A program made the position numbers and the translations under genes. Below are positions 1-64,000 of a stretch of DNA of 64,000 nt, piece by piece. The notes beneath the pieces are model-generated. The model made no database searches. It had not been told where the DNA came from and saw only the letters and a list, made by a program, of their open reading frames with translations. How positions within the stretch are numbered: position 1 is the stretch's first letter; each line of letters begins with the position of its first letter. The DNA is taken from assembly GCA_016935615.1 (NCBI GenBank), contig JAFGQO010000052.1:30175-94174 (forward strand), read 5' to 3'. Source of the DNA: Bacteroidales bacterium. Its GTDB lineage: Bacteria > Bacteroidota > Bacteroidia > Bacteroidales > UBA10428.

Positions 1-201
1 GAACTGGCAATGGAAGGCCATAGGTTTTTCGATCTAGTAAGATGGGGCCTGGCCGACGATTTCATCAGCAATACCGAATTGGCTGTATACCCCGGATTTA
101 TAGTTGATTTTGAAGTCGGAAAGCATGAATTTTTTCCGATCCCTTTAACGGAGATCCAATTGAGTGCCGGAGCTCTTGAACAATATCCGGGATGGCAATA
201 G
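1..201 (+). CDS. SusD/RagB-family nutrient-binding outer-membrane lipoprotein, C-terminal fragment (5' end outside the window)
   Basis: Frame 1 is open from base 1. ELAMEGHRFFDLVRWG is the conserved C-terminal SusD/RagB signature. TAG stop at 199-201. Confidence 0.7.
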   Translation, partial: ELAMEGHRFFDLVRWGLADDFISNTELAVYPGFIVDFEVGKHEFFPIPLTEIQLSAGALEQYPGWQ

Positions 202-230
202 AAACAAATCCTTTATAATACAAATAACCC

Positions 231-263
231 GGGTGCCCTGTTTTATTATGGGCACCCTTTTTT
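231..263 (+). terminator. Rho-independent terminator after the SusD-like gene
   Basis: GGGTGCCC (231-238) pairs with GGGCACCC (250-257) as an 8-bp GC-rich stem, followed directly by T6 (258-263). Confidence 0.7.
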
Positions 264-425
264 ATTTTTACGCGGCTGATAAATGTTTTTCTTTATATTA
301 TTTGTTCTTGCCGAACTCTCATTCCTATCGTATCAAAACAAACTGATCAATTGAATTGGCATTTTAATACCAGTTTTCATAAATATCAATTAGATTTGAA
401 TTCATCCAAACGATTATTTACAAAA

Positions 426-1637
426 ATGAAAGAACAAAACAAGCTCAATTACCTTGTGGAATTTGCAAACCGACAGCTTTTTACCTATATAATGCCCTTC
501 TGGAGAAAAGATGCTGTTGATCATGAACAGGGAGGATTTTATGCGCATATCAATCACGATATGAGTATTGATCACAACGCTGTGAAAGGATTGATCCTCA
601 ATGCACGTATACTCTGGACGTTTTCAGCAGTGTACAAAAATTTTCAAAATGAACAGGATCAGGAACTGGCTCAACGGGCATACAATTACATAAAAGCCTT
701 TTTTTTCGATACAGCATACAGGGGGTATTTCTGGTCTTTACATCAGGACGGATCTCCTGCAGAAACAAAAAAACAGATCTATGCCCAGGCATTTGTAATA
801 TATGCTCTGAGTGAATATTACAAAGTTACAAATGACTCGAATGTGCTGAATGAAGCCATAGATACATTTCTCCTGATCGAAAAAAAATCATTTGATACAA
901 AAAAGAACGGATATATTGAAGCCTGTACACAAGAGTGGAAAGAAATAGATGATCTGAGACTCAGTCCGAAGGACATGAACGAAAAAAAATCGATGAATAC
1001 GCATCTTCATGTTCTTGAGGCTTATACAAATCTTTATACTGCCTGGAAAGATCCTCTCCTGAAAAAACAACTGGAAAACCTGATCGAAATTTTTCTTCAG
1101 CATATTATAAATCCCGGCGATAATCATCTTGAACTTTTTTTTGATGAAGACTGGAACAGCAAAAGCACTTTATTTTCATACGGACACGATATTGAAGCAA
1201 GCTGGTTATTGCATGAAGCTGCACTTGTAACAAAGAATAAGAGTCTGATCAGGACAGTTGAAGAGGCCAGCCTGAATATTGCACGGGCAGCCGAACCGGG
1301 CATTTACCGGAACAAAGCACTCTTATACGAGGATGACAGATCAGGCAGGCATAAAGATCATGAATTTGAGTGGTGGGCACAGGCAGAAGCTGTTGTCGGT
1401 TTTTTGAATGCTTTTGTAATTGCGGATAAGAATGCATATCTTGATTATGCATTTTCCATTGCTCATTTTATTGAAGAGCATTTTGTAGATAAAAAGCATG
1501 GCGAATGGTTTTTCCGTGTTGATCTGGAAGGAAAACCAATAACAAGCCATGAAAAAGCAGGATTCTGGAAATGTCCTTATCACAATGCCAGAGCCTGTCT
1601 TGAAATACTGCACAGAATAAAAAAACTTAAATCATAG
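426..1637 (+). CDS. N-acylglucosamine 2-epimerase (AGE) superfamily protein, cellobiose/mannobiose 2-epimerase-like
   Basis: The track ORF 351..1637 begins at a TTG; the first ATG (MKEQNK...) at 426 is preferred. Length and sequence are AGE-family-like (GGFYAHINHDM, GFWKCPYHNARACLE). It lies directly upstream of a GH2 beta-mannosidase. Confidence 0.65.
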   Translation: MKEQNKLNYLVEFANRQLFTYIMPFWRKDAVDHEQGGFYAHINHDMSIDHNAVKGLILNARILWTFSAVYKNFQNEQDQELAQRAYNYIKAFFFDTAYRGYFWSLHQDGSPAETKKQIYAQAFVIYALSEYYKVTNDSNVLNEAIDTFLLIEKKSFDTKKNGYIEACTQEWKEIDDLRLSPKDMNEKKSMNTHLHVLEAYTNLYTAWKDPLLKKQLENLIEIFLQHIINPGDNHLELFFDEDWNSKSTLFSYGHDIEASWLLHEAALVTKNKSLIRTVEEASLNIARAAEPGIYRNKALLYEDDRSGRHKDHEFEWWAQAEAVVGFLNAFVIADKNAYLDYAFSIAHFIEEHFVDKKHGEWFFRVDLEGKPITSHEKAGFWKCPYHNARACLEILHRIKKLKS

Positions 1638-1648
1638 AACCTACGAAA

Positions 1649-4258
1649 ATGAAAAAAATTGAGTTCGTCTGCATTGCTTTAATCATAGTGAGTGCAACAC
1701 TTGTGCACTCCTGTGATAAAATGAATCCTCACGATGTAAAAACAATCATCAATTTAAACAAGGACTGGAATTTTCAAATGAAAGGAGACACCTCCTGGTT
1801 ACCCGCTGAAGTGCCCGGTTGCGTTCATACCGACCTCATATATAACAAAAAAATAAATGACCCGTTTTACAGGAACAATGAAAAAGATTTGCAATGGATC
1901 GATAAGGAAGACTGGATCTACTCATGCAACTTTATACTGGATCATAACCAGATCAATAAGAAACAAATCTACCTTTTATTTGAAGGTCTTGATACGTATG
2001 CAAAAGTATTCCTGAATGACCAGTTAATCCTCGAAACTGACAATATGTTCCGTACGTGGCGAAAAGATGTCAAAGAGTATGTGGTTGAAGGTAAAAATCA
2101 TCTTAGAATCGAATTCTGTTCCGCTATTGATATTGGCCTGGAAAAACTAAATAAACTGGGTTACGGACTTCCTGCAGTTAATGATCAATCTGAAATCGGA
2201 GGCCTGGAAAATAAAAAAGTGAGTGTTTTCACAAGAAAGGCACCTTATCATTTTGGATGGGACTGGGGACCTAGATTTGTTACTTCAGGGATATGGAGAC
2301 CTGTAAAACTTATTCTTACAAATCATTCCGAAATACAAACTGTTCATTTTAAACAGGTTTACGTTTCAAAAGAGGAAGCGAATGTTGATGCCCTGGTAGT
2401 AATTCATGCCACCAAACCGGGCAGATATAAAATAGACATTGAATCCGGAAATAATAGATCGTTTATGACTTCATCATTCAGTTTTGAAGAAGGCATTCAT
2501 GAAGTTATGCTGCCATTTCTGATTAAAGATCCTGAATTGTGGTGGCCAAACGGAATGGGCAAACAATATCTGTACACATTCAAAACAATTCTCTCAAAAA
2601 ATGATACCATAATTGATACTTTGTCCAATAAAATAGGTTTGCGTGAAATTGAACTTGTCAGAGAGCCTGATTCCCTTGGCAAAAGCTTTTATTTCAGAGT
2701 GAATGGTAAGAATGTCTTTGCCAAGGGAGCAAATTATATCCCAAATGACAATTTTCTCAGCAGAGTTACAAAAGACAAATACGAAAATATAATCGGCTCT
2801 GCTGCTGAAGCGAACATGAACATGATACGTGTATGGGGTGGTGGAATTTATGAAAATGATATTTTCTACGACCTGTGTGATAAATACGGACTTATGATCT
2901 GGCAGGACTTTGTGTTTGCCTGCAGCATGTATCCCGGAGATGATGATTTTCTGGAAAATGTGAGACAGGAAGCCATTGACAATGTCAAACGGTTACGCAA
3001 TCATGCTTCCCTGGCTCTGTGGTGCGGAAACAACGAGATAGATGCCGCATGGTGCGAAGGAGTTCCTAATTGTGGCTGGCACTGGAAAGAAAAATATTCG
3101 GAAAAACAACGAAAGGAGATCTGGCACAGTTATGATACTCTTTTTCATAAAATACTACCTAAAGTAGTTGAGCTTTATGATGGTATCCTTGCTTACTGGC
3201 CTTCCTCTCCGCAGGCAGACTGGGGTGTTCATGCCAGCTACGAAAGTACTTCAGGCGATCAGCACTTCTGGGGGGTCTGGCACGGAAAATTACCGTTCAG
3301 TGCATTTTATGATCACGTGGGTCGGTTTATGAGTGAATATGGATTTCAATCTTTCCCTTCAATGACCAGTATTAAGAAGTTTACAAAACCCGAAGACCGG
3401 GATATTGAATCAGATGTTATGCTTTCACACCAACGAAGTGGAAAAGGCAATGCGCTGATTGTGAAGTATATGGAAGACCTGTACCCTGTGCCGGAAGAAT
3501 TTAATAAACTTTTGTACCTGGGTCAGGTATTGCAGGCTGAAGGCATTAAGCAGGCAATACATGCTCACAGAGCACACAAACCCTATTGTATGGGTACCTT
3601 ATATTGGCAACTTAATGATTGCTGGCCCGCAGCATCGTGGTCCAGTATTGATTATTACTTATCATGGAAAGCCTTGCATTATTATGTAAAAAAAGCTTTT
3701 CAACCCGTTATCATTGCTTTCATCCCGGATAATAAAAATGTTATCATTTCAGTGAGTAATGACAATTATGAAAAAGAGGCTGTTATACTTAGCTACAGAA
3801 TCAGAAATTTTAAAGGGGAAATTCTTGAAGAGAACGCAGTTGAATCAGAACTTGCCCCGGAAAAATCAATCATTGCGGCAACAATTGCCAAGAAGTCCAT
3901 TGCTGATCATTTTAACTTACGGGATATCTTTCTCGAAGCCCGATTGCTTAAGAATGACAAAGTCATTGCACAAGAGTTGTATTTTTTTGAAGTGCCAAAG
4001 AATTTGAACTTGCCAGAATCCAACATTGATTGTACTGTTCATAAAAAAGGAGAAACCATTCATGTTGAATTGAAAAGCAATCAACTGGTCCGTAATCTCT
4101 TCCTGTATTATGAGAATGAGGACATACATTTCTCAGACAATTATTTCAACCTGCTGCCAGGTGAAAAAGTAATTGTAAGTTGCTTTGTTAATAAGGATAC
4201 TGAACTTGATGTGAACAAACTGAAAATGATCTCACTGAATGATATTTTAAACCCGTAA
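1649..4258 (+). CDS. Glycoside hydrolase family 2 beta-mannosidase (secreted/lipoprotein)
   Basis: 869 aa with an N-terminal signal/lipobox-like sequence (VHSCDK). The GH2 beta-mannosidase-like N-terminus (W..AEVPGCVHTDL, DPFYRNNE) and catalytic-region motifs (WCGNNE, MSEYGFQSFP) are present. Confidence 0.8.
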   Translation: MKKIEFVCIALIIVSATLVHSCDKMNPHDVKTIINLNKDWNFQMKGDTSWLPAEVPGCVHTDLIYNKKINDPFYRNNEKDLQWIDKEDWIYSCNFILDHNQINKKQIYLLFEGLDTYAKVFLNDQLILETDNMFRTWRKDVKEYVVEGKNHLRIEFCSAIDIGLEKLNKLGYGLPAVNDQSEIGGLENKKVSVFTRKAPYHFGWDWGPRFVTSGIWRPVKLILTNHSEIQTVHFKQVYVSKEEANVDALVVIHATKPGRYKIDIESGNNRSFMTSSFSFEEGIHEVMLPFLIKDPELWWPNGMGKQYLYTFKTILSKNDTIIDTLSNKIGLREIELVREPDSLGKSFYFRVNGKNVFAKGANYIPNDNFLSRVTKDKYENIIGSAAEANMNMIRVWGGGIYENDIFYDLCDKYGLMIWQDFVFACSMYPGDDDFLENVRQEAIDNVKRLRNHASLALWCGNNEIDAAWCEGVPNCGWHWKEKYSEKQRKEIWHSYDTLFHKILPKVVELYDGILAYWPSSPQADWGVHASYESTSGDQHFWGVWHGKLPFSAFYDHVGRFMSEYGFQSFPSMTSIKKFTKPEDRDIESDVMLSHQRSGKGNALIVKYMEDLYPVPEEFNKLLYLGQVLQAEGIKQAIHAHRAHKPYCMGTLYWQLNDCWPAASWSSIDYYLSWKALHYYVKKAFQPVIIAFIPDNKNVIISVSNDNYEKEAVILSYRIRNFKGEILEENAVESELAPEKSIIAATIAKKSIADHFNLRDIFLEARLLKNDKVIAQELYFFEVPKNLNLPESNIDCTVHKKGETIHVELKSNQLVRNLFLYYENEDIHFSDNYFNLLPGEKVIVSCFVNKDTELDVNKLKMISLNDILNP

Positions 4259-4270
4259 TTCGTTTTACCA

Positions 4271-5416
4271 ATGAGAAACTTTCTGAAAGTATTGCCTGTC
4301 TTCGTTGCTTTTTACTGTATGGGATTTGTCGATATTGTCGGAACAGCCGTTAATTATGCTTCCAAAGATTTTGAACTGACGGAATCGACCATGCAGTTTC
4401 TTACCTCAATGATCTTTATCTGGTTCTTTATCTTTTCCATTCCCACAGGTATATTACAGGATAAATTCGGTAAAAAGACCATGGTAATTGCCTCCTTACT
4501 GGTTACTACTTTCGCCATGTTGGTCCCATTTATAATTTATAACTACTATATTCTTATGATCGGTCTGGCACTGATGGGTATCGGCAATACAGTTATTCAG
4601 GTATCACTCAATCCGCTCTTGTATGAAGTATCTTCAAAGGGAAGTTATTCAAGCAATATGTCCCTCTGCCAGTTTATCAAAGCCATTGCTGCATTTCTGG
4701 GCCCTATAATTGCAGTTTTCTTTGTAAGGATATGTGGAGACTGGAAATTTATTTTTATTGTATATGGTTGCCTTTCAATATTGTCCGGAATATGGCTTTA
4801 CTTTACTCCCATTGCAGAAAGTCATAAAAAAGAACAACCTGCAAGTTTCAGTTCAAGTTTTAAGTTGTTTGGCAATATTTACATTTCGCTTATGGTGATT
4901 GGTATTTTTATTGTGGTCGGTCTTGACGTAGGAATGAATACCGGTATTCCCAGTTTGCTGAAGCAATTTAACCTTACGCATGAAGAAGCGATCAAAGGAA
5001 TCAGCTTGTATTTCATTGCATTGATGGCTTCCAGGTTCCTGGGAGCAATTCTGTTAAAAAAGCTTTCTGCCTCTTATTTTCTATTGATCTCGGCAATTGT
5101 TACACTGGCCGGATTGCTCCTGCTGATATTGAGTACTACAGCTTTATTGGCAGGTATTGGAATTGTTATAACTGCAGCTGGTTCTGCAAATATTTTCCCG
5201 CTTATTTTTTCTTTGAGCATCGAAAAATATCCCGGGCAATCAAACGGGATCTCTGCATTAATGATAATGGCAATTTCAGGTGGTGCAGTATTCCCGTTAC
5301 TAATGGGTATCTTTACAGAAAATTTCAATGTCAGAACCGGTATTGTATTTCTCTTTATTATTTCTGTTTATCTTGGTTTTATAAGTATCTGGAATTTGGT
5401 AAAAAGCAGATCTTAA
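4271..5416 (+). CDS. MFS sugar transporter (FucP/glucose-galactose transporter-like)
   Basis: 381 aa, about 12 hydrophobic segments, tightly spaced after the mannosidase gene. Confidence 0.7.
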   Translation: MRNFLKVLPVFVAFYCMGFVDIVGTAVNYASKDFELTESTMQFLTSMIFIWFFIFSIPTGILQDKFGKKTMVIASLLVTTFAMLVPFIIYNYYILMIGLALMGIGNTVIQVSLNPLLYEVSSKGSYSSNMSLCQFIKAIAAFLGPIIAVFFVRICGDWKFIFIVYGCLSILSGIWLYFTPIAESHKKEQPASFSSSFKLFGNIYISLMVIGIFIVVGLDVGMNTGIPSLLKQFNLTHEEAIKGISLYFIALMASRFLGAILLKKLSASYFLLISAIVTLAGLLLLILSTTALLAGIGIVITAAGSANIFPLIFSLSIEKYPGQSNGISALMIMAISGGAVFPLLMGIFTENFNVRTGIVFLFIISVYLGFISIWNLVKSRS

Positions 5417-5530
5417 TCCGGGTTTGATATAAGGATTAAGGAATCTTCCGGGAAGATGCAGTCTAAGTATCGCAGACAGACTTCCTGGAAATAACCAGCA
5501 GTATCCGCCAGATTCTTCTTTTCATATTAG

Positions 5531-5680
5531 GGATTGTCTCAAAAGGTAAATATTTTAATATAGCCACAAAGGCTCGAAGGCTCAAAGAATTCACAAAACT
5601 CTGATATTCAATTATATATAACTTTATGAGCATTTCATGAATTAGTGCCTTGGTGGCGAATTTTCAACTTTCAGGACAGC
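5531..5680. repeat. MITE-like intergenic element, sibling of the element at 7009-7254
   Basis: Starts with TTGTCTCAAAAGGTAAAT, compared with TTGTCTAAAAAGTAAAT at 7019. Internal inverted repeat GCCACAAAGGC (about 5563) / GCCTTGGTGGC (about 5647). CACAAA/CAAAG-rich core. Confidence 0.4.
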
Positions 5681-5978
5681 ATTTTTTAACCGATCTTGTT
5701 ATGATTTGTCAAATCCGCCAAACTGTTCAGATGATTTTACCTTGCATGCAACAAAAATACAGGTATATTTTTAATAAATAGCCTTGTTTTAATTAATACA
5801 CATTATTGTCACTACCCTACATATTAATAGGGGTATTGTATATATTTATTATATTTTTTGATGTATACCCTTATTTTTTTGATAGTTATTAACATAATAA
5901 TACATTTTTTTGTTTTTTCTTAATATATTTGCCATTAGAAAAGAAAGCGTTCAATCATTAACTTTTAATAGCTATAAT

Positions 5979-6989
5979 ATGAAAGCAAAACTCGAATACA
6001 TTTGGCTGGATGGCTACAGGCCAACACAGACCATGCGCAGCAAAACACTTGTTGTCTCAGATTTTAATGGCAAACTTGATGGTTGCCCGATCTGGTCATT
6101 CGATGGATCATCAACAAAACAAGCTGCCGGCAACAATTCCGATTGTTTATTGAAACCGGTTGCACTGTTTTCCGATCCTGCCAGAAAAGACGGATGGTTT
6201 GTTATGACAGAAGTATTGAATGCCGACGGTACTCCGCATCCTTCAAACGGAAGGGCTACAATTGATGATGACGATGATGATTTTTGGTTTGGTTTTGAAC
6301 AGGAGTATGTTTTATGGGATCTTGATCATCATACACCGCTTGGTTTCCCTGCTCCGGGTTATTATCCTCCTCCACAGGGACCTTTTTATTGTTCTGTGGG
6401 TGCCGAGTACAATATTGGCAGGAATATCGTGGAAGAACATCTTGATAATTGCATACATGCCGGCATTAATATCGAAGGAATCAATGCTGAAGTCATGAAA
6501 GGACAGTGGGAGTATCAGATCTTTGCAAAAGGAGCAAAAGCAGCCGGTGATCAAACGTGGGTTGCACGCTATATTGCAGAGCGGGTTGGAGAAAAATACG
6601 GTGTTCGCATAAATCTTCATCCAAAACCGGTAGATGGCGACTGGAATGGTTCGGGCATGCATGCCAATTTTTCTAACGGAGCGATGAGAAACGCGGGGAA
6701 CAAAGAGACTTTCGAGAAAATCTGTAAAGAATTTGAAAAACATATACCGGAACACATCGCTGTTTACGGAGCCGACAATGACAAAAGATTAACAGGCCTT
6801 CATGAAACACAATCGATAGACAAATTTAGCTTCGGAGTTTCTGACAGAGGTGCTTCAATCCGTATTCCTGTCAGCACGGTTGAAAACGGATGGAAAGGAA
6901 GACTGGAAGACAGGAGACCAGCTTCAAATGCTGATCCGTACAAAGTGGCTTCAGTCATTATTAAGACAACAAAGAAGGCTTTAAAATAA
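5979..6989 (+). CDS. Glutamine synthetase, short type II-like form (about 336 aa)
   Basis: MKAKLEYIWLDG start at the ATG at 5979 (the track ORF begins upstream at 5910). GS motifs are FGFEQEY, NGSGMHANFS and SIRIP..... TAA stop at 6987-6989. Confidence 0.75.
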   Translation: MKAKLEYIWLDGYRPTQTMRSKTLVVSDFNGKLDGCPIWSFDGSSTKQAAGNNSDCLLKPVALFSDPARKDGWFVMTEVLNADGTPHPSNGRATIDDDDDDFWFGFEQEYVLWDLDHHTPLGFPAPGYYPPPQGPFYCSVGAEYNIGRNIVEEHLDNCIHAGINIEGINAEVMKGQWEYQIFAKGAKAAGDQTWVARYIAERVGEKYGVRINLHPKPVDGDWNGSGMHANFSNGAMRNAGNKETFEKICKEFEKHIPEHIAVYGADNDKRLTGLHETQSIDKFSFGVSDRGASIRIPVSTVENGWKGRLEDRRPASNADPYKVASVIIKTTKKALK

Positions 6990-7008
6990 TCAGAAATTCT
7001 CTGAGAAC

Positions 7009-7254
7009 AAAAAAGAGGTTGTCTAAAAAGTAAATGTAACTATATAAAGAATAAATTTTTACTTTGTGTAACTTCTTGTCTGCTCTGTGAATCTCTGTGT
7101 AACAGTAATTTAAGTTATACAACAGTGCCTCTGCAGAGTAGCTTCAGCGCTCGCGGAAAGTTGCGTAAACCTGCCTGCCAGCCACAGGCTGGTAAACCGG
7201 CCAGGCAGGGAAGACACAAAGCCGCACAAAGACTCTTTGGACAACCTCTTTTTT
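7009..7254. repeat. MITE-like / terminator-embedded element between the two convergent glutamine synthetase genes
   Basis: A perfect 15-nt inverted repeat, AAAAAAGAGGTTGTC (7009-7023) / GACAACCTCTTTTTT (7240-7254), brackets 216 nt. The interior holds CACAGAG/CACAAAG repeats and a GC-rich hairpin block (about 7121-7215). Confidence 0.5.
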
Positions 7255-9443
7255 CATCTGCTGAAAAGCAATTCGCGATATTTTGGTAGAGGCCAGATCT
7301 CATTATCCACAATCTGCTCAAGTTTATCAATATGATAACGAATATCCTCTATAAAAGGAAGGACCGTTAAAGAATACTGATTTGCCTTTTCTCTGGCATT
7401 GATGATAACATTTGCATTTTTTCGTGCTTCAGTCATTTCATTCACCTTAGCTTTGATTGTTGAGATATGTTCAGAAATTGTTAACACCAATTCTTTTCTG
7501 GCAACTGATAAATTCTGAAATTCACTTTGGCCGAATGTTTCTTTTAATCCTTTTATATTATTCATCAATTGAGTCTGGTAATCAATTGCAATCGGAATAA
7601 TCTGGCTTAAAGCAATATCTCCGATCACCCTTGATTCTATCTGAATTTTCTTGGTGAAATTGTCATACCGCACATCGGTTCGCCCCTCAAGTTCCTTCTC
7701 ATTCATGACTTTTTGTGATTTGAACAACCGTTTTGATTTTGTTGAGAGATACGCATCAAGCGATTCAATGACACTGGTAACATTAGTAAGTCCCCTCTTC
7801 GCCGCTTCTTTTTGCCATTCTTCACTATAGCTGTTCCCCTCAAAACGCACATTTTTCGATTCAATGATGTATTTTCTTATTACCTGAAATATTGCCTCAT
7901 CTTTTTTAACTCCTTTATTTATCAATTCATCTATGTCCTTTTTGAACTGAACCAGTTGGTGGGCAACGGCAGTGTTTAACACAGTCATGGGGGCAGCGCA
8001 ATTCACTGAAGCACCAACAGCTCTGAATTCAAAACGGTTGCCTGTGAACGCAAATGGAGAAGTACGATTTCTGTCGGTATTATCAAGTAATATTTCAGGG
8101 ATTTTACCAACGTCTAATTTTAGTTCTGTCTTTTCATCCGGGGTCATTTTTTTAGTTGTAACCCTAACTTCCAATTCATCGAGCATACCGGATATTTTAT
8201 TGCCAACAAACACAGACATGATCATGGGCGGAGCCTCATTTCCTCCCAATCTTAATGCATTTCCTGCTGACACAATACTGGCCCTTAACAAATCCTGATG
8301 AGTATATACTGCTTTTAAGGTGCAAACCAAAAAACTTAAGAATTGCATGTTTGTTTTTGGTTTTTTCCCGGGTGATAAAAGATTCACTCCGGTATTGGTC
8401 ATCAGCGACCAGTTGTTATGTTTTCCTGACCCATTAATTCCTTTGTAAGGCTTTTCATGAAACAACACAATAAAATGATGACGCCTGGCTATTCTTTTCA
8501 TAATATCCATCAGCAGAATATTATGATCAACCGCCAGATTGCATTCTTCAAATACCGGAGCTGCCTCGTATTGATTAGGTGCAACCTCATTGTGTCTGGT
8601 TCGCAAAGGTATTCCAAGCTTATAGGCTTCAATCTCAAATTCTTTCATAAACCCGCTTACACGCTCAGGAATGGATGAAAAATAATGATCATCAAGTTGT
8701 TGATCTTTTTCTGAAGCATGACCCACCAATGTACGATCAGTCATTACAAGATCAGGCCTGGCAAAATATAGTGCCTCATCGACAAGGAAATATTCCTGTT
8801 CAACTCCGAGTGTCGCATAGACTTTTGTAACATTTTTATCAAAATATTCACAAACATCTACAGAGGCTTTATCAATGACAGCCAGTGCCTTTAATAAAGG
8901 GGTTTTATGGTCAAGAGCTTCACCCGTATAGGATACAAATACCGTGGGTATACTTAATGTATTTGCAACAATATATGCCGGAGAGGAAGGATCCCATGCC
9001 GTATAGCCTCTTGCTTCAAAAGTATTACGAATACCACCGCTCGGGAAACTGCTTGCATCCGGTTCCTGTTGTGCCAGATGCTGTCCTGAAAATTTTTCAA
9101 CGACTCCGCCAAATTCCGTATATTCTATAAATGCATCATGTTTCTCAGCCGTGCCATCAGTGAGCGGATGAAACCAGTGAGAAAAATGGGTTGCCCCCAT
9201 TTCAAGCGCCCATGATTTCATGCCGCTGGCAACCTTATCAGCAAGTTTTCTGTCAATTGTATGTCCCTTTTCAATACACTCTGCCACCCCTTCATATGCT
9301 TCCTGTGATAAGTACCGTTGCATTTTAACCTTATCAAAAACATGTATTCCGAAATAATCGGATGTCTTCTTTGACGGAGCCTCTATATAGACCGGTTTTC
9401 TGCTATTTGCATTATGAACTGCCTGAAATCTGATAATAGCCAT
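7254..9443 (-). CDS. glnN: Glutamine synthetase type III (GSIII)
   Basis: 729 aa, the length and N-terminus (FGIHVFDKVKMQRYLS...) typical of Bacteroides-type GSIII. GS catalytic-region motifs are present (EVAPNQYE, NGSGKHNNWS). Confidence 0.85.
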   Translation of the reverse strand: MAIIRFQAVHNANSRKPVYIEAPSKKTSDYFGIHVFDKVKMQRYLSQEAYEGVAECIEKGHTIDRKLADKVASGMKSWALEMGATHFSHWFHPLTDGTAEKHDAFIEYTEFGGVVEKFSGQHLAQQEPDASSFPSGGIRNTFEARGYTAWDPSSPAYIVANTLSIPTVFVSYTGEALDHKTPLLKALAVIDKASVDVCEYFDKNVTKVYATLGVEQEYFLVDEALYFARPDLVMTDRTLVGHASEKDQQLDDHYFSSIPERVSGFMKEFEIEAYKLGIPLRTRHNEVAPNQYEAAPVFEECNLAVDHNILLMDIMKRIARRHHFIVLFHEKPYKGINGSGKHNNWSLMTNTGVNLLSPGKKPKTNMQFLSFLVCTLKAVYTHQDLLRASIVSAGNALRLGGNEAPPMIMSVFVGNKISGMLDELEVRVTTKKMTPDEKTELKLDVGKIPEILLDNTDRNRTSPFAFTGNRFEFRAVGASVNCAAPMTVLNTAVAHQLVQFKKDIDELINKGVKKDEAIFQVIRKYIIESKNVRFEGNSYSEEWQKEAAKRGLTNVTSVIESLDAYLSTKSKRLFKSQKVMNEKELEGRTDVRYDNFTKKIQIESRVIGDIALSQIIPIAIDYQTQLMNNIKGLKETFGQSEFQNLSVARKELVLTISEHISTIKAKVNEMTEARKNANVIINAREKANQYSLTVLPFIEDIRYHIDKLEQIVDNEIWPLPKYRELLFSR

Positions 9444-9575
9444 AAATATTGATTTTAATGTATAAGTATCTTAGCGGCAAAGATAACTTATTATCATATT
9501 GAACCCCTGTTTTTTTAAATAACAGTTCACACAAAATAACAATATTTCAATGCCCCCCCCTAAAAATAAAATAAC

Positions 9576-10952
9576 TCACATTTTCTTTTTGAATTCTGTA
9601 TAGAAATGATAAAACCATGGGATTGTCTCTATCCCTTTATAAAAATTATTCAGCGGGAAATTCTCATTTGGAGAGTGTATTGCATCAGTTTCAAGACCAA
9701 AACCAAGAAGAACAACCTTCATTCCTAATATTTTTTCAAAATCTGCAACAATCGGAATACTTCCCCCACTGCGAACCGGCAGTGCCTTTTTCCCCAATGT
9801 TTTTTCCATAGCCATAACAGCTGCTTGCACTTCACAGGAATGCCATGGCACAACATATGCATTGCCTCCATGTAAAAAATTAACAGCTATACTTATGCCC
9901 GGTATATTGAGACCAAGAAGATAACTTTTAAAACTATTTTCTATTTCCCCGGGATCCTGATCCGGAACAAGCCTCATTGAAATTTTGGCCGAAGCTTTTG
10001 CCGGAAGAATAGTTTTTGCTCCTTCATTGATATACCCTCCCCAGATTCCACAAACATCAAGTGTTGGTCTGATCCCCAGACGATCAATGACACTGAAATC
10101 TTTTTCACCAAAAAAATCAGATATGCCAATATTGTTTTTCAATGCCTCTTCATCAATCGGGACATTGTTTAAAAGTGTCCGTTCCTCCGTGTCAATTTCC
10201 TTTACCGAATCATAAAATCCCGGAATCGTAATTCTCCCATCCTTATCTATTAATCCTGAAATAATATCGGCCAGAACATTTGCGGGATTATGAATTGTTC
10301 CTCCATACAATCCGGAATGCAGATCTCGTTTCGGTCCTGTAACAGTGATCTCAAAATATGCTATTCCGCGCAAACCAACAGTCAGGGTTGGGTTATTCAA
10401 TGAAAGTATTGTTGTGTCTGACACAAGGATAACATCGGCCGAAAGAAGTCGGACATTTTGTTTACAAAAAGTTATTATCGCCGAAGAGCCAATTTCTTCC
10501 TCCCCTTCAATGAGAAACTTCACATTGCACGGGAGTTTTTGTTCTGCGACAAGGTATTCAAATGCTTTTAACTGCATGAACAATTGGCCTTTATCATCAT
10601 CTGCACCTCTTGCATAAATTTTTTCATCCCTGACTACAGGAACAAAAGGCTCAGATTCCCATTCATCCAGCGGATCAGGAGGCTGTACATCATAATGACC
10701 ATAAACCAGTATTGTCGGTAAAGAAGTATGAACTATTTTTTCTGCATAAATAATAGGCCACCCCTGAGTCAACATGATCTCACTTCTGTCAGCACCTGAT
10801 TTTAACAGATTGTCTCTGATATATTCGCATGCTGCCATCATAACATGTCCATTTTCTTTATCTGCACTTACAGAAGGAATTCGTATCAATCCAAAGAGCT
10901 CATCCAGAAATCGTTCTTTATGTTTTTCTATATAACCCGCAATAGTATCCAT
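9576..10952 (-). CDS. M20-family metallo-dipeptidase
   Basis: 458 aa. M20 motifs are LVYGHYDVQP, ARGADDDKG and LIEGEEEIGS. Confidence 0.8.
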   Translation of the reverse strand: MDTIAGYIEKHKERFLDELFGLIRIPSVSADKENGHVMMAACEYIRDNLLKSGADRSEIMLTQGWPIIYAEKIVHTSLPTILVYGHYDVQPPDPLDEWESEPFVPVVRDEKIYARGADDDKGQLFMQLKAFEYLVAEQKLPCNVKFLIEGEEEIGSSAIITFCKQNVRLLSADVILVSDTTILSLNNPTLTVGLRGIAYFEITVTGPKRDLHSGLYGGTIHNPANVLADIISGLIDKDGRITIPGFYDSVKEIDTEERTLLNNVPIDEEALKNNIGISDFFGEKDFSVIDRLGIRPTLDVCGIWGGYINEGAKTILPAKASAKISMRLVPDQDPGEIENSFKSYLLGLNIPGISIAVNFLHGGNAYVVPWHSCEVQAAVMAMEKTLGKKALPVRSGGSIPIVADFEKILGMKVVLLGFGLETDAIHSPNENFPLNNFYKGIETIPWFYHFYTEFKKKM

Positions 10953-11088
10953 TTCCCATGCATTGTATTCGAATTTTGCAGAATCATTACCAAAAATAGC
11001 CCAATGTTCTGTGTATTCTTTATAATTGCCTGTACTATTTCCATTAGAAGATAAAAATTTCTATTTTTATTTTGCTTAATTTCCACTC

Positions 11089-12633
11089 ATGAATCGTACA
11101 CTCAAGAGTACCATATTAATATTGTTTGTAATCATATTTCTTCCCACAATAATTTTTTCCATCTATGAAATTGGCTCACTTCGAAGCAATGAACAAGTTA
11201 TTGAAACCATTTATAATAACCAGCTGGATGCAATATTATATTCTGTAAATCAATACTCTGAAGATGTCATAAGCAGTTGGGCTAACAGACTGGAGTTGAT
11301 CCTCAGTTCAAAAAAGAACAACAAAACCGAAGCCTTGCTGGATTTTATTTATACCACATCTTCCGCAAGCAAAGTGATGCAATTTAACTCAGACAATCAA
11401 ATCGTTCTGTCGGTTCCCACGCTTATAAGCAATTCTTCTTTCGGCAAATCGATGCAAGAGTTATTGATTGAAAATGATTCCGTATTAAAGAACTTAAATA
11501 CTTATTTGCAGGGCGGCTATAGAAAACTGGAGACTTTCACATTGAATGACACGACTGATCAATTGGTTGTATTTGCATTTCAACAGGACAATACTTTTTT
11601 ATACAATGCCATTGTCTTTAATCCGGTGAGATTTATCAACGAAGTTCTGGACCCTAAAATTCAGGAAATAGCTCAGAATGAATTTGCAATTTCTGCATTT
11701 TTTGAAGAAAGTGATTCAATCATTTATTCCTCTGATAAACAATTCCAAATAAGAGAAGTAAACCAGAAAAAAAGATTCTGGCTTATGCCTCACTATAGTC
11801 TTGGAATTGAACTAAAGAACGAAACGATTAATGATCTGGTCAAGTCAAGGTCTGAGAAAGATTTAATCCTGATCGGTATTGTTGATTTTGGTCTTATACT
11901 CGGATTATGGCTTATATTCAGAAATGTTAAAAAACATTTGGAACTTTCACAATTAAAATCTGATTTTGTATCAAATGTTTCGCATGAAATCAGAACTCCT
12001 CTGGCTCTTATCAGCATGTATATTGAAACCCTTGAACTTGGACGTATTGAATCAAAGGAGAAAGTGAAAGAGTATTATACTATTATTTTTCAGGAAACAC
12101 AACGCTTATCTGGTATTGTAAATAAAATACTGAATTTTTCACAAATAGAAAGCGGAAAAAAAGTATATAAATTTTCATTGGTGAACATCAATGATATTGT
12201 GCTTGATGTTGTGAAAACCTTTAAACATAATCTTGAAGTCCAGGGATTTAAATACAAAACCAATTGTTCAGCAAAATTACCTGAAATTCAGGTGGATGCA
12301 GATGCTGTGACGGATGTCATTATCAACATTATTGACAATGCCATAAAATACAGTATGGATAAAAAATATATTGAAATTAGCACCGCTTTTGATAAATCCT
12401 GGGCTTATATTATCATATCCGATAAAGGAATTGGTATTTCAGAAAAAGAATTAAAACATATTTTTGATAAATTTTATAGGGTAACCGAAAAGAATCTTGC
12501 TCTAAAAGCAAAAGGGTCAGGTCTGGGTCTTACAATTGTAAAACATATTATGGATTCACATGGTGGTAAAATTGAGGTGAAAAGCAAGAAAGGTGAAGGA
12601 ACAATTTTTAAATTATTATTCCCGATTCAATAA
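11089..12633 (+). CDS. Two-component sensor histidine kinase
   Basis: N-terminal TM, extracytoplasmic domain and a second TM. HisKA H-box is FVSNVSHEIRTPL; HATPase_c has N, G1 and G2 boxes (DNAIKYS, DKGIGI, GSGLGL). Confidence 0.85.
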   Translation: MNRTLKSTILILFVIIFLPTIIFSIYEIGSLRSNEQVIETIYNNQLDAILYSVNQYSEDVISSWANRLELILSSKKNNKTEALLDFIYTTSSASKVMQFNSDNQIVLSVPTLISNSSFGKSMQELLIENDSVLKNLNTYLQGGYRKLETFTLNDTTDQLVVFAFQQDNTFLYNAIVFNPVRFINEVLDPKIQEIAQNEFAISAFFEESDSIIYSSDKQFQIREVNQKKRFWLMPHYSLGIELKNETINDLVKSRSEKDLILIGIVDFGLILGLWLIFRNVKKHLELSQLKSDFVSNVSHEIRTPLALISMYIETLELGRIESKEKVKEYYTIIFQETQRLSGIVNKILNFSQIESGKKVYKFSLVNINDIVLDVVKTFKHNLEVQGFKYKTNCSAKLPEIQVDADAVTDVIINIIDNAIKYSMDKKYIEISTAFDKSWAYIIISDKGIGISEKELKHIFDKFYRVTEKNLALKAKGSGLGLTIVKHIMDSHGGKIEVKSKKGEGTIFKLLFPIQ

Positions 12634-12644
12634 ATTCTTACGTC

Positions 12645-13334
12645 ATGATAAAAATTCTGATTGTAGAAGATGAAAAACATATGCTCCAAGGGCTAAAAGA
12701 TAATCTTGAATTTGAAGGATACGAAATAGATATTGCCGGTGAAGGAAAAACGGGTTTGGATAAAATACTCAATAACACATATAATTTAGTTCTGCTGGAT
12801 GTTATGTTACCCGAAATTTCAGGTTTTGATATTTGCAAAACAGTAAGAAAAGAAGGTATAGCAACTCCCATTATTCTACTTACTGCCAAAGGAGAAGAAA
12901 TTGATAAAGTTTTAGGACTTGAACTTGGAGCAGATGATTATATAACCAAACCATTTAGTCTGAGAGAACTTCTTGCGAGAATAAAAGCTATATTACGCAG
13001 AACCGAGAAACCACAAACCATTGCAGATCAGGATCGGATGGTTAAAATCGGGAAGTTATCTGTAAATTTTAAAAATTTTGAATCTTTTGATAACAACAAA
13101 CCGGTAAAAATGTCTCATAAAGAGTTTGAAATACTGCATTATCTTTATGCACATGCAAATTTGACTGTACACCGCGATGATCTTATGAGTGAAGTTTGGG
13201 GAATAAATTATGAAATTACTACCCGTACCGTAGATAATTTTATTTTGAAACTCAGGCAAAAAATTGAATCTGATCCAAATCATCCGAAAATTATTCTGAC
13301 AGTCCATGGTATTGGATATAAGATGCTGATATAA
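12645..13334 (+). CDS. OmpR/PhoB-type response regulator (receiver plus winged-helix)
   Basis: 229 aa. Receiver features are the acidic pocket and LLDVMLPE. The C-terminal trans_reg_C region reads LS.KEFEIL..L and GIGYK. Confidence 0.9.
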   Translation: MIKILIVEDEKHMLQGLKDNLEFEGYEIDIAGEGKTGLDKILNNTYNLVLLDVMLPEISGFDICKTVRKEGIATPIILLTAKGEEIDKVLGLELGADDYITKPFSLRELLARIKAILRRTEKPQTIADQDRMVKIGKLSVNFKNFESFDNNKPVKMSHKEFEILHYLYAHANLTVHRDDLMSEVWGINYEITTRTVDNFILKLRQKIESDPNHPKIILTVHGIGYKMLI

Positions 13335-13342
13335 ATGAACTA

Positions 13343-16300
13343 TCAGGTAGCTGTTGGCAGTATAATTTGAAACATGCTTCCTTTTTCTACTTTACTTTCA
13401 ACAGATATTTTTCCTTTGTTCTTTTCAATATATTCCTTACATAGAATCAAACCAAGACCTGTTCCAAGTTCACCTGAAGTACCTTCTCTTAAAATATGTC
13501 CGTCAATTTCAAACAACTTTGTTTTATCTTCTTCGGAGATACCAATGCCATTGTCCTTAACTTCCAATAAAACCTTATTTTCTTCTTTTCTTAAGCTTAT
13601 GATCACTTCCCCTTTTTCATTGGTGAATTTAACTGCGTTTGTCAATAAATTACGAATTACTGTATTTACCATATTTCTGTCTGCAAATACATTCAACTTT
13701 CCATCACTTTCAAAGCGAATATTAATATTCTTTTTGTTGAACATCTCTTTCAATAATTCAATGTTTTCCTCAATAAGATCATTGATTGTAAATGCTACAG
13801 GAGCAATTTTTACACTATCTGTTTGTGATCTTGCCCAATGAAGTAAATTCTCCAGCAGATTGTATACATTTTCCGATGAATCATGAATTGCTTTAGAGAA
13901 AGAACGTCTTTTGTCTTCACTCAAACGGTCATAATTCTTATCCAGGAGTTCTGCAAATCCAAGAATAGTATTAAAAGGATTCTTTAAATCGTGTGCAATG
14001 ATGGAAAAGAATTTATCTTTTGTTAAATTCAATTCTTTTAGATTTTCATTTACTCTTTCCAACTCTTCTTTCTGAGATACCAGTTCTTCGGTTTGTTCTT
14101 CAATCATCTGTTGCCTTTCTTCCAGAAGCGTATTTGATTCGCTTAATTCTTCCGTTTGTTGCGCGAGTATACTATTTGTTGCCTTTATTTCTTTGGTTCT
14201 GCTCTCTACCAATTCTTCGAGCTTTCGTTGTTGCTTTTTAAGTGAACTGATCCTGAAAAAATAATAGCCGACAATTGCTGAAGTGATTATTAAAACAATC
14301 AAAATTTTAAAAAAGAGTGTTTTCCACCAGGGAGGAAGAATGATCAATCGTAATGAAGTGGCCTGCTCATTCCAAATCCCGTCATTATTAGAGGCCTTAA
14401 CTTTAAAAATATATTTTCCCGGATTTAAATTGGTATATGTTGCTTCTCTTCTGGTTCCTACATTATTCCATTCTTTTTCAGAGCCTTCCAGTATGTATTG
14501 ATACTGGTTCTTTTCCGGACTGAAATAGTTCAGTGCTGCATATTTAAAAGTAATGACTGATTGTTTATGGGTTAATACTATTTTATCTGATACTGTGATC
14601 GATTTTGATAAAGGAGAACCAGGAATATTTACATTGGCAGGTTCAAAAAATAGTAAAAAATCTGTTAAATATACTTCCGGTTTAAACTGATTGTCCTTAA
14701 TACTGTCGGGATAAAAATAATTCAGCCCATCCAGACCTCCGAAAAACATTTCACCAGTATTTGTTTTTAAATATGATCCATGAATAAACTGATTGCCTTG
14801 CAAACCATCAAAAACATCATATTTTTTAACCGTTGAATTTGTAGGATTAAATTTTGATATTCCATTATTTGTACTCAGCCACAGATTCTCATGATCATCT
14901 ATTAAAATGCCATTAATTACTTCATTGAGAAAACCAATTGATGAATAAACCGGGGTAAATACCTGCGTTTCTCTGTGAAAATGATTCAAGCCGTTTGCTG
15001 TTCCTATCCAAACATCTCCCGATTTATCTTCGGCAAATGCATATACCCAGCTATTGCTTAAACTACCAGCCTTATCAGTATGTGAATAATTATTAAATCT
15101 GTCAGTTTTCTGGTCATAAATACTTAATCCGTCATATGTGCCAATCCACAATATACCATAACTATCCTTGAATAGTTTAATACACCAATTATTTACTATG
15201 GAATTATCAGGTCCCTGCCTGTAATGATAAAAAATACCGGTTTGCGGATTGTATCTGTCAACCCCACCGCCATTTGTTGCAATCCATACAGTTGTATCGT
15301 TTGAAATTAAAATATCCCTGACATCATCACTGCTTAAACTATTAGGATTATCGGGATCGTTTTTAAGATTTACTATTCCCCCAGAAACCCGGTCAATTAT
15401 ATTGATGCCAAACAAATATCCTCCTATCCATATATTCCCCCTGCTATCTTCTGTAATGGCCAGTATTGAATTTCCACTGATAGTATTGGCTCCGCCAGGT
15501 ATATATCTATAATGTCTGAAAGTTTTTGCTTTTCGATTATAATAGTCAAGTCCCCCACCATCTGTTCCAATCCATATATTCCCTTCTTTATCTTCATACA
15601 AAGCACTTACTGCATCATAAATCAGCGAATTGCTATTCCCTTTTTCGCTGGTTATAAGCTTAAATCTTAATCCATAATCTATGGGTGAATAATTCACTCC
15701 TCCCTGAATAGTCCCCACCCACAAAATTCCCTGTCTGTCTTTCCATATTGATTGAACTGAATTGTTGTTGAGGCTGTAAATATTTGATTCATTCGACTGA
15801 TAACAAGAAAAACTGTTTGTGGATTCATCATAAAGGCATAATCCACCATCGATAGTACCTATCCAGATCCTCTGATCGTTTTCTACATAAATGTGTCTTA
15901 TATTGTTCGAACTCAGACCTTTTGAACCTTTAAAGGTTCTGACTTCCGAAAGATCTGACTTCACAATATAGATCCCATTGTCAGTGCCTATCCAGATATC
16001 GTCTTTTGAATCTTCGGCAATTGTGTAAGTTCTTTCATTGATATCAACACCTGCTTTTCTAAGCCGGTACGTGAATGCTTCTTTGAGTTTAAGATCATAA
16101 CAATACAATCCATAACCTATGGATCCTATCCAGATCCTCTCATTTTTATCTATCAATAAAGCTCTGATCCCTTCTTGCCCGAGAGCCCCGAAATTGGGAA
16201 TATCTTTTAAGAAACGAACAAAACCACATTTCAAGGTATCATATACAAATACTCCGGTTGTATTGGCAATAATTATATTGCCTTCTTTATCCTCAATAAT

Positions 16301-16762
16301 TGCCCTTGTATAACTCTGATAAGCAGAAGGATTGAATTCGTCAACAAATGGAATATGTTTGAACGAAATAGTTTGCCAGTCAAAAATATCAATGCCCGTG
16401 CTACCGGCTATCCATAAACGACCTTTTGAATCCTCCAGAATTCCAAATACAGAATTGCTTGACAGACTCGATGTATCCTGTGCATTGTATTTGAATATCT
16501 CAAATTCGTAGCCATTGAATAAATTCAATCCATCACTTGTGCCAATCCACAAAAATCCTTTGCTATCCTGATATATACAATGAATCGTGTTATTTGACAA
16601 ACCTTCCTGAGAAGTCAGATGTGAAAAATTCAAATTCAGATCTTTTGAATAACCGGTGTAGGTATTATGTATAAAAAGAAGAATGAATACTGACTTAAAG
16701 GTGTTCAGTACCATAATCTTCAATGCTCCTGACTTCATCCCAAATTCTATTTTAGTAGTCAT
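13343..16762 (-). CDS. Sensor histidine kinase with periplasmic two-component-regulator beta-propeller repeats and Y_Y_Y domain (no receiver or AraC output domain)
   Basis: 1139 aa. It has many G.LWIGT / IWIGT propeller repeats, then a Y_Y_Y-like region, TM, coiled coil, HisKA (FFSIIAHDLKNP) and HATPase_c (GTGLGL). Confidence 0.8.
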   Translation of the reverse strand: MTTKIEFGMKSGALKIMVLNTFKSVFILLFIHNTYTGYSKDLNLNFSHLTSQEGLSNNTIHCIYQDSKGFLWIGTSDGLNLFNGYEFEIFKYNAQDTSSLSSNSVFGILEDSKGRLWIAGSTGIDIFDWQTISFKHIPFVDEFNPSAYQSYTRAIIEDKEGNIIIANTTGVFVYDTLKCGFVRFLKDIPNFGALGQEGIRALLIDKNERIWIGSIGYGLYCYDLKLKEAFTYRLRKAGVDINERTYTIAEDSKDDIWIGTDNGIYIVKSDLSEVRTFKGSKGLSSNNIRHIYVENDQRIWIGTIDGGLCLYDESTNSFSCYQSNESNIYSLNNNSVQSIWKDRQGILWVGTIQGGVNYSPIDYGLRFKLITSEKGNSNSLIYDAVSALYEDKEGNIWIGTDGGGLDYYNRKAKTFRHYRYIPGGANTISGNSILAITEDSRGNIWIGGYLFGINIIDRVSGGIVNLKNDPDNPNSLSSDDVRDILISNDTTVWIATNGGGVDRYNPQTGIFYHYRQGPDNSIVNNWCIKLFKDSYGILWIGTYDGLSIYDQKTDRFNNYSHTDKAGSLSNSWVYAFAEDKSGDVWIGTANGLNHFHRETQVFTPVYSSIGFLNEVINGILIDDHENLWLSTNNGISKFNPTNSTVKKYDVFDGLQGNQFIHGSYLKTNTGEMFFGGLDGLNYFYPDSIKDNQFKPEVYLTDFLLFFEPANVNIPGSPLSKSITVSDKIVLTHKQSVITFKYAALNYFSPEKNQYQYILEGSEKEWNNVGTRREATYTNLNPGKYIFKVKASNNDGIWNEQATSLRLIILPPWWKTLFFKILIVLIITSAIVGYYFFRISSLKKQQRKLEELVESRTKEIKATNSILAQQTEELSESNTLLEERQQMIEEQTEELVSQKEELERVNENLKELNLTKDKFFSIIAHDLKNPFNTILGFAELLDKNYDRLSEDKRRSFSKAIHDSSENVYNLLENLLHWARSQTDSVKIAPVAFTINDLIEENIELLKEMFNKKNINIRFESDGKLNVFADRNMVNTVIRNLLTNAVKFTNEKGEVIISLRKEENKVLLEVKDNGIGISEEDKTKLFEIDGHILREGTSGELGTGLGLILCKEYIEKNKGKISVESKVEKGSMFQIILPTAT

Positions 16763-17042
16763 TATGGCGTACTATTAAATTAGATATTTATAATTATATA
16801 AAATAATTTTTTCGTCGATAATTGAGGAAATTTATGCCTGTAAAACAAACCTGCCTGTCTGCTTATGAAATAAGTAATTGTTAATTAGTTGATTGAAGGA
16901 GTTTTTAGCTTAATAAGGCAATTATTTACATTTTCATGACATTTCATGACATTCTTTTACCTGGCTATGACACAGCACCTTTGTGTACAGCGTACTTTTG
17001 TTTATGCAAAATAATTGTAATGAACTCGAACCAGAAAATAAA

Positions 17043-17444
17043 ATGATCATGAAACTCCGGACCATTCTGTTAATACTGTTATTATGTTCTGCAAATCATT
17101 TTACAATGGCCAATCATGTAAACATACGATCAGGTCTTGATAAATTATTGATTGACCGGAACATATTGTCGACTCAATCAAGTATCTTATACCTGGAAAT
17201 CTATGATCCGGAAATTATGAGTCTTACGCTTCTTGTTAAAATTGACACAATTCCTGATATTGTGAATTTCTTACAATCCGAGTATTTGAATCCGATAATG
17301 AAAAATACCTTTGAACCGCGATCAATTTTGATTGATGATAAGGATCATTTGCCAACATTGTTTTCCGGGAATGAATACACTGTTACTGATAAAAAAATAA
17401 TCTTTGATATGAATTTCTTGTTGATTTATAAAGTGATCGTATAA
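17043..17444 (+). CDS. Hypothetical secreted protein
   Basis: The ATG at 17043 gives MIMKLRTILLILLLCSANHFTMA, a signal peptide. No recognisable domain. The stop overlaps the start of the next gene. Confidence 0.4.
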   Translation: MIMKLRTILLILLLCSANHFTMANHVNIRSGLDKLLIDRNILSTQSSILYLEIYDPEIMSLTLLVKIDTIPDIVNFLQSEYLNPIMKNTFEPRSILIDDKDHLPTLFSGNEYTVTDKKIIFDMNFLLIYKVIV

Positions 17445-18526
17445 TGAAAAAATTAATATCATTCAATAGAATATACTTTTCCCTTCTGTTCTCAATATCT
17501 GTATTGTTACTTCCTAACAATCTGTCAGCAGAAGATTTAAGAAAAGTGGTACAACTTGCCGGATACTGGAAATTTTCAATTGGTGACTTTCCGGAATGGG
17601 CATACCCTGAATACAACGATTCCGGTTGGGAGAACATAAAAGTTCCAGATAAATGGGAAAATCAAGGTTTTAATGAATACAATGGATTTGCATGGTATAG
17701 AAAAGAATTTACAATACATCCCATTGATGAAAATGTTCCGATATATTTTGTTTCCGGAAGGATTGATGATGCAAATGAAATCTATTTTAACGGCCATTTG
17801 TTGGCTAAAAGCGGTGATTTTCCGCCTCATTATCGTACAGCATACAACCAGAAAAGAAAATACCATATTCCCCGGGAAATAATTAAGTTCAATCAGAAAA
17901 ATTTCATTGCAATACGGGTATATGACGAATACCTTGAAGGAGGCATTATTGATCAGCCTGTTGGAATATATATTGATGAAGATTATGAATACCTTGATTT
18001 TGTCCTTTCTGACAAATGGAAATTTCACTTGGGAGATAACAAGCAATGGAAATCAGAAAATTTCAACGATGATACCTGGGAAGAGATAAATGTGCCTTCT
18101 GAGTGGGAAAATGAAGGGTATGAGGATTATGACGGATATGCATGGTACAGAAAAGAATTCAAGCTTCCTCCAGAACTCCGGAACGGAGAAATTTACCTGT
18201 CACTGGGAAAAATTGATGATTATGACTATGTATACCTTAACGGTACATTAATAGGAAGTGTGTTTCATCTTGATAAAGACGGTGAATACAAGAGACGGGG
18301 ATGGGAATACAATGCAAGGAGAATATATAAAATTCCTGAAAATGCAATTCATAAAAACGGTATAAACGTACTCTCTATCAGAGTATATGATGTGAAATGG
18401 CGAGGAGGAATTTATGAGGGTCCCCTTGGTATAATGACAGAACCAAATTACAAGCAATATAGACGAAAACATCATGAAAATCAATCATTCTGGGATTACG
18501 TGATTGACGAATTATTTATTGATTAG
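17444..18526 (+). CDS. Secreted protein with two tandem GH2-N-terminal-like (galactose-binding-like) sugar-binding domains and no catalytic domain
   Basis: The motif W..I.VP..WE.(Q/E)G...Y.G.AWYRK.F occurs twice (WENIKVPDKWENQGFNEYNGFAWYRKEF and WEEINVPSEWENEGYEDYDGYAWYRKEF). Each is followed by a G(R/K)IDD...(I/V)Y(F/L)NG block. A signal peptide is present. Confidence 0.6.
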   Translation: MKKLISFNRIYFSLLFSISVLLLPNNLSAEDLRKVVQLAGYWKFSIGDFPEWAYPEYNDSGWENIKVPDKWENQGFNEYNGFAWYRKEFTIHPIDENVPIYFVSGRIDDANEIYFNGHLLAKSGDFPPHYRTAYNQKRKYHIPREIIKFNQKNFIAIRVYDEYLEGGIIDQPVGIYIDEDYEYLDFVLSDKWKFHLGDNKQWKSENFNDDTWEEINVPSEWENEGYEDYDGYAWYRKEFKLPPELRNGEIYLSLGKIDDYDYVYLNGTLIGSVFHLDKDGEYKRRGWEYNARRIYKIPENAIHKNGINVLSIRVYDVKWRGGIYEGPLGIMTEPNYKQYRRKHHENQSFWDYVIDELFID

Positions 18527-18550
18527 CTTTATTTGGTGGAGGATTATATT

Positions 18551-19591
18551 ATGAAAACAGAGAAAAGAAAGAAGTTAGTATGCACTTTATTAACATTGTT
18601 GTTTGGTTCATTTTTGTTTGCATCACAAAATGATCTGATTAAGATCATAGACTTAAAGGGTCAGTGGAAGTATTCAATTGGTGAACGGAAAGAATGGATT
18701 GTGCCGGGATATGATGATAACAGCTGGACAACTATTCATGTGCCTTCTGCCTGGGAAGATCAGGGATTCTATGGATACAACGGTTTTGGTTTTTACAGAA
18801 AATCATTTGCATTATCCAATGAGCATAAGGGAAAAACTCTTTATTTGAATCTTGGTTATGTTGATGATGTTGATGAAACTTATTTTAACGGCCATAAAAT
18901 AGGCTCAACGGGATCATTCCCACCATCTTATATTACTGCTTATAATGCCAACAGAGTGTATTATATACCTGAAGAGTATTTGAACTTCGGAGGAAAAAAT
19001 ACTATTGCCGTTAAAGTGTATGATTCATACCAGTATGGAGGTATAGTGAAAGGCGAAATTGGCATTTATGTGAATATGTTTGATGTCCAGATGGACATCA
19101 ACCTTCAGGGAATATGGAAATTTAAACCGGGCGATGATTTTAGTTGGAAAGAAGCGGGTTTTAACGATTCCAAATGGGATGAAATATTTGTACCTGCCAA
19201 ATGGGAAGATCAGGGGTATAGAGATTATGACGGTTATTCGTGGTATAGAAAAACCTTTTATTACAAAGGAACCTTTTCAGAAGAGACTATTGTGCTTATA
19301 CTCGGAAAAATAGATGACCTTGATCAGGTTTACATAAATGGTAAGTTGGTTGCCGGTACAGGAGAACTCAATAGTCAAATCAATAAAAAAGTATATACAG
19401 GAGAACAATACAAAGCCTTTAGAGGTTACTTTATACCTACCAATAGTCTAAAGAAAAACGAGAAAAACAGCATTGCCGTTCGTGTCTATGACGGACAAGG
19501 AGCCGGCGGAATTTATGAAGGACCTGTTGGCATTGTAACTCAGAGAAAATACATTGATTTTTGGAATAAAAGAAGGACAATCAATTATTAG
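18551..19591 (+). CDS. Paralog of 17444..18526: secreted protein with two GH2-N-like sugar-binding domains
   Basis: ATG at 18551 (MKTEKRKK...; the track ORF starts upstream at a non-ATG). WTTIHVPSAWEDQGFYGYNGFGFYRKSF and WDEIFVPAKWEDQGYRDYDGYSWYRKTF repeat the architecture of the upstream gene. Confidence 0.6.
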   Translation: MKTEKRKKLVCTLLTLLFGSFLFASQNDLIKIIDLKGQWKYSIGERKEWIVPGYDDNSWTTIHVPSAWEDQGFYGYNGFGFYRKSFALSNEHKGKTLYLNLGYVDDVDETYFNGHKIGSTGSFPPSYITAYNANRVYYIPEEYLNFGGKNTIAVKVYDSYQYGGIVKGEIGIYVNMFDVQMDINLQGIWKFKPGDDFSWKEAGFNDSKWDEIFVPAKWEDQGYRDYDGYSWYRKTFYYKGTFSEETIVLILGKIDDLDQVYINGKLVAGTGELNSQINKKVYTGEQYKAFRGYFIPTNSLKKNEKNSIAVRVYDGQGAGGIYEGPVGIVTQRKYIDFWNKRRTINY

Positions 19592-19639
19592 TCAGATATT
19601 TTTCTCAATTCCATAGGTTAGGGTTATGTTAATAATGAA

Positions 19640-19700
19640 CCAGTGATCCGATGAAAGAAATGAAACAGAAAGAGCAGAATGAATCGGGTCACTGGTTTTT
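19640..19700 (+). terminator. Long hairpin plus T-tract between convergent genes
   Basis: CCAGTGATCCGAT (19640-19652) pairs with ATCGGGTCACTGG (19683-19695), 13 bp with one mismatch, followed by TTTTT (19696-19700). The loop is long (about 30 nt). Confidence 0.45.
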
Positions 19701-19717
19701 GCTTCTATGCAGCAAAC

Positions 19718-20299
19718 TCAGCCGTTCGCTTTGTTCTTAATTTCCTTTGAAATGTTTTCTAAATGAAGATACCATTCCTCCCCGAAACGATTTACCAAGG
19801 CTTCCTTAGCAAAAATATAAACTGGCAACATCACTTCGTCCCCTTTCTCTCTTGCCGGAGCACATATGTCCCATTGATCATAATTAACGGCTGTAAATTG
19901 TTCATATCTTTTGATTCGTATCGGATACAAATGACATGACAATGGTTTTCTGAACTTTATTGCACCTGCAAAATATGCCTTTTCAATGCCGCACCTGGCT
20001 ATACCATTTTCGATAACAACATAAGCACACTCATTTCCGTCAATAAGTGGAGTAACGGTTTCTTTCTCATCATCAGTAACAAATGTTCCCTGTTGTTCAA
20101 TTGAATTCACCCCTTCCTTCGAAAGGTATGGTTTGATTTTATTAATGATCCGCGGAAGCAATTCAAGTTCATCTGCCTGCAAAGGAGCGCCGGCGTCTCC
20201 CTTGATACAGCACGCTCCGTGACATTTCCCCAAATCACAACAGAAATTTTTGTCTATTATATCACGACTGATCAATGTGTTCTTAATTTTTATCATCAA
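19718..20299 (-). CDS. Cys-rich conserved hypothetical protein (DUF3109-like)
   Basis: 193 aa. The N-terminal FCCDLGKCHGACCIKGDAGAPL cysteine cluster is as I recall for the Bacteroidota DUF3109 family. Family assignment is from memory only. Confidence 0.5.
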   Translation of the reverse strand: MMIKIKNTLISRDIIDKNFCCDLGKCHGACCIKGDAGAPLQADELELLPRIINKIKPYLSKEGVNSIEQQGTFVTDDEKETVTPLIDGNECAYVVIENGIARCGIEKAYFAGAIKFRKPLSCHLYPIRIKRYEQFTAVNYDQWDICAPAREKGDEVMLPVYIFAKEALVNRFGEEWYLHLENISKEIKNKANG

Positions 20300-20644
20300 C
20301 CTGTTTATACATATAGTACAACCTATCTTTGCTGTGCAAATTTATTTTATTTCAAAGAATTATGGGCTTTTCTTTTCACTGGCCATAGTTTGGCCGTTAT
20401 ATAATCGGGATCAGTCAATTGTCAGCGAATTATAAACAAATGATATGGTTCAGGTATTAATTGACGGAATCGGACAATTTGTTGATTATTTTTTAATCCG
20501 GTCATCAGTTATACTAATTTTGTAGATTTATTCCTGTTGGAGTATGCTTATTTTTACAGGATTTCTTTTGTAAAGATAACTTATGAAACTTTTAACAGAA
20601 TTGTTGGTTACTACTTGAAAAAATATTTATTTATTTAAAGTATA

Positions 20645-23077
20645 ATGAGCGCAAGAATTATAATCGTGGTGTTTCTTCAGACTGTTTTATTACAAATCCT
20701 TGCGGGACAAACCGTATCCCCTAAGGACAACTATCAGATATCGGGTAAGGTAATTGATAAATCAAATGATTCACCTCTTGAATTTTCTACTATTTCTGTT
20801 TATTCTGCAGATTCGAATCTGGTGACCGGAGGACTGGCAGGCCCTGACGGTGCATTTGCGATCAAAGTTGGACCGGGGCATTATTATGCAATAGTTCAGT
20901 TCATTTCATATGAAAAAATCACAATCCCAAACATCATCGTATCCGATGAAAAAAGATCCTATAAAACAGGTATTATTGAATTATCTCCGGAAGCAACAGC
21001 TCTTGATGAAGTGACGGTTACTGCCGAAAAAAGCGAAATGGTTATTCATCTCGATAAAAAAATATTTAACGTTGGAAAAGATCTGAGCAATACAGGTAAA
21101 TCGGCTCTTGATATACTTGACAATATACCATCGATCGCTGTTGATCTGGATGGGAATGTTAGTTTGCGAGGCAGTGAAAATCTGCAGATCCTTGTTGATG
21201 GAAAACCATCCGGAATGGTCAGTGCAGGAAATACGGATGCTCTCAGAAATCTTCAGGGCACCATGATTGAAAGAGTTGAAGTCATTACCAATCCCAGTGC
21301 GCGCTACGAGGCAGAAGGAATGGCAGGTATTATCAATATTGTACTTAAAAAGGACCAGCAGAAAGGGATTAACGGTTCGTTTGAAGGAACTGCAGGTTAC
21401 CCGCATGAGTATTCGCTGGGAGCAAATGTGAATTTCAGGAAAGAAAAGATCAATTACTTTCTGAACTATAATATCCGATATAATGAAAGACCGGGAACCG
21501 GGAATTCATATCAATATTTCAATTTGCCCGATACAGCATATATAACTCGTGTCGATCGCAGCAGGAACAGAACCGGCCTTTCAAACCGGTTAAGAGGAGG
21601 ATTTGATTATCTGATCAATTCAAAAAACACTTTAACTGCTGCATTTCTCCTGGGTATCAGTGATGAACCCACCATTAGCAATATATGGTATTATGATTAT
21701 ACCGTGTCAGAAGTGCCTCTTTCCACTTCACATAGAAGAGATGAAGAACATGAGGATGAACTGGACATGGAATTCAGCCTGAATTATACAAAACTGTTTC
21801 GCAATGAAGATCATAAATTCACTGCGCTGATTCAGTATATCAAAGATGCTGAAACCGAAAAATCGGAAATAACCGAAGAATTGATTACGGAAGGAGGACA
21901 GATATTTCAAAATTCGCTGAACAAAGAAAGCGAAAGGAACCTGCTTTTACAGGCAGATTATATTTATCCTTTTGGGAATAAAGGGCAATTTGAAACCGGG
22001 TACCGCAGTGAATTCAGAAACATAGCAAACCCCTTTTATGTAGAAGAAACAAATGAAGCCGGCAACCCGGTAAGAATACCGGAATTTTCAAACAATATTG
22101 ATTATTTTGAAAATGTGCATGCATTGTATGCCCAGGGAGGCAATGCTTTTGGCTGGTTTACCTTTCTTCTCGGCCTCAGGATGGAAATTTCGGATGTAAG
22201 AACATATTTCGATAACGCAGAAGACGGAAGCAACAGGCTTTATACAGATTTTTTTCCAACCTTACACACAACCTTTCAGATCAACGAGAGTAATTCTGTT
22301 CAATTGAGCTACAGTCGCCGGATAAACCGTCCGCATTTCTGGCTGCTTAATCCGTTTTATAGTTACAGTGATGACAGAAATATCCGGACAGGCAATCCCA
22401 ACCTTCAGCCCGAATACACGCACTCTTTGGAAGCAGGGTATTTGCTGAAAAATCCAAGTTTCGATTTTTATACGGGATTTTTCTATCGTCATACGTCAGG
22501 TGTTATTGAACGGATCGCTGATCTGGATACGGCTACAGGCATTATTTATGTAATTCCTGTAAACTTATCCGAAAGACAATCATACGGTCTGGAGGCCAAT
22601 GTATCGGTGGATGTATTCAAATGGTGGACACTTACAGGAGATCTCAACTTTTTTCAGTCATCCACTTATGGTCGATTGGATACAATAATCCTTGAAAGCG
22701 AAGATTACTCCTGGCATACCAGGATGAACTCAAAAATAAAGCTCCCCTATAATATCGATTTCCAGACCATATTCTTTTACCGTGCACCACAGGAAACGAC
22801 CCAGGGGAAAAGACTTGCCTTTTACATGCTGAACATGGCTTTAAGCAAAGATATCCTGAAAGGAAAAGGAACACTGACTTTGAATGTACGTGATGTTTTA
22901 AACAGCCGCCGTTTCAAATACATCATCGACCAGTCCGATTTGTACTCCGAAAACGAACACCGGCGTGCCGGTCGTATTTTCACACTGACTTTCATATACA
23001 GACTGAACCAGAAAAAGAGAGCCGGGCGTTCTGCCCGAAACGGAGAAGATTTCGGAGGAGAGGAAATGGGATTTTAG
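20645..23077 (+). CDS. TonB-dependent outer-membrane receptor with N-terminal carboxypeptidase-regulatory-like domain
   Basis: 810 aa with a signal peptide. It has a CarbopepD_reg-like region (ISGKVIDKSNDSPLEFSTISVY), a plug (LDEVTVTAEK, DILDNIPSI) and a long beta-barrel ending in a terminal aromatic (F). Confidence 0.85.
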   Translation: MSARIIIVVFLQTVLLQILAGQTVSPKDNYQISGKVIDKSNDSPLEFSTISVYSADSNLVTGGLAGPDGAFAIKVGPGHYYAIVQFISYEKITIPNIIVSDEKRSYKTGIIELSPEATALDEVTVTAEKSEMVIHLDKKIFNVGKDLSNTGKSALDILDNIPSIAVDLDGNVSLRGSENLQILVDGKPSGMVSAGNTDALRNLQGTMIERVEVITNPSARYEAEGMAGIINIVLKKDQQKGINGSFEGTAGYPHEYSLGANVNFRKEKINYFLNYNIRYNERPGTGNSYQYFNLPDTAYITRVDRSRNRTGLSNRLRGGFDYLINSKNTLTAAFLLGISDEPTISNIWYYDYTVSEVPLSTSHRRDEEHEDELDMEFSLNYTKLFRNEDHKFTALIQYIKDAETEKSEITEELITEGGQIFQNSLNKESERNLLLQADYIYPFGNKGQFETGYRSEFRNIANPFYVEETNEAGNPVRIPEFSNNIDYFENVHALYAQGGNAFGWFTFLLGLRMEISDVRTYFDNAEDGSNRLYTDFFPTLHTTFQINESNSVQLSYSRRINRPHFWLLNPFYSYSDDRNIRTGNPNLQPEYTHSLEAGYLLKNPSFDFYTGFFYRHTSGVIERIADLDTATGIIYVIPVNLSERQSYGLEANVSVDVFKWWTLTGDLNFFQSSTYGRLDTIILESEDYSWHTRMNSKIKLPYNIDFQTIFFYRAPQETTQGKRLAFYMLNMALSKDILKGKGTLTLNVRDVLNSRRFKYIIDQSDLYSENEHRRAGRIFTLTFIYRLNQKKRAGRSARNGEDFGGEEMGF

Positions 23078-23154
23078 TCTTTGTGATCATACTCACACTG
23101 ACAGTTTGTGTAGACCCTGTCAAAATGAAAAAGCCAAACATATCCTATTCCTGT

Positions 23155-26100
23155 TTATCGGATAACAATTCCCTTCGTAATCATGATCTTTTCTGCGAAA
23201 ATCCTGATGAAGTATACTCCCGGAGATAAAACCGAAACATTCAGTTTCAGATCCTCATTCCCCGGATCTGCATAATGCTGTTCTGATATCAGCACATTCC
23301 CCAGCCTGTCAATTACCTCAATCGATAACTTTTTGTCATTCATTCCTGCCAATTGTATATGAAGAATATCAACTCCCGGATTTGGATAGATCTCTATCGA
23401 CCTGTTCATCATAGAATAAGGAATGGCATTTACATGAGTCACACTTACAGTAACAGTATCAGAGTTTTCGCATGAATTGCTATCCGTTACCATAAGCCAA
23501 TACGTATGATCGCCCACTCCTGCAACACTTCCGGAAACTTCGATACAGGACCCGTCAGAACCGGTACTCCACAAATACGAATAAGATTCATTATCCAATA
23601 GGGAAAGTACAACACTCCCCTGATCAGTTATGGTTGTATCGCTACCAAGATCGACCTCAGGCAATGAATATATGAATAGGCTGACCGGCATACAATCCCC
23701 TTCACACTCTTCAAGTGATTGGGTTACATAATAGGTATACGTTCCGGGTTCTGTTTGGGTAGCAGGAAATATGTTTCCCGAGTATATACAATTTGTAAGT
23801 GCTGTATCTGAATACCAATGGATATTTTCTCCCAGAGCAAACATATCCGGTGTTTCTTCTCCAAAGCAGACAGCCTGGTTTTCAGCGACCGGCAAATCCG
23901 GCACAGGCTTTATTGTAAGCTGAACTGACCTGTAATTGCTTTCACAACCGTTCACGCTCTGAGAAACATAATAGCTGATAGTTCCCGTATCTGATATTTC
24001 CGGTTGATAGACATTCCCTTCGGTCAATAATACATCATCCTTAATACATCTGACCGACATACTCTCTTTCGTATCAGCACTCATCCTCCGGATTCTGCTT
24101 TCGATAGAATGCAAATTCCTCTTCCAGGCAAATTCCTCCTGTTCAAGTGCAGATGTCCAGAAATAAGCCCATGAACCGATATTGTAGAATTCCTTATCCA
24201 GATAACGCGTTCCCCCGGGCAATGCTGTGAATCCGCTTTCATTTGTTGCCCCGGTATTGGGTTCCTTCCAGTACAGATCCGATTCTTCTTTTAATTTGCC
24301 TCCTTCATTCGTTCCTCTCCATTCTCCGGAAAGTGCTTCTGATACTTCCATTCCAAGGTAATTTTCCATTTGCCTCCATTCCCTGTCGGTCGGTATATGC
24401 CATCCTTCCGGACACAGTCCCCTGTTTACTTCATAGCCGGTATAATCCATAGCCTCATCCCACTGGTATAAACCTCCATAGGTGTCACAGTTCTCTTCGC
24501 TGTTATCATAACAATATTTTTCAGCAACCTCATTATTGGTTTGTTCCGTTGTATGACCGATCATAATACCGTAATTCAGGTTTTCAGCCATCCACCATTG
24601 ATCCCCGATCTTCACGGTCAGATATTCCTGTCCGTCCCTCGCATCCACAAGGGATACGATATCCGGATCGGCATACCATTTCACATTCTCTCCCTCTGCC
24701 TGCAACTGGATCGGATCCAGATTCTCACAAACACTCATGTTTTCCGAAACCGGGGCATCGGGCACAGGATAAATGGTCAGAATGACCGTGTCGGCCGGCG
24801 ATTCAACATCGTTGACGGTTTGGGTGACAAAGTAAACATAAGTGCCGGTATCTGTTAAAATAGGCTTGAGGGTATAACCTGAAGCAATTGGATCAGAAAT
24901 ATTTCTCATACAACGTACGGAATAACCATGACTGATATAAGCATTATCTTTATGTAAATCGGCGTTCCCATTTAATACAAGTCGAACCCATGCAACATTA
25001 CCAGTTTGCAAATCAGATGACCAGAAAACGCCACGATCACCAAGAAACCAAAACGTTTCTGAATCATAACTCTTTCTGCCAGCAGGCAAAGCTGTAAAAC
25101 CACTCTCATTGGTTGCCCCGGTATTTGGAGAATTCCAATGCAAAAAACCTTCCTCTTTCATTTTTCCTCCGGCAATTTCATCTCCTCCAAGATACTTACC
25201 TAAATCTATCCAGTCATTATCAGAAGGCAAACGATATCCATCGGGACAGACATCCATTGCAGTTTCCCAATTGTACAACCGGCCATAAACATCCGAATAC
25301 AAAATACTATCATTGTTGTAATACCAGGATCCGGATAAGGTATAAAAATTCAAATTTTCCTTCATCCAGGTTTGGTCATTGATAGTTACCATATTATAAA
25401 TATGATTGTCACGATAATCATATAAGTAACTGGGATTGGCATACCATTTTATATTTTCTCCCTGTGCAGTTAAAAGAACAGTATGTTGTTCTCCACATAA
25501 ATTAACATCTCCGGCAACAGGAGGCAAAGGTCGAATACTAAGTACTACAGTATCGGGATCGCTTTCGCACCCTGATATGTTTTGAGTAACATAGTAAGTG
25601 TATATACCGATATCAGTATGCCCTGTCGGGAAAGGACTCCCTGAATAAATCAAACCGGATAAATGAGGATCATTATACCACCGGATATTTTCACCCGATG
25701 CTGTTAAATCCGGGACAAATTCTCCTTCACATAGGGTAACATCATCTGCTGCCGGAGGCGGAATAACCGAGAGTATATTACCGTATGCATCCAAAGGTCC
25801 CATACATTCATCAGAATCGTCTCCGTCAGGTTCATCGGGACAATCGGGGCAATGTGCCGGTTTAAGACCCGTTCCCCAGGTATAATACCCGTCATTGTCC
25901 TGATCAATGCATCTGATATCAGAATCATTATAATTAACGGAATGTACCGGCCCATGCAAAGAATATACGTATATGCTACCCACTACATAAACATATCCGT
26001 CATTCCCCCAATAACTTCCCCAGCTATTCTTAAACAACCATGCCGTCTGACCAATTAATATGTCATCTTCAAGTATTGTTATCCAGGAGGTCGATCCGTT

Positions 26101-27357
26101 ATTATTAAGATAAATATGGTCACCTTCCTGCAACACTTTATATCCGACCAAAGTCATAGCATGGTTCCAAAAACCTACAGTTGCAGCAGTTGCCCCTTTA
26201 ATAATTTCCCTCTTTTTTTCATCTTCTGATGAATGTGCGCTTTTTGAATTGATTCTTACTATTTCAGCAGAATTAGTGCATTTATTCTCACATGGCAAGT
26301 CATTGGCAGCATAGGGAAAACAACTTTCATTCACAATTCCCGTATCCATAATATAGGTCAATGCACCATTAGGACTACCACCGGCACAACTACCAGCACC
26401 ACTGCATGATAAAACATCCTGTTCGGAAAGATCAGGATCCAGGTGTTGATTGTAATACAAATTCACCAGTAATTCAGTTGCGCCGGTAACGGCAAAAGCC
26501 CAGCAACTTCCGCACCCCCCCTGGTTTTTAACGGAAGTTACCCAGTTCTGCCCATGCCGGTTGCGCCAGCTGAATTCCTTTACAAAGGAAAATCCTGTTT
26601 TGGCTTGAGTGATGGACTTTATCTTATCCTTATCTGCATTCTCTTCAAGTACACCTGGCAAAACAAATATCCCTCCCCTGTAATATTCAAAACCCTGCAA
26701 ATTGGGTACTTTACCACCGAACATCTTCTTTTTTTCCTGGTATGTCATACATGAAACGGATGTTTCCCCGGCAATCCATTTTAGCCCTTTTCTTTCTATA
26801 TACTGATTTATTTTGTTAATTTTTTCCGATTGCTGTTGTTCTAATTTATTGGTTCTGGTCTTTGCAATAAAGGATTCTTCTCCTCTTGTTTCTATTTCTT
26901 TTAAATGAATGGAGGCATCCACTGTTTCAATAGTGATGCTCATCGGAATAATGTTATCCAATATTGCTGTTTCTTCCCCGGTCTGATCAATTTCAAAAGA
27001 CCCATTTTCTGTCAATAAGGGATATGCTTCATAAATAAGGTATTCATTCAACTTATAATCAATAAGGATCACCCGCACCAGGCTTGAATCGGAATACAAT
27101 TCAACAGAGGCTGAGATTGTCAATCCACTGATTTTTCGCTGATCGGTAAAAGGTCGCAACTGAATGTTTTTATCTGTACGGATATTCAATCCTATCCGTT
27201 GATCGGCCTCTTTCAGCATTTTAAAAGAACTCTTACCGGCCATTTGTGAATGGATCGTTGAAGACAAACAAAGAATACAAAACAGCATTAATATTTTTAG
27301 TAATAGTTTATCAATACTGTTAATCAGGATTTTAAAAGGTTTTGCAACTAACAACAT
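23155..27357 (-). CDS. T9SS-secreted multidomain protein: papain-like C1 cysteine peptidase, four Ig-like modules, two FISUMP (Fibrobacter succinogenes major paralogous) domains and a Por/T9SS C-terminal sorting domain
   Basis: C1 catalytic motifs are QGGCGSCWAF (Cys at about aa 285, nt about 26505), WNHAMTLVGY and NSWGSYWGNDGY. FISUMP signatures are YGRLYNW.....CP.G(Y/W)(R/H).P.D.(D/E)W, NTGATNESGFTALP.G and SVRC(M/I). The C-terminal IEIYPNPGVDILHIQL...GVYFIRI is T9SS-CTD-like. Confidence 0.8.
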   Translation of the reverse strand: MLLVAKPFKILINSIDKLLLKILMLFCILCLSSTIHSQMAGKSSFKMLKEADQRIGLNIRTDKNIQLRPFTDQRKISGLTISASVELYSDSSLVRVILIDYKLNEYLIYEAYPLLTENGSFEIDQTGEETAILDNIIPMSITIETVDASIHLKEIETRGEESFIAKTRTNKLEQQQSEKINKINQYIERKGLKWIAGETSVSCMTYQEKKKMFGGKVPNLQGFEYYRGGIFVLPGVLEENADKDKIKSITQAKTGFSFVKEFSWRNRHGQNWVTSVKNQGGCGSCWAFAVTGATELLVNLYYNQHLDPDLSEQDVLSCSGAGSCAGGSPNGALTYIMDTGIVNESCFPYAANDLPCENKCTNSAEIVRINSKSAHSSEDEKKREIIKGATAATVGFWNHAMTLVGYKVLQEGDHIYLNNNGSTSWITILEDDILIGQTAWLFKNSWGSYWGNDGYVYVVGSIYVYSLHGPVHSVNYNDSDIRCIDQDNDGYYTWGTGLKPAHCPDCPDEPDGDDSDECMGPLDAYGNILSVIPPPAADDVTLCEGEFVPDLTASGENIRWYNDPHLSGLIYSGSPFPTGHTDIGIYTYYVTQNISGCESDPDTVVLSIRPLPPVAGDVNLCGEQHTVLLTAQGENIKWYANPSYLYDYRDNHIYNMVTINDQTWMKENLNFYTLSGSWYYNNDSILYSDVYGRLYNWETAMDVCPDGYRLPSDNDWIDLGKYLGGDEIAGGKMKEEGFLHWNSPNTGATNESGFTALPAGRKSYDSETFWFLGDRGVFWSSDLQTGNVAWVRLVLNGNADLHKDNAYISHGYSVRCMRNISDPIASGYTLKPILTDTGTYVYFVTQTVNDVESPADTVILTIYPVPDAPVSENMSVCENLDPIQLQAEGENVKWYADPDIVSLVDARDGQEYLTVKIGDQWWMAENLNYGIMIGHTTEQTNNEVAEKYCYDNSEENCDTYGGLYQWDEAMDYTGYEVNRGLCPEGWHIPTDREWRQMENYLGMEVSEALSGEWRGTNEGGKLKEESDLYWKEPNTGATNESGFTALPGGTRYLDKEFYNIGSWAYFWTSALEQEEFAWKRNLHSIESRIRRMSADTKESMSVRCIKDDVLLTEGNVYQPEISDTGTISYYVSQSVNGCESNYRSVQLTIKPVPDLPVAENQAVCFGEETPDMFALGENIHWYSDTALTNCIYSGNIFPATQTEPGTYTYYVTQSLEECEGDCMPVSLFIYSLPEVDLGSDTTITDQGSVVLSLLDNESYSYLWSTGSDGSCIEVSGSVAGVGDHTYWLMVTDSNSCENSDTVTVSVTHVNAIPYSMMNRSIEIYPNPGVDILHIQLAGMNDKKLSIEVIDRLGNVLISEQHYADPGNEDLKLNVSVLSPGVYFIRIFAEKIMITKGIVIR

Positions 27358-27580
27358 GACTGTTCAGATTAGGGTAATGAAAACTATGGAAAAGCTGATC
27401 TTGATTCAATTTACAACTTTAAAAAAGTGAAGTCGAGCACTTGTTGATGAATTGTATGCATACGATTGATCAATGGTCTGGATTTTAAGCTGAAAAAATA
27501 AGATGCAAAAAACGAATTTAGATTACAATAAAAAAAAGTCAATCCAATTAATATTCATTGCTTTAAATATTACATAAATT

Positions 27581-29767
27581 GATCTGTTTTATTCAATTTT
27601 TCAATCAACCGAAGACGCCAGGTGGCGGCTGAGCTCGTGAGCGACAGCGAACAAACCACTCAAAAGAATGAAGTTTATATTGAGCCGGGAAAATCCCGAT
27701 ATATCTTATTCAATTTTTCAATCAAACCACAACTATCCTTAATCTGCTCTGCTATTCTTTTTAGATATATCTTATTCAATTTTTCAATCAAACCACAACA
27801 CACGGGAGGGGATGATGGGATAGGTTCTTGATATATCTTATTCAATTTTTCAATCAAACCACAACAAAGCTGCAACAGGAGTAACAGATACAGAAGATAT
27901 ATCTTATTCAATTTTTCAATCAAACCACAACCAACTTTCGGAGATAGTACAACGGCTGGGGATATATCTTATTCAATTTTTCAATCAAACCACAACCGCA
28001 TCAAGCTTGGTTTCAATCCTCGTTAGATATATCTTATTCAATTTTTCAATCAAACCACAACAGTAATTGAACCACTCCATGCAGAGATGCTGATATATCT
28101 TATTCAATTTTTCAATCAAACCACAACATGGTTATTAAAGAACTACGCTAAAGAGGGGATATATCTTATTCAATTTTTCAATCAAACCACAACATAGTAC
28201 ACGAAGGAATTTTTTTATTATTGATATATCTTATTCAATTTTTCAATCAAACCACAACCTCCAAAGCTGCTTTATCCTGCGGATCAGGATATATCTTATT
28301 CAATTTTTCAATCAAACCACAACTTGTCTATTATTATTGTTGTTTGCTGCTCGGATATATCTTATTCAATTTTTCAATCAAACCACAACAGAGTCTAGCT
28401 GTGCTATTGTTAATGTTTGGATATATCTTATTCAATTTTTCAATCAAACCACAACTGCTTCCATTCTGGTAAAAATCATAATCTGATATATCTTATTCAA
28501 TTTTTCAATCAAACCACAACGCTTTTAACAATAGAGGATCTGCGGGAAATGATATATCTTATTCAATTTTTCAATCAAACCACAACAAGAAAAAGGTCAA
28601 GGAAGAAAGATAACAGATATATCTTATTCAATTTTTCAATCAAACCACAACATAGTTAAATATCTGCTTTCCTGTGGTTATGATATATCTTATTCAATTT
28701 TTCAATCAAACCACAACGATCCTGTTATTGACCTCGTTTTTGAACCAGATATATCTTATTCAATTTTTCAATCAAACCACAACACAACTGTAACAGCTGC
28801 CTCTTCTTCTTAAGATATATCTTATTCAATTTTTCAATCAAACCACAACTGTTTCATGCGGTTTGTTTTAATATGTCTTGATATATCTTATTCAATTTTT
28901 CAATCAAACCACAACTAGATCTTGTCTATCCGTTAGGGAAAGGCAGATATATCTTATTCAATTTTTCAATCAAACCACAACTGGCTCTGGAACACGGATG
29001 CGACAGCATAGATATATCTTATTCAATTTTTCAATCAAACCACAACTCTCTAATCTGGATTCAGATTTAGTAGGCAGATATATCTTATTCAATTTTTCAA
29101 TCAAACCACAACTACAATACCGAAAATGATTACGGAATGGTAGATATATCTTATTCAATTTTTCAATCAAACCACAACCACCGGGCAGTACAGGATATCC
29201 AGTTTGAGATATATCTTATTCAATTTTTCAATCAAACCACAACCGTTTTAATACAGACAATTATGAGTTACTGATATATCTTATTCAATTTTTCAATCAA
29301 ACCACAACCATTTGCCAACGCTCATTTTATAACCATAAGATATATCTTATTCAATTTTTCAATCAAACCACAACGGACGTAGTCCGGATACTTTAAAAGT
29401 TAAAGATATATCTTATTCAATTTTTCAATCAAACCACAACACATCTCCATGAGTATATATTTGAGAATAGATATATCTTATTCAATTTTTCAATCAAACC
29501 ACAACATGCTTACTCTTTTTGAAACGATACTAATTGATATATCTTATTCAATTTTTCAATCAAACCACAACTCTTTCTTTCAGCATATTAACCCTCAACA
29601 GATATATCTTATTCAATTTTTCAATCAAACCACAACAACAAAAGGAATTAATTGAATTAGGCAAAGGATATATCTTATTCAATTTTTCAATCAAACCACA
29701 ACTGTTTTGATATCAATAATGTATAAACGTTGATATATCTTATTCAATTTTTCAATCAAACCACAAC
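27581..29767 (-). CRISPR. CRISPR array: 32 identical 36-nt repeats plus one degenerate terminal repeat, 29-30-nt spacers
   Basis: The plus-strand repeat is GATATATCTTATTCAATTTTTCAATCAAACCACAAC. In crRNA sense (minus strand) it reads GTTGTGGTTTGATTGAAAAATTGAATAAGATATATC. Full repeats run from 27698-27733 to 29732-29767, with 31 unique 29-30-nt spacers counted by hand. A degenerate repeat (29/36 identities) lies at 27581-27616, at the end distal to cas2. Confidence 0.97.
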
Positions 29768-29906
29768 CAAGGGCTCTGTATGCCTTTATTTTCAATTATT
29801 ACAGGCGATTTTACGTTATAAAAAACGAATACATACTCCATGGAAGTGGAATGATTTACCAAATTTATGCATTCTGATCCAATATGTCAAAGAACTTTGC
29901 TATAGG
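29768..29906 (-). promoter_or_regulatory. Putative CRISPR leader (between the cas2 stop and the first repeat)
   Basis: A 139-nt AT-rich non-coding stretch lies next to the non-degenerate end of the array, on the side from which GTTGTGG-sense crRNA would be transcribed. Confidence 0.5.
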
Positions 29907-30245
29907 TTAAAATATCTCCAGTTGCTGCGGCCCCTGCGGAAGCGGCAAGGTTTTAGCACCCCAGAAATTAATAATGTCTCCGTATTGCTTATCGGTAATA
30001 AGCAGGATACTTACCTGTCCTTCTTCCGGCACTGCCGATTTTATCCGGCGTACATGCACATCTGCGCTTTCGCGGCTGGCACAATGCCTCGTGTACACAG
30101 AATATTGCATCATATTAAAACCGTCACGTTCCAGACCTTTGCGAAACAGTGTTGCCTTACGTCTTTGTTTTTTCGTCACTACCGATAAATCAAAAAATAC
30201 AAAAACCCACATGATGTGATATGCATTTAACCGTTCCCGTTCCAT
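29907..30245 (-). CDS. cas2: CRISPR-associated endoribonuclease Cas2 (type II)
   Basis: 112 aa. YHIMWVFVFFDLSV.TKK.RR.A..FRK.L..DGF.M.Q.SVY.R.C is typical of type II Cas2. It lies immediately downstream of cas1. Confidence 0.9.
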   Translation of the reverse strand: MERERLNAYHIMWVFVFFDLSVVTKKQRRKATLFRKGLERDGFNMMQYSVYTRHCASRESADVHVRRIKSAVPEEGQVSILLITDKQYGDIINFWGAKTLPLPQGPQQLEIF

Positions 30246-30271
30246 TCATTATGTTATATTTGTTACCCCAA

Positions 30272-30300
30272 CTCTGTCAGGGTTCAAAACCCTGAAAGAG
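30272..30300. repeat. REP-like palindrome copy a (cas1/cas2 junction)
   Basis: CTCTGTCAGGGTT-CAA-AACCCTGAAAGAG forms a 13-bp stem with one mismatch. It sits in the 58-nt gap between the cas1 stop (30304) and the cas2 ATG (30245). Confidence 0.75.
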
Positions 30301-30303
30301 TTT

Positions 30304-31239
30304 TTACTTCAAAACCGGATAATCTATCTTCTTCTGGCTACCTGAAAAGCACCGGGCAAGTGAAGCAGTTGTTTGCGAAAGACCCACCATTAACGGGCGG
30401 GTGGTCTTACCGAAATGCACATCGCGTACCAGCACATTGAGCAGTTCGGCCTTAATTTCTTTTTCCAGGTCTTCCAGTCCCGGATAACTTCCGGCAAGCT
30501 GAAAAACCTGTTCGTCCACAAAAGGACGGTAGGGCTCCATAATGTCGTCGGCCAGGCAATACGCATTATAGCGGTTATGATGATGTATGCCGAACGTGGG
30601 CATTAATCCGCTGCCCGTAAGTGCCCTTGCCACGGCAGCGCGTAGCACAATATACCCGTAATTCAGAAAATTGTTTGGAAACGGACCATAGCGCTCTCGT
30701 GTAAACCCTTCACCAAAAAGCCTTGTCCAGTACAATCGTGCAGCCACACCTTCCCGGCCGGTCGAATCGTCGCTTTTCACATCTTTTGCCAGGGTCTGGA
30801 TATCATTCCATTCTTTTCCCAACTTATCCAGTAACCGTGCCTGGTTGGTTATTTTGGCCTCAACTGTTTGCTTCCATAACCCTTTTTTCAGAGGTTCACT
30901 GATCGACACCTGCTGCCGGAATAACTCTCCCTGCAAATGATTTCCCTCCAGCGGAAAAAGCATGGAATGCGGCATGTGGCTGCTGTTACAAAAAATAACA
31001 GCCACGTTATTAGCTGCTAATTCATCAAGTAATGGCATGCTTATAATGATTTGCTTATGTTCCAGTACTACAAAACCCAGGTCTTCAACCGGAATTGTTG
31101 TTTTATCACCACTTTGCGGATCACTCACCCCTGACAGGGTTTGAAACCCTGTCAGGGGTTCAATCCTGTTTACTATAAGCTGTTTGTTTTTAACTGACAA
31201 ATAGCAGGGGGTTGAAAAATAAACTGTTCTTTTGAGCAT
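30304..31239 (-). CDS. cas1: CRISPR-associated endonuclease Cas1 (type II)
   Basis: ATG at 31239 (MLKRTVYFSTPCYLSVKNKQLIV, a typical type II Cas1 N-terminus). The 25-codon upstream extension in the track ORF is read through a palindrome and is rejected. Conserved Cas1 C-terminal core motifs are GIHH.NRYN.Y.LADD.MEP.RP.VD. Confidence 0.9.
   Translation of the reverse strand: MLKRTVYFSTPCYLSVKNKQLIVNRIEPLTGFQTLSGVSDPQSGDKTTIPVEDLGFVVLEHKQIIISMPLLDELAANNVAVIFCNSSHMPHSMLFPLEGNHLQGELFRQQVSISEPLKKGLWKQTVEAKITNQARLLDKLGKEWNDIQTLAKDVKSDDSTGREGVAARLYWTRLFGEGFTRERYGPFPNNFLNYGYIVLRAAVARALTGSGLMPTFGIHHHNRYNAYCLADDIMEPYRPFVDEQVFQLAGSYPGLEDLEKEIKAELLNVLVRDVHFGKTTRPLMVGLSQTTASLARCFSGSQKKIDYPVLK
31128..31158. 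repeat. REP-like palindrome copy b (in-frame inside cas1)
   Basis: CCCCTGACAGGGTTT-G-AAACCCTGTCAGGGG is translated on the minus strand as EPLTGFQTLSGV. Confidence 0.85.
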
Positions 31240-31261
31240 GGTTATATGTTTTTCTCTTGCG

Positions 31262-31292
31262 CCCCTGTCAGGGTTCGGAACCCTGACAGAGG
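31262..31292. repeat. REP-like palindrome copy c (23 nt upstream of the cas1 ATG)
   Basis: CCCCTGTCAGGGTT-CGG-AACCCTGACAGAGG. This is the stem variant with the T:A pair flipped relative to copies b, d, e and f. Confidence 0.8.
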
Positions 31293-31316
31293 TCAGATAG
31301 TTGTCTGCAAACACTC

Positions 31317-31349
31317 AACGCTGACAGGGTTCTAAACCCTGTCAGCGTT
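31317..31349. repeat. REP-like palindrome copy d (flanks the 3' end of the RAYT gene)
   Basis: AACGCTGACAGGGTT-CTA-AACCCTGTCAGCGTT forms a perfect 15-bp stem. It is identical to copy f except for one loop base. Confidence 0.9.
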
Positions 31350-31360
31350 ACAAATAACAT

Positions 31361-32014
31361 TTAAAAGATCTTTTCTATTCCGGTTAATTCCGGAGGGTAT
31401 TTATGACAGTAAATAGAGTTCTCTTTATCATCGAACCATTCAATAATATCATTTTTCCTGATTATACCTGGTTTATCAGAAACGATTGCATTATATGATG
31501 AATATTCCCAATCCCGGGGATCAGCACAAAAACTGGCTTCCACAGGATTAAAATGAATGCAATGAACCAACTTGTAAAGGTAATTCTCATCGTCTATTGC
31601 CCTGCGCTTAAAAGGTCTGTTAAACAAACTTCCAATACGGCTTTGCTGCTTATTAAAAGCCTGGGTGTAAGCATTGAATAAATTTGAAAACTGTTTGCTA
31701 AAGAAGTTGGAGATGAGTTGTTGCTTTCTCAACCCTGACAGGGTTTCGAACCCTGTCAGGGTTTGGCTATGATTGACTTTTTCTTTCAGATACCTGACAA
31801 CCTCCCGTTTGTTTCTGATTTTAATCAGTAAATGAAAATGATTAAGAAGAAGACAATAACAAAAAGTATGGGCGACAGGATAGATAAAATCCTGATAACG
31901 TTTCATAAAATACCGGTAATTATCATCTGAGGTGTAAAGCTTCTCGTTACCAACAGCCCGGTTGTAAATATAGTAAGTCTTTTCCGGTTCCAGTATGTCT
32001 GTATATTTGTTCAT
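31361..32014 (-). CDS. REP-associated tyrosine transposase (RAYT) / IS200-like Y1 HUH transposase
   Basis: 217 aa. The HUH motif lies in LLLNHFHLLIK. The C-terminal GSLFNRPFKRR...YLYKLVHCIHFNPV carries the catalytic-Tyr helix pattern of COG1943-type proteins. The gene is flanked by palindromes. Confidence 0.8.
   Translation of the reverse strand: MNKYTDILEPEKTYYIYNRAVGNEKLYTSDDNYRYFMKRYQDFIYPVAHTFCYCLLLNHFHLLIKIRNKREVVRYLKEKVNHSQTLTGFETLSGLRKQQLISNFFSKQFSNLFNAYTQAFNKQQSRIGSLFNRPFKRRAIDDENYLYKLVHCIHFNPVEASFCADPRDWEYSSYNAIVSDKPGIIRKNDIIEWFDDKENSIYCHKYPPELTGIEKIF
31731..31763. repeat. REP-like palindrome copy e (in-frame inside the RAYT ORF)
   Basis: AACCCTGACAGGGTT-TCG-AACCCTGTCAGGGTT is translated on the minus strand as QTLTGFETLSGL, between the HUH and Tyr motifs. 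Confidence 0.85.
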
Positions 32015-32042
32015 GGTTATCCTTGAACTTTTAATTTAACCA

Positions 32043-32075
32043 AACGCTGACAGGGTTCGAAACCCTGTCAGCGTT
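32043..32075. repeat. REP-like palindrome copy f (between the cas9 stop and the RAYT ATG)
   Basis: AACGCTGACAGGGTT-CGA-AACCCTGTCAGCGTT forms a perfect 15-bp stem. Confidence 0.9.
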
Positions 32076-32146
32076 AAATTGTCTTTTGCATCTTTTATCC
32101 CAATAAATAGCAGAGTATCGAAAATACATAGCTCGTTTAATCATGG

Positions 32147-35100
32147 TTATATCTTTATTATTTCCCCTAATGCTGTTATTTTAAAATCTACACCCTCTAT
32201 AACAGCATTAAAATTTGTATGTATAAATTTTCTATATAAAACAATTGGCTCATTTAGTTCAAATTTTCCATCTTTTACTTTAAGATCACTCTGAGAAATT
32301 GCACATTGATGAAACAAACAAAAAATTACAGCATATTTACCACTTTCTCCAAAACTCTTTATTTCGTATAACCGTTTTTGCAATTCAGAATAATCTTTCC
32401 AATTAATATCATCAATATTTTCATTTTTTTGTAATAAAAGAATAAATAAATCTTGTTTGAGCATTTGCTTTAGTTCCAAATAACATTTTTTACTTCTATG
32501 CTCAAAATAATCATTGATGGGAAGAGTTACATCATTTTCATGGGAATTTAATAGACGACCAACATCTAAATTATTTAAAAAACGATATTTAACAATTTTA
32601 TCATCTGAATATATCCCTAACAAATAATTCCCATCATTATCCACATATGTTTTTTCTTTGTAATCTTTCCCAAATTTTTCAATTCTTTTTTTGTGTTTTT
32701 TTGATTTGTGTGAATTTTCTTTAAGAGGAATTGCAGTTAAATAACCTTTAGCTTTTATCTGGCGGCATCTAATGGTTTTAATTATCATTTCTTTTTTTCC
32801 ATCCTCTACTGGCAACACTATTTGTCCTTTGCTTTTTACGTTTTTTAATCCATATTTTAATATTCTGTCTTGAATCCCTTTGTCAACAATATTTTTAATT
32901 CCTGATTCATTTAAGTTTTCTATGGGCATTCTTTTTACATACCAATCCTCATATACTATATCATCATTTTCGTTCTTTTTAATTTGATTTTTGCTATCTA
33001 GCATTGGACGTTTTATTTTTCCAAAGAAAAAATCTTTATGCAATTTATCCCGAATGCCAGTTGTAATATTATTCGCTTTATCATTATGCCATGTATACCG
33101 CGCTTCTTTCTCAAATACTACTTTACCGTCTTTGTCTTTTACAAACTCATATCCTTTTAAATTAATAGTCCCTTCAGTTTCTCTGTATTCATCAAAACTG
33201 TTTAAAACTTTAATGTTTTGTTTATTATCGACTTTAAAAATATGCAGTATAAAATCAGGGGTCACATCGTTTCGCTTTCCTTTTACGGGAACATTTTTCC
33301 CATTAATATCGGTTTTGTATTTCCACTCAAGTACTTTAATGCTTCCATTAGTGTCTTTTTCAATTTGGTCAGCGCGATGTACAATTTTACCCCGAACACG
33401 TATCTTTTTTTTCGTTTGTTTCTTTAAATTATCCTTGATACGATGAGAAACTAAAATGCTTTCACGTAGATTTTGCATATCAATCAAAAAGTTTTCCCAA
33501 GGTATTAGCTGTTCTCTGGCCTCTACGATCTGTTCCTTTAGTTTTTTAGTCCCCTCGCTTTTTTCTTCTTTATTAAAATGTAAGGCTTTTTTAAGAAGTT
33601 CTTGTAAATAGTAATAGCGCTCTAACTTTTTCAATGTCTCTGGTTTTCTGCGTGCAAAACCAACAAGACAGGCACAATATACAGCGTCAATAGTGTGATG
33701 GACATGGTTGTCACGGCTTTTCTCATATCCTGTAATTTTTCTAAACTCGTCTACAAATAAAGAGCTAATATTGAAAACATTGTTAAAAGCACTTTTAAGA
33801 TATAATAAAGCATATTTGTTTATAATACCTATGTCTGTTAATTGACGATTCTTAAAATCATCAGTTACTTCTGTAAGTTTGAAATTGTTCACTTTCTTTT
33901 GCCAATAGTCAAGATGCATTTTTAAATAGTGACGTTCTTGAATATTGTGGTTTTTAGTGGCTTTATCATGTATGTTTTTTCCTTTACGTTTTAAATCCTC
34001 AATCCTATCTTCCAGTATCTCCACTTTTTTTTCCCAACGTTTTATGAATGTAAGAATTCTATCGTAATCATTACCCAATTCCGATGGGAGTTTATTCCCT
34101 TTTATGCTTCGATTGTAATAACTTTCAGCAATGGTCTTATTTGATAGAGAGTTATCAAATGATTTACTTAAAGGAATAGTATGTTCAATGTCATGTTTAT
34201 TACCATTTATTAAATCGGCCATTCCAATTTGATTCCCGGTATATATACAAATTCCATTCTGCTCCCTCCAAAGACGATACTTTTCGATAGCATAGTCGGG
34301 CAATTTCATCCTTTTTTCTCTTTTTGTAAACTGAGCTGTATGGATTTCCAACTTGTTATAAAATTGTTCTGCTTCGTTTTCGTCTTCCAATTGTTCTACC
34401 CAGAATTTAATTTTGTCTTTTTCATCATTTCCCGGTTGAATATCCAGCTTATTCTCTTTATAGAACTCAACCAATAAATTTTTGTAAAATTCATTCTCTG
34501 TTTCCCTCTCTTTTTGAAAACGTTCAATAGCCTTTCGCATATTATAATCATTCACATCTCTTCCTAATTCAACAACAATCTGAGTTTCATCATCAATAAC
34601 ATTATTGATTAACAATGCATTTATCACTTTCCTTAACTCGCACATAGCACGCATAAACAGGGGATTCTTAATAGAATTTATTAAAGGACTTTTCAGTAAA
34701 CGTACCCCATTTTTGTTAGGTTCTACTTTTGGATAAAATTCAATGGCAGACGGGTGATAAATTTTCTTTGCTTTTTCTTCTTCTATTGCCAATTCATTTA
34801 TTAAATAATCCTGAACTTGTTGCTTTATACTTTTTGTCTTTATAAAAGAACCACCAATATTTCCTGATTGTAATTGTCTCTCAAAATCGGCCTCAACTTC
34901 AGCTATTATTTTATTTCGAATTTCCTGTTCAAAACCATTCCATGTTTTTTCTCCATACTTTTTTAAAAACTGTTTTAACACAATCTCTTTGTCTCTATCA
35001 TCTAAACAATATTTTGTGTGCGCATTTTTTGATTCATTTCTGAAAATAGCAATACAATCATTGACAATATCATTTTTCTTTTTTTCATAGGAGTATTTAT

Positions 35101-36559
35101 CGAAAATACTATTAACATCTTCTAAAATATCATCAGGAATATTTTCTCCTTTTGAAAGTTCTAAAATATCTGGTATTTTGGCCAACAATATTGCTTTGTC
35201 AGGTCGATACCCTTCTATTAGAAATGGCATTATTTTGCCAATTGCTTTAAAACTTAGATTTGCATAACCTTGTTTTATAGGGGCATTAATGAACCTTTCA
35301 GCTTTATCATCACCTAACCCAAACTTATTTTTAGCAATGTCTATTAATGGTCCATCCGCTTTATCCTGAATAAAATGATCAAAAAACATGTGCCAAATAT
35401 CACGGATATCGATATATTTATTTTCTCCCTTTTTATTTTTACCATTATAAAATTTTACGGATTTCCAATCTTCCCCAAACAAATCTTTCAAGTGAGCGCT
35501 TACTGGGCAGCCACTAACCGTTGTTGTATCTTTATAGTTAAATTCATAGATTCCGGTTTTATCAATCATATTATGTATATCTTCAAACTTAAAAGTGCCT
35601 TTGCTTTTTCGATAAAAAAGAGGTAAAATATTTTCTTCAATGCTTATACCAAAATATGTTTGCTCTCTCAATGATTTAAAATTCTTCTTCTCTTCGCCAA
35701 CTTTTTTAATTTTGATATTATTGATAAAAGAATACATCCTGTATTCTTCAAATTCGATAGAACTTAAAGGGCATCGGGATTTACCGGTTTCAAAAACACA
35801 TTTTCCCACATTCCCTTTTTGAGACTTTAAAGGCCGAGCTTCAAAAATTGTCTTTCTAACTTCCTTAATAAATTCTTCCGATAAATTTTGATGTCGACAA
35901 ATTGCGTGAAAATCCAGTTCCAACGTTTTTCGGGAAATTTTATTTTCTTCAGTAGTATTTCGAATTCTTTCTGCCTTTATATGCTTTTGATACAGAATCT
36001 TACTCTTTGGAATATCTCCATATTCTTCTTCGTATTCTTTGTGATACTCAATATCTTTGGGTAAACTTTTTTTGTTTGTACTAACTTCTGTGGCACTTAA
36101 CAGGGATAAAGTATCCTTTTTATTGCTTTTAAATCCTCTTCGTTGTGTTAAGTGATAGAAAATTCGTCCCAATTCTTTTTTTGATAATTTTTCTCCATCG
36201 ACTGCCCTTTTTCTCAATTCATAGGGATTTAATTTAAACCATTCTATAAGTTTCTCTCGAACCGGATAACTTCGTTTTTTATGCCAAGAAGTTAATTCAT
36301 CATCCTCAAAAGGATGGAACTCTTTCCCTAATAATCGTAAAAGTTCAATTTTCCTGCCTTTTCTTCTATAATTTAATTTTCTAGCACCTCTATGAGAGGT
36401 TCTTTCTGCTGCTCTTGATGAATCCTGATATTCATCTCCATAACCTCTTTGAAATATCCTTACACCTTTTTCTTTTAGTTCCAATTTTCCTTCTTTATTT
36501 TCCACCACTGCCCAACCAATGCTGTTGGTCCCTAGGTCAAGTCCTAAAATTTTTGCCAT
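32147..36559 (-). CDS. cas9: CRISPR-associated endonuclease Cas9 (type II-C, 1470 aa)
   Basis: RuvC-I is MAKILGLDLGTNSIGWAVV. The Arg-rich bridge helix is RTSHRGARKLNYRRKGRK. RuvC-II is IVVELGRD. HNH is DIEHTIPLSKSFDNSLSNKT....YNRSIKGNKLP. RuvC-III is NHVHHTIDAV. There is no csn2 or cas4 in the locus. Confidence 0.97.
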   Translation of the reverse strand: MAKILGLDLGTNSIGWAVVENKEGKLELKEKGVRIFQRGYGDEYQDSSRAAERTSHRGARKLNYRRKGRKIELLRLLGKEFHPFEDDELTSWHKKRSYPVREKLIEWFKLNPYELRKRAVDGEKLSKKELGRIFYHLTQRRGFKSNKKDTLSLLSATEVSTNKKSLPKDIEYHKEYEEEYGDIPKSKILYQKHIKAERIRNTTEENKISRKTLELDFHAICRHQNLSEEFIKEVRKTIFEARPLKSQKGNVGKCVFETGKSRCPLSSIEFEEYRMYSFINNIKIKKVGEEKKNFKSLREQTYFGISIEENILPLFYRKSKGTFKFEDIHNMIDKTGIYEFNYKDTTTVSGCPVSAHLKDLFGEDWKSVKFYNGKNKKGENKYIDIRDIWHMFFDHFIQDKADGPLIDIAKNKFGLGDDKAERFINAPIKQGYANLSFKAIGKIMPFLIEGYRPDKAILLAKIPDILELSKGENIPDDILEDVNSIFDKYSYEKKKNDIVNDCIAIFRNESKNAHTKYCLDDRDKEIVLKQFLKKYGEKTWNGFEQEIRNKIIAEVEADFERQLQSGNIGGSFIKTKSIKQQVQDYLINELAIEEEKAKKIYHPSAIEFYPKVEPNKNGVRLLKSPLINSIKNPLFMRAMCELRKVINALLINNVIDDETQIVVELGRDVNDYNMRKAIERFQKERETENEFYKNLLVEFYKENKLDIQPGNDEKDKIKFWVEQLEDENEAEQFYNKLEIHTAQFTKREKRMKLPDYAIEKYRLWREQNGICIYTGNQIGMADLINGNKHDIEHTIPLSKSFDNSLSNKTIAESYYNRSIKGNKLPSELGNDYDRILTFIKRWEKKVEILEDRIEDLKRKGKNIHDKATKNHNIQERHYLKMHLDYWQKKVNNFKLTEVTDDFKNRQLTDIGIINKYALLYLKSAFNNVFNISSLFVDEFRKITGYEKSRDNHVHHTIDAVYCACLVGFARRKPETLKKLERYYYLQELLKKALHFNKEEKSEGTKKLKEQIVEAREQLIPWENFLIDMQNLRESILVSHRIKDNLKKQTKKKIRVRGKIVHRADQIEKDTNGSIKVLEWKYKTDINGKNVPVKGKRNDVTPDFILHIFKVDNKQNIKVLNSFDEYRETEGTINLKGYEFVKDKDGKVVFEKEARYTWHNDKANNITTGIRDKLHKDFFFGKIKRPMLDSKNQIKKNENDDIVYEDWYVKRMPIENLNESGIKNIVDKGIQDRILKYGLKNVKSKGQIVLPVEDGKKEMIIKTIRCRQIKAKGYLTAIPLKENSHKSKKHKKRIEKFGKDYKEKTYVDNDGNYLLGIYSDDKIVKYRFLNNLDVGRLLNSHENDVTLPINDYFEHRSKKCYLELKQMLKQDLFILLLQKNENIDDINWKDYSELQKRLYEIKSFGESGKYAVIFCLFHQCAISQSDLKVKDGKFELNEPIVLYRKFIHTNFNAVIEGVDFKITALGEIIKI

Positions 36560-36602
36560 AACTTTTTGTTTTTAGAGTTTTATATTATAAATTGCTTACT
36601 AG

Positions 36603-36688
36603 AAAAAATCAATTTTTCAATCTTATCACAATAAGGCTATATGCCGAAGGATATTAAATCCTGTAACCCCGCTTCGGTGGGGTTTTTT
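36603..36688 (+). ncRNA. tracrRNA (divergent from cas9); ends are approximate
   Basis: The anti-repeat UCAAUUUUUCAAUCUUAUCACAAU (36609-36632) pairs with crRNA repeat nt 1-24 (GUUGUGGUUUGAUUGAAAAAUUGA). That gives 22 pairs including two G:U, interrupted by a 2-nt U:U internal mismatch. Next come a nexus-like GGC-UAUAU-GCC, the hairpin AGGAU-AUUAA-AUCCU and the terminator CCCCGC-UUCG-GUGGGG plus U6, ending at 36688. Confidence 0.85.
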
Positions 36689-36978
36689 ATGTGACTATAC
36701 AACACTTCCTTGTACTCAGAAAAACAACTTTTATTCAGGAGTTACTTTATAATTGCCTTATTACGTTTCTATTATGATATGCAAAGAATTACAATTATTA
36801 AGTCAAGTTAACAAATTACTTCTTTATTGCCAAAAAGCATCAAGCCTGAAGTCGACTATTTACATGAGCCATTAACGTTTAAGATGAAGATCATTAAAAA
36901 TAGTGAACCAAAGTTTTATAATTAACGTCCATTCCGCATTGGAAAAGGGAATTGTTCTGGAATATGCGATATCTTTGT

Positions 36979-37182
36979 GGCGCATGCAAACTCACCTCTA
37001 CGAAATAACGAACAGAATGCGCCAAATTCTTTTTTTCATATACCCCAAGGCGATGCCTTGGGCTAAATTATTTTTGCCTTACAGGCAAAATGATAACAGT
37101 TTACTGCCTAAAGCCTTTATTAATTCAGCCTGGTGCAACGCACCAGGTTTGCCTGTTTTTATAAATTGTGGCATCTGCCATG
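36979..37182. repeat. Hairpin-cluster element (possible ncRNA or intergenic repeat)
   Basis: The long-range stem is GGCGCAT (36979-85) / ATGCGCC (37017-23). Three hairpins of identical design (8-bp stem, 3-nt loop) follow: CCCAAGGC-GAT-GCCTTGGG (37044-62), TTTTGCCT-TAC-AGGCAAAA (37072-90) and CCTGGTGC-AAC-GCACCAGG (37129-47). A weaker TGGCA-TC-TGCCA lies at 37169-80. Confidence 0.4.
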
Positions 37183-37403
37183 TTATTCAAAGAATTTGAT
37201 ATTGTATGCGGCAAAACCACAGATACATTTTAATTAACTGGCAATAAAAACTAAAAAATCTGATACTCGTTATTTCAATTGGTTTAACCTTATATTGAAT
37301 TGATTGTGTGAGTGAAGAGTCCTTCTCCGTTCCGGTAACCCATAACTTCGGTGGATAAAAGAGAAACAGAGTGAGAATGACTCACTCTCACTCTGTTTTT
37401 ATG

Positions 37404-37468
37404 TGGTAGCACCTGGAATCGTCCCGACTGTGTCACCTGACCAGTCGGGACAGGGACACACGGATTTT
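37404..37468 (-). pseudogene. Relic 3' half of tRNA-Phe (positions 35-73) disrupted by a 30-nt palindromic replacement in the T-arm
   Basis: A 41-nt perfect direct repeat of 37850-37890 lies at 37381-37421 (CTCACTCTCACTCTGTTTTTATGTGGTAGCACCTGGAATCG). Homology then resumes (AGGGACACACGGATTTT) and stops inside the anticodon. The original downstream terminator hairpin (CAGAGTGAG/CTCACTCTG, about 37367-37393) is retained. Confidence 0.75.
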
Positions 37469-37755
37469 TACGAATATTTTTCCTCTAGTCGCTTTAAAAA
37501 TTCCGGCTTGTTTTTCAGGTTTTCTATATATTTCCGGCTTTTCATGTTCTTAATATATTTTTCAATCTTGCGTGCCTGAATTCTGTCTCGACAGGAAATC
37601 ATCAAATATAGTTCCCAATCGCTCACTTTTGAGGTATAGGCATTTTTAAAAAATCCGGTATTATGCATTCGTATCCTTTCCTCTAAATTTTCTGTTTCTC
37701 CTATGTAATATTTATCAAGCAACGGACTGTACAGGATGTAACAAGCGTATTTCAT
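37468..37755 (-). CDS. Small GIY-YIG nuclease family protein (URI-domain, COG2827-like), 95 aa
   Basis: The ATG at 37755 gives MKYACYILYSPLLDKYYIGETENLEERIRMHN, with the GIY...YIG motifs. The 49-codon N-terminal extension in the track ORF overlaps the tRNA-Phe gene and is rejected. The TAA stop abuts the relic tRNA half. Confidence 0.8.
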   Translation of the reverse strand: MKYACYILYSPLLDKYYIGETENLEERIRMHNTGFFKNAYTSKVSDWELYLMISCRDRIQARKIEKYIKNMKSRKYIENLKNKPEFLKRLEEKYS

Positions 37756-37872
37756 TTTTATTAAGACCGGTTTAAAATATAACGTCGGCTTCCCACACCA
37801 AAATCCTACAGAGGATAATAAAAAAAGTGAAAGTAACTTGCTCTTGCTCCTCACTCTCACTCTGTTTTTATG

Positions 37873-37945
<73 letters not shown>

Positions 37946-38083
37946 ATTATTCTATTTCAAACTGCTTGCATTTCTCCGTCTGCCGTCAATCTACCAATCC
38001 CGAAAATCTTACAACATTCCTGTTGTTTAGATTTTCGAGGACTCTCGAAAAACTATGAAATCAAAGATTTCCGGTTTTTCGGA

Positions 38084-38099
38084 GCTGAGCTATGCCACC
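38084..38099 (-). pseudogene. Orphan fragment matching the 5' end (acceptor/D-arm) of tRNA-Phe
   Basis: GCTGAGCTATGCCACC matches 37930-37945 at 15 of 16 positions. The adjoining sequence cannot fold into a cloverleaf. Confidence 0.4.
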
Positions 38100-38308
38100 T
38101 TTTTATCAAGCGCTGCAAATCTATACAAAAAAAAGTGTTTCACAAAACGGAAATACCATTAAAATTGAACGCTGTGACTGCATGAATTGTACCTGAATAT
38201 CTTTACAAAGGCTTTAATTTACAATCACTTATATAATTGAAATAATTCGTTAGGAATAACAATATCATTTCATAATTTTGTAACTCTTTTTTATTCAGAT
38301 CAGGGGAA

Positions 38309-39535
38309 ATGGAATATTATACACATGTTTTACAAAATGGTATTCGATTGATTCATCAACCTGTAAATTCACCTGTTGCACATTGCGGAATATTTATAAA
38401 CACCGGATCGAGAGATGAACTTGAAAATCAGCATGGCATGGCCCACCTTATTGAACACCTTATCTTTAAGGGCACAAAAAAAAGAAAAGCATATCATATC
38501 CTTAGCCGGATGGAAGATGTCGGAGGAGAAATGAATGCTTACACTACAAAAGAAGAAACCTGTATCTACACTACCTTTTTTAACAATTATTATTCCAGGG
38601 CATTTGATTTGCTCTCAGATGTATTGTTTTATTCTGTCTTTCCACAGAAAGAAATCGTAAAAGAAAAAGAGGTCATTATCGATGAAATAAATTCATACAA
38701 AGATTCCCCTACCGACCAGATATATGACGATTTTGAAGAACTGGTTTTTAACACAAACCCGATTGCAAGAAACATTCTTGGTACCAAAAAAGCTCTGAAT
38801 TCCTATACAAGAAATGATATTATTGATTTTGTAATGAGCAATTATGCAACCAATGAAATTGTAGTCTCAAGTGTTAGCAGTGTTTCCTTTCCGCGTATCC
38901 TGAAATACTTTATGAAACATTTCTCAAATGTTGATCAGGTAGAACGGAAAAAAATCCGGAACGAATACAATTTCAGATCGTATCAGCCATTGCACAGAAA
39001 GAATAAAAAAAATACCTACCAGACACATTGTATTATCGGCAATCAGACATACAGCAACAAAGATGAAAGAAGATATGCAATGCATTTGCTTAACAATCTT
39101 CTGGGAGGCCCCGGAATGAACTCACGTTTGAATATGACACTGCGCGAGAAAAAAGGTCTGGCTTACAACATTGAATCGAACTATTCAACATATTCGGATG
39201 TTGGAATATTCCAAGTCTATTTCGGGACTGATACAAAGCATTTGAATCAATGCATTGATCTGATCCATTCCGATTTTAAAAAATTAAAAGAACAAAAACT
39301 GGGAACAGTTCAGTTGTCGAAGGCAAAGAGACAACTGATCGGACAAATAGCCATAGCCGCGGAACATAACGAGAATCAAATGTTGGCCAACGGACGCAGT
39401 ATGATATTGTTTGACAAAGTTTACCCGTTTCATGAAGTTGCACAAAAAATAGAAAATATTACATCCAATGAAATCAGAGAAATTGCAAATGAAGTACTTA
39501 TCCCTCATCAGCTTTCATCTTTGGTGTTTTACTAA
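38309..39535 (+). CDS. M16 (pitrilysin/insulinase) family zinc peptidase
   Basis: 408 aa. The inverted zinc motif HxxEH lies in GMAHLIEHLIFKG. Confidence 0.85.
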   Translation: MEYYTHVLQNGIRLIHQPVNSPVAHCGIFINTGSRDELENQHGMAHLIEHLIFKGTKKRKAYHILSRMEDVGGEMNAYTTKEETCIYTTFFNNYYSRAFDLLSDVLFYSVFPQKEIVKEKEVIIDEINSYKDSPTDQIYDDFEELVFNTNPIARNILGTKKALNSYTRNDIIDFVMSNYATNEIVVSSVSSVSFPRILKYFMKHFSNVDQVERKKIRNEYNFRSYQPLHRKNKKNTYQTHCIIGNQTYSNKDERRYAMHLLNNLLGGPGMNSRLNMTLREKKGLAYNIESNYSTYSDVGIFQVYFGTDTKHLNQCIDLIHSDFKKLKEQKLGTVQLSKAKRQLIGQIAIAAEHNENQMLANGRSMILFDKVYPFHEVAQKIENITSNEIREIANEVLIPHQLSSLVFY

Positions 39536-39541
39536 TTTGTT

Positions 39542-40183
39542 ATGGACAACAATAATCCTTTGATAGAAAAGTATATTTTCTCTTATTCCACACCAGAGAA
39601 TGAAATTCTTGCTGAACTTACCCGTGAAACAAACCTGAAGGCAATATATCCCAGGATGCTTTCAGGACCACTTCTCGGTAAATTCCTTGAGTTTGTCTCC
39701 TATATGATAAAACCCAGATACATACTCGAGATCGGTACATTTACAGGATACTCTGCTATATGCCTTGCAAAAGGTCTATCTGAAGATGGCAGATTAATTA
39801 CCATCGAAAAAAACGATGAACTGAACAGATACTCAAAAAAATCTTTTCAGAAAGCAGGTCTTTCTGAAAAGATTGATCTTATCACAGGCAATGCCAAAGA
39901 AATAATACCAGCACTTAACATGCAATTTGATCTGGTATTTATTGATGCCGATAAACAGGAATACGTTGATTATTATACATTGTGTTTTGATAAAATCAAT
40001 CCTGGCGGATTTATTCTTGCAGACAATGTACTGTGGGATGGAAAAGTAGTGGATAATTCAAAATACCATGACAAGGAGACAAAAGGGATTATTGCATTTA
40101 ATGAGCTGATAAAAAACGACATACGTGTCGAAAATATAATTATCCCTTTCCGTGACGGGATCAGTATTATCAGAAAAATCTGA
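39542..40183 (+). CDS. Class I SAM-dependent O-methyltransferase (caffeoyl-CoA OMT-like)
   Basis: 213 aa. ILEIGTFTGYSA is SAM motif I, and FDLVFIDADK and GG.I..DNVLW are typical of the family. Confidence 0.8.
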   Translation: MDNNNPLIEKYIFSYSTPENEILAELTRETNLKAIYPRMLSGPLLGKFLEFVSYMIKPRYILEIGTFTGYSAICLAKGLSEDGRLITIEKNDELNRYSKKSFQKAGLSEKIDLITGNAKEIIPALNMQFDLVFIDADKQEYVDYYTLCFDKINPGGFILADNVLWDGKVVDNSKYHDKETKGIIAFNELIKNDIRVENIIIPFRDGISIIRKI

Positions 40184-40273
40184 TACTGTGTAAACAAACT
40201 TTCCAATTTTCATGTTTAAGCAGTGATTGTTTTTATATAATACTAATTTTAGGGTTAAAACGAAAAAAATCCC

Positions 40274-41164
40274 ATGGCAAATTATTCCATACGAGATCTT
40301 GAGCGGCTTACAGGCATTAAAGCTCATACAATTCGCATATGGGAAAAACGATACGGGCTCATCGATCCTGAAAGAACCTCAACAAATATTCGGGCGTATT
40401 GTGATTCTGATCTGAAAAAATTATTGAACATTTCTATTTTAAATAAGAATGGATTTAAAATTTCCAAAATAGCCCGGTTATCACCCTTTGAAATTGTTGA
40501 TATTATCAACAGGCTTTCTGAACATTCCACTGATTCCGAAAGCCTGATTGAAAACCTTACCCTTGCAATGATTGATCTTGATGAATACAAATTTGAAAAA
40601 ACACTGTCCAAAGCAATTATCCAACTTGGATTTGAAAATACTGTAATAAGAATCCTCAATCCATTCCTTTTTCGAATTGGGATCATGTGGCAGACAGGCT
40701 CCATAAATTCCGCCCAGGAACATTTTGTTTCCAATTTATTAAAACAAAAAATGTTTGTTGCCATTGACGGTCAAATCGGAGATCACTTCCCCGACGGAAA
40801 AACATTTGTACTTTTTCTTCCTGAAGGAGAAATGCATGAAATGAGTCTCTTTTTTGCAAATTATCTTATCAGAAAAAGAGGGCACAAAGTAATCTATCTC
40901 GGACAAAGTGTTCCTTTGAATGATCTGGTTGAAATCAGTAATATTTGCAATCCCGATTATTTTCTTACTTCCTTTATTACTTCAATGTCAGATTGCGATG
41001 TTTTCAATTATCTGATAAGCATTACAAAACAATTTCCGGAAAAAATATTTTTTGTTACAGGAAATCAGGCATCAGGCTTAAAAAATGATTTTCCAGGCAA
41101 CGCATTCTTTATTAGTTCTCCTCAGGAACTTATCCTTCAACTGGATTCGATTTCAACCAAATAA
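40274..41164 (+). CDS. MerR-family transcriptional regulator with a C-terminal B12-binding-domain-like region
   Basis: The N-terminal MerR HTH is YSIRDLERLTGIKAHTIRIWEKRYGL. The C-terminal Rossmann-like segment (FVLFLPEGEMHEMSLFFANYLIRKRGHKVIYLG) resembles CarH/LitR but deviates from the canonical DxHxxG. Confidence 0.65.
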   Translation: MANYSIRDLERLTGIKAHTIRIWEKRYGLIDPERTSTNIRAYCDSDLKKLLNISILNKNGFKISKIARLSPFEIVDIINRLSEHSTDSESLIENLTLAMIDLDEYKFEKTLSKAIIQLGFENTVIRILNPFLFRIGIMWQTGSINSAQEHFVSNLLKQKMFVAIDGQIGDHFPDGKTFVLFLPEGEMHEMSLFFANYLIRKRGHKVIYLGQSVPLNDLVEISNICNPDYFLTSFITSMSDCDVFNYLISITKQFPEKIFFVTGNQASGLKNDFPGNAFFISSPQELILQLDSISTK

Positions 41165-41539
41165 TTCCTCATTTGCCATTTTATCCTTCCGGATGCAATA
41201 GCTGTGGCTGTATATACAATCCATTTTGAGATGGAAACCGGACAGTCCGTTTAGAAAAACACAACAAATTCAAAAATCAAATGTACAGAATATATGTTTA
41301 ATCATTTAATCGTTTTATTAAACATAATTAATTCTATCAATTGCTATTTATATACTATTTAGAATGTTTCTTAATAAACCTTCTATGTTTATTATTATTC
41401 TTTGTTTTTATCAACAGACCTTATTTAAAATAGAGCTTTTTTAGAGGATATTCAAGGTGTTTGCGTTTTGATATATGTTTAAGTTATGTTTAATTTTGTT
41501 AAACATTTTGATAATGTATCAACAATAAAAATTAAGCAT

Positions 41540-42049
41540 ATGACAGCAATTGAATTCAACTACCGGCTGACAAATCTTTCAGGGAATCTGGAAAGATTTG
41601 CAAGGAGTCTGACATCCAATACGGAAGATGCAAAAGACTTGCTTCAGGAAACATTTGCAAAAGCTATAACATACCGTGATAAATTTGAAGAAAATACCAA
41701 TCTGAAAGCCTGGACTTTCACAATTATGAAAAACACCTTTATTAACAATTATCGGCGTAATGTGAAAGCCAATACAACATTTGATAATACGGAAGATTTG
41801 TATTACCTGAATCTGAACCGGGAATCATCTTTTGAAACCCCGGAATCTGAATTTTCGGTGAAAGAAATTCAAAAGAAAATCGATGAGCTAAGTAATGAGT
41901 TTAAAGAACCATTCCTTATGCATACTCAGGGTTACAAATACAAAGAAATTGCCGATAAACTCAATTTAAAGATCGGTACTGTGAAGAGTCGTATTTTTTT
42001 CACACGTAAGAAATTAATGACGAAACTTAAAGATTTCAATTTTAATTGA
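41540..42049 (+). CDS. ECF-type RNA polymerase sigma-70 factor
   Basis: ATG at 41540 (MTAIEF...). Region 2 is DLLQETFAKA....F......KAW.FTIMKN.FIN.YRR. The region 4 HTH is GYKYKEIADKLNLKIGTVKSRIF. Confidence 0.85.
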   Translation: MTAIEFNYRLTNLSGNLERFARSLTSNTEDAKDLLQETFAKAITYRDKFEENTNLKAWTFTIMKNTFINNYRRNVKANTTFDNTEDLYYLNLNRESSFETPESEFSVKEIQKKIDELSNEFKEPFLMHTQGYKYKEIADKLNLKIGTVKSRIFFTRKKLMTKLKDFNFN

Positions 42050-42810
42050 TACTCTTCAGTTCCAGTCATTATAATAAAACCGATACAAAAGTGAATATTC
42101 AAAACAATATAGCAAAATCGACGGATCCGGTAAATCCTGAACAATTCAATGAATTTTTAAGAATAATCGGAGATCATCCTGTTGAAAAAGGCAAAAATAC
42201 ACCACTGCGTGAAGATGCCTTCATATTGGATGATGAGTTGAAAATCAAAAAAATAGAATGGCATTTTAAGGAGATAATGGCAATCCTCGGTTTGGACCTG
42301 ACTGATGATAGTCTTAAAAATACGCCGCTTCGAGTAGCCAGTATGTATGTAAATGAAATATTCAGTGGGTTGAATCCTAAAAACAAGCCGCAGGTTACTC
42401 TATTTGAAAATAAATACACCTATAATCAAATGCTTGTTGAAAAAGACATTAGGGTCAATTCCTATTGCGAGCATCATTTTGTTCCTATCATAGGAAAAGC
42501 TCATGTAGCATACTTCTCAAATGGTCATGTAATCGGTTTATCCAAAATAAACCGCATTGTGGATCATTTTGCAAAACGTCCTCAGGTTCAGGAACGTTTA
42601 ACGGAACAGATTGCAGAAGAACTTATGCAGGTTCTTAAAACAGATAATGTTGCTGTTCTTGTTGAAGCTGAACACATGTGTGTATCCATTCGTGGGATCA
42701 AGGATCCTGGAAGCTCAACGACCACAAGTAGTTACCATGGAAAATTCCTGGACAGAGATTTCAGGAACGAATTCCTTACATACATATCCGGCAATATGAA
42801 ACGAACATGA
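42046..42810 (+). CDS. folE: GTP cyclohydrolase I
   Basis: The core motifs NTP.R.A.MY..E.F.G....SYCEHH..P..G.AHVAY....V.GLSK..R.V..FA.RPQVQERLT.QIA are present. The start is uncertain: TTG at 42046 overlaps the sigma stop, with an alternative in-frame GTG at 42091. Confidence 0.85.
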   Translation: MILFSSSHYNKTDTKVNIQNNIAKSTDPVNPEQFNEFLRIIGDHPVEKGKNTPLREDAFILDDELKIKKIEWHFKEIMAILGLDLTDDSLKNTPLRVASMYVNEIFSGLNPKNKPQVTLFENKYTYNQMLVEKDIRVNSYCEHHFVPIIGKAHVAYFSNGHVIGLSKINRIVDHFAKRPQVQERLTEQIAEELMQVLKTDNVAVLVEAEHMCVSIRGIKDPGSSTTTSSYHGKFLDRDFRNEFLTYISGNMKRT

Positions 42811-42991
42811 AAGGGATAAACAAATGAAATAAATTGTCATGGATCGTTGTTCAGAAAAAAAGGGGTGTAAACAGTACAGTCCTTTTTTTATTTTCTTATC
42901 TGTTTTTACTTTCATGACACGCATTAATCATTAGGCTTTCTTTCCGTATTATTATTATTTATATTTTTGCAGCACGAATTGATTCATTCAC

Positions 42992-44158
42992 ATGAGTAAG
43001 ACATTACGGTACGGACAAAGAGGAGTTTCAACACAGAAAGAAGATGTATACAAAGCCATAGATGACTTTGACAAGGGCTTATTTCCAAACGCATTTTGTA
43101 AGGTATTGCCCGATTTCTTAACCGGCAATCCCAAATATTGCACAATAATGCATGCAGATGGTGCAGGCACCAAATCTTCCCTGGCTTATGTTTATTGGAG
43201 AGAGACTCTCGATCTAAGTGTCTGGAAAGGCATTGCACAGGATGCTATTGTAATGAACCTTGATGATCTGCTTTGTGTAGGTGCTACTTCAGATATTTTA
43301 CTCTCGTCAACAATAGGAAGAAACAAACTTAAGATTCCCGGTGATATCATCATGTATATTCTCCGCGGATTTGATGAATTCATTTCACATCTTTCAAATT
43401 ACGGTGTGCATATCTTTCTTACAGGCGGAGAAACGGCTGACATTGGAGATTTGGTCAGGACAATAGTTGTAGACTCAACGGTAACCTGTCGCATGAAACG
43501 CACCGAAATTATTGAAAATAAAATTCAGGCAGGAGATGTAATTGTCGGATTATCCTCTTATGGGCAGGCAAGCTATGAATATGAATACAATAGTGGCATT
43601 GGCAGCAACGGGCTCACTTCTGCCCGGCACGATATGTTTAGCAATCATATTGCTTCAAAATACCCTGAAAGCTATGACGACCTTATTCCATCTTCACTGG
43701 TTTATACCGGCAGATATTCGCTTACTGAAAAAATTAACGGATTAAATATCGAAGCCGGCAAATTAGTCCTTTCCCCTACCAGAACGTATGCTCCAATCAT
43801 TATTAAAGTCCTTCATGAGATAAGACCCTATATCAATGGGATGATACACTGTTCCGGAGGTGCACAAACAAAAGTGATGAAATATATTAAAAATCTTCAT
43901 GTAATAAAAGACAATATGTTTCAGGTACCTCCGCTATTCAAAGTGATACAAAAACAATCCGGAACCGATTGGAAAGAAATGTACGAAGTTTTCAATATGG
44001 GACACCGCTTTGAGATATATCTCCCGGAAAAATATGCTCAGATTATCATTGATATCTCAAAAAGTTATAATGTAGATGCTCAAATTCTTGGAAGAGTTGA
44101 AAACTTTAATGGCAAAAAATTAACAATCAAAAGTGAATTCGGAGAATTTGTGTATTGA
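42992..44158 (+). CDS. purM: AIR synthase-related protein (phosphoribosylformylglycinamidine cyclo-ligase-like)
   Basis: 388 aa. HADGAGTK, GGETAD and GLSS.G....SNGLTSAR correspond to PurM motifs. Confidence 0.6.
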   Translation: MSKTLRYGQRGVSTQKEDVYKAIDDFDKGLFPNAFCKVLPDFLTGNPKYCTIMHADGAGTKSSLAYVYWRETLDLSVWKGIAQDAIVMNLDDLLCVGATSDILLSSTIGRNKLKIPGDIIMYILRGFDEFISHLSNYGVHIFLTGGETADIGDLVRTIVVDSTVTCRMKRTEIIENKIQAGDVIVGLSSYGQASYEYEYNSGIGSNGLTSARHDMFSNHIASKYPESYDDLIPSSLVYTGRYSLTEKINGLNIEAGKLVLSPTRTYAPIIIKVLHEIRPYINGMIHCSGGAQTKVMKYIKNLHVIKDNMFQVPPLFKVIQKQSGTDWKEMYEVFNMGHRFEIYLPEKYAQIIIDISKSYNVDAQILGRVENFNGKKLTIKSEFGEFVY

Positions 44159-44161
44159 TTT

Positions 44162-45259
44162 ATGATAGCGATGGCAGAAAATTTAATATTACAGAAATTA
44201 CAGGGTGTAAAAACCCGGTTTGAAGAAGTGGGTTATCTAATTACACAACCTGATATCATTAATGATATGAAGCGTTATGTGCAATTGAACAAAGAATACA
44301 AAAGTCTTGAACCCGTAGTGAATGCATACAACGAATACAAAAATCTATTAAGCAATATCGCAAATGCAAAAGATATTTTAGCCACGGAGAAAGATGAAGA
44401 AATGCGTGAAATGGCCAAGGAGGAACTTGATTCACTGATTGAAAAGGTAAGTCCTCTTGAAGCAAAGATAAAGATCCTGTTGTTGCCGGCAGATCCTGAG
44501 GATGATAAAAATGCGGTTTTGGAAATCCGGGCAGGAACAGGTGGTGATGAAGCCAGTATTTTTGCCGGTGATTTATTGCGCATGTATACAAAATTCTTCG
44601 AAACAAAAGGATGGAAAACAGAGGTCAGCAATTTCACCGAAGGAACAGTCGGAGGATATAAGGAAATCATTCTAAACGTGAGTGGAGATGGAGTTTATGG
44701 AATACTTAAATACGAATCAGGTGTTCACCGTGTACAAAGAGTCCCTCAGACAGAAACCCAGGGACGGGTGCATACTTCGGCCGCCACCGTAGCAGTGCTT
44801 CCCGAAGCAGATGAATTTGACATAGAGATCAAAAGTGAGGATATTAAAAGAGATGAATATTGCTCTTCCGGACCAGGCGGGCAGTCTGTGAACACTACTT
44901 ATTCAGCGATAAGACTCACACACATTCCAACAGGTATAGTGGTTACCTGTCAGGATCAAAAATCCAAATTAAAGAATCTTGACAAAGCAATGGCTGAACT
45001 CCGAACCAGATTGTATGACCTGGAATATCAGAAATACCTTGATGATATCTCATTAAAAAGAAAAACCATGGTATCGACCGGTGATCGTTCAGCAAAAATA
45101 AGAACTTACAACTATCCTCAGGGACGGGTCACTGATCACCGGATAAACCTGACGTTGTATAATTTACACAGCATCATCAACGGGGATATTCAGGAATTAA
45201 TTGATAAATTGCAGATGGCTGAAAATGCTGAGCGATTGAAAGCAAGCGGATTGAACTAA
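44162..45259 (+). CDS. prfA: Peptide chain release factor 1
   Basis: [25 protein letters not shown] carries the RF1-type PxT tripeptide. The GGQ motif lies in [11 protein letters not shown]. Confidence 0.92.
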
Positions 45260-45267
45260 TATACACC

Positions 45268-46098
45268 ATGAATTCAGAAACACTGTTTTCCAATATTAAG
45301 AAAAAGAAAAGCTACCTCTGCATCGGACTCGATTCCGCTATAGAAAAAATACCTTCCTGTCTTTCAACATCGAAACGGGTCGTATTTGACTTTAACAAAG
45401 AAATTGTTGATGCTACTGCCCAATATGCTGTGGCATACAAACCCAATCTTGCATTTTATGAAAGTCGTGGAGTAAAAGGCTGGTCCGAGCTTGAACTCAC
45501 GGTTGATTATATAAAAAGTAACCATCCCGATATTTTCCTTATTGCAGATGCTAAACGAGGTGATATTGGTAATACTTCGGCAATGTATGCGAAAGCATTT
45601 TTTGAAACTATGAAGTTTGATGCTGTCACTGTTGCGCCTTACATGGGAAAAGATTCTGTTCAGCCTTTTTTGAGTTTTACAGATAAATACGTAATAATTC
45701 TTGCTCTTACCTCAAATCAAAGTGCTGCCGATTTTCAATACTTTTCGTCAAAAAAAAACAAACCTCTTTTCAGTGAAGTAATTGATGTATCAAAAAAATG
45801 GGGAAATAAAGACAATACCATGTATGTGGTAGGTGCAACAAAAGCTTCAATGTTAGCACTGATTCGCCAACAAATCCCTGATCATTTTTTATTAGTGCCA
45901 GGAATAGGAGTACAGGGCGGTGATCTTAATGAAGTATCCGAATACGGTATAAACAAACAATGCGGATTGCTTATCAATGCTTCACGATCAGTCATTTTCG
46001 CCGGAAATCAAAAAGATTTTGCGGTAAAAGCAGCTGAGGAGGCTAAGAATATTCAGTCAGAAATGGAAAAAATTCTTACTATAAAAGGATTGCTATAA
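45268..46098 (+). CDS. pyrF: Orotidine 5'-phosphate decarboxylase (type 2)
   Basis: 276 aa. LCIGLD, YKPN.AFYE and IADAKRGDIGNT are conserved OMPdecase type 2 motifs. Confidence 0.85.
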   Translation: MNSETLFSNIKKKKSYLCIGLDSAIEKIPSCLSTSKRVVFDFNKEIVDATAQYAVAYKPNLAFYESRGVKGWSELELTVDYIKSNHPDIFLIADAKRGDIGNTSAMYAKAFFETMKFDAVTVAPYMGKDSVQPFLSFTDKYVIILALTSNQSAADFQYFSSKKNKPLFSEVIDVSKKWGNKDNTMYVVGATKASMLALIRQQIPDHFLLVPGIGVQGGDLNEVSEYGINKQCGLLINASRSVIFAGNQKDFAVKAAEEAKNIQSEMEKILTIKGLL

Positions 46099-46154
46099 AA
46101 TTTTCATTTTTGCCTGTATTATCTATCTTTATCGGAATCAACCCTAACGTTAAT

Positions 46155-47429
46155 ATGCAAGAAGCCTTATTACAATACATCTGGAAACATTCCTTTTTTG
46201 AAAACAAAGAATATCTTGCTGATACAAATGAAAAGGTCATTGTTCTCGACCCGGGAACACAAAACCATGACAGTGGTCCGGATTTTATCAACGCCAAAAT
46301 GAGAATTGATGGTACATTATGGGCAGGAAATGTGGAAATACATTTGAAGTCGTCCGACTGGAAAGCTCACAAACACAATACAAATCCGGCTTACGACAAT
46401 GTAATACTGCATATTGCACAAAATATAGATACCGGTTGTTTTAATACCATAAACAGAAGAATTCCCTGCATCTCCTTAATCCCTGATAACAAAATTACAG
46501 AAAGATATTACCAGCTAATGGAAGAAGAGGAACTTATCAGGTGTTTCAAATCAATAAAAAGACTTGATAAATCACTACTTTCCTTCTGGTTAAGTTCATT
46601 GGCAATTGAACGACTTCAAAACAAAACCGATACAATAAAAAACGTATTGAAATTTGCAAAAAACAACTGGGAAGAAGCATTTTATATAACCATCGCAAGA
46701 AGTCTCGGTTTAAAAGTCAATGCTTCACCATTTGAAATGCTTGCGAAAACAGTTCCGCTGAAGATCCTTACAAAACTGAGAAACAATACTTTTCAAATTG
46801 AAGCCTTGCTCTTTGGGCAAGCAGGATTTCTAACGATATCCTGCAGAGATGAATATTTTTTAAATCTTAAAAAAGAATACACCTATTTAAAAAGGAAATT
46901 TCAATTGAAAGAAATAAAAATGCACTTATGGAAATTTCTCAGACTCAGACCATCCAACTTCCCGACTCTCAGAATTGCTGAATTCAGCTCATTGCTTTCC
47001 CGTTCGGATAATTTATTCTCAAAAACACTTGCCTGTGAGAACCCTGAACAAATACGCGCATTATACAGGTCGAAAGCAAGTACTTATTGGGATACCCATT
47101 ATATGTTTGGAAATGAATCAGAGTTTAGCATTAAATCTATGGGAGACAAAACGATAGATACAATGATAATAAATACAATCGTTCCCTTTATGTTTGTATA
47201 TGCTGAAGTAAAGAACAATGAGAGGTACAAGACGAAAGCCTTACGTTTTTTAGAACAAATCAAACCGGAGAATAACAAAATTATCAAAATATGGAATAAA
47301 TTAGATGTTAAATGTCGGCATGCAGCCGATAGTCAGGCATTATTGCAACTTACCAATTTTTATTGCAAAAAAAAACGTTGTCTTGAATGCCAGATTGGTC
47401 ATTTAGTATTAAAGAAAAACAATACATGA
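46155..47429 (+). CDS. DUF2851-family protein
   Basis: The ATG at 46155 gives MQEALLQYIWKH..F....L.T.....V.V.DPG..N.D.GPDF..AK..I....WAGNVEIH...SDW..H.H, as recalled for DUF2851. Confidence 0.6.
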   Translation: MQEALLQYIWKHSFFENKEYLADTNEKVIVLDPGTQNHDSGPDFINAKMRIDGTLWAGNVEIHLKSSDWKAHKHNTNPAYDNVILHIAQNIDTGCFNTINRRIPCISLIPDNKITERYYQLMEEEELIRCFKSIKRLDKSLLSFWLSSLAIERLQNKTDTIKNVLKFAKNNWEEAFYITIARSLGLKVNASPFEMLAKTVPLKILTKLRNNTFQIEALLFGQAGFLTISCRDEYFLNLKKEYTYLKRKFQLKEIKMHLWKFLRLRPSNFPTLRIAEFSSLLSRSDNLFSKTLACENPEQIRALYRSKASTYWDTHYMFGNESEFSIKSMGDKTIDTMIINTIVPFMFVYAEVKNNERYKTKALRFLEQIKPENNKIIKIWNKLDVKCRHAADSQALLQLTNFYCKKKRCLECQIGHLVLKKNNT

Positions 47430-48448
47430 AAAGAGAAAGTTTAAAAAATGCATATATCGCCCTTGGTCTGTTGTTTGGAATAATCATGATCGGGGTAATC
47501 GGTTTTATGGTGATTGAAGATTTTAGCTTTACTGATGCATTTTTTATGACAATTATTACGATTGCAACAGTCGGTTTTCGCGAGATTCATCCTCTTTCAC
47601 CAATCGGTATGTATTTTACGGCATTTCTGATTATTTTTAGTTTTGGTATATTTGCTTATGCTGTAACAACATTTACCAGATACGTGGTTGATGGAGCAAT
47701 TGGTCATTATTATAAAAGCAGAAAAGTGAGAAACAAAATTCAAAAATTAAAGGATCACGTTATCATTTGCGGATATGGTCGAAATGGGCAACAAGCCGTT
47801 CAGGAATTGCTTGATCACAATGCTGATATTGTTATTATTGAAAGGGAAGAAGAGCCTATGGAACACATCCTGGAAAATCAAAAATTACTATATGTACATG
47901 GCGACGCAACACGTGATGATGTTTTAGGAATGTGCCAGATTGAAAAGGCAAAAGCTTTGATTACTACCCTTCCTGTTGATGCTGACAATTTATTCGTTGT
48001 ACTTACAGCCCGTGAGATGAATCCAGGCCTGAAAATTATAAGTCGCGCATCAAATGAACATTCTGATATTAAATTGAAAAGGGCAGGTGCAACAAATGTA
48101 ATTATGCCTGATCGTATCGGTGGCCAGCGTATGGCAAAACTTGTTGTCCAACCGGATGTAGTGGAATTCCTGGATTTTTTAATGCTTCAAAGCGTTGAAA
48201 ATGTAGCAATTGAAGAAGTAAATTGTATTTCGATGCACTCTTGTTTTGAAGGAAAATCCATTAGAGAACTTGATATTCGAAATGAATCAGGGGCAAATAT
48301 TATTGGTTTGAAACGATCGGATAATTCCTTTATTGTCAACCCCTTACCTGAAGTCCTTTTATCCTCCACCGATAAAATTTTTGCTCTTGGAACCAAAAAC
48401 CAGATCAATCGGTTAAAGAAAACATTGATTGAAGGTGAAAATGTCTGA
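47426..48448 (+). CDS. Potassium-channel-like protein with RCK (TrkA-N/TrkA-C) domains
   Basis: The ATG at 47426 overlaps the upstream stop (ATGA). It has two TMs plus a pore helix (TIATVGFRE, a variant filter), the Rossmann segment IICGYGRNGQ and a C-terminal TrkA-C. Confidence 0.75.
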   Translation: MKRESLKNAYIALGLLFGIIMIGVIGFMVIEDFSFTDAFFMTIITIATVGFREIHPLSPIGMYFTAFLIIFSFGIFAYAVTTFTRYVVDGAIGHYYKSRKVRNKIQKLKDHVIICGYGRNGQQAVQELLDHNADIVIIEREEEPMEHILENQKLLYVHGDATRDDVLGMCQIEKAKALITTLPVDADNLFVVLTAREMNPGLKIISRASNEHSDIKLKRAGATNVIMPDRIGGQRMAKLVVQPDVVEFLDFLMLQSVENVAIEEVNCISMHSCFEGKSIRELDIRNESGANIIGLKRSDNSFIVNPLPEVLLSSTDKIFALGTKNQINRLKKTLIEGENV

Positions 48449-48616
48449 CTCTGGAAAAATAGTCAACAAATGATTTTTTTTCGCACAAATATCTTATCCC
48501 GGCCTGAACTTTTTTGGTCAACAAAGATGTTTAAAACAAATTAGAGACTTGGTTTATAACAAATTTTATCTACCTTTGCGTTTCTATTTTTTGGCCATAT
48601 TTAATTGATTGAATAT

Positions 48617-48886
48617 ATGAATTTAACATCTGAACAAAAGCAGGAAATTTTTGGCAAATATGGAAAGTCAGATAAAGACACTGGTTCACCAGAAAGCCAG
48701 ATTGCTTTATTTTCTAACCGGATTAACCACCTCACCGAACATTTAAAGACAAATGATAAAGATTTTAGCACACAACGTGCTCTCCTTAAGTTAGTTGGTA
48801 AAAGACGGAGATTACTTGATTATTTGAAAAAAAGAGAGATTGAAAGGTACAGAGCAATTATTAAAACTTTGGAATTAAGAAAATAA
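48617..48886 (+). CDS. rpsO: 30S ribosomal protein S15
   Basis: 89 aa. DTGS.E.QIALF..RI..LTEHLK....D..S.R.LL..VG.RR.LL.YL. It is followed by pnp, the conserved rpsO-pnp pair. Confidence 0.95.
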   Translation: MNLTSEQKQEIFGKYGKSDKDTGSPESQIALFSNRINHLTEHLKTNDKDFSTQRALLKLVGKRRRLLDYLKKREIERYRAIIKTLELRK

Positions 48887-48895
48887 AAGCAAAAA

Positions 48896-48920
48896 GGCAA
48901 TCTGAGCAATTGCCTTTTTT
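48896..48920 (+). terminator. Rho-independent terminator/attenuator after rpsO
   Basis: GGCAAT (48896-901) pairs with ATTGCC (48909-914), followed by T6 (48915-920). Confidence 0.6.
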
Positions 48921-49024
48921 CTTTCCGTCAATAAGGAGTATTGTCAAAAAAAGCAACGATTATTCTGAATATCATAATCGCCTGATAATGCCTTAATAAA
49001 ACAAACGTGTTTAATTTAATAACT

Positions 49025-51181
49025 ATGTATACATCAATTTTAAAAACAATTGACCTGGGCGATAACAGAAAAATTGAAATAGAAACTGGAAAACTTGCTA
49101 AACAAGCTGATGGATCAGTAATTGTCAAACAAGGAAATACCATGCTATTAGCAGCTGTTACTTGCGCAAAAGAAGCCAAAGAAGATGTTGACTTTATGCC
49201 GCTTCAGGTTGAATACAAGGAAAAATATGCTTCCGCTGGTCGTTTTCCCGGAGGTTTCCTGAAACGCGAATCACGTCCGGGTGATTATGAAATTTTAATT
49301 TCCCGTCTTGTTGACAGGGCTTTACGACCACTTTTCCCGGATGACTTCCATGCAGAAACTTTCGTAAATATATATCTGATTTCAGCCGATAGAGACATCA
49401 CTCCGGATGCTCTTGCAGGATTAGCTGCTTCAGCAGCTCTTTCAGTGTCAGATATACCTTTTAACGGCCCCATTTCAGAAGTACGTGTAGCACGCATCAA
49501 CGAAAAATTTAAAATAAATCCAACTTTCAGTGAACTGGAAGAAGCTGACCTGGATATCATTGTTGGTGCTACGCTTGATAATATACTGATGGTAGAAGGA
49601 GAAATGAATGAAGTCTCTGAAAAAGAAATGCTTGAAGCCATTAAATATGCACATGAGGAAATAAAAAAACAATGTAAGGTTCAGATTGAACTTGCAAAAG
49701 AAGTCGGCAAAACTGAAAAAAGAGAATACTCGCACGAAACAAATGATGAAGAACTGGAAAAACTTGTATGGGAAAAAACCTACAAAAAAGTGTATGATGT
49801 AGTAAAAAATACTCCCGGCAAGCAGGAAAGACATGATACTCTGGACACTGTTAAGACCGAATTCATTGAGTGGTACACATCAACATTGACTGAAGATGAT
49901 GAAGTTCCTGAAATTTTAATCGATAGATATTATCATGAGGTAGAGAAGAAAGCCGTACGATCACTCATACTCGATGAAAAAGTACGGGTTGATGGAAGAA
50001 AAACGGATGAAATAAGACCAATCTGGTGCGAAGTGGATTACCTGCCTGCATCTCATGGCTCTGCTATTTTTACAAGAGGAGAGACACAGTCTCTTACCAC
50101 GGTGACTCTGGGAACAAAACTGGATGAAAAGGTAATTGATGAAGTCCTGATTCAGGGTACCGACAAGTTTGTTCTTCATTATAATTTTCCTCCTTTTTCA
50201 ACCGGAGATGCAAGACCTTTAAGAGGAATCAGCCGACGGGAAATAGGACATGGGAATTTAGCCCACCGGGCTTTGAAAAAAATGATACCGGAAGAAAATC
50301 CGTATGCAATACGTGTAGTCTCTGACATTCTTGAATCAAACGGATCTTCATCGATGGCCACAGTTTGTGCAGGAACCCTTTCCTTAATGGATTCGGGAGT
50401 ACAGCTTAAAAAGCCTGTTTCAGGAATTGCAATGGGATTGATAACCGATCCGGAATCAGGAAAATATGCAATTCTTTCAGATATTTTGGGTGACGAAGAC
50501 CATCTTGGTGATATGGATTTCAAAGTAGCCGGAACAAAGGATGGTATAACTGCAACACAAATGGATATCAAAGTCGAAGGTTTATCATACGAAACTCTTG
50601 AAAAAGCTCTTGAGCAAGCCAAAAAAGGAAGACTATATATACTTGATAAAATGCTTGAAACCATATCTGAACCAAGAGCTGACTACAAACCGCATGTGCC
50701 AAGAATTGAAAAGATTATCATACCAAAAGAAATGATAGGTCCATTGATTGGCCCTGGCGGTAAAGTAATTCAGGAAATACAAAACACAACCGGAGCAACC
50801 ATTGTTATTGAAGAAGTAGATAATGTTGGAGTAGTTGATGTTTTCGCAATCGACAAGGAAACTATTGAGGCTGCATTGAAACGCATTAAAGCAATCGTTG
50901 AAGTTCCTGAAATTGGGAAAATCTATAAAGGAAAAGTAAAATCGATCGTAAGTTTCGGGGCTTTTGTTGAAATACTTCCCGGAAAAGATGGTTTGTTACA
51001 TATTTCTGAAATTGAATGGCGCAGAATCAACAACGTCGAAGATGAAATGAAGGTTGGAGACACAATTGAAGTAAAATTAATCGATATCGATGCCAAAACC
51101 GGTAATCTTAAACTATCCAGAAAAGTGCTTTTGCCAAAGCCTGACAAGGACAAAAAAGACAACAATCATCGAAAGGATTAA
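49025..51181 (+). CDS. pnp: Polyribonucleotide nucleotidyltransferase (PNPase)
   Basis: ATG at 49025 (the track ORF starts at a GTG at 49007). It has two RNase PH domains, KH (IGPGGK.I) and an S1 C-terminus (G.V..I..FGAFVE.LPGKDGL.HISE). Confidence 0.95.
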
Positions 51182-51284
51182 TTATCAAAGTCTGTCAAAA
51201 GTAAATAAACCGTAAAAACTGAAATAACTCTTAAAAAAGCCTTTCTGCCTATTAGTAAAACTTTATGAACAGATCAGGTAAAAC

Positions 51285-51770
51285 ATGAACAAAAAAATAT
51301 GGTTGAATCATTTTTATCGGACACTTGAAAATAAAAAAACCAAATTTCATCCATCAGATTTTAAATTTTATAACATTGCCCGGTTACCAATACTGGCTGA
51401 TAAAACAATATTGTATTCTTCCACATGCCCACAATGTATGATTCACATAAAGCTGTTGGAAAAAATGGCTGATGAGTTGCCTGAATGCCTTGATTTTGCA
51501 GATACAAGAAAAAAATTTGTACTCACAAAAGATAAAATAGAATCCCATTTAAAAAAGGAGCATAGGCTCAGATTTGCCACCTATTACTCTTCATTGTATA
51601 CTTTTTTATTTGCAATGCTTGGCGCAGTGATTGGATTGCTAATTGCCCGGATGATAAAAAAAAGTCCGGAAAATCTTATCCTGATCTTTCTGGCAACAGG
51701 TATGATTTCAGGGTATTTGTTCGGAAAAATGAAAGACCACAAAAAATATCGGCAAAATCAACAATTGTAA
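51285..51770 (+). CDS. Hypothetical membrane protein
   Basis: 161 aa with a CPQC motif and two C-terminal hydrophobic helices. No family recognised. Confidence 0.35.
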   Translation: MNKKIWLNHFYRTLENKKTKFHPSDFKFYNIARLPILADKTILYSSTCPQCMIHIKLLEKMADELPECLDFADTRKKFVLTKDKIESHLKKEHRLRFATYYSSLYTFLFAMLGAVIGLLIARMIKKSPENLILIFLATGMISGYLFGKMKDHKKYRQNQQL

Positions 51771-52052
51771 AGAAAAAATAAAAAATGAATTGTAAGTCAT
51801 TGATTTAACATGCTTTAAAGATTGAAAAAACTGGATCAGCACAAATAATCCAAAGAATTATCATTTCTTTTTATAATTTTATTCTATTGATTATTAAGCA
51901 GTTTTCTAATTTTTCTTATTTTAGCAAAAAATTGAAACCTCGTGGAAGGTTTTATTTTTTTTATATTGAAAACATTATTATGTTTGTATTAGAGCTAAAT
52001 TTTTATTCAAACCAGCATAAATTAAAATTGTAAATTAAATAACAAGTACATC

Positions 52053-53774
52053 ATGAAAAAACTTACGCTGAACCTATTGACTCTTGGTGTTGCAGCTATT
52101 GTAATTAGCAGCTGTGGAGGTTTAAACAAAATGGTAGATAACTCCAGCACCGTTGATTACGATGTTCAACCTTCTCCAGTCGAAACCCATGGTGGTGAAG
52201 TAGAAGTAACCATCAACACGACTTTCCCGGAAAAATACTTCAATAAGAAAGCTGTAGTTACTGCTACTCCGGTATTGAAATACGAAGACGGTCAGACAGA
52301 ATTCGAACCGACTACATTACAGGGTGAAAAAGTTGAAGCAAACAATAAAGTCATTCCCTATGCAGGTGGCAGTTATTCTTATACCGGCAAAGTTCCTTAT
52401 AAGCCAGAAATGTTGAAATCAGAGTTGGTTGTTGAAATGAGTGCTCAAATAAAGGATAAAGATCCGGTACTTATCCCTGGAATAAAGATCGCTGATGGTG
52501 TTATTGCCACACCAACTTTGGTTAACGATAAAGCACAAGCAATTCTTGTAGGAGACAAATTCCAGAGAATAGTTCCTGAAACTTATGACGCTGAAATCCT
52601 TTATGTAATCAATAAATATGATATCCGGAATTCAGAGCTGAAAAAAGAACAGGTTGCGGAATTTCAGAAAAAAATAGCTAAGGCATCAACCGATTCAGCT
52701 ATTGTAATCAAAGATGCAAAAATTTCTTCCTATGCATCACCTGACGGAGCATATGACCTGAATGAAAGATTATCTGGTAACAGAGGGGATGCTGCTGAAA
52801 GATACCTTGAGCGTGCGTTAAAGAAAATGAAAGTCAAAGGTTTTGATACTGAAGGATTCTTAAGTACTCTCGAAACAGCTGAAGACTGGGACGGATTCAA
52901 AAAACTTATGGAAGAATCAGACATTAAAGACAAAGAACTTATTCTTCGTGTCCTTTCCATGTATTCTGACCCTGCAGTTAGAGAAAAAGAAATTAAAAAT
53001 ATAGCTGAAGCTTTTGAAGAAATAAAAGTGGAAGTGCTTCCTTTGCTGCGTCGTTCTCAGATGTTTATCAATGTTGAAAATATTGGATACACTGACGAAG
53101 AAATAATAGCCCTTTCACAATCTGATCCTGACACTTTAAACCTTGAAGAAATCCTTTATGCAGCTACATTAACAGATGATAACAATGAAAAACTTCGTAT
53201 CTATCAGGTTGCTGCCAAAAACTATCCTGAATCCTTCAGAGCCAAAAACAATGTTGGTTACATTTTGATGGAACAGGGAAAAACAGCCGAAGCAAAAGCT
53301 GCTTTCGAAGAAGCTCAGGCAATTCAGGATGATGATGTAATTAAGAACAATCTTGGAGCTGTTGCGCTTGCCGAAGGAGATATCACAAAAGCTGAAGAAC
53401 TGTTTACCTCTGCTATGGGTGCAGGTAATGCAGTAAATTATAACCTGGGAATTATTAAAATAAAACAAGGAGATTATACTGCCGCAGTGAATTATTTTGG
53501 TAATAAAGCTTCTTTCAATGCTGCACTTGCACAACTTTTAAATGATGATGTTAGCAAATGCTTGGCTACTCTTGGTGAAATGGGTGATACAAAATGTGCA
53601 AAAGTTGATTACCTGAGAGCTGTTGCAGGAGCACGTGCAGGAAGAGATGAAGTAGTATTCAATAACCTTTCTGCTGCAATAGCCAAAGATGCAAAATGGA
53701 AAGATTATGCCAAAAAAGATGCTGAATTCCTGAAATATGCTGCAAATGAAGCATTTGTTAAAATAGTAGAATAA
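52053..53774 (+). CDS. Lipoprotein with C-terminal TPR-like repeats
   Basis: Signal plus lipobox (VISSCGG). The C-terminal third has Ala/Asn-rich TPR-like helices (AK.AFEEA......NNLG...L..GD...A...F). Confidence 0.55.
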   Translation: MKKLTLNLLTLGVAAIVISSCGGLNKMVDNSSTVDYDVQPSPVETHGGEVEVTINTTFPEKYFNKKAVVTATPVLKYEDGQTEFEPTTLQGEKVEANNKVIPYAGGSYSYTGKVPYKPEMLKSELVVEMSAQIKDKDPVLIPGIKIADGVIATPTLVNDKAQAILVGDKFQRIVPETYDAEILYVINKYDIRNSELKKEQVAEFQKKIAKASTDSAIVIKDAKISSYASPDGAYDLNERLSGNRGDAAERYLERALKKMKVKGFDTEGFLSTLETAEDWDGFKKLMEESDIKDKELILRVLSMYSDPAVREKEIKNIAEAFEEIKVEVLPLLRRSQMFINVENIGYTDEEIIALSQSDPDTLNLEEILYAATLTDDNNEKLRIYQVAAKNYPESFRAKNNVGYILMEQGKTAEAKAAFEEAQAIQDDDVIKNNLGAVALAEGDITKAEELFTSAMGAGNAVNYNLGIIKIKQGDYTAAVNYFGNKASFNAALAQLLNDDVSKCLATLGEMGDTKCAKVDYLRAVAGARAGRDEVVFNNLSAAIAKDAKWKDYAKKDAEFLKYAANEAFVKIVE

Positions 53775-53795
53775 GAATAGAATAAAATACCTACT

Positions 53796-53827
53796 AAAAG
53801 CGGCTTTTTCCAAAGCCGCTTTTTTTA
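53796..53827. terminator. Bidirectional rho-independent terminator between convergent genes
   Basis: AAAAGCGGCTTT (53796-807) pairs with AAAGCCGCTTTT (53812-823), flanked by an A-run and a T-run. The T-run overlaps the stop of the SpoU-like gene. Confidence 0.75.
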
Positions 53828-54355
53828 TTTCATCATTTTCTTATAAACTTCCCAGACAAGTATCCCCGCACAAACCGATACATTTAGTGAGTGTTTTGTT
53901 CCATGCTGCTGTATCTCAATTGATAAATCGCACAAATCAACAATTTTTTGCTGTATCCCCCTCACTTCGTGACCCAGAACAAATGCATATTTTTCACCGG
54001 ACTGAATAGCAATCCTGTCAAGCATTATACTCTCCTCTGTTTGTTCTACTGCATAAATCTTATATCCTTTTTCTCTCAATCTCTCAATGACGGTCTCTGT
54101 TTTTTTAAAATATTCCCAATGGACAGACTCTGTTGCTCCCAAAGCAGTTTTATGGATGTCCTTATGCGGAGGCATTGCTGTTATTCCACACAAAGCAATT
54201 GATTCAACAAGAAATGCATCAGAAGTTCTGAATATTGAACCAATGTTATTCCTGCTCCTTACATTATCCAGAACCAATACCAATGGCAATTTTTTTGCTG
54301 TTTTATATTCGTTAAGGCTTAACCGGTTGAGTTCCTCGTTTAATAGTTTTCTCAT
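53825..54355 (-). CDS. SpoU/TrmH-family RNA 2'-O-methyltransferase
   Basis: 176 aa. LVLDNVRS.NN.GSIFRT.DAF and LGHE..G.........D....I...G...SLNVSV..GI are SpoU_methylase motifs. Confidence 0.8.
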   Translation of the reverse strand: MRKLLNEELNRLSLNEYKTAKKLPLVLVLDNVRSRNNIGSIFRTSDAFLVESIALCGITAMPPHKDIHKTALGATESVHWEYFKKTETVIERLREKGYKIYAVEQTEESIMLDRIAIQSGEKYAFVLGHEVRGIQQKIVDLCDLSIEIQQHGTKHSLNVSVCAGILVWEVYKKMMK

Positions 54356-54805
54356 AGTAATTCATTTAACATGAATGCAAAACAAATAAATTATTTCTAT
54401 ACAAATGAAGTTCTATGGTAAATATTATATTCTGCTTCTTTGCCAAACTGAAATCCTCTCAAAAGAATCGGAACAGGCTGTACACAAAAGCATTGACTTT
54501 TGCAACACAATCCTCCGGCGGACAGTCACAACAAGGCAATAAACAAAACATAACTTGTCCCGAAATAATTTCCGGATGAATTTCATGAGCGCAATAGCAG
54601 AATGCTAAAATATATTGAATACAACTATTTGATATTAAGTACAATTTTGTTCGAATGAAACGTTCATGAATATTTTATTTATAAATTCACAAAAAGGAAT
54701 GAATACCCTATTCATAATAAGTTACACAAGACCAATAAAACAGCATAAATATATCCTTGTGAAAAAAATAGATATTTTCGTAATCCGACAGAACACAGAA
54801 ATGTA

Positions 54806-55996
54806 ATGAATATTCACGAATACCAGGGAAAACAAATATTAAAAGACCATGGAGTTCAGGTACCCGAAGGAGTTGTTGTTTTTGATCCAAAAGAATCACG
54901 CAAGGCAGCCGAACAAATTCAGACCATTACTAATAGCGACACATGGGCTGTAAAAGCCCAGATTCATGCGGGTGGCAGAGGAAAAGGAGGTGGAATTAAA
55001 ATAGCAAAATCATTTGATGAGGTAGAAAAATATTCCGAACAAATACTGGGAATGACACTTATCACTCCGCAAACCGGCTCTCAGGGTAAAAAAGTACAAA
55101 AAATACTTATTGAACAAGGACTATACTATCCCGGCGATCATCCGGTTGAAGAATATTATATGAGTATTTTATTGGACAGATCAAGCGAAAAAAATATGAT
55201 ACTTTACTCTCCGGAAGGAGGCATGGATATTGAAACTGTAGCAAAAACTACTCCCGGTTTACTATTCAAGGAAGTAATTGATCCGTTATTGGGTATTCAG
55301 GACTTCCAGGCAAGAAAAATTGCATTTAATCTGAAACTTTCAGGAAAAGCTTTTAAAGAAATGACAAAATTTGTTAAATCTTTGTATAAGACTTATGTTC
55401 ACTGTAATGCCTCCCTGTTTGAGATTAATCCGGTAATAAAGACCTCTGATGATCTTATAATTGCTGCCGATTCAAAAGTAAACCTGGATGATAATGCTTT
55501 TATCAGACATCCGGAATACGAAAACCTTAGAGATCATAATGAAGAAGATGAGGCTGAAATTGAAGCTTCTGTTCACAATCTTAATTTTATTAAGCTCGAT
55601 GGAAATGTTGGTTGCATGGTAAATGGTGCCGGATTGGCCATGGCCACAATGGACATTATCAAACTTTCAGGCGGTGAACCTGCAAATTTTCTTGATGTAG
55701 GTGGCAATGCCAGTGCCCATACCGTTGAAGCAGGATTTCGCCTTATCTTGAAAGATCAGAGAGTGAAAGCTATATTAATTAACATTTTTGGTGGGATAGT
55801 ACGCTGCGACAGAGTCGCACAAGGAGTAGTAGATGCATATCATTCGATCGGAAATTGGAAAGTCCCTGTTATTGTTCGTTTGCAGGGAACAAATGCAGAT
55901 GGAGGTAAAAAAATTATTGATGATTCAGGACTAAAAGTATTTTCAGCAATCACACTTCAGGAAGCCGCTGATCTGGTAAAAAAGCTAATCGGTTAA
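54806..55996 (+). CDS. sucC: Succinate--CoA ligase (ADP-forming) beta subunit
   Basis: MNIHEYQGKQILKDHGV....G....., KAQIHAGGRGKGGG and the ATP-grasp/ligase-CoA C-terminus. Confidence 0.92.
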   Translation: MNIHEYQGKQILKDHGVQVPEGVVVFDPKESRKAAEQIQTITNSDTWAVKAQIHAGGRGKGGGIKIAKSFDEVEKYSEQILGMTLITPQTGSQGKKVQKILIEQGLYYPGDHPVEEYYMSILLDRSSEKNMILYSPEGGMDIETVAKTTPGLLFKEVIDPLLGIQDFQARKIAFNLKLSGKAFKEMTKFVKSLYKTYVHCNASLFEINPVIKTSDDLIIAADSKVNLDDNAFIRHPEYENLRDHNEEDEAEIEASVHNLNFIKLDGNVGCMVNGAGLAMATMDIIKLSGGEPANFLDVGGNASAHTVEAGFRLILKDQRVKAILINIFGGIVRCDRVAQGVVDAYHSIGNWKVPVIVRLQGTNADGGKKIIDDSGLKVFSAITLQEAADLVKKLIG

Positions 55997-56300
55997 TTGA
56001 AGCTCCTCGCCGTGCTCCGTCGCACGCTGTCGCTGAAGTTTTAGCGTAGGCGCCAGAAGCTATGGCGCAAGCGACAAGCAGCGAGAAACTATCCTCACGA
56101 GCATAGCGAGTAATCCTCGATCCTTCTTTATTTTTTTTTGCGCTCACTAACCCCGCAGCAACCTGCCCGCCAAAAGCCATGGCAGGCGGGGCTACGGGGA
56201 ACCGAGTTTACGAGCTCGGCCCAGCCTGCCATGACTTCCAAAGGCAGTTAAACCTTCGGCAGGTAAACCGGCTGGCAAAGAAGCCAATGCGCTCGCAGGA
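55997..56300. repeat. GC-rich hairpin-rich intergenic element at the convergent sucC/arcA junction
   Basis: About 300 nt of markedly GC-rich sequence in an AT-rich genome. Hairpins include GCGCCA-N7-TGGCGC (56050-68), CCCGCC...GGCGGG (56165-90), CCGAG...CTCGG (56201-18) and CTGCC...GGCAG (56225-46). It shares the 11-mer GGTAAACCGGC with 7191-7201. Confidence 0.5.
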
Positions 56301-56352
56301 TTCATTATTGAAGGTGTATCTTTCCAATATTCTGTATGATATCCGAAAATTA

Positions 56353-57597
56353 CTATTCCCTTCTGACAGGCATCGTCATGCATCGGGCACCTCCTCCTCC
56401 ACGAGATAGTTCGGCTCCTTCAATAGTAATAAGCACCTTTTCGTAATCTTTATATGATTTTTTCTTATCAATTACTTCCTGGGCTGTAATCACTTCATAC
56501 CCCGCGGTATTAAGTTCCTGTGCAGTATAAACATTCCTGTCGTAACCAATCAGTTTTCCGTGTTCAAATGCCAAGAAATTTGCTCCGCTGTGCCACTGTT
56601 CTCTTTCCTGAAGCATATGTTTTGAACCACCGCATGATACAGGATAAAATTCCTTTCCTGTTATTCTTAATCCCTGCAATAAATTGTCAACATATTCAAT
56701 CTTTGCAACACTCTTATTGTCAATTTCCATTAAAACTGTATGATACTTATTTTCACCCAATATAAGAGGATCGTAAATCATACACTCATTATTGTTAAGT
56801 AAAGTAAACACCATGTCAAGATGTATGAATGACTCGGGGTCATCGGGTAACTCCTGAATTAATATATTTTTCACGGAAGTACAATGTATTACTTCCCGAA
56901 TAAAATGATCTACTCCACCGGCAGAGGTTCTGGCGCCTATTCCAATGATCAGAGTATTATCGTTCAATACCAAAACATCTCCTCCTTCAATTGTAAGTGT
57001 TTCATTTACACCCTTAAGGTTATCTGTCAGATCTATAACATTATTGCACGAAAAGTCCGGATGATACGTAAATAATGTTTTCATAAGGATTGCCTCAGGT
57101 TCTCGTATTTTTTTTGCCATGGCAGAGATAAAAACAGTATTACCAATAACAAATGAAGAATCTCTGGTAAAAAAAATATTGTGCAAAGGACTAATATGAT
57201 GACGGTTTTTATTCAGAAAATTCATTAATGTTTGTTGAATTAACGGAATTCCTTCAATGATCTGACGGCACAACTCAACATTGGTTAACGATTTCAACTG
57301 CAGGATAAGCTTTTCATCCTTAGTATAATCTGCTAACTCTCTAATAATCTGATTTCTGGCTTCAGGAATTGATAAAGTCTCATGAAGAAGATCTTTAATT
57401 TCATAAACCCTGCAAATTTGCTCAAGTATTCCTTTAAACTGGCCATATTCTTTTCCGGCTATGGAAAGATTTAATATGTCGCTGTATAAGGCTCTTTTAG
57501 CAGTAGCCGGAGTCATATTTTCGACCTCCGGTCCGGGCTCATGTATGATGACAGCTTCAAGTTTTGAAGTTTCTGAGGTTATATTTAGATTAAGCAT
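56353..57597 (-). CDS. arcA: Arginine deiminase
   Basis: 414 aa. KLEAVIIHEPG.E, FTRD and the C-terminal catalytic-Cys motif GGGGARCMTMP..R. Confidence 0.8.
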   Translation of the reverse strand: MLNLNITSETSKLEAVIIHEPGPEVENMTPATAKRALYSDILNLSIAGKEYGQFKGILEQICRVYEIKDLLHETLSIPEARNQIIRELADYTKDEKLILQLKSLTNVELCRQIIEGIPLIQQTLMNFLNKNRHHISPLHNIFFTRDSSFVIGNTVFISAMAKKIREPEAILMKTLFTYHPDFSCNNVIDLTDNLKGVNETLTIEGGDVLVLNDNTLIIGIGARTSAGGVDHFIREVIHCTSVKNILIQELPDDPESFIHLDMVFTLLNNNECMIYDPLILGENKYHTVLMEIDNKSVAKIEYVDNLLQGLRITGKEFYPVSCGGSKHMLQEREQWHSGANFLAFEHGKLIGYDRNVYTAQELNTAGYEVITAQEVIDKKKSYKDYEKVLITIEGAELSRGGGGARCMTMPVRRE

Positions 57598-57649
57598 AGT
57601 ATGTATATACAGCTTTGTTAACTTAATAAAAGGTATTCAATTGTCTGTG

Positions 57650-58123
57650 TTAATCACCTGTAAATCCTATTTTTCTGTGTGTCCCGTCACAAAACGGCAT
57701 TTTTTTTGATTTTCCGCATCTGCAAAATGAAGCCATTTTCATTTGTCGCAGTTCTCCTCCTCCGGACCCAACAATTTTAAATTTCCCTTTTACCACAAGA
57801 GGACCATCTTTCATAATTCTGACTTCGACTAAATCCTCTTCTTCTTTTGATTTATCTATGTTGTTTGCATCCGTATGATTCAATTTCTCCTCATCATTCC
57901 ATGCAAATGTCAATGCCCCTGTAGGGCATAAATTTACTACTCTGATTATTTCATTGGTAGAAGCACCGTATATATTCACCCATGGTCGTTTCCTCGGATC
58001 AAACACTTCAATTAATTCCTTGTAACATGTAGTTACATGAATGCATTTTGATGGTTTCCAGTATACTGTTATCTCCCCATTTGTATATTCTCTGTCTTTG
58101 CCACCACTTCGACTTTTATCCAT
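57650..58123 (-). CDS. Fusion of a divergent 4Fe-4S mono-cluster domain and a CDGSH iron-sulfur domain
   Basis: The C-terminal CRCG.S...PFCDGTH is the CDGSH motif. The N-terminal half (V.W....C.H...C......VF.......W.........I......CP.GAL) resembles (4Fe-4S)-binding DUF1271-type domains. Confidence 0.6.
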   Translation of the reverse strand: MDKSRSGGKDREYTNGEITVYWKPSKCIHVTTCYKELIEVFDPRKRPWVNIYGASTNEIIRVVNLCPTGALTFAWNDEEKLNHTDANNIDKSKEEEDLVEVRIMKDGPLVVKGKFKIVGSGGGELRQMKMASFCRCGKSKKMPFCDGTHRKIGFTGD

Positions 58124-58287
58124 AATCTTGTCATATATTAGAATAAAAAGACAATCCTAAATTTATAAATAAAACTTGCCAAAAGAAAAAGTATTCATGA
58201 ATACAAACCATTAATTACTAATTTCGTTTAATATTTAAGTCAGAAAAATTGGTATAGTAATTGCGAATGGTGAAATAAATAGTTCGC

Positions 58288-58887
58288 ATGAAAAAGAGGA
58301 TATCCATATTCTTTGTATTCTGTTTTCTGTTTGCATTTATGATAAAAGCACAGGATTACAGTGAGTTAACAAATGAAAATGTTTTTCATATTGTAGTCAT
58401 TGAAGGAGATACCATATATATTTCAAGCATTGATGAAGTAATCATATTTCCAAAACCTAAATTTAATTCAAAACGTCAATGGAGAAAATACTACCGTCTG
58501 ATAAAACATATTAAAAAGGTTTATCCGTTAGTTAAAGCTGCCGGAGAAAAGTATGATTCCATATCGGCTAAAATGATGAGCCTTTCAACAGAAAAGCAGA
58601 AAAGAATATATATAAAACTGGCCGAAAAAGAAATTATGGAGGAATATGAGGACGATATAAGAAATCTTACGATAACCCAGGGAAGAATTCTATTAAAACT
58701 TATCGATCGTGAAATTGGTGAAACTTCTTATGATTTACTGAAAGAACTCAAAAGCTCCTTCACCGCTTTCTTCTGGCAAACTATTGCCCGAATTTTTGGA
58801 CAGAACCTGAAAAGTGAATTTGATGCAGAAGGTGAAGACAGACTGATAAATGAAATTATGATCCTAATGGAAAACGGGCAATTGTGA
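58288..58887 (+). CDS. Secreted hypothetical protein (DUF4294-like)
   Basis: Signal peptide. The conserved-looking LT..QG..L.KLIDRE.G.TSY.L.KE......AFFWQ..A..FG..LK is as recalled for DUF4294. Confidence 0.45.
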   Translation: MKKRISIFFVFCFLFAFMIKAQDYSELTNENVFHIVVIEGDTIYISSIDEVIIFPKPKFNSKRQWRKYYRLIKHIKKVYPLVKAAGEKYDSISAKMMSLSTEKQKRIYIKLAEKEIMEEYEDDIRNLTITQGRILLKLIDREIGETSYDLLKELKSSFTAFFWQTIARIFGQNLKSEFDAEGEDRLINEIMILMENGQL

Positions 58888-58916
58888 TCATAAAATAATT
58901 TCTTACTCTCTTCAAT

Positions 58917-59480
58917 ATGCAGCGATTGTTTATCGGGATAAAAATTACCTGCCCTGAGAGTATTATCAATCTTCAGGAACAACTTCAACATCTGTTGCAA
59001 AGAAGTACAATTAAATGGGTTGAGCCTGATAACTTTCATTTGACAATGAAGTTCCTTGGTGATGTGGAATCCCATATAATTACGCCTCTTATCCAGGTTC
59101 TTGAACATCTTGCTCCAAAATTCAATCAATTTGTCTTGCAATCTGATGGTTTGGGAACTTTTGGAAAATCAAATAATCCACATATAATATGGTATGGATT
59201 CAAGGAAAACCCAATTTTATCTTTCTTACAGGCTACAATTGAAAAAACCTTACATCAACTTGGTTTTGAATCGGATGAAAAAAAGTTCTCACCTCATTTG
59301 ACGCTGGGCAGAATAAAATTTCTTGTTGAAAGAAAAGAATTGGCACTGTTTCTTCAGAAACAAGATCATATCCCTGATCATTATCAAATACAAAATTTTC
59401 AACTTGTTGAAAGTATCCTGAAAAAAGAAGGTCCGGTCTATAAAACCATTAAGTCTTTTCAGTTAAACAAAAATAATTAA
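58917..59480 (+). CDS. thpR: RNA 2',3'-cyclic phosphodiesterase (2H phosphoesterase, LigT/ThpR)
   Basis: It has the two H-x-T-x motifs, FHLTMKFLG and PHLTLGRI, with the expected spacing. Confidence 0.75.
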   Translation: MQRLFIGIKITCPESIINLQEQLQHLLQRSTIKWVEPDNFHLTMKFLGDVESHIITPLIQVLEHLAPKFNQFVLQSDGLGTFGKSNNPHIIWYGFKENPILSFLQATIEKTLHQLGFESDEKKFSPHLTLGRIKFLVERKELALFLQKQDHIPDHYQIQNFQLVESILKKEGPVYKTIKSFQLNKNN

Positions 59481-59509
59481 GGAATCGCCTGTATATCAAT
59501 CGGATGGTT

Positions 59510-60925
59510 TTACATTCCTTTACCCTTGAATATAATAAGGAAGGTATAGATTAATATTTTCAAATCAACATAAAGAGACATATTCTCAATATACAACAGA
59601 TCATATTTCATACGTTTAACCATCTGATCTACATTTTCTGCATAACCATATTTAACCTGACCCCAGGAAGTAATGCCTGGTTTAACTTTTAGCAATTGTA
59701 TATAATGGGGCGCTCTTTTCATAATTTGATGAATGAAATATTCTCTTTCAGGTCGTGGTCCGACCAATGACATATCGCCCTTAAGTACATTAATGAAATT
59801 TGGAATTTCATCGAGTCTTGATTTTCTCATAAAGCGTCCAAAAGGTGTTACTCTCTGATCATCTTTTGAAGACAATTCCGGGCCGTTAACTTCCGCATTT
59901 ATATACATCGAACGAAATTTATAAATAATAAATGGCCTTCCGTTCTTTCCAATACGCTTTTGCCTGTATAAAATAGGACCATTTGAAGAAAGTTTAACTC
60001 CCAAAGTAAGTATTAACAGAAGGGGAGATAATATTATTAAGGCAAGCAAGGATACGATTATATCAAAAAAATATTTTAAGTTTTCTTGCCAGGCTGGCAT
60101 TAGATGATGCGAAATTTCTATCAGAGGCGTACCAAAAATTGCAGACATTTTTACCTTGCCGGTGAAAATTTCATACATCCCGGGAATTGTTTTAATTGCA
60201 ACATTACTATCAATCAATAAATTCAATATACTCTCAATCCTGTCATGTTCTGTATACTCAAGAGCAATAATTACTTCACTGACTTTATATTTTCGAATGA
60301 TCTCCTTTACATCATCAATGGATCCCAAATGCTTTAATTTAGAGGCAAGAAGAAATTCATTTCCCTCATTAACATTTACAAAACCAACGAATATATTTCC
60401 TGTTCCCTGCTTTTGATTTGATATTTCTTCATAGGTTTCAACAGCTTTATCATTTCCTCCGATCAGAATTGTATTAAATCCTAATTTTCTCTTGTGGATC
60501 TTCTTTGTAATATCTGTAGTAATAATTAATCTGGGAAGATAGGTCAGTACAAAATGAAAGAGATATAATGCAATAAATGATCTATAATAGTTCGAATAAT
60601 TCACAATAACATCATCCAATATTAATCCGAAAAAAAGTACCAAAACACCTATGAATGTGATTCTCATGGTAAACCAGAGTTCTGCTAATCTTGATTTTCT
60701 GAATACTTCCCTGTAGTAACCCGAAGCATAATATAACAATATCCAAAATAAAGGGATTAAAACCAATCCGAGATAAAATCTTGTTCCAAATTCAATAGGT
60801 ATTGAATATCCGAACTTCAGAGGTTCAATATATAGTTTCCTGTAAACATAAAAACAAGCCCAGGCCAGAGAGGCTGACAACAGATCAGATATAATATACT
60901 TAAATAGCTGTAAATTTCGATTCAT
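59510..60925 (-). CDS. Undecaprenyl-phosphate hexose-1-phosphate transferase (bacterial sugar transferase, WbaP/WcaJ-like)
   Basis: 471 aa with N-terminal TMs. The C-terminal Bac_transf domain is R.G..G..F...KFRSM.......G.......D.R.T..G...R...LDE.P...NVL.G.MSLVGPRP. Confidence 0.85.
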   Translation of the reverse strand: MNRNLQLFKYIISDLLSASLAWACFYVYRKLYIEPLKFGYSIPIEFGTRFYLGLVLIPLFWILLYYASGYYREVFRKSRLAELWFTMRITFIGVLVLFFGLILDDVIVNYSNYYRSFIALYLFHFVLTYLPRLIITTDITKKIHKRKLGFNTILIGGNDKAVETYEEISNQKQGTGNIFVGFVNVNEGNEFLLASKLKHLGSIDDVKEIIRKYKVSEVIIALEYTEHDRIESILNLLIDSNVAIKTIPGMYEIFTGKVKMSAIFGTPLIEISHHLMPAWQENLKYFFDIIVSLLALIILSPLLLILTLGVKLSSNGPILYRQKRIGKNGRPFIIYKFRSMYINAEVNGPELSSKDDQRVTPFGRFMRKSRLDEIPNFINVLKGDMSLVGPRPEREYFIHQIMKRAPHYIQLLKVKPGITSWGQVKYGYAENVDQMVKRMKYDLLYIENMSLYVDLKILIYTFLIIFKGKGM

Positions 60926-61085
60926 GTCAGGTGAGAAATTCTTCCTTAAAAATCAAGACAAATATAGAAATAATGTTATACTCTTACTTGAATAATTACT
61001 GAATTCCGTTTTTTCATTTTTTATCCATATTATATGATTAAGATTCGTTTATTTTACAAAATTTTCCGAACATGATTTAATACCA

Positions 61086-61727
61086 ATGGAAGATACCTAT
61101 CTGCATAAAGGATTACGTAAAAAACTGGTAGATGAAATCAATAAAAAAGGGATCAATGATCAAAGAGTTCTTGATGCTATAAATCAGGTTCCGCGGCATT
61201 TGTTCATGGATAGTAGTTTTATTCATTTTGCATACAAAGATCAGGCCTTCCCAATTGCTGCCAATCAAACCATTTCTCAACCCTTTACAGTTGCATTCCA
61301 AACTCAGTTATTAAACATTCAGAAAAGTGATAAAGTCCTTGAGGTAGGCACAGGCTCAGGCTATCAGGCTGCTGTGCTTATCGCAATGGGCGCCAATGTA
61401 TATACCATTGAACGGTTTAAAGTATTGAAGATGAAGGCACAGAATCTTTTGCCCAAATTGGGTTATCATCCACATTTCTTTTATGGTGACGGGTACGAAG
61501 GATTGCCCACTTATGCTCCATTTGATAAAATAATTATTACTGCAGCTGCTGCTGAAGTTCCAAAAAAACTCATGGAACAACTGAAAGTTCATGGAAGGAT
61601 GGTCTTGCCTTTAGGCAATAATACCTCACAGACAATGACATTAATTGAAAGAAGTTCAGAACATGATTACAATAAAACAGAACATGGCTTATTTGTATTT
61701 GTTCCCATGTTAAAAGGAAAAGTATAA
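61086..61727 (+). CDS. pcm: Protein-L-isoaspartate O-methyltransferase
   Basis: 213 aa. The motifs are RH.F........AY.D.A.PI...QTISQP, VLE.GTGSGYQAAVL and D.I..TAA. Confidence 0.88.
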   Translation: MEDTYLHKGLRKKLVDEINKKGINDQRVLDAINQVPRHLFMDSSFIHFAYKDQAFPIAANQTISQPFTVAFQTQLLNIQKSDKVLEVGTGSGYQAAVLIAMGANVYTIERFKVLKMKAQNLLPKLGYHPHFFYGDGYEGLPTYAPFDKIIITAAAAEVPKKLMEQLKVHGRMVLPLGNNTSQTMTLIERSSEHDYNKTEHGLFVFVPMLKGKV

Positions 61728-61745
61728 TAACAATAGACCAAAAAA

Positions 61746-62384
61746 ATGATTGCAATTAAAAGTTTCGTTTTCAATTCCTTTCAGGAAAATACATACGTTC
61801 TGTCAGATGCTTCAAATGATTGTATTATCATTGATCCCGGAATCAGTTCAGAACCGGAAGAGAAAAAATTTGTTGAATATATTGCGAATAACGGATTGAA
61901 TCCGAAAGCTATTTATAACACACATTGTCATGTTGATCACGTGCTTGGTTGTCAACGAATTATAAATTTATATGACATCCCGTTTTATGCTCATGAATCA
62001 GAAAAAATAGTACTTGAAGGAGCTACAACTTTTGCGGAGTTTTTTGGTATGCGTATTGATCAGCCTCCATTTCCGGATAATACCATATCTGAAAATGACA
62101 AACTAATCTTCGGAGAATCAGAATTAACGATTTATCATATTCCCGGACATTCACCGGGGAGTCTTGTTTTTTATAATGAAGAAAATCACTTACTAATAAC
62201 AGGTGATGTATTATTCAAAGGAAGTATCGGCAGAACAGATCTTCCGGGAGGCAATTATAATCAACTTATCCAGGGTATCAAAACAAAACTTATGCCACTG
62301 CCGGGAGAAACTGTTGTATATCCGGGACATGGACCTGCTTCCACTATTCGATACGAATATGATACAAATCCTTTTTTATTCTAA
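61746..62384 (+). CDS. MBL-fold metallo-hydrolase (glyoxalase II-like)
   Basis: THCHVDH (HxHxDH), HIPGHSPGS and GD.LF..S.GR.D are present. Confidence 0.85.
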   Translation: MIAIKSFVFNSFQENTYVLSDASNDCIIIDPGISSEPEEKKFVEYIANNGLNPKAIYNTHCHVDHVLGCQRIINLYDIPFYAHESEKIVLEGATTFAEFFGMRIDQPPFPDNTISENDKLIFGESELTIYHIPGHSPGSLVFYNEENHLLITGDVLFKGSIGRTDLPGGNYNQLIQGIKTKLMPLPGETVVYPGHGPASTIRYEYDTNPFLF

Positions 62385-62429
62385 AAGCAATTGGCTATTT
62401 TAAAAATATTTGATTTAAAAAATTATACT

Positions 62430-64000
62430 ATGTCAGCTGATAAATTCATGAACCGCCATATTGGGCCCTGTAAAAATGAGATTCCGGAAATGCTTTTAAA
62501 AATTGGCGTAAATAGCCTTGAAGAACTTATTGATAAAACCGTACCTTCAAATATACGAATGAAAAATCCTCTCAATCTTCCTGATGGAATTTCAGAATAC
62601 GAATATCTTAAAAAGATCAGGCACATTGCATCAAAAAATAAAGTGTATAAGTCATATATTGGTGCAGGTTTTTACAATACAATTTTCCCTGCTGTTATTC
62701 AGAGAAATATTCTCGAAAATCCGGGTTGGTATACATCATATACTCCTTATCAGGCAGAAATATCCCAGGGCAGACTTGAAGCATTGCTGAATTTTCAAAC
62801 AGCAATTGCAGATTTAACATCTATGGAAATCGCTAATGCATCACTATTGGATGAATCAACTGCTGCGGCAGAAGCCATGACAATGCTATTTAACGTCAGA
62901 ACCAAACAACAGGGAGAACAAAAAAAAGTGAAATACTTTGTTGATTCGGATGTTTTTCCTCAAACCCTGGAAGTACTTCAAACCCGTGCAGAACCTTTTG
63001 GAATAGAACTTGTGATTGACTCTTATGAGAACATACAGCTGAATCATACATTCTTTGGAATATTCTTAGCCTATCCATCCGGAAAGGGAGAAATTAGAAA
63101 TTATTCGGAAATTATTGCAAAAGCTCATTCTTTTGATTGTGGTGTATCAGTATCCGCTGATCTTTTAAGTCTGGCAATTCTGACTCCTCCCGGAGAATGG
63201 GGAGCAGATGTAGTCGTTGGTTCGGCTCAGCGCTTTGGCCTGCCCATGGGATTTGGCGGACCTCATGCAGCATTTTTTGCCACAAAAGAAAGATACAAAA
63301 GGTATATTCCCGGAAGAATTATAGGTGTATCAAAGGATAAACATGAGAGAATTGCTCTGCGTATGGCTCTTCAAACACGCGAACAGCATATCAAAAGAGA
63401 AAAAGCCACTTCAAATATTTGTACTGCCCAGGCTCTGTTGGCTACTATGGCAGGAATGTATGCCGTATACCATGGTGCCGAAGGTCTTGAAAGAATCGCT
63501 TTACACTGTCACCAAACTGCCGGCACCTTAGAGAAGACACTCATAAAATTAGGTTACAAACAATTGAATAAAGATTTTTTCGATACTTTAAAAGTGCAGC
63601 TTCCAGAAAACATTGCTCAACGCACTATTCAAATTCAGGCATTGGAAAGAAAAATCAACCTCAGGTATTTCAGTGACAATTCAATTGGTATAAGTACAGA
63701 TGAAACAACCAATCTGGAAGATCTTAACAAACTTATTGAAGTTTTTGCATCTGCAATGGAAAAACCTTTTGCCGAACTGAAACAAACTGAGAATAAGATC
63801 CATTTTCATTTAAATTTCAGACGAAAAAGTCCATTCCTTAAATCAGAAATATTCTCAAAGTACCACTCGGAAACTGAAATGATGCGATACATTAAAAATC
63901 TTGAGCGTAAAGATCTTTCTCTTACAGATTCAATGATTTCGTTGGGCTCATGCACAATGAAACTGAATGCTGCAATCGAGCTTTTGCCTCTTACCTGGCC
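62430..64000 (+). CDS. gcvP: Glycine dehydrogenase (decarboxylating), glycine cleavage P protein; 3' end outside the window (absent from the ORF track because no stop is reached)
   Basis: My own translation from the ATG at 62430 gives MSADKFMNRHIGP...SYIGAGFYNT..P.VI.RNILENPGWYTSYTPYQAEISQGRLEALLNFQT.I.DLT.MEIANASLLDE.TAAAEAM. The frame stays open to base 64000. Confidence 0.9.
   Translation, partial: MSADKFMNRHIGPCKNEIPEMLLKIGVNSLEELIDKTVPSNIRMKNPLNLPDGISEYEYLKKIRHIASKNKVYKSYIGAGFYNTIFPAVIQRNILENPGWYTSYTPYQAEISQGRLEALLNFQTAIADLTSMEIANASLLDESTAAAEAMTMLFNVRTKQQGEQKKVKYFVDSDVFPQTLEVLQTRAEPFGIELVIDSYENIQLNHTFFGIFLAYPSGKGEIRNYSEIIAKAHSFDCGVSVSADLLSLAILTPPGEWGADVVVGSAQRFGLPMGFGGPHAAFFATKERYKRYIPGRIIGVSKDKHERIALRMALQTREQHIKREKATSNICTAQALLATMAGMYAVYHGAEGLERIALHCHQTAGTLEKTLIKLGYKQLNKDFFDTLKVQLPENIAQRTIQIQALERKINLRYFSDNSIGISTDETTNLEDLNKLIEVFASAMEKPFAELKQTENKIHFHLNFRRKSPFLKSEIFSKYHSETEMMRYIKNLERKDLSLTDSMISLGSCTMKLNAAIELLPLTW

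Follow-up and report, generated by a model that had tools for sequence, protein, structure and literature searches.

Among described systems, the closest to the one presented here are the REP/RAYT pairs or 'REPtrons', exemplified by E. coli TnpAREP (4ER8), Pseudomonas REPIN-RAYT and class 2 of Quentin et al. 2018 (PMC6006769), in which a single-copy gene for an enzyme of the HUH-Y1 fold is flanked by cognate hairpins, and hairpin and enzyme co-evolve. RAYTs have been called 'domesticated transposases', and their host function is not known (PMC5581495, PMC8266576). Elements of the IS200/IS605 type likewise set a hairpin-recognising Y1 HUH enzyme (TnpA) beside the gene of an RNA-guided RuvC/HNH nuclease (IscB/TnpB). 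In the type II-C loci of Flavobacterium psychrophilum there is precedent for the replacement of cas9 between tracrRNA and cas1, an unrelated cas9 having been swapped into conserved flanks of tracrRNA, cas1, cas2 and array (PMC10309648). In two subtypes of type II the adaptation module has a fourth gene, co-operonic with cas1-cas2 and defining the locus variant, namely csn2 (II-A) and cas4 (II-B). Rickettsia palindromic elements and other REPs are found inserted in frame in genes. In-frame REPs inside genes have also been noted by Quentin et al. (PMC6006769).

The locus analysed here lies in a 64-kb stretch of DNA from a Bacteroidales bacterium (the window) and carries a gene for a Y1 enzyme between cas9 and cas1. 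It shares the REP/RAYT features named above, but its hairpins have perfectly palindromic 15-bp stems around a 3-nt loop, without a bulge or a conserved 5' GT[AG]G foot; in the flanks examined, the hairpins of cas-embedded members are confined to one operon, whereas RAYT REPs occur genome-wide; and the gene sits inside a CRISPR-cas operon beside cas1 and scores under the NCBIfam and Pfam cut-offs. Unlike IS200/IS605 TnpA, the Y1 of the window belongs to the RAYT clade and is not multicopy (one copy in the window, the homologues being single-contig proteins), its palindromes differ from the imperfect subterminal LE/RE hairpins, cas9 is not enclosed by LE/RE, and Y1 co-evolves with cas1-cas2 rather than with the nuclease. 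The F. psychrophilum exchanges differ in that the right-hand junction in the window consists of a hairpin and a cas1 5' remnant, together with a Y1 gene; the transposases described there stem from insertions of IS982 and IS256 and have no relationship to Y1 (PMC10309648). Compared with csn2 and cas4, the Y1 fold is unrelated, and the gene lies upstream of cas1, occurs in about 15% of related loci and is accompanied by hairpins in cis. The 33-nt (11-codon) palindrome that lies in frame in cas1 and in Y1, where surface loops tolerate it, recalls the Rickettsia palindromic elements, yet it is much shorter and goes with a cognate Y1 gene next to it. In the openly accessible literature searched, no Y1/RAYT gene has been described in cas operons, and the II-C locus variant cas9-Y1-cas1-cas2 with its co-varying hairpins is apparently undescribed.

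Organization of the locus and identity of the Y1 gene

The window codes for a complete type II-C system (cas9, cas1, cas2, tracrRNA and array; csn2 and cas4 are absent), as indicated by the array and by the tracrRNA anti-repeat, the latter corresponding to a repeat-like copy (D3) of the CRISPR repeat (Table 1). The last array repeat is degenerate, near 27577-27608. The initial annotation had placed cas9, a 217-aa ORF, cas1 and cas2 on the same strand, with 907 nt between cas9 and cas1, and both map and distance were borne out; its account of the separation requires correction, however, since a degenerate cas1 5' fragment intervenes in addition to the Y1 gene. This fragment accounts for a direct repeat (D9) of 36 nt, at 31216-31251 and 32121-32156, which represents the real cas1 5' end and the remnant behind cas9, and the repeat was therefore rejected as a target-site duplication. 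A search of Rfam gave no match in the locus and a single tRNA elsewhere.

Table 1. Features of the type II-C locus in the window, with the 25-nt cores of the hairpins
Feature	Position	Strand	Hairpin core	Description
Putative tracrRNA	36600-36700	+		Anti-repeat ~36609-36640, then GC hairpin and T-run terminator; divergent from cas9
cas9	32147-36559	-		1470 aa, ~30% GC; TIGR01865 E=1e-102; HNH_4 and RuvC_III domains
Degenerate cas1 5' fragment	32079-32145	-		MIKRAMYFRYSAIY...; ends at hairpin A
Hairpin A	32043-32075	.	32047-32071	cas9/Y1 junction; AACGCTGACAGGGTT-CGA-AACCCTGTCAGCGTT; RNA dG -26.1 kcal/mol, z -7.4
Y1/HUH RAYT-like gene	31361-32014	-		217 aa
Hairpin B	31731-31763	.	31735-31759	In frame within the Y1 ORF; encodes loop TLTGFETLSGL
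Cys152 codon (TGC)	31559-31561	-		Position of the catalytic Tyr (Y152C)
Hairpin C	31317-31349	.	31321-31345	Y1/cas1 intergenic; dG -27 kcal/mol; orthologous copy in L120 and L123
Hairpin D	31262-31292	.	31265-31289	Y1/cas1 intergenic; 'T-flavour', a compensated stem swap of A:T to T:A
cas1	30304-31239	-		311 aa, 46% GC; TIGR03639 cas1_NMENI E=1e-89
Hairpin E	31127-31159	.	31131-31155	In frame within cas1 (EPLTGFQTLSGV), in a variable loop of the N-terminal domain
Hairpin F	30272-30300	.	30274-30298	cas1/cas2 junction; T-flavour, one mismatch; dG -18.8 kcal/mol
cas2	29907-30245	-		112 aa; PF09827, TIGR01573
CRISPR array	27698-29767	-		~32 repeats of 36 nt (GTTGTGGTTTGATTGAAAAATTGAATAAGATATATC)

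As initially proposed, the product of the 217-aa gene is a RAYT relative; it falls within a Bacteroidota clade of HUH-Y1 enzymes that act on single-stranded DNA and resemble RAYT/TnpAREP. The assignment rests on NCBIfam, on a profile search of PDB and on a fold search. REP_Tyr_transpos (NF047646) matched the ORF at E=3e-13, its 49.9 bits lying below the cut-off of 80, and the profile of the family alignment (A2) matches 4ER8. An AF2 model (pLDDT 90.5, low at residues 81-100, the loop of hairpin B) retrieved 4ER8 as the best Foldseek match (E=3e-7, TM 0.71 on the target), followed by the TnpA proteins of IS608 and ISDra2 (E ~3e-3); judged from this model, the fold is nearer to TnpAREP than to IS200/IS605 TnpA. 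Pfam, searched with and without the 11-aa hairpin-encoded insert, returned no match (Y1_Tnp, PF01797, included), nor did phmmer with the ORF against PDB sequences. Relatives reach 14-17 bits with PF01797, whose cut-off is 23. A search with the Y1 protein recovered 451 homologues, and the family is mostly annotated as 'hypothetical'; the sub-threshold Pfam scores and this annotation may account for its escape from neighbourhood surveys.

The HUH motif, which in RAYTs coordinates the metal ion, is N58-H59-F60-H61, and both histidines are invariant across 62 homologues. H59/H61 in TnpAREP are the counterparts of the Y1 HUH histidines, and Y115 of the E. coli enzyme is catalytic (PMC3479197). In the alignment with 4ER8, the family motif VHYIHYNPV falls on VDY115IYIN119PV, such that Y152-x3-N156 of the family corresponds to Y115-x3-N119, the motif of helix alpha-D that carries the catalytic tyrosine. 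The 'Y-motif helix' of the initial annotation is real, but in the window the residue at the position of the catalytic tyrosine is a cysteine (VHC152IHFNPV), and because of this replacement the window's copy is probably no longer active and its arrangement frozen. The tyrosine is retained in all of the other 16 cas-linked copies, so that HUH and tyrosine are kept in 16 out of 17. The segment encoded by hairpin B is conserved in the family as the motif TLxGFxTLxG, and a palindrome inside the ORF has already been reported for RAYT subclass 2.4 (PMC6006769); the palindrome in Y1 is a feature conserved across the family rather than a new insertion.

Hairpins in the window and across loci

The six palindromes first noticed in the window were all recovered at their places within 1.8 kb and extend, with the outer stem, to 33 nt (15-bp stem, 3-nt loop). 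Copies A and C flank the Y1 ORF as cognate hairpins inside the type II-C operon and are indeed one loop base apart. Dinucleotide shuffles predict 0-0.09 copies, and no seventh copy exists in the 64 kb, even at 2-3 mismatches. The claim that the family is concentrated on the cas operon holds within the window; outside it, the identical palindrome is scattered over many other genomes, in at least 119 stretches, none of the palindrome matches listed coming from the window's own genome. The predicted RNA stems range from -19 to -29.5 kcal/mol (z -4 to -9). No T-run was found 3' of the hairpins on the coding strand, and the hairpins are therefore not plain terminators. Two related loci, L120 and L123, are the only others with hairpin E inside cas1; the T-flavour copy at 5420-5452 of L120 is orthologous to hairpin D, and orthologous copies of hairpin F occur in L120, L123, L209 and L127.

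Each Y1 locus has its own family of 15+3+15 palindromes, occupying the same positions at cistron boundaries and in frame inside Y1. The hairpins vary between loci, remain perfect palindromes and are homogenised within a locus. Across 12 loci, 13 of the 15 stem pairs have changed on both sides, with 97% of cells paired, covariation statistics that are inflated because the hairpins were located by a hairpin finder. Strong hairpins near cas1-cas2 were detected in 10 of 11 loci with Y1 (0.77 per kb) as against 14 of 69 without it (0.08 per kb). A cognate hairpin lies upstream of Y1 in 10 of 16 loci and downstream in 9 of 16; many Y1 loci (L153, L205 and L216 among them) have only the Y1-internal hairpin. 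The hairpins keep to the Y1-cas1-cas2 region: no cognate copy was found in the other 62 kb of the window or in the sequence flanking six further loci of the cas-embedded kind, including L210, L211 and L214 (~12 kb each), L209 and L123, and dispersed copies are present in the case of free, non-cas relatives. In the consensus of 126 hairpin copies, conservation stops at the ends of the 15-bp stem, and there is no foot of the REP type.

Recurrence of Y1 beside cas1 and exchange of cas9

Among 11 Y1 homologues picked by protein similarity alone, a small sample with contexts that are mostly short metagenome contigs, eight immediately precede cas1 in a type II locus (P0002, P0003, P0006, P0013, P0119, P0020 of Belliella kenyensis, P0025 of Salegentibacter and P0047 of Psychroflexus torquis ATCC 700755, complete genome CP003879.1) and three are located elsewhere. 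Conversely, 11 of the 72 II-C loci sampled through Cas1 have a Y1 gene adjoining cas1 or cas2; the remaining 61 (~85%) lack it, Y1 being found in a subset of Bacteroidota II-C loci, and the gene is therefore dispensable for II-C function. The distance between Y1 and cas1 is 6-190 nt, and the two are on the same strand in 15 of 17 loci; in L143 Y1 lies between cas1 and cas2, and in L147 it is inverted and follows cas2. Members free of cas genes also exist. A plasmid location was considered and dismissed, the sole plasmid match being a distant, non-cas relative. The comparison of related cas loci, envisaged at the outset, reveals that Y1 recurs between cas9 and cas1 in many diverged loci, which overturns the 'parsimonious' reading of a one-off selfish insertion, and the recurrence of the Y1-hairpin pair suggests a lasting partnership. 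The alternative 'functional association' stands solely as a conserved, co-inherited genomic association.

The dN/dS ratio of Y1 is 0.17-0.25, by which measure the gene is under purifying selection, and its dS (0.43 and 1.08) equals that of cas1 (0.53 and 1.24); a long co-residence of Y1 with cas1 follows from the two together. A strict co-phylogeny of Y1 and Cas1 was rejected, since it holds within clades and not overall. The order of nearest neighbours matches within two clades, but relationships are incongruent for L133/L143 and L127/L158, and no deep co-phylogeny was detected with the close trio left out (Mantel r 0.08, p=0.21). In a rough NJ tree the cas-linked and free members are interleaved; this and the Mantel result imply that the association involves gains, losses or exchanges, and a preference in insertion could underlie it.

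The window, L120 and L123 have in common a block of Y1, cas1, cas2 and array, with identities to the window of 96% and 86% for cas1 and 96% and 84% for cas2, respectively, and an identical array repeat. Their cas9 genes are unrelated (27% identity between the window and L120, and no significant match to L123); it is in cas9 that the three loci differ, and cas9 is thus the variable cassette of the locus. The blastn homology begins at 32071-32078 of the window, that is, at hairpin A, and resumes over the tracrRNA region and the opening 50 nt of cas9, with 85.8% identity to L120 across 36510-36900. Behind cas9 lie a cas1 5' remnant and a hairpin, and the same remnant is better preserved at 4578-4690 of L120 (alignment A3). 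No hairpin marks the left breakpoint of cas9, and ordinary homologous recombination may therefore explain the cas9 swaps. GC content steps from 30% in cas9 to 45% in cas1-cas2, with the Y1 region in between, which might suggest a freshly acquired foreign cas1-cas2; L120 and L123 have the same pattern, however, and the mosaic therefore predates the split of the three loci.

Alternative explanations and significance

The explanation that best fits these observations, to which we would assign an even chance, is that Y1 and its hairpins have long resided in the adaptation half (Y1-cas1-cas2) of II-C loci and are inherited together with it, the hairpins being recombination breakpoints. The hairpins would be DNA substrates of the Y1 enzyme, generated and homogenised within the locus by copying of the REP type on single-stranded DNA, and may serve as portable breakpoints for the exchange of locus parts. 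By such exchange the Y1-cas1-cas2-array block and the tracrRNA region would be joined to unrelated cas9 genes at a hairpin, leaving a cas1 5' fragment that ends in the hairpin behind cas9. A more far-reaching reading, which we consider unlikely, is that Y1 and hairpins form a functional module of a distinct II-C variant, dedicated to cas cassette exchange and/or to feeding Cas1-Cas2 with single-stranded DNA. The HUH enzyme would then excise, insert or exchange cas cassettes at the cistron-boundary hairpins by an integron-like single-strand-DNA route and, alternatively or additionally, Y1 would supply single-stranded DNA to spacer acquisition. The most probable of the rival explanations, though itself doubtful, is an action mainly at the RNA level. 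Intercistronic stem-loops would here halt 3' exonucleases or guide transcript processing, as REPs of E. coli do within operons, and the balance between Cas9 and Cas1-Cas2 would thereby be set, with Y1 serving only to seed and maintain the stem-loops. The stabilisation of mRNA by REPs is established (PMC3733652, PMC8266576), and the hairpins of many loci stand exactly at cistron boundaries, with stable predicted stems and without the T-run of plain terminators; yet copies within the Y1 and cas1 coding sequences are off the boundaries, loci such as L153, L205 and L216 have the internal hairpin alone, and the perfect symmetry of the palindromes, together with their co-variation with the enzyme, speaks for recognition as DNA.

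Lower again we place a selfish element of the RAYT/IS200 kind that targets the cas9/cas1 junction or the hairpins and hitch-hikes with no effect on the locus. The interleaving of cas-linked and free members and the Y1/Cas1 incongruences would agree with it, and the junction also hosts other genes (HIRAN, PRiA4_ORF3 and small ORFs). REPs are, moreover, known targets of insertion sequences. Y1 is nevertheless single-copy and forms a continuum of divergence instead of IS-like identical multicopies, it shows the purifying selection and cas1-like dS described above, the pay-off to a selfish element is unclear when hairpins do not proliferate outside the locus in the flanks examined, and the hairpin breakpoints indicate consequences for the locus. 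Less probable than this is a fourth II-C adaptation gene akin to csn2 or cas4, for example a single-strand-DNA prespacer nuclease or an integration helper; no such fourth gene is known in type II-C. The close, mostly co-directional position of Y1 before cas1, its co-inheritance with cas1-cas2 and not with cas9, and the retention of HUH and tyrosine in nearly all cas-linked copies would suit this role, but a locus-specific hairpin partner is the signature of RAYT-type site recognition and not of a general prespacer nuclease, the great majority of related II-C loci and the free family members do without the pairing, and the window's copy lacks the tyrosine while its array still holds ~32 repeats. 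Two further readings are highly improbable. A recent REP-RAYT insertion peculiar to this operon might be read from the intermediate GC of the Y1 region and from the absence of the palindromes elsewhere in the window, but is already refuted by L120 and L123, which share this layout, orthologous hairpins included, at dS 0.4-1.2, and by its occurrence in many more distant loci. Equally remote is a relic of the IS200/IS605 (TnpA and IscB) ancestry of Cas9: Y1 adjoins cas9, and Cas9 derives from IscB of IS200/IS605 (PMC8987985), but Y1 is closest to TnpAREP, tracks cas1-cas2, is confined to its subset of Bacteroidota loci and has no LE/RE ends around cas9, and the indications favour a position nested in class-2 TnpAREP with recent Bacteroidota ancestry.

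The present work documents that unrelated cas9 genes are exchanged while the backbone of tracrRNA, adaptation genes and array stays constant, and indicates hairpins as junctions of this exchange. Cultured carriers of the variant include Psychroflexus torquis, Belliella kenyensis and Salegentibacter sp. HM20. With cas1-cas2 as its fixed partner and with operon-restricted hairpins, this RAYT clade provides a concrete and testable context for RAYT function. If the reading of cassette exchange or of spacer feeding were true, this would be the first defined biological role for RAYTs.

Layout of the locus and identity of the Y1 protein

With cas9, cas1, cas2, a CRISPR array and an anti-repeat with terminator, the locus constitutes a complete type II-C system, in which a RAYT-like ORF, Y1, is situated between cas9 and cas1. 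All six palindromes which the initial annotation had placed here were recovered by direct reading of the region; with the outer stem included they are 33-nt units of a 15-bp stem and a 3-nt loop, with folding energies as RNA of -19 to -29.5 kcal/mol. Its statement that the rest of the window contains no other clean copy also stands, as pattern searches allowing up to 3 mismatches detected no seventh copy in the 64 kb, and shuffled sequence yielded none.

Features of the window at and around the type II-C locus
Feature	Position	Strand	Remarks
1400-aa secreted protein gene	23155-27357		abuts array end; Peptidase_C1, Fib_succ_major, Ig_7, T9SS Por_Secre_tail
CRISPR array	27698-29767		36-nt repeat; after cas genes
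cas2	29907-30245	minus	
cas1	30304-31239	minus	cas1_NMENI, E=1e-89
Y1	31361-32014	minus	217-aa ORF
cas9	32147-36559	minus	TIGR01865, HNH, RuvC
Anti-repeat with terminator	upstream of cas9	plus	
Palindrome cores	30274-98, 31131-55, 31265-89, 31321-45, 31735-59, 32047-71		
GIY-YIG nuclease ORF, 95 aa	~37468-37755		PF01541, E=1e-11; follows tRNA-Phe
tRNA-Phe	37872-37945	minus	

Beyond the GIY-YIG ORF the 3' half of tRNA-Phe is duplicated (perfect repeats 37381-37421 = 37850-37890 and 37451-37468 = 37894-37911), the duplicated half being split by a 30-nt hairpin insert; the interval 37381-37945 has the appearance of a small GIY-YIG element that entered at the 3' end of the tRNA. The domain content of the secreted protein next to the array supports the origin of the window from a member of the Bacteroidota.

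The earlier call of Y1 as a transposase is backed by an end-to-end match to NCBIfam REP_Tyr_transpos (E=3e-13), by fold and by motif alignment, although this match, at 49.9 bits, falls under the cut-off of 80 bits and Pfam gives no match to the protein, with or without its 11 hairpin-encoded residues. An AlphaFold model built with 62 homologues (pLDDT 90.5) is confident except at residues 81-100, which form the loop that the internal hairpin (the copy inside the Y1 ORF) encodes, and its top PDB match is 4ER8, a complex of E. coli TnpAREP with a REP hairpin (E=3e-7), followed by IS608 and ISDra2 TnpA. The profile of the family alignment A2 puts VHYIHYNPV opposite VDY115IYIN119PV of 4ER8; the catalytic residue of TnpAREP is the tyrosine Y115, and its HUH motif is made up of H59/H61 (PMC3479197). 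Because the NCBIfam match, the best fold match and the aligned Tyr and HUH motifs coincide, the family is assigned, on sequence and predicted structure, to the RAYT-type HUH-Y1 enzymes. The Y-motif proposed initially likewise holds for the family, whose Y helix aligns with that of 4ER8, but not for the window copy, which has Cys (TGC, 31559-31561) at the catalytic position. The Tyr is kept in 16 of 16 other cas-linked copies extracted, and, barring a sequencing error at that base, the window enzyme is probably inactive. The family comprises ~204 clusters at 50% identity (E<=1e-30), mostly unannotated, with members scoring under the Pfam threshold.

Recurrence and inheritance of Y1 beside cas1

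The two closest homologues of the window Y1, from the loci L120 and L123 of other contigs (77% and 69% identical), are both located between cas9 and cas1. Among 11 members on long contigs, chosen by protein similarity alone and leaving out one further member of undecidable context, eight immediately precede cas1 in a type II locus and three lie elsewhere; the cas1-adjacent carriers include Belliella kenyensis, Salegentibacter sp. HM20 and Psychroflexus torquis ATCC 700755. A search with the window Cas1 found 80 metagenomic II-C loci (48-65% identity); of these, 72 were informative, and 11 have a Y1 homologue (23-43% identical) adjoining cas1 or cas2, positioned between the two in L143 and inverted after cas2 in L147. 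For the initial annotation, refuting a functional link would require, beside an abundant and randomly distributed palindrome, that related cas loci lack the gene; in both samples it recurs. Since ~85% of related II-C loci are without Y1, it is an accessory of II-C loci and not a core component.

Y1 is a constrained gene under purifying selection, with dN/dS among the window, L120 and L123 of 0.17-0.25, compared to 0.04-0.08 for cas1. The equal synonymous divergence of Y1 and cas1 (0.43 vs 0.53, and 1.08 vs 1.24) indicates that Y1 has travelled with cas1 since these three loci split. Nearest neighbours of Y1 and Cas1 agree inside two clades (window, L120, L123 and L209; L205, L210 and L211) and disagree outside them, the correlation over all loci is weak, and cas-linked and free members are interleaved in a rough NJ tree. 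The Y1-cas association is old and recurrent, not strictly vertical. A one-off insertion is effectively excluded by this recurrent, co-inherited placement next to cas1.

Extra genes occur at or near the cas9/Y1 junction in relatives (L205 4456-5820; L210 892-1362 and 6297-6911; L211 6417-6737), namely one with a HIRAN domain, one for a PRiA4_ORF3 protein, and ORFs of 266 aa and 106 aa; the 106-aa ORF of P. torquis (L211) has hairpins on both sides. In L123 (GCA_964633305.1) a second set of CRISPR-Cas genes (cas6b, cas1, cas2, cas4; 5942-9261) directly follows the II-C array.

Hairpins as partners of Y1

A 15+3+15 palindrome of its own is present in every locus that bears Y1, e.g. ACCTTTTCCAAAGTT-CCA-..., AGACCTACGAGGTTT-TCA-... 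and AGCCCTTCAAGGGTT-CAA-.... Their locations correspond between loci: in 16 such loci hairpins are found upstream of Y1 (10), inside the Y1 ORF (13), between Y1 and cas1 (9), between cas1 and cas2 (6) and after cas2 (8). The internal hairpin, compared over 12 loci, retains 97% of its pairing, with both sides changed in 13 of 15 pairs, a covariation statistic inflated by the selection of these sites with a hairpin finder. Within a locus the internal copy hardly differs from the flanking ones, which indicates homogenisation. An in-frame REP inside a RAYT gene has already been described for subclass 2.4, in a paper which never mentions CRISPR (PMC6006769). Of the 11 Y1 loci, 10 have strong hairpins near cas1-cas2 (0.77 per kb), compared to 14 of the 69 loci without Y1 (0.08 per kb), where most look like terminators. 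The co-varying hairpins are confined to the locus, no cognate copy having been found in the flanking DNA of cas-embedded Y1 loci; free, non-cas relatives have hairpin copies kilobases away. The window cas1 itself contains a 33-nt hairpin in frame (31127-31159, EPLTGFQTLSGV), in an N-terminal-domain loop which is variable in other Cas1 proteins, and this in-frame hairpin is kept in three loci with cas1 under strong purifying selection.

The window-type palindrome is present in at least 119 stretches, dispersed in many Bacteroidota as well as in genomes of Brocadia, Kuenenia and KSB1, with the genome-wide consensus AAC(C/G)CTGACAGGGTT-YNR-AACCCTGTCAG(G/C)GTT, in which there is no conserved foot such as GTAG. 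An identical CTGACAGGGTT-N3-AACCCTGTCAG palindrome is seen in Planctomycetota (Kuenenia, Brocadia) and KSB1 (L044, L043, L045, L050, L068, L017, L018). In L044 (Candidatus Kuenenia, SOET01000078.1, 2450-3810) it has a cas2-like gene on one side and, on the other, a cas1 with only 28% identity to the window type II-C Cas1; the L050 copy is read through by an ORF, giving LTLTGFETLSGL. Another cas1-cas2 pair (52% identical; L027 29-862, Bacteroidales Cfx3-06, JACABB010000054.1) has the window-type palindrome at the cas1/cas2 junction and after cas2; its contig begins inside cas1, so any Y1 upstream would lie off the contig.

Exchange of cas9 and possible roles of the hairpins

The window and L120 are 96% identical in cas1 and cas2, 77% in Y1 and only 27% in cas9, and L123 codes for yet another, different cas9. 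DNA homology between the window and L120 (87.5% over 2.5 kb) starts at hairpin A, the copy at the cas9/Y1 junction (32043-32075; homology from 32071), and covers Y1, cas1, cas2, leader and array; it returns upstream of cas9 (36510-36900, 85.8%), over the tracrRNA region and cas9 codons 1-16. Conserved flanks around unrelated cas9 genes show cas9 to be the exchanged cassette on a conserved backbone of tracrRNA, Y1, adaptation genes and array, and the alignments place the right-hand junction of the exchange at the hairpin. A copy of the cas1 5' end lies behind cas9 in L120, where it is well preserved and ends at a hairpin, and, in degenerate form, in the window (32079-32145); L123 has none. All three loci show a GC step, from cas9 (27-30%) through Y1 (34-36%) to cas1-cas2 (41-47%). 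In F. psychrophilum, too, cas9 is reported to have been replaced in the stretch from tracrRNA to cas1 (PMC10309648), yet without hairpins or Y1, both of which the window locus has.

Within the single window operon (29900-36560) GC content is 30% in cas9, 36% in Y1, 46% in cas1 and 45% in cas2, against a window mean of 36%. Window 36510-36900 and L120 54-438 are ~86% identical in tracrRNA region, repeat and cas9 codons 1-16, whereas the Cas9s share only 27%; either one dual-RNA scaffold serves both, or one locus is mismatched.

The open full-text literature searched, which included RAYT papers and a survey of CRISPR-linked genes (10.1101/270033), gave no account of a Y1/RAYT gene within a cas operon. 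That Y1 is an IS200/IS605 relic is effectively excluded. Three rival explanations stand beside the mechanism proposed below: the hairpins may act at the RNA level in operon expression, Y1 may act directly in adaptation, or the pattern may reflect a purely selfish insertion preference of Y1. In the mechanism proposed here, the Y1 enzyme would make and maintain the hairpins, and the hairpins may in turn mediate the exchange of modules.

Follow-up and report, generated by a model that had tools for sequence, protein, structure and literature searches.

REP-associated tyrosine transposases (RAYTs) are regarded as domesticated, immobile genes through which REP repeats spread over the genome. The window analysed here, a 64,000-nt stretch of DNA from a Bacteroidales bacterium, places a gene assigned to this family, together with a set of palindromes, in the middle of a type II-C CRISPR-cas operon. 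This raises the question of whether the module is a one-off selfish insertion, a long-term resident or a working part of the immune locus.

The type II-C operon and its palindromes

The locus has the order cas9–RAYT–cas1–cas2–CRISPR array and lies on contig C91 of the source assembly (G000), a metagenome-assembled genome (MAG) of 3.8 Mb in 225 contigs with 7% contamination. Its features are as follows, with positions numbered along the window.

27698..29770, no strand, CRISPR array of ~31 repeats with a 66-bp period (TRF)
29907..30245, minus strand, cas2 (TIGR01573, PF09827)
30272..30300, no strand, REP P1, degenerate, cas1-cas2 intergenic; same place in L100/L101
30304..31239, minus strand, type II-C cas1 (TIGR03639, type II cas1, E=1.8e-89; homolog alignment)
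31128..31158, no strand, REP P2, in frame within cas1 (homolog alignment)
31262..31292, no strand, REP P3, T-flavour variant, ~20 nt upstream of the cas1 ATG
31317..31349, no strand, REP P4, directly past the stop codon of the RAYT gene; L097 has an identical REP in this position; dG -27 kcal/mol
31361..32014, minus strand, RAYT, predicted Y1/IS200-superfamily HUH transposase of 217 aa (NCBIfam NF047646; profile match to PDB 4ER8)
31731..31763, no strand, REP P5, in frame within the RAYT ORF between the HUH and Y motifs; encodes LTGFETLSG
32043..32075, no strand, REP P6, 33-nt palindrome with a 16-bp stem, in the gap that separates the cas9 stop from the RAYT start
32147..36559, minus strand, type II-C cas9 of 1470 aa (TIGR01865, E=1.1e-102; Pfam HNH_4 and RuvC_III)

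The type II-C gene set is complete, with cas9 carrying both HNH and RuvC, cas1, cas2 and a CRISPR array. No csn2 or cas4 is present among the ORFs of the locus. The tight cas9-cas1 adjacency that characterizes II-C systems is lost. As the first-pass annotation had reported, 907 nt separate the cas9 stop from the cas1 start, and the RAYT module fills this gap. Elsewhere in the order, II-C loci that lack a RAYT have a corresponding gap of 6-26 nt that contains no palindromes, which indicates that the RAYT and its REPs were inserted into this gap.

The six palindromes described in that annotation were all recovered at their places. They are near-perfect, share the core CTGACAGGGTT-N3-AACCCTGTCAG and match it at 30274, 31131, 31265, 31321, 31735 and 32047 with 0-3 mismatches, where 100 shuffles give an expectation of 0. 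P4 and P6, 33 nt each, bracket the RAYT ORF and differ at one loop base, so that both the near-identity of the bracketing copies and the REP-RAYT-REP arrangement proposed earlier hold. On the cas1 side, P2 does lie inside the gene and P3 upstream of its start; alignment with homologs puts this start at ATG 31239 rather than GTG 31314.

Two of the six copies are located within coding sequence, one in the RAYT gene and one in cas1. P2 encodes an insertion of ~11 aa (PLTGFQTLSGVSD) in the Cas1 N-terminal domain. The P5 region exceeds that of close relatives by 18 nt, which are missing from the salt-marsh metagenome relatives. An in-frame REP at the site homologous to P5 characterizes this clade of RAYTs, every member of which has one. 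In computed folding, the REPs form mRNA-sense hairpins with dG of -19 to -30 kcal/mol; the P6 RNA hairpin reaches -26.1 kcal/mol with a z of -7.4. Terminator-like character is confined to the + strand, antisense to the operon, and a role of the REPs as intrinsic terminators punctuating the operon is unsupported.

The RAYT protein and its active site

Judged by its sequence, the ORF of 217 aa encodes a RAYT, a member of the Y1/IS200-like superfamily. Its product matches the NCBIfam model NF047646 (REP_Tyr_transpos) with E=3.1e-13 and 49.9 bits, where the trusted cutoff is 80. A profile of 30 homologs matches PDB 4ER8, the E. coli TnpAREP, with E=2.3e-4. There is no match to Pfam at 1e-3, nor to PDB in a plain phmmer search. 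The homologs carry names such as 'REP element-mobilizing transposase RayT' and 'Transposase IS200-like'. The profile search that had been proposed as a check on the transposase call thus came out in its favour, below the trusted cutoff of the family model.

E. coli TnpAREP, a YafM-type RAYT (PMC3479197, PDB 4ER8), likewise has a Y1 HUH single-stranded DNA (ssDNA) nuclease fold and is likewise encoded by a single-copy gene between its own REP hairpins. The RAYT studied here is also single copy in its genome, with REPs on both flanks and inside the gene. Its HUH motif NHFH comprises residues 58-61, is invariant in the 30 homologs, and has its histidines, H59 and H61, at the same residue numbers as in TnpAREP. 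The two proteins differ at the catalytic residue. In the profile alignment to 4ER8, N156 corresponds to TnpAREP N119, while Y115 is replaced by C152 (codon 31559-31561). The tyrosine is kept in 29/30 homologs. The position of TnpAREP H123 is occupied by Ala in this RAYT, as it is in close homologs. The catalytic tyrosine of helix alphaD, which in TnpAREP goes with N119 and H123, is therefore missing from this copy.

Of the two motifs assigned to the ORF by the first-pass annotation, the HUH motif stands, whereas the segment quoted as the Y motif contains Cys152, which had gone unnoticed. With Cys at the position of the catalytic Tyr, the RAYT of this genome has probably lost the ability to cleave DNA, which weakens the case for a hairpin-cutting enzyme acting in this strain.

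Age and spread of the module

The closest RAYT homologs, 69-77% identical, occupy the same cas9-cas1 junction in other genomes and metagenomes. Three of these relatives, L097 (a JGI metagenome), L100 (GCA_964633305) and L101, share the junction, the REP family and the REP positions. The in-frame REP insertion in cas1 is common to L097 and L100, and both have a counterpart of P6 at the homologous place. In these relatives sequence conservation is higher in the REPs than in the coding DNA beside them. Because relatives at this distance share the REP positions and the in-frame REP of cas1, the module is old rather than recent, and it has been held in place in this lineage for a long time.

The same comparison bears on the assembly itself. 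A chimera that fused the RAYT region to the cas locus could arise in a 225-contig MAG with 7% contamination, but the arrangement recurs in independent assemblies, in other samples and in one GenBank genome. In the source run, Logan contigs continue from cas1 into the RAYT gene, and contigs of the salt-marsh relatives cover both genes. A chimera is refuted by the independent assemblies, and we give it almost no credence. Two salt-marsh runs show an apparent joint between 31219 and 34173; it is weak, with only 22 letters on one side, and was distrusted.

A second possibility is that the module is an active, autonomous IS200/IS605-like element (TnpA plus hairpin ends) that arrived recently and is still mobile. 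Members of this family (IS608, ISDra2) are likewise Y1 transposases with an HUH motif and hairpins, and the REP-like hairpins flank the gene here much as the left- and right-end hairpins do in IS200/IS605. These elements, however, use a catalytic Tyr and recognize their subterminal hairpins as ssDNA, and this copy has Cys in its place. The flanking hairpins are near-identical, whereas the left and right ends of IS200/IS605 differ. The multiple copies or recent transposition expected of such an element are not seen either: the gene is single copy and fixed in its lineage, with its REP positions, including the in-frame REP of cas1, common to relatives 69-77% identical. Taken together, these observations largely refute a recent active insertion, which we regard as very unlikely.

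The palindromes are as restricted in this assembly as the first-pass annotation had supposed from the window. Across the whole 3.8 Mb, only 6 palindromes with <=4 mismatches to the core are found, all of them in the II-C locus, and half-site 9-mers show no enrichment elsewhere in the assembly. The family is thus not a set of high-copy, extragenic palindromes dispersed over the genome, as REPs and REPINs are defined. Other systems resident in cas loci behave similarly, with REP copies at the locus out of the total numbering 3/3 (G005), 4/4 (G223) and 5/10 (G259), next to 6/6 here. RAYTs located outside cas loci have dispersed REP families, with 28 copies in G031 and 54 in G038. In this comparison of four cas-resident with two other systems, the REP families of cas-resident RAYTs stay mostly in the locus, while the others are spread genome-wide. 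Pure parasitism, for its part, predicts a similar REP spread for cas-resident and other RAYTs.

Read data from the source sample add a qualification. In Logan contigs of the source run, k-mer depth is ~1700-5000 at the palindrome copies versus 10-25 over their flanks, and contigs of this run and of three salt-marsh runs break at the REPs. Such depth at the REP cores implies that the source sediment sample contains many sequences with the core, and locus restriction may not hold in every genome that carries the family.

The restriction sets the module apart from the known systems. REPs and BIMEs of E. coli number hundreds of copies and are extragenic, and the E. coli RAYTs are found outside CRISPR loci; here a RAYT inside such a locus is accompanied by ~6 REPs, all in the cas operon and some in frame in genes. 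The REPIN-RAYT systems of Pseudomonas and Enterobacteria (Group 2/3 RAYTs; Bertels & Rainey; PMC5581495) likewise have a domesticated single-copy RAYT, and the co-variation of the cognate palindromic repeat family with the RAYT lineage is observed here too. REPINs, however, are paired REPs amplified genome-wide, while the cas-resident systems have 3-10 copies, most of them at the locus. In copy number, the closer analogy is with RAYT Groups 1 and 4, which have few flanking repeat copies (PMC5581495).

Recurrence at the cas9-cas1 junction

The first-pass annotation had taken a one-off selfish invasion as its simplest reading. This does not survive the comparison of orthologous junctions, which it had itself suggested: besides the closest relatives, RAYTs of several subclades occupy the same junction across the order. 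A manual cross-reference of genomes sampled across the order places the RAYT inside the II-C CRISPR-cas locus in ~15 of the ~53 genomes that have both a RAYT and Cas1. For a random single-copy gene, the chance of falling into a locus of 5-10 kb would be well under 1%. RAYTs within II-C loci occur in many families, mostly exactly at the cas9-cas1 junction; other sites are the cas1-cas2 junction (G255) and the distal end of the array (G201, G376). The cas9-RAYT-cas1-cas2 arrangement is also present in the complete, single-contig genome of a cultured relative (G005).

The junction RAYTs are scattered over the RAYT tree, where well-supported branches force at least 5 label changes, and RAYT presence arises several separate times in the Cas1 tree. 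At least 4-5 independent acquisitions are required by the trees. Non-systematic inspection of RAYT-less loci identified no common target motif at the cas9-cas1 junctions, and junction sequences vary between lineages, so targeting by sequence alone is hard to argue. We found no report in the literature of RAYTs in CRISPR loci. A type II-C locus of Flavobacterium psychrophilum contains IS982 between tracrRNA and cas9 and IS256 within the array (PMC10309648). These are likewise mobile elements in a co-transcribed region of a Bacteroidota II-C locus, but they are ordinary DDE insertion sequences at other positions, whereas here an HUH/RAYT gene recurs at the cas9-cas1 junction in many lineages.

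We tentatively favour a domesticated REP-RAYT module for which the II-C cas operons of this order are a preferred and tolerated site of landing and retention. A Y1/HUH ssDNA transposase of the IS200/IS605 superfamily would have settled with its own REP hairpins between cas9 and cas1. The spread of REP copies would then have stayed inside the locus and reached the RAYT gene, the RAYT-cas1 gap, cas1 (in frame) and the cas1-cas2 gap. Modules of several RAYT subclades would each have come into this junction on their own and from then on been passed down together with the locus, a preference for this landing site being the presumed reason for the recurrence. After the loss of the catalytic Tyr, the REPs, presumably co-transcribed with the cas genes, would persist in the mRNA as hairpins of high stability. 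Alternatively, the repeated use of exactly one junction could be a sign that a function is under selection.

Recruitment of the module by type II-C immunity appears rather unlikely to us. In one form of this co-option, the REP hairpins of the transcript, possibly RAYT-bound, would set the expression or processing of cas1-cas2 apart from that of cas9 and break the usual tight translational coupling of cas9 with the adaptation genes. In another, acquisition would involve the RAYT, whose substrate could be hairpins of single-stranded DNA. In both forms, selection would account for the use of one junction by at least 4-5 independent lineages, and retention over a long divergence with REPs better conserved than the flanking DNA points the same way, as do the confinement of REPs to the locus in cas-resident systems and the stability of the mRNA-sense hairpins. 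Cys152 cuts both ways: any role that depends on cleavage is lost in this strain, while a binding-only role would outlast the loss of the tyrosine. Against recruitment, most II-C loci do without the module and keep cas9 and cas1 tightly coupled (at least 13 among the best 30 Cas1 loci), which makes it dispensable. The variable RAYT position in some loci and the lack of terminator character in the operon direction also speak against it. More doubtful still is the specific proposal that some RAYT-REP modules are cis-acting regulatory or processing units for the adaptation genes, working through RAYT-bound hairpins with cleavage dispensable and captured at the junction by selection rather than insertion bias.

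Two outcomes had been named in advance as arguing against a functional link, a palindrome dispersed over the genome and related cas loci devoid of a Y1 gene. The palindrome is instead confined to the locus in this assembly and the Y1 gene recurs. These results fit a functional link without proving one, and a preferred landing site explains them equally well.

RAYT-REP modules have repeatedly settled at one place in CRISPR-Cas operons and kept their repeats there, which points to a lasting association of these enzymes of selfish DNA with CRISPR loci. The observation bears on how RAYTs move and, through the in-frame copy of its own REP carried by every RAYT of the clade, on the origin of REP families. 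It also bears on a possible recruitment of HUH ssDNA nucleases or RNA hairpins by CRISPR loci for the control of acquisition. Both readings can be put to the test in cultured relatives. A functional association would make this a new type of accessory module in type II-C systems, and insertion bias would mark out cas operons as a favoured landing site for Y1 transposases.

A RAYT-REP module within the type II-C locus

The window spans positions 30175-94174 of contig C91 in the source assembly, a 3.8 Mb metagenome-assembled genome of 225 contigs. Its minus strand carries a type II-C CRISPR-Cas locus that is complete. The gene order is cas9, the RAYT (REP-associated tyrosine transposase) ORF, cas1, cas2 and the CRISPR array. 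Six REP palindromes (P1–P6) lie within and between the genes.

Features of the type II-C locus
32147-36559, minus, cas9 (TIGR01865, E=1e-102, with HNH and RuvC)
32043-32075, P6, gap from the cas9 stop to the RAYT start
31361-32014, minus, RAYT, 217-aa ORF (NCBIfam REP_Tyr_transpos match)
31731-31763, P5, in frame within the RAYT ORF
31317-31349 and 31262-31292, P4 and P3, RAYT-cas1 gap
31239 (real start ATG) to 30304, minus, cas1 (TIGR03639, E=1.8e-89)
31128-31158, P2, in frame within cas1
30272-30300, P1, cas1-cas2 gap
29907-30245, minus, cas2
27698-29770, CRISPR array, ~31 repeats

II-C loci of this order that lack a RAYT have a cas9-cas1 spacing of 6–26 nt, with no palindromes in this gap. 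The 907-nt module was therefore inserted whole between two normally coupled genes.

The palindromes were recovered at exactly the positions reported in the first-pass annotation, and none arose in 100 shuffles. Their apparent confinement to the cas operon holds genome-wide: with up to four mismatches allowed, the six copies are the only ones in the whole assembly, and none are hidden at its contig ends. In the operon RNA sense, the REPs are predicted to fold into very stable hairpins (ΔG -19 to -30 kcal/mol, z -4 to -9); terminator-like character is present only on the antisense strand. P2 forms an 11-aa extra segment (PLTGFQTLSGVSD) in the Cas1 N-terminal domain, which is missing from Cas1 homologs. 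Over 31113-31313 and 31716-31916, Logan contigs of the source sediment sequencing run (X1) break at the REPs, with a k-mer depth of ~1700–5000 at the REPs versus 10–25 on the flanks. This suggests that the sample as a whole contains many copies of the REP core, a point that qualifies the description of the family as locus-restricted.

The repeated peptides MIYLIQFFNQTTT and YILFNFSIKPQ, from short ORFs at 27675-29770, are translated CRISPR repeats, and the ORFs are not genes. Adjoining the array is a 1400-aa protein (23155-27357, minus) with repeated GATNESGFTALP motifs, whose C-terminus appears by eye to resemble a Bacteroidota T9SS sorting domain.

The RAYT protein and its catalytic position

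The transposase call is supported by a match to NCBIfam REP_Tyr_transpos (E=3e-13, below cutoff). A profile built from 30 RAYT homologs matches the solved structure of E. coli TnpAREP (PDB 4ER8), and Bacteroidota homologs are named 'REP element-mobilizing transposase RayT' or 'Transposase IS200-like'. The HUH motif (H59, H61) has the same residue numbering as in TnpAREP. In its workings as well as by membership, the system falls within the RAYT/TnpAREP family of domesticated Y1 HUH transposases with cognate REP hairpins, but the window copy departs from that family in one defining feature, the catalytic tyrosine.

In TnpAREP this residue is Y115 on helix αD, alongside N119 and H123 (PMC3479197). 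The equivalent residue 152 of the window RAYT is Cys (codon TGC, 31559-31561; one source-run Logan contig agrees). Tyr occupies the position in 29 of 30 homologs, including the closest, P0002 and P0003 (77% and 69% identical), which derive from contigs of other samples. Because Cys152 replaces the catalytic Tyr, cleavage has probably been lost; judging from HUH chemistry, the protein would be incapable of cleavage through a covalent phosphotyrosine. The single copy, old age, near-identical hairpins and lost catalytic Tyr largely rule out an active insertion sequence of the IS200/IS605 type.

In most RAYTs of this Bacteroidota clade, the REP specific to the lineage also occurs in frame within the gene itself, at a homologous site that separates the HUH strand from the Y helix. 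The encoded peptide is a quasi-symmetric TLxGFxTLxG, seen in the RAYT family consensus. This trait may bear on the origin of REP families or on self-regulation.

Examples of in-frame REPs in RAYTs, by contig
Window, 31731-31763
L015, 9909-9936
L017, 10136-10168
L021, 1553-1585
L092, 6038-6072

Conservation and recurrence of the module

A one-off insertion, the simplest earlier reading, is contradicted by the nearest relatives from other samples, which carry the same module at the same junction. The order cas9-RAYT-cas1-cas2 is identical in contigs L097 (JGI), L100 (GCA_964633305) and L101 (JGI), which encode P0002 and P0003, and the REP family CTGACAGGGTT-N3-AACCCTGTCAG is shared at matching relative positions: before RAYT, after RAYT (identical to P4) and in frame in cas1, where it encodes the same PLTGFQTLSG insertion. 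L100 and L101 also have the cas1-cas2 gap REP. Orthologous REPs are 88–100% conserved, compared with 75–89% for the flanking RAYT and cas1 DNA. The lineage has therefore kept the module stably over substantial divergence. In salt-marsh relatives the RAYT is in place and its internal REP is 18 nt shorter, so P5 expanded recently in the window's lineage. L100 also contains a second, type I-B-like locus (5942-7736; Cas6b, another Cas1) just downstream of its II-C locus.

Among 401 sampled genomes of the order, 141 have Cas1 homologs and 119 have RAYT homologs. By manual cross-reference of the two homolog tables with locus checks, RAYT lies within a CRISPR-cas locus in ~15 of the ~53 genomes having both. 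As the first-pass annotation had asked, a Y1 gene does recur at the cas9-cas1 junction: most locus-resident RAYTs are exactly there, in the same orientation, each with its own lineage-specific REP family.

Positions of cas-locus RAYTs, by genome
cas9-cas1 junction: G000 (source), G005, G008, G013, G092, G152, G197, G201 (truncated), G223, G230, G259, G271, G329, G333, G422
cas9-cas1 junction, divergent RAYTs: G130, G283
Between cas1 and cas2: G255 (L058, G255:C313), own REPs
Just past the distal end of the array: G201, G376 (L087/L090), own REPs

In the RAYT tree (IQ-TREE, 51 rows), RAYTs from cas junctions are interspersed with RAYTs sited elsewhere, and well-supported branches require at least 5 changes. 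On the Cas1 tree, the module occupies most loci of one clade and appears separately at least 3–4 more times. RAYT-REP modules have therefore entered II-C loci several times independently, and entry at one site is far more frequent than chance placement would give.

Two RAYT-less II-C loci, L031 (G139) and L049 (G135), have unusually long cas9-cas1 gaps of 663 and 757 nt, and GTAGAGAC...GTCTCTAC palindromes lie nearby in L031/L039. They may represent further insertions at this junction.

Retention in cis or co-option

REPs of cas-resident RAYTs are mostly local: every copy of the family lies at the locus in G000 (6/6), the complete genome G005 (3/3) and G223 (4/4), as do half of the copies in G259 (5/10). 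In contrast, the REP families of two RAYTs sited elsewhere are dispersed, in G031 (28 copies, of which 19 lie away from the RAYT) and in G038 (54 copies, mostly dispersed). We tentatively favor a reading in which II-C cas operons are a preferred landing and retention site. Modules would enter the cas9-cas1 junction and then be inherited together with the locus, with REPs spreading in cis only.

It is also conceivable, if rather unlikely, that the module has been co-opted, with REP hairpins on the cas mRNA, perhaps RAYT-bound, decoupling or regulating cas1-cas2 expression, or with the RAYT aiding adaptation. The module's recurrence, its restricted and conserved REPs and their predicted RNA stability would fit such a role, but most II-C loci lack the module, its position varies among loci and this strain has Cys at the catalytic position.

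Our literature search turned up no account of RAYTs within CRISPR loci. The nearest published case, in a Flavobacterium II-C locus, involves DDE-family IS elements (PMC10309648) and not a Y1 HUH RAYT. The original observation holds and extends further than first seen: the association between RAYT-REP modules and type II-C loci is repeated and appears systematic, and cultured relatives would allow a direct test of it.

What the first reader, a model, noticed from the sequence alone, without database searches (positions are those of the whole stretch)
30272..32075. A REP-like palindrome family and its Y1 (RAYT/IS200-like) transposase are embedded inside a type II-C cas operon
Six copies of a palindrome with core CTGACAGGGTT-N3-AACCCTGTCAG (11-15-bp stems) occur within 1.8 kb.
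- 30272-30300: the cas1/cas2 junction.
- 31128-31158: inside cas1.
- 31262-31292 and 31317-31349: between the transposase stop and the cas1 ATG.
- 31731-31763: inside the transposase ORF.
- 32043-32075: between the cas9 stop and the transposase ATG.

The two 33-nt copies bracketing the 217-aa ORF are identical except for one loop base. The ORF carries an HUH motif (NHFHLL) and a Y-motif helix (YLYKLVHCIHFNPV). Together this is the REP-RAYT-REP arrangement known for REP-associated tyrosine transposases.

I saw no other clean copy in the remaining 62 kb or so, so the family looks concentrated on the cas operon rather than dispersed. cas9 and cas1, normally adjacent in II-C loci, are separated here by 907 nt.

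The parsimonious reading is selfish invasion of the cas operon. The more interesting reading is a functional association. For example, an ssDNA-hairpin-cutting HUH enzyme could be coupled to adaptation, or the hairpins could act as operon punctuation or processing sites between the effector and adaptation modules.
Basis: partly seen in the sequence, partly recalled or inferred. Interest (0 to 1): 0.85.

Follow-up and report, generated by a model that had tools for sequence, protein, structure and literature searches.

The report
REP-hairpin transposase living inside Cas9 operons
A REP-type hairpin family and its tyrosine-transposase gene (RAYT) sit inside this Cas9 operon as an old, inherited arrangement that recurs in many Bacteroidota CRISPR loci and marks the point where cas9 genes have been swapped, though this copy has lost its catalytic tyrosine.

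Summary
Six copies of a 33-nt palindrome lie at the stated coordinates (0 expected by chance). The 217-aa ORF is a RAYT-like HUH/Y1 protein by profile and by fold.

- **Dead active site.** The residue that aligns with the catalytic Tyr115 of E. coli TnpA_REP is Cys152 in this copy. It is Tyr in the relatives aligned.
- **Restricted here, dispersed elsewhere.** The 3.8-Mb MAG holds no other copy of the palindrome. The same palindrome occurs in at least 120 metagenome contigs. None of the 80 fetched carries a cas gene.
- **Not a one-off insertion.** Loci with Y1 69-77% and Cas1 86-96% identical keep the same hairpins at the same junctions. Synonymous sites there are diverged to near saturation (dS 0.4-1.2). 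Compensatory changes preserve the stems.
- **Recurrent link to CRISPR.** 14 of 80 species-level loci of this Y1 family lie in type II cas loci, and three more lie next to cas4 or cas6. In a 400-genome phylum sample, 6 of 68 genomes with a type II Cas1 have the Y1 within about 3 kb of it (about 0.06 expected).
- **cas9 swap boundary.** Homology to sister loci starts exactly at the hairpin after cas9. The cas9 genes are unrelated, GC content jumps, and a decayed cas1 5' stub remains.

A REP inside the RAYT gene is already published. I found no paper on the CRISPR association. No evidence shows a role in CRISPR function.

The parts
27698..29767 (-). CRISPR array: 32 copies of a 36-nt repeat with spacers of about 30 nt
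29907..30245 (-). cas2 (112 aa)
   Evidence: Pfam CRISPR_Cas2, E 3e-18
30272..30300 (.). Hairpin E in the cas1/cas2 spacer. It is a degenerate copy of the T variant (central pair flipped to T-A) and folds at -18.8 kcal/mol.
   Evidence: Sister loci L006 and L009 have a hairpin at the same junction, as do unrelated loci L011, L021, L066 and L219 with other hairpin sequences.
30304..31239 (-). cas1 (311 aa from the ATG at 31239), type II
   Evidence: NCBIfam cas1_NMENI, 300 bits against a cut-off of 120
31127..31159 (.). Hairpin D, in frame inside cas1. It encodes PLTGFQTLSG in a variable loop of the N-terminal domain.
   Evidence: Contigs of relatives carry cas1 alleles without it, a net difference of 48 nt.
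31262..31292 (.). Hairpin C, T variant (central pair flipped to T-A), between the Y1 stop and the cas1 start
   Evidence: L006 has the same variant at the same position.
31317..31349 (.). Hairpin B, the 3' flank of the Y1 gene
   Evidence: It is 100% identical to L006:5364-5396.
31361..32014 (-). RAYT-like HUH/Y1 gene (217 aa). The HUH motif is NHFH at residues 58-61. The catalytic position is Cys152, not Tyr.
31731..31763 (.). Hairpin in frame inside the Y1 gene. It encodes TLTGFETLSG in a low-confidence loop between helices.
   Evidence: REPs inserted in the tnpA_REP gene are a published trait of RAYT subclass 2.4 (PMC6006769).
32043..32075 (.). Hairpin A, the 5' flank of the Y1 gene. It is the left edge of DNA homology to the sister loci and the point where GC content jumps.
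32076..32144 (-). Decayed cas1 5' stub directly after the cas9 stop. It keeps its ATG and the first 23 codons and has a 1-nt deletion.
   Evidence: L006 has a better-preserved stub (cas1 residues 1-38, 82% identical, E 1e-13).
32147..36559 (-). cas9 (1470 aa), 27-32% GC against 39-47% for Y1-cas1-cas2
36605..36698 (+). Candidate tracrRNA, divergent from cas9: an anti-repeat followed by a GC stem and a T-run
   Evidence: Read directly from the sequence. The segment 36510-36700 is 79% identical to L006. No experimental support.

Best explanation
A REPtron lives as a long-standing resident inside this type II-C operon. A REPtron is a RAYT-type HUH/Y1 gene together with its cognate 33-nt REP hairpins.

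**Shown**
- The hairpins belong to the Y1 gene. Across the family, flanking and internal hairpins match within a locus and differ between loci.
- The whole layout was already present in the common ancestor of three loci whose synonymous sites are now diverged to near saturation. That layout is: cas9, hairpin, Y1 with an internal hairpin, hairpin(s), cas1 with an internal hairpin, hairpin, cas2.
- The hairpin stems have been preserved through compensatory changes.
- Members of this Y1 family occur in CRISPR-cas loci far more often than chance would give. They sit in several different positions and on several branches of the Y1 tree.
- In this lineage and two others, cas9 was exchanged while the upstream tracrRNA-side flank and the Y1-cas1-cas2-array module stayed in place. 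Here the right-hand breakpoint is hairpin A, and a cas1 5' stub from the cas9 donor remains.

**Inferred**
- An active ancestor enzyme seeded hairpins locally by single-strand cleavage and joining. Copies survived only where they are harmless, that is between ORFs or in frame in surface loops.
- The element persists by travelling with a frequently transferred, selected operon.
- Its hairpins act as portable recombination sites between loci that share them.
- In this genome the enzyme is catalytically dead (Tyr152Cys). This may be why no copy has spread outside the operon, though recent arrival of the operon would explain that as well.
- The module probably arrived by transfer or recombination from a lineage in which this palindrome is a dispersed REP.
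For: **Identity of the ORF.** NCBIfam REP_Tyr_transpos matches across the full profile. A family profile hits 4er8. The best fold match is 4er8_A at E 7.5e-7, followed by the IS608 and ISDra2 TnpA structures. H59 and H61 are invariant in 61 homologues.

**Family-wide REP-RAYT-REP pattern and internal hairpin.**; published for subclass 2.4.

**Orthologous conservation.**
- Positions are conserved in L006 and L009.
- Gene dS is 0.43-1.24, yet 96.9% of hairpin cells stay paired, three pairs show compensatory changes, and 0 of 500 shuffles reach this.
- Y1 dN/dS is 0.17-0.25.

**Recurrence.**
- 14 of 80 species-level loci are in type II cas loci.
- L032 and L061 lie next to cas4, and L033 lies between cas6-like ORFs. 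L009 holds a second Y1 next to a type I-B module.
- In the phylum sample, 6 of 79 strong Y1 copies lie within about 3 kb of a type II cas1, in 5 families, against about 0.06 expected.
- The closest Cas9 relatives also have a Y1 between cas9 and cas1.
- The Y1 tree needs at least 4 changes of the 'in a cas locus' label, and 11 by parsimony.

**Module swap.**
- Homology to L006 and L009 starts at 32071-32078.
- Cas1 is 96% identical to L006 but Cas9 only 27-29%.
- GC rises from 27-32% to 39-47%.
- The cas1 stubs are real.
- The same pattern appears in L093/L095 and L066/L071.
- In-situ cas9 exchange in type II-C is published without a named mechanism (PMC12669027).

**Dead enzyme and no spread.**

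**Same palindrome dispersed elsewhere.**
Against: - No enzymology or transcript data exist for any member.
- Y1 and the cas genes are co-oriented in every cas9-Y1-cas1 locus seen, and the position between cas9 and cas1 keeps recurring. Pure hitch-hiking does not obviously explain either. Both could reflect target preference, strand bias of Y1 transposition, or real function.
- Hairpin conservation at high dS needs selection or continued homogenisation, which a dead enzyme cannot supply in this genome.
- In L093/L095 the swap boundary lies at the 5' end of Y1 and no strong hairpin was detected there. Hairpins are therefore not required for cas9 exchange.
- I did not test whether loci with a Y1 swap cas9 more often than loci without one.
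- The Tyr-to-Cys change rests on one MAG consensus. The only run covering it is the probable source.
Confidence: 0.55

Rival explanations
1. The hairpins are kept by the host as RNA or DNA punctuation of the operon. Very stable stem-loops at each gene junction would protect upstream mRNA from 3' exonucleases or create processing sites. That would set different levels of cas9, cas1 and cas2, as E. coli REPs do between cistrons. On this view the Y1 gene is only their source.
For: - Hairpins sit at every junction here and in sister loci.
- In unrelated loci, hairpins of other sequence families sit at the same junctions: after cas9, between cas1 and cas2, and after cas2.
- Stems are conserved through compensatory changes while dS is about 1.
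- Folding energies are -19 to -29.5 kcal/mol.
- In this genome the hairpins persist although the enzyme lacks its tyrosine.
Against: - The same palindrome is dispersed in contigs without cas genes.
- No T-run follows the hairpins on the coding strand, so they are not intrinsic terminators for the operon.
- Two copies lie inside ORFs, where punctuation makes little sense.
- REPs in general favour intergenic sites between co-directional genes (PMC3733652), so the placement may be mere tolerance.
- No transcript data are available.
Confidence: 0.2
2. The Y1 protein is a recruited CRISPR accessory. It would act as a single-strand, hairpin-specific nuclease or binder that feeds or guides Cas1-Cas2 adaptation, or that actively catalyses exchange of cas9 cassettes at the hairpins.
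For: - The gene recurs in a co-oriented, operon-internal position directly upstream of cas1 in many lineages.
- It also lies next to cas4-cas1 or cas6 in other CRISPR types.
- It is under purifying selection, with dN/dS 0.17-0.25.
- About 9% of genomes with a type II Cas1 in the phylum sample carry it next to that cas1.
Against: - About 80-90% of family members are not near cas genes.
- Members in cas loci are scattered on the Y1 tree.
- Y1 and Cas1 distances show no correlation (Mantel r about -0.05 to -0.16).
- The position within loci varies: before cas9, between cas9 and cas1, between cas1 and cas2, after cas2, or on the opposite strand.
- Every member, linked to cas or not, keeps the ordinary REPtron layout.
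- This copy lacks the catalytic tyrosine.
Confidence: 0.12
3. A recent, one-off selfish insertion of a RAYT element into this particular cas operon, with no wider pattern.
For: - All six copies and the only Y1 gene of the genome lie within 1.8 kb.
- The GC content of the module differs from that of its surroundings.
Against: - Sister loci share the whole layout at dS up to 1.2.
- Many unrelated lineages show the same architecture.
- The excess near cas genes is roughly a hundredfold in an unbiased sample.
Confidence: 0.03

Closest known systems
REPtrons: REP-associated tyrosine transposases (RAYT, TnpA_REP; E. coli YafM, PDB 4er8) with flanking REPs
   Same: - HUH/Y1 fold, with 4er8 as the best structural match.
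- HUH histidines, and a YxxxNP helix in the family.
- A single gene copy per genome.
- Flanked on both sides by its own hairpin.
- Hairpin and enzyme co-vary between genomes.
   Different: - Below the curated NCBIfam cut-off, and no Pfam Y1_Tnp hit.
- No GTAG or CGTC tag at the foot of the hairpin (read).
- The WQ motif of TnpA_REP aligns with LF(M/N) here.
- Copy number is low: 3-16 exact copies per genome in relatives and 6 here, all local.
- This copy has Cys at the catalytic Tyr.
RAYT subclass 2.4 of Quentin et al. 2018 (PMC6006769), equal to group 4 of Bertels et al. 2017
   Same: - Found in Bacteroidetes and Cyanobacteria.
- About 194 aa long, with an NH[IFV]H motif.
- REP sequences inserted inside the tnpA_REP gene itself.
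- Low REP copy number, about 14 occurrences for group 4.
   Different: - The published Y motif is YIxNNP and the W motif is WQ. This family has YIH[YFH]NP and no WQ.
- I did not place this family in their tree.
- Neither paper mentions CRISPR-cas neighbourhoods.
In-situ exchange of cas9 in type II-C loci of Flavobacteriales (Makarova et al. 2025, PMC12669027, Extended Data Fig. 9)
   Same: Closely related cas1, cas2 and array joined to distantly related cas9. Here Cas1 is 96% and Cas9 27-29% identical to L006.
   Different: The paper names no breakpoints or mechanism. Here one breakpoint is mapped to a REP hairpin beside a RAYT gene, and a cas1 5' stub from the donor remains.
IS200/IS605 elements: TnpA (Y1) with IscB or TnpB, the ancestors of Cas9 and Cas12
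   Same: A Y1 HUH gene lies next to an RNA-guided nuclease gene, with single-strand DNA hairpins as the transposase's substrates. The IS608 and ISDra2 TnpA structures are the next-best fold matches.
   Different: - The enzyme is of the RAYT clade, not the IS200 clade.
- Cas9 here is a full-size 1470-aa effector with cas1, cas2, an array and a tracrRNA.
- No left-end and right-end hairpins bound the unit.
- Nothing suggests the locus transposes.
REPs and Rickettsia palindromic elements inserted in frame in protein genes (Di Nocera et al. 2013, PMC3733652)
   Same: Palindromes are tolerated inside ORFs as short in-frame peptide inserts. Here both ORF-internal copies read LTGF(Q/E)TLSG and lie in loops.
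   Different: The host genes here are cas1 and the transposase itself. The paper lists mainly replication and repair genes.

Membership tests
RAYT / TnpA_REP (HUH Y1 transposase clade) | HUH metal-binding motif | tested here: met
   NHFH at residues 58-61. H59 and H61 are invariant in 61 homologues. The motif corresponds to H59-M60-H61 of TnpA_REP.
RAYT / TnpA_REP (HUH Y1 transposase clade) | Catalytic tyrosine on helix alpha-D, four residues before the N of the NP motif | tested here: not met
   The family's Y in the motif v-h-Y-I-H-x-N-P aligns with Y115 of 4er8. The window protein has Cys152 (codon TGC). L006 has TAC and L009 has TAT. The family meets this feature; this copy does not.
RAYT / TnpA_REP (HUH Y1 transposase clade) | Y1 transposase fold | tested here: met
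   AlphaFold2 model with pLDDT 90.9. The best Foldseek match is 4er8_A (E 7.5e-7, probability 1.00, TM-score 0.66 by target), followed by IS608, ISDra2 and IS200 TnpA.
RAYT / TnpA_REP (HUH Y1 transposase clade) | Curated profile thresholds | tested here: not met
   NCBIfam NF047646 scores 49.9 bits against a cut-off of 80. Pfam PF01797 gives no hit even at E 10, although a few homologues carry a precomputed PF01797 hit.
RAYT / TnpA_REP (HUH Y1 transposase clade) | Gene flanked by its cognate REP hairpins, and single copy per genome | tested here: met
   Hairpins A and B flank the gene. There is one Y1 copy in the MAG. The same layout is typical of the 80 species-level loci.
RAYT / TnpA_REP (HUH Y1 transposase clade) | REPs dispersed through the host genome | tested here: not met
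   There are six copies, all in the cas locus, at up to 3 mismatches. Relatives hold 3-16 exact copies, some of them dispersed.
RAYT / TnpA_REP (HUH Y1 transposase clade) | [quoted passage not shown] | tested here: not met
   None of the six copies or their orthologues has GTAG or CGTC at the foot of the stem (sequences).
RAYT / TnpA_REP (HUH Y1 transposase clade) | Binds and cleaves single-stranded REP DNA | not testable with these tools
   Needs purified protein and oligonucleotide substrates.
RAYT subclass 2.4 (Quentin et al. 2018) | REP inserted inside the tnpA_REP gene | tested here: met
   The hairpin at 31731-31763 is in frame. About a third of the loci carry a clear internal copy at nt 130-300, and the LxGFxxLxG peptide is conserved across the family.
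RAYT subclass 2.4 (Quentin et al. 2018) | Motif signature NH[IFV]H / WQ / YIxNNP, and placement in their tree | tested here: inconclusive
   NHFH fits. The W motif (LF[MN]) and the Y motif (YIH[YFH]NP) do not match the published consensus. No joint phylogeny was made.
Type II-C CRISPR-Cas | cas9, cas1 and cas2 with an array and a tracrRNA, and no csn2 or cas4 | tested here: met
   Cas9 matches TIGR01865 and Cas1 matches cas1_NMENI above its cut-off. Cas2 matches Pfam. There are 32 repeats and a candidate tracrRNA. Between cas2 and the array no ORF of 60 aa or more lies clear of cas2.
CRISPR-ancillary gene | Family mostly confined to cas neighbourhoods and co-evolving with cas genes | tested here: not met
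   Only about 8-21% of family members are near cas genes. There is no correlation between Y1 and Cas1 distances. The cas-linked members are scattered on the Y1 tree.

The most novel reading that the evidence does not exclude
The RAYT and its REP hairpins form a cassette-exchange device for CRISPR loci. Hairpins at module borders, with or without the Y1 enzyme acting on single-stranded DNA, would let Bacteroidota swap cas9 effector genes against a fixed adaptation module and array. The recurrent presence of this transposase family in type II-C and some type I loci would then be a selected partnership rather than hitch-hiking.
Probability: 0.15. Interest if true: 0.85.

Novelty: new variant of a known kind. 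Interest (0 to 1): 0.62.

Why it matters
RAYTs are thought to be domesticated transposases, but their benefit to the host is unknown. Exchange of cas9 against a fixed adaptation module has been reported without a mechanism. This locus and its relatives link the two.

- One RAYT family is about a hundredfold enriched inside CRISPR-cas operons of Bacteroidota.
- Its hairpins sit at the module borders.
- One mapped cas9-swap breakpoint is such a hairpin, and it retains a scar from the donor.

If the link is causal, it would give a molecular handle on effector shuffling, which bears on escape from anti-CRISPR proteins and on PAM diversity. It would also give RAYTs a testable host-level role. If it is only hitch-hiking, it is still a clean case of a REP system spreading with a defence operon. 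It also warns annotators that in-frame REP inserts occur in cas1.

Tried and rejected
- **Sequence searches with no result.** Pfam on the whole ORF and on both halves without the hairpin segment gave no hit, even at E 10. A single-sequence phmmer search against PDB gave none; the family profile was needed.
- **Rfam.** Only chance-level matches far below the gathering scores, none of them an explanation.
- **Terminators.** The hairpins are not followed by T-runs on the coding strand. Weak matches appear only on the antisense strand.
- **Complex prediction, Cas1 with Y1.** No verdict, and not used as evidence either way.
- **Expression.** No RNA holder is listed for this stretch, and the two metatranscriptome runs of the same study held next to none of its words. 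No inference was drawn.
- **Reads.** Only Logan contigs were available. Start, end and minor-variant questions, including independent confirmation of the Tyr-to-Cys codon, could not be addressed. Joints between hairpins (30212 to 31129, and 31760 to 32047) had short sides of 21-25 nt and were not trusted.
- **Co-phylogeny.** Y1 and Cas1 identity matrices do not correlate. At 35-55% identity this test is weak, so it counts only mildly against single-origin co-inheritance.
- **A cas9 3' relic upstream of the real cas1 start.** Rejected. The motif ATAWAACYATG precedes cas1 in all loci compared, so it is a conserved start context.
- **Hairpins bracketing the whole locus as a transposon.** This is the case in L021 and L218. 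In the window there is no copy upstream of cas9 or beyond the array.
- **Tree.** The careful tree search did not finish, so the quick IQ-TREE tree was used.


Full report
**1. Observation**

The window carries a type II-C locus on the minus strand:
- cas9, 32147-36559
- a 217-aa ORF, 31361-32014
- cas1, 30304-31239
- cas2, 29907-30245
- an array of 32 repeats of 36 nt, 27698-29767

A candidate tracrRNA lies divergently upstream of cas9.

The pattern CTGACAGGGTT-N3-AACCCTGTCAG matches six times at up to 3 mismatches, all at the coordinates given. None of 100 shuffles produced a match. As RNA, five copies fold at -25.6 to -29.5 kcal/mol with z-scores of -5 to -8. The degenerate copy at the cas1/cas2 junction folds at -18.8 kcal/mol with z -3.5. 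The two copies flanking the ORF differ by one loop base. The two copies inside ORFs are in frame and read LTGF(Q/E)TLSG.

**2. The ORF**

- Pfam gives nothing.
- NCBIfam REP_Tyr_transpos matches across its whole length at E 3e-13, but below its cut-off.
- A 20-sequence family profile hits TnpA_REP, PDB 4er8.
- An AlphaFold2 model built on 61 homologues has pLDDT 90.9. Its best PDB match is 4er8_A at E 7.5e-7, followed by the IS608, ISDra2 and IS200 transposases.

The protein is therefore a RAYT-like HUH/Y1 protein.

In the profile alignment, the family's tyrosine in the motif v-h-Y-I-H-x-N-P aligns with Y115. The structure paper names that residue as the catalytic tyrosine (PMC3479197). The window protein has Cys152 there (codon TGC), while L006 has TAC and L009 has TAT. 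This copy should be unable to form the covalent phosphotyrosine intermediate. The substitution rests on a single MAG consensus.

**3. Dispersed or restricted**

In the window's own assembly (3.8 Mb, 95.6% complete) there are only these six copies, even with both central-base variants and 3 mismatches. There is one Y1 gene.

Elsewhere the same palindrome is common:
- In the probable source run, dozens of contigs carry it with unrelated flanks.
Of the 80 fetched (484 kb), 7 carry a Y1 gene and none carries a cas gene.

In relatives, cognate hairpins number 3-16 exact copies per genome. Some cluster at the Y1 gene and some are dispersed. This fits the low copy numbers published for RAYT group 4.

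**4. The family**

Of 451 homologues, most are 190-220 aa and come from Bacteroidota. In 80 species-level loci, the gene is typically flanked on both sides by a roughly 33-nt palindrome. The palindrome's sequence differs between genomes but matches within a locus. About a third of the loci have a clear copy inside the ORF at nt 130-300. The peptide LxGFxxLxG is conserved at that place across the family.

REP insertion inside tnpA_REP is a published hallmark of RAYT subclass 2.4, found in Cyanobacteria and Bacteroidetes (PMC6006769). That part of the finding is known. The motif signature does not fully match the published one, so I leave the subclass assignment open.

**5. Not a one-off**

The two closest Y1 homologues (77% and 69% identical) also lie between cas9 and cas1.
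- L009 keeps all five of its hairpins at the window's positions: after cas9, inside Y1, after Y1, inside the same cas1 loop, and between cas1 and cas2.
- L006 keeps five as well, including both copies between Y1 and cas1. Half of its Y1-internal copy is deleted in frame.

Gene dS is 0.43-0.53 to L006 for Y1 and cas1, but 0.10 for cas2. It is 1.08-2.1 to L009. Cas1 dN/dS is 0.04-0.08 and Y1 dN/dS is 0.17-0.25.

Even so, 96.9% of hairpin cells remain paired, and three pairs show compensatory changes (AU/CG, CG/GC, AU/UA). None of 500 shuffles reaches this. The variants are largely position-specific across loci, which indicates orthologous inheritance rather than recent re-seeding.

The cas1 insert lies in a variable loop and is confined to this lineage. 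Contigs of relatives carry cas1 alleles without it.

**6. Recurrence across lineages**

Among the 80 species-level loci, 14 have type II cas genes within 8 kb:
- cas9-Y1-cas1-cas2: seven loci
- cas9-cas1-Y1-cas2: three loci
- Y1 after cas2: one locus
- Y1 before cas9: one locus
- Y1 on the opposite strand: one locus
- Y1 next to a degraded cas1: one locus

Three more loci lie beside cas4 or between cas6-like ORFs. L009 holds a second Y1 next to a type I-B module.

That set was ranked by similarity to the query, so I also drew an even sample of 400 genomes across the phylum.
- 68 of them have a type II Cas1.
- There are 79 strong Y1 copies.
- In six genomes, from five families, a Y1 lies within about 3 kb of cas1.
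- My estimate from genome sizes is about 0.06 expected by chance.

All six were confirmed. Five have the cas9-Y1-cas1-cas2 order, each with its own hairpin sequence. One of them has a hairpin inside cas1 at a different site.

The closest relatives of this window's Cas9 (61% and 52% identical) also carry a Y1 between cas9 and cas1. Their hairpins, of other families, sit at every junction.

On the Y1 tree the 'in a cas locus' label needs 11 changes, at least 4 of them forced by well-supported branches. Y1 and Cas1 distances do not correlate. Several independent associations are therefore likely, with co-inheritance over short ranges.

I found no paper that reports this association.

**7. Module mosaic**

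DNA homology between the window and L006 or L009 begins at 32071-32078, inside hairpin A, and runs into the array. Upstream, only 36510-36700 matches L006. That stretch is the tracrRNA side plus the first codons of cas9.

- Cas1 and Cas2 are 96% identical to L006, but Cas9 only 27-29%.
- GC content is 27-32% across cas9 and 39-47% across Y1-cas1-cas2.
- Directly after the cas9 stop lies an ATG followed by about 70 nt. This stretch aligns with cas1 5' ends, has a 1-nt deletion, and ends at hairpin A.
- L006 has a better-preserved stub (cas1 residues 1-38, 82% identical). Its hairpin is of the cas1-internal type.

The simplest reading is recombination between a hairpin inside the donor's cas1 and the resident hairpin A. 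This joined a foreign cas9, plus a stub, to the resident Y1-cas1-cas2-array module. For the window's own donor, an internal hairpin is not shown.

The same pattern of conserved flanks around a replaced cas9 appears in L093/L095 and L066/L071. This matches the in-situ cas9 exchange reported for type II-C, for which no mechanism was given (PMC12669027). In L093/L095 no strong hairpin marks the boundary, so hairpins are not required.

**8. Mechanism and verdict**

Best supported: a REPtron that has long resided in this operon lineage.
- Its hairpins survive between ORFs or in loops.
- It travels with the operon.
- At least here, it supplies a recombination site at the border between the effector and adaptation modules.
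- In this genome its enzyme is dead and the family has not spread.

Open: whether the hairpins are kept for an RNA-level role in the operon, and whether the enrichment in CRISPR loci reflects target preference, hitch-hiking or function.

The internal-REP RAYT is known. Two parts appear new: the recurrent embedding in CRISPR-cas operons, and the mapped link to a cas9 swap. I rate this a new variant of a known kind, of moderate to high interest.

Noticed in passing
window 36605-36698 (+): Candidate tracrRNA, divergent from cas9. It has an anti-repeat complementary to the first 24 nt or so of the CRISPR repeat, then stem-loops and a GC hairpin with a T-run. The segment is 79% identical to L006 even though the two Cas9 proteins are only 27-29% identical. 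This raises the question of how such different Cas9s use nearly the same guide scaffold and repeat.
   Followed up: partly
L218:8952-9608, L219:9241-9897, L217:8964-9263: A conserved ORF of about 218 aa with no Pfam family lies between cas9 and the Y1 gene in the loci of the closest Cas9 relatives. It is absent from the window and could be a CRISPR-linked accessory gene.
   Followed up: no
L009:5942-6673 and 6686-9261: A second, distant Y1 homologue (34% identical) lies directly upstream of a type I-B cas6b-cas1-cas2-cas4 module, on the same contig as the type II-C locus.
   Followed up: partly
L033:6994-9321; L032:8001-10331; L061:7357-8555: Y1 genes lie between two cas6-like ORFs (L033) or directly upstream of cas4 (L032 and L061; L032 also has a non-type-II cas1 further on). 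The link with CRISPR loci is therefore not limited to type II.
   Followed up: partly
L017, L020, L024, L034, L080 (Y1 flanks): One clade of Y1 genes sits in a conserved DeoC-Y1-aldehyde dehydrogenase neighbourhood. L017, L020 and L080 carry the same CTGACAGGG/CTGTCAGGG palindrome family as the window, without any cas gene. This may be the kind of lineage in which that REP is native.
   Followed up: no
L021:3543-3575 and 12104-12136; L218:3665-3697 and 11865-11897: In some loci, cognate hairpins also bracket the whole cas9-to-cas2 (and array) unit, as the ends of a transposon would. The window does not show this.
   Followed up: no
window 23155-27357 (-): A 1400-aa secreted protein with a papain-like peptidase C1 domain, Fib_succ_major and Ig-like domains, and a type IX secretion C-terminal sorting domain lies just beyond the array. 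The sorting domain fits a Bacteroidota host.
   Followed up: no
L066 and L071 (cas9 region, about 3000-8000): In these two Paludibacter loci the longest cas9 reading frames are only 589 and 670 aa, so cas9 may be broken there. L071 also has about 1.4 kb of extra DNA between Y1 and cas1.
   Followed up: no

Follow-up and report, generated by a model that had tools for sequence, protein, structure and literature searches.

The window, a 64-kb stretch of Bacteroidales DNA (64,000 nucleotides) that was analysed in full, carries a cas9-cas1-cas2 operon without csn2 or cas4 and a CRISPR array on its minus strand (Table 1). Its Cas1 matched TIGR03639 with 300 bits (cutoff 120; 292 residues over 277 profile positions), and this score and the gene content identify a type II-C adaptation module. 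The Cas1 fold was supported by structure comparison, the best structural matches being type II-A Cas1 integrases, and all invariant residues were kept in an alignment of 26 Cas1 proteins. Between cas9 and cas1 lies a RAYT-like gene (RAYT, REP-associated tyrosine transposase), and copies of a repetitive extragenic palindrome (REP) occur beside and inside these genes, including one that is read in-frame within cas1.

Table 1 Features of the type II-C locus, ordered by position in the window.
Feature	Coordinates	Strand	Basis or remark
CRISPR array, 32 identical 36-nt repeats, 31 unique spacers of 29-30 nt	27698..29767	-
cas2, 112 aa	29907..30245	-	profile matches
Degenerate REP copy in the 58-nt cas1-cas2 spacer	30270..30302	.	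core and palindrome search, hairpin folding
cas1, type II, intact, 311 aa	30304..31239	-	TIGR03639, PF01867; ATG 31239, stop 30304
Insertion relative to insert-free orthologues, approximate, 48 nt, Cas1 residues E27-Q42	31114..31161	-
REP copy in cas1, (E)PLTGFQTLSG(V)	31127..31159	-	exact match; 16-nt arms complementary
REP copy (T/A variant of the W pair) directly upstream of the cas1 ATG	31262..31292	.	absent from L001
REP copy directly downstream of the RAYT stop	31317..31349	.	core and palindrome search, hairpin folding
RAYT-like (TnpA_REP) gene, 217 aa, HuH motif NHFH	31361..32014	-	NF047646, 4ER8
RAYT codon 152, TGC (Cys)	31559..31561	-	Tyr in 12/13 homologues, YIHxNP motif
REP copy inside the RAYT gene	31731..31763	-	core and palindrome search, RAYT alignment
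REP copy between the cas9 stop and the RAYT start	32043..32075	.	core and palindrome search
cas9, 1470 aa, HNH and RuvC-III domains	32147..36559	-	ORF and domain matches

The in-frame insertion in cas1

An earlier reading of this DNA from the sequence only had placed a palindrome inside cas1 at 31128-31158, in-frame. The 31-mer CCCCTGACAGGGTTTGAAACCCTGTCAGGGG matched these positions exactly (0 of 100 matches in a shuffle control), and the unit proved to be longer, a perfect 33-nt palindrome whose arms (31127-31142 and 31144-31159) are 100% complementary with 1 nt between them. Read codon by codon on the minus strand, the ORF passes through it as NRI-EPLTGFQTLSGV-SDPQ with no stop or frameshift. 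As single-stranded DNA, this copy was predicted to form a hairpin of -18.3 kcal/mol (z = -6.5).

The same reading had proposed that the segment is an insertion rather than ancestral protein sequence, and the homologues confirmed that the REP is an in-frame insertion into cas1. The 24 Cas1 homologues at 64-85% identity have a loop of 6-7 residues at this site (e.g., NR-DDDEPV-TIPVED; NR-D(D/N)(D/E)EP(V/A)-TIPVED in the insert-free loci L003 and L006) against 22 residues in the window, which makes the window protein ~16 residues longer there in the alignment of 26 Cas1 proteins. Among the aligned homologues, EPLTGFQTLSGM is confined to P0002, the closest relative (87% identity), whose contig has the palindrome family at positions matching those of the window. 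Five to six palindrome copies occupy matching positions in the window and in loci L001 and L002, and none was found in the insert-free loci L003-L007. The element was likewise absent from 80 of 80 further species-representative Cas1 loci. The insert itself was recovered from three independent assemblies (the window, the NCBI MAG L001 and the JGI metagenome L002), and the insertion is older than the split of the window lineage from the L001/L002 lineage. It amounts to 16 aa in the window and 12 aa in P0002 (+48 nt in the window, +36 nt in L001). The 48 nt comprise the REP, flanking bases and a later 12-nt indel, with edges that are ambiguous by a few bases, and the flanking part also shows V/M and S/N changes between the lineages.

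In the AlphaFold model, the insert falls between the strands at residues 20-25 and 47-50, with a pLDDT below 50 for residues 29-44. The model and the multiple alignment (PDB sequence alignments begin only at residue 49) thus place it in a predicted disordered loop between beta3 and beta4 of the N-terminal domain; the first reading had expected a surface loop. The length of this loop varies across the clade. One further locus, L141, carries three in-frame REPs of the GTAG type in the same loop, with its own RAYT-like gene adjoining, and keeps an intact cas1 despite an insert of ~50 aa. This is an independent recurrence, with a REP/RAYT pair unrelated to that of the window. Cas1, the most conserved CRISPR protein, tolerates 12-50 extra residues in the beta3-beta4 loop in nature, which marks this loop as a permissive position at which type II integrases could carry tags or fusions.

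The repeat family and its RAYT partner

Six copies of the core CTGACAGGGTTnnnAACCCTGTCAG were located in the window, and all of them fall within 30270-32075. The sequence-only reading had seen the palindrome but missed both the identity of the repeat as a REP and its RAYT partner at 31361-32014. The family consensus is AAC-S-CTGWCAGGGTT-NNN-AACCCTGWCAG-S-GTT, with a 15-bp stem and a 3-nt loop, and a position-frequency table from 160 copies showed a sharply bounded unit of 33 nt. In this table the foot reads A-A-C-S / S-G-T-T and lacks GTAG, GTGG and CGTC. The stem pairs covary (CG 88, GC 49 and TA 15 at one pair; AT 115 and TA 40 at the W pair), and the copy downstream of the RAYT stop differs from its L001 orthologue by a compensatory change (AACG..CGTT versus AACC..GGTT). 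Family hairpins were predicted at about -18 kcal/mol as single-stranded DNA (z -6 to -10). In insert-free loci, the cas1-cas2 gap measures 14-47 nt, compared with 58 nt in the window, where it holds the degenerate copy. An Rfam search of 27000-37500 at a permissive threshold returned nothing near gathering scores, the REPs giving only chance matches to RF00043, and a full-text literature search for the core returned only unrelated primers.

Among species-representative genomes, at least 119 loci contain the exact core; they come from Bacteroidota, Planctomycetota, KSB1 and other groups, and some MAGs have several copies each. Long ORFs span only a minority of the copies, and ~7% lie in-frame within real genes. 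Other in-frame hosts include an MmeI/Eco57I-type methylase with two copies, a TPR-SpoIIE protein and also a T9SS protein, in all of which the element reads as L[TS]GFxTL[ST]G. ORFs spanning REPs in L016, L097, L092, L023, L078 and L031 were not counted as intragenic, as they had no family matches or were antisense-like. The unit is exactly 11 codons long and has a stop (TGA) in only one of three reading frames, both strands alike, which leaves two thirds of coding insertions non-truncating and bears on how a selfish palindrome persists.

All six window copies lie within 1.8 kb of the RAYT gene, within the 64 kb of the genome that the window represents, and this clustering may not extend to the genome as a whole. 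The only NCBIfam family matched by the RAYT protein was NF047646 (REP_Tyr_transpos; 49.9 bits, E 3e-13), below the cutoff of 80 of this equivalog model, which was built on other subclasses. Its only PDB match was the E. coli TnpA_REP (4ER8), with which the HuH regions align, and all 13 of the aligned RAYT homologues have NHFH unchanged. The gene is flanked by the REP copies at 32043, 31317 and 31262, and at 12 other loci a RAYT homologue is likewise flanked by, or contains, 2-4 REP copies. An alignment of the RAYT homologues showed a REP-derived peptide between HuH and Y, encoded by an intact palindrome in the window, L001, L098, L111 and L010 and decayed to L(x)GF..L(x)G peptides in L056, L029, L036 and L117. 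NCBIfam, 4ER8, context and literature agree on the RAYT identity.

Where the relatives have YIH(x)NP as their Y motif, the window RAYT reads CIHFNP. Position 152 aligns with Y115 of 4ER8, where L001 and 11 other homologues have Tyr, and Y115F is a catalytic mutant of the E. coli enzyme (PMC8266576). The window RAYT has lost its catalytic tyrosine (Y152C) and is a family member by descent that is probably inactive.

RAYT-like genes occupy the slot between cas9 and cas1, co-oriented, in about 14 of 73 species-level related loci. At least four or five separate RAYT lineages are represented, and each of them has a cognate palindrome of its own. The Cas1 and RAYT trees (both unbootstrapped NJ trees) are incongruent, for which reason it was judged unlikely that one ancient RAYT insertion has been inherited together with cas1. 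Cognate REPs have entered the same Cas1 loop twice, independently, in the window lineage and in L141. We think it unlikely that the RAYT/REP module accompanies Bacteroidota type II-C loci as a recurrent partner rather than by chance. If it does, a structural feature may target the cas9-cas1 junction, or, alternatively, the HuH single-strand DNA nuclease may contribute to locus mobility; it could aid the exchange of cas9 and cas1-cas2 modules at REP sites or handle prespacers in systems without Csn2 and Cas4. The homology between the window and L001 starts exactly at the REP copy at 32043, and this together with the slot pattern suggests that REP/RAYT modules may help to shuffle effector and adaptation modules, which, if confirmed, would tie domesticated HuH transposases to CRISPR locus evolution.

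Selection on cas1 and the origin of the insert

Between the two insert-bearing lineages (window and L001), cas1 showed a dN/dS of 0.05 at a dS of ~1.26, as strict as the 0.03-0.05 obtained against the insert-free L003, and cas2 gave 0.05 against L001. A value for the cas9 C-terminus was discarded, as this part of the protein can hardly be aligned between the window and L001. With this dN/dS, the full-length TIGR03639 match and the conserved invariant residues, the earlier view that the rest of Cas1 is intact holds. The arrays of the two lineages contain 32 and 40 perfect, identical repeats and share 0 of their 31 and 39 spacers. Since the insertion, cas1 has thus evolved under strong purifying selection and the spacers of both arrays have been replaced entirely, although the turnover could reflect array exchange instead of acquisition by the window Cas1. 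A one-spacer difference between L001 and L002 was rejected as evidence of acquisition, as it is internal (third spacer) and represents a loss. Because selection is strong and array renewal complete, we regard the insert as a tolerated passenger and not a disabling lesion.

We consider it likely that a RAYT-seeded REP copy landed in-frame in the cas1 loop, that it is carried there as a tolerated passenger and that the window cluster is now frozen. The RAYT would have cut and rejoined single-stranded hairpin DNA, seeding REP copies mostly nearby, one of which reached cas1; the REP and the HuH/Y1 RAYT gene, flanked and interrupted by REP, form a REPtron. We know of no system in which RAYT-mediated REP transposition has been demonstrated in vivo. 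As the window RAYT lacks the catalytic Tyr, we attribute the mobilisation to an ancestral, active form, and the Y152C loss means that the local cluster is probably frozen now. The insertion would have survived because the unit is exactly 11 codons long, because only one of its frames on either strand has a stop, and because the target is a short, variable, acidic loop tolerating extra length.

A co-opted insert, maintained by selection as an mRNA or DNA hairpin that regulates cas1-cas2 expression (by stability, attenuation or a protein-binding site) or as a loop that aids Cas1, appears unlikely. The cas1 REP differs at 1 of 33 nt between lineages, compared with a gene mean of 6.2 per 33 nt, and only 35 of 858 windows (4%) had one difference or none in an empirical sliding-window test of cas1. 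However, these include two other, non-palindromic stretches that are equally conserved, so that the signal is not specific and we treat it only as a hint at constraint or homogenisation beyond a neutral passenger. A stronger case for nucleotide-level constraint, in which the gene-wide pS made zero synonymous changes look very unlikely, was abandoned when the sliding-window test disagreed. Orthologous REPs elsewhere in the locus do keep their pairing by compensatory changes, but gene conversion among copies can also conserve REP stems. REPs also sit at the cas1-cas2 and cas2-leader junctions of an unrelated type II locus (L046), and published REP roles include mRNA stabilisation and transcription termination (PMC6006769). 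Conversely, the 24 close homologues and the 80 further loci function without the insert, its flank evolves freely, and its peptide is predicted to be disordered.

It is still more improbable that the insertion inactivated Cas1 and that the ORF stays open merely since the element is stop-free and 11 codons long. Sixteen extra residues in the N-terminal beta-domain might interfere with the dimerisation of Cas1 or the docking of Cas2, but the dN/dS, the retained invariant residues and the two perfect-repeat arrays without common spacers argue against a loss of function, as does the intact cas1 of L141 with its larger insert at the same site. Finally, that the segment is ancestral Cas1 sequence, palindromic by chance, or an assembly artefact has nothing but the undisturbed reading frame in its favour and is hardly credible, given its lack in the 24 homologues and 80 further loci, the spread of the unit over at least 119 unrelated loci and its presence in three assemblies. 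The tolerated passenger thus remains our preferred reading.

Comparison with known systems

The window RAYT resembles TnpA_REP subclass 2.4 (Quentin et al. 2018), which corresponds to RAYT group 4 (Bertels et al. 2017), as judged from sequence features. Both have low-copy repeat families and a distribution over Bacteroidetes plus scattered phyla, and in both a single HuH/Y1 transposase gene is flanked by copies of a short palindrome (a REPtron). The HuH motif NHFH agrees with the published NH[IFV]H, and the relatives' Y motif, YIHxNP, is close but not identical to the published consensus YIxNNP. REPs in-frame within RAYT genes are described for subclass 2.4 (PMC6006769), and the window has one in this position, between HuH and Y. 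Unlike subclass 2.4, the window REP has no GT[AG]G foot or 'double foot', beginning with AAC-S and ending with S-GTT; its REPtron lies within a type II-C cas operon, with one copy in-frame in cas1; and its RAYT has a Cys at the catalytic Tyr position. A GT[AG]G foot, which the window REP lacks, is also needed by the E. coli TnpA_REP.

Between cas9 and cas1, the REP-RAYT-REP block is arranged like hairpin-tnpA-hairpin elements, whose terminal hairpins are recognised by a related HuH/Y1 enzyme. In contrast to these, RAYT genes mostly occur in single copy, movement as a unit is not known for them, and the dispersed entity in the window is the repeat, not the gene.

Rickettsia palindromic elements (RPEs) are specific to the Rickettsia lineage; RPE-1 measures ~100-150 bp, and the insertions are typically at surface-exposed sites. 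To our knowledge, no dedicated transposase is known for them. Like the window element, they are palindromic selfish DNA in-frame in genes that stay functional. By their descriptions, they differ from the window element, which is 33 nt long, lacks a CGTC tag, has a cognate RAYT and occurs in several phyla. RPE-4 and RPE-6 have been equated with CGTC REPs (PMC3733652). The sequence-only reading had presented in-frame palindromes as a Rickettsia phenomenon; the in-frame insertion stands, but the phenomenon is not special to Rickettsia, as intragenic REPs have been catalogued in many species (PMC3733652; see also PMC6006769).

Di Nocera et al. (2013) described GTAG- and CGTC-tagged REPs in uvrA, uvrB, dnaE, ligase, methylase and other genes, and their supplementary list has no CRISPR or cas entry. 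Those REPs are also in-frame, single or multiple, add about 7-50 residues and are thought to lie in loops or linkers, and one host of the window family is likewise an N6-methylase-type protein, although the window element belongs to a different REP sequence class. Our literature searches found no report for cas1, in line with the earlier claim that such an insertion is undescribed there. In-frame REPs in host genes are thus already known, and cas1 is a new host gene.

The in-frame REP of cas1

The 31-nt palindrome that the sequence-only reading had placed in cas1 was found exactly at 31128-31158 (0 of 100 shuffles of the window matched) and forms the center of a perfect 33-nt palindrome. As proposed, it is translated in-frame in the minus-strand cas1 ORF, as ...NRI-EPLTGFQTLSGV-SDPQ....

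The window Cas1 has 311 aa, versus 294-297 aa in nearly all of the best 120 homologues of thousands. It matched TIGR03639 with 300 bits (cutoff 120), aligning 292 residues over 277 profile positions, which signals ~15 surplus residues. In a 26-sequence alignment, 24 homologues (64-85% identity) harbor an acidic loop of 6-7 residues, versus 22 residues in the window, and EPLTGFQTLSGM is present, besides the window, only in P0002 (87% identical), the Cas1 encoded by the related MAG locus L001. At the codon level, the insert-free loci L003 and L006 read NR-D(D/N)(D/E)EP(V/A)-TIPVED at the site; L001 has 36 additional nt, and the window has 48, of which 33 make up the palindrome, 12 belong to an additional indel, and the few others flank the palindrome. 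The P0002-encoding contigs, from two independent assemblies, have this palindrome at positions that match those of the window, as well as a 214-aa ORF between cas9 and cas1. In the insert-free loci L003-L007, cas9 is directly followed by cas1, and no copy of the palindrome was found. The peptide is thus confined to palindrome-bearing relatives, being absent from the 24 homologues and the palindrome-free loci, which supports the proposed insertion over an ancestral protein segment.

In an AlphaFold2 model of the window Cas1 (mean pLDDT 75.5), whose best structural matches were type II Cas1 integrases, residues 27-42 are predicted to connect two strands (20-25 and 47-50) in the N-terminal beta-domain, with a pLDDT <50 for residues 29-44. 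The length of this beta3-beta4 loop is naturally variable among Bacteroidota Cas1 proteins. In locus L200, cas1 contains another, unlike palindrome (13-bp stem, TGTTCTGCACATCCCTGATGTGCAGAACA) where beta3 passes into this loop, perhaps a REP relic or a chance feature.

The rest of Cas1 was intact, as the sequence-only reading held, every residue invariant across the alignment being kept. Between the window and L001, both insert-bearing, dN/dS was 0.05 for cas1 (dS ~1.26), 0.05 for cas2, and 0.18 for the REP-associated tyrosine transposase (RAYT) gene described below. Their CRISPR arrays have identical 36-nt repeats but no spacer in common (31 and 39 spacers), which indicates that both arrays were renewed after the common insertion. 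These sequence comparisons argue for a working adaptation module, short of proof. Within cas1, the two lineages differ by a single nucleotide over the 33 nt of the REP, versus a gene mean of 6.2; since two non-palindromic cas1 stretches are as conserved, this is only suggestive of constraint beyond neutrality. In orthologous intergenic REPs, pairing is preserved via compensatory changes, which gene conversion among copies would explain as well as selection.

L001 and the metagenomic L002 are two assemblies of the same lineage whose arrays are distinguished by a single internal spacer, at the third place counted from cas2; this fits recombinational spacer loss within a natural population. In L001, the type II array is directly followed by a second CRISPR-Cas module, which contains no REP copies.

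Positions of the features described, each in the coordinates of its own locus
Locus	Feature	Position	Strand	Remarks
Window	cas9	36559-32147	-	HNH and RuvC-III domains
Window	candidate tracrRNA anti-repeat	36609-36631		50-70 nt upstream of cas9; matches repeat at 20/23
Window	217-aa ORF (RAYT-like)	32014-31361	-	between cas9 and cas1
Window	cas1	31239 (ATG) to 30304 (stop)	-	type II Cas1, full-length; in-frame REP
Window	palindrome arms	31127-31142, 31144-31159		1-nt spacer
Window	cas2	30245-29907	-	
Window	CRISPR array	29767-27698	-	32 identical repeats, 36 nt each
Window	degenerate repeat	27581-27608		~90 nt past distal end of array
L001	cas1			in-frame REP, as in window
L001	CRISPR array	3276-5881		
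L001	second CRISPR-Cas module	5942-9261		Cas6b, Cas1, Cas2, Cas4
Five loci	RAYT genes			in-frame REPs
L120	DUF7149-DUF7814-MmeI/Eco57I methylase-type protein	2-2449	-	in-frame REPs 1417-1441, 304-328
L122	TPR-SpoIIE phosphatase			in-frame REP 3336-3360
L015	T9SS-sorted protein			in-frame REP 710-734
L126	REP tandem array	2154-2273		
L141	RAYT-like ORF	3256-3990		internal REP 3594-3622
L141	cas1	4002 (ATG)		REPs 4101-4126, 4160-4186, 4216-4242
L046	REPs	440-472, 834-866		cas1-cas2 and cas2-leader junctions
L066	REP	2772-2796		cas1 ORF at 2842-3810
L200	different palindrome	4063-4091		in cas1
L173	RAYT-like gene	~3285-3956		in-frame stop
L127, L129, L130, L132, L133, L135, L137, L140, L141, L145, L152, L173, L191, L203	RAYT-like ORFs in cas9-cas1 slot	~3200-3990		just upstream of cas1 at 4001

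The REP family and its transposase

The window contains six occurrences of the palindrome core, none outside 30270-32075: in the cas1-cas2 spacer, within cas1, twice upstream of cas1, within the 217-aa ORF, and between this ORF and cas9. The sole NCBIfam match of the 217-aa ORF was the RAYT model (E 3e-13, 49.9 bits, below the cutoff of 80), and the sole PDB match of its homologue profile was E. coli TnpA_REP (4ER8). By scanning species-representative genomes, we found the exact core in at least 119 loci; among the matches listed, the core-bearing loci were mostly from Bacteroidota but also from Brocadia/Kuenenia, KSB1, Moduliflexus, and Balneolaceae. A homologue of the 217-aa ORF (35-45% identity), flanked by or containing 2-4 copies, was present in 12 of the listed loci, and the copies were solitary in the others. 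The alignment of 160 copies delimited sharply a 33-nt unit, AAC-S-CTGWCAGGGTT-NNN-AACCCTGWCAG-S-GTT, with AT-rich, unconserved flanks and a covarying stem (CG 88 / GC 49 / TA 15 at one pair, AT 115 / TA 40 at the W pair). Single-stranded copies folded into hairpins of ~ -18 kcal/mol, and none matched Rfam. Taken together, repeats and ORF have the structure of a REPtron, a REP family accompanied by its RAYT. The sequence-only reading was essentially right on the in-frame insertion; the inserted element is a REP, derived from a RAYT that resides in the cas operon. In locus L126, the REP has been amplified locally in tandem: four units lie head-to-tail with a 29-nt period, and in the last three the left arm is a variant, CTGATGGGG.

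Codon 152 of the window RAYT (31559-31561, minus strand) is TGC, encoding Cys, one transition from TAC. This position corresponds in the alignment to Y115 of E. coli TnpA_REP and is the Tyr of YIHxNP in 12 of 13 homologues, including that of L001. As the Y115F mutant of TnpA_REP is catalytically dead (PMC8266576), the Cys suggests that the local REP cluster is probably frozen in the window lineage, its RAYT being probably inactive.

Part of the explanation for the tolerance of the insertion lies in the unit itself, whose 33 nt correspond to 11 codons. One reading frame encodes TLTGFQTLSG-like peptides and another NPDRVxNPVRV, TGA being found only in the third frame; because the unit is palindromic, the pattern is the same on both strands. 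Across all retrieved loci, 17 of 163 copies lay in ORFs that continued for no fewer than 40 codons to either side of the copy, and ~11 lie within real genes once spurious ORFs are removed (see table for the hosts). The L120, L122, and L015 copies are all read as L[TS]GFxTL[ST]G, and the Pfam matches of host genes are stretched where the REPs inserted.

REPs and RAYTs in other cas loci

Three GTAG-type REPs (GTAGAGACGCCC...GGGCGTCTC) were found in-frame in the cas1 of locus L141 (344 aa), in the same beta3-beta4 loop, with ~50 added residues that include VETPYQGVSN twice. The RAYT-like ORF adjoining this cas1 is an unrelated one with an NHIH motif, and L141 is an independent recurrence of REPs in the Cas1 loop. 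Window-family REPs also lie at two junctions of an unrelated type II locus (L046; 47-nt repeats, Cas1 53% identical), and in L066 (Candidatus Kuenenia) one such REP precedes a distant cas1 ORF by ~50 nt. These placements may point to an excess of the family near cas genes.

Homology of the window to L001 sets in precisely with the REP that separates the RAYT from cas9 (window 32043-32160 vs L001 1005-1060). Loci with 85-87% identity in Cas1, and 85-89% in Cas1 and Cas2, have near-identical CRISPR repeats but Cas9 proteins of only 22-37% identity. The sequences indicate that effector and adaptation modules were shuffled, with a REP at the junction.

In a sample of 80 species-level loci with related Cas1 proteins, the window's REP family was not found. 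Their cas9-cas1 gaps have a bimodal length distribution: shorter than 200 nt in 43 loci, at least 500 nt in 30, and in no case 200-500 nt. Among the long gaps, ~14 (~14/73 species-level type II-C loci) contain a co-oriented HuH ORF matching the REP_Tyr_transpos model only, each with its own ~33-nt palindrome within and beside the gene; others contain PQLLE-family, DUF2204 nucleotidyltransferase, Bro-N, or RhuM-Fic/DOC genes. The cas-embedded RAYTs form at least four clades, interleaved with RAYTs of non-cas contexts, and their tree is incongruent with that of Cas1 (both NJ, without support values). On present evidence, this recurrent RAYT occupancy is best explained by the slot being a cargo hotspot inside the cas operon. 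The RAYT-like gene of L173 is probably a pseudogene, as it has an in-frame stop in the variable segment after HuH (...NFSKV-stop-NFGKV...).

Comparison with known REP systems

TnpA_REP subclass 2.4, defined by Quentin et al. [quoted passage not shown] Like this subclass, the aligned homologues of the window RAYT have an invariant NHFH, and most carry an L(T/S)GFxxL(S/T)G peptide, intact or decayed, after the HuH strand; their Y motif, YIHxNP (CIHFNP in the window), is close but not identical to the published YIxNNP; in the RAYT of L010, the same palindrome is translated in the other open frame. Unlike canonical REPs, the window-family unit has no GT[AG]G or CGTC foot.

In-frame REPs in genes of known function were cataloged in many species by Di Nocera et al. 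2013, who regarded two Rickettsia elements, RPE-4 and RPE-6, as equivalent to CGTC REPs; CRISPR and cas genes are absent from their supplementary list (PMC3733652). Neither a REP in cas1, in agreement with the sequence-only reading, nor a RAYT within a cas operon was found reported in the literature searched, which spans only part of the journals, and the same holds for the repeated presence of RAYTs in the cas9-cas1 slot, the more novel lead. The kind of event, an in-frame REP, is already documented; what is new here is cas1 as the host gene, with L141 as a natural replicate.
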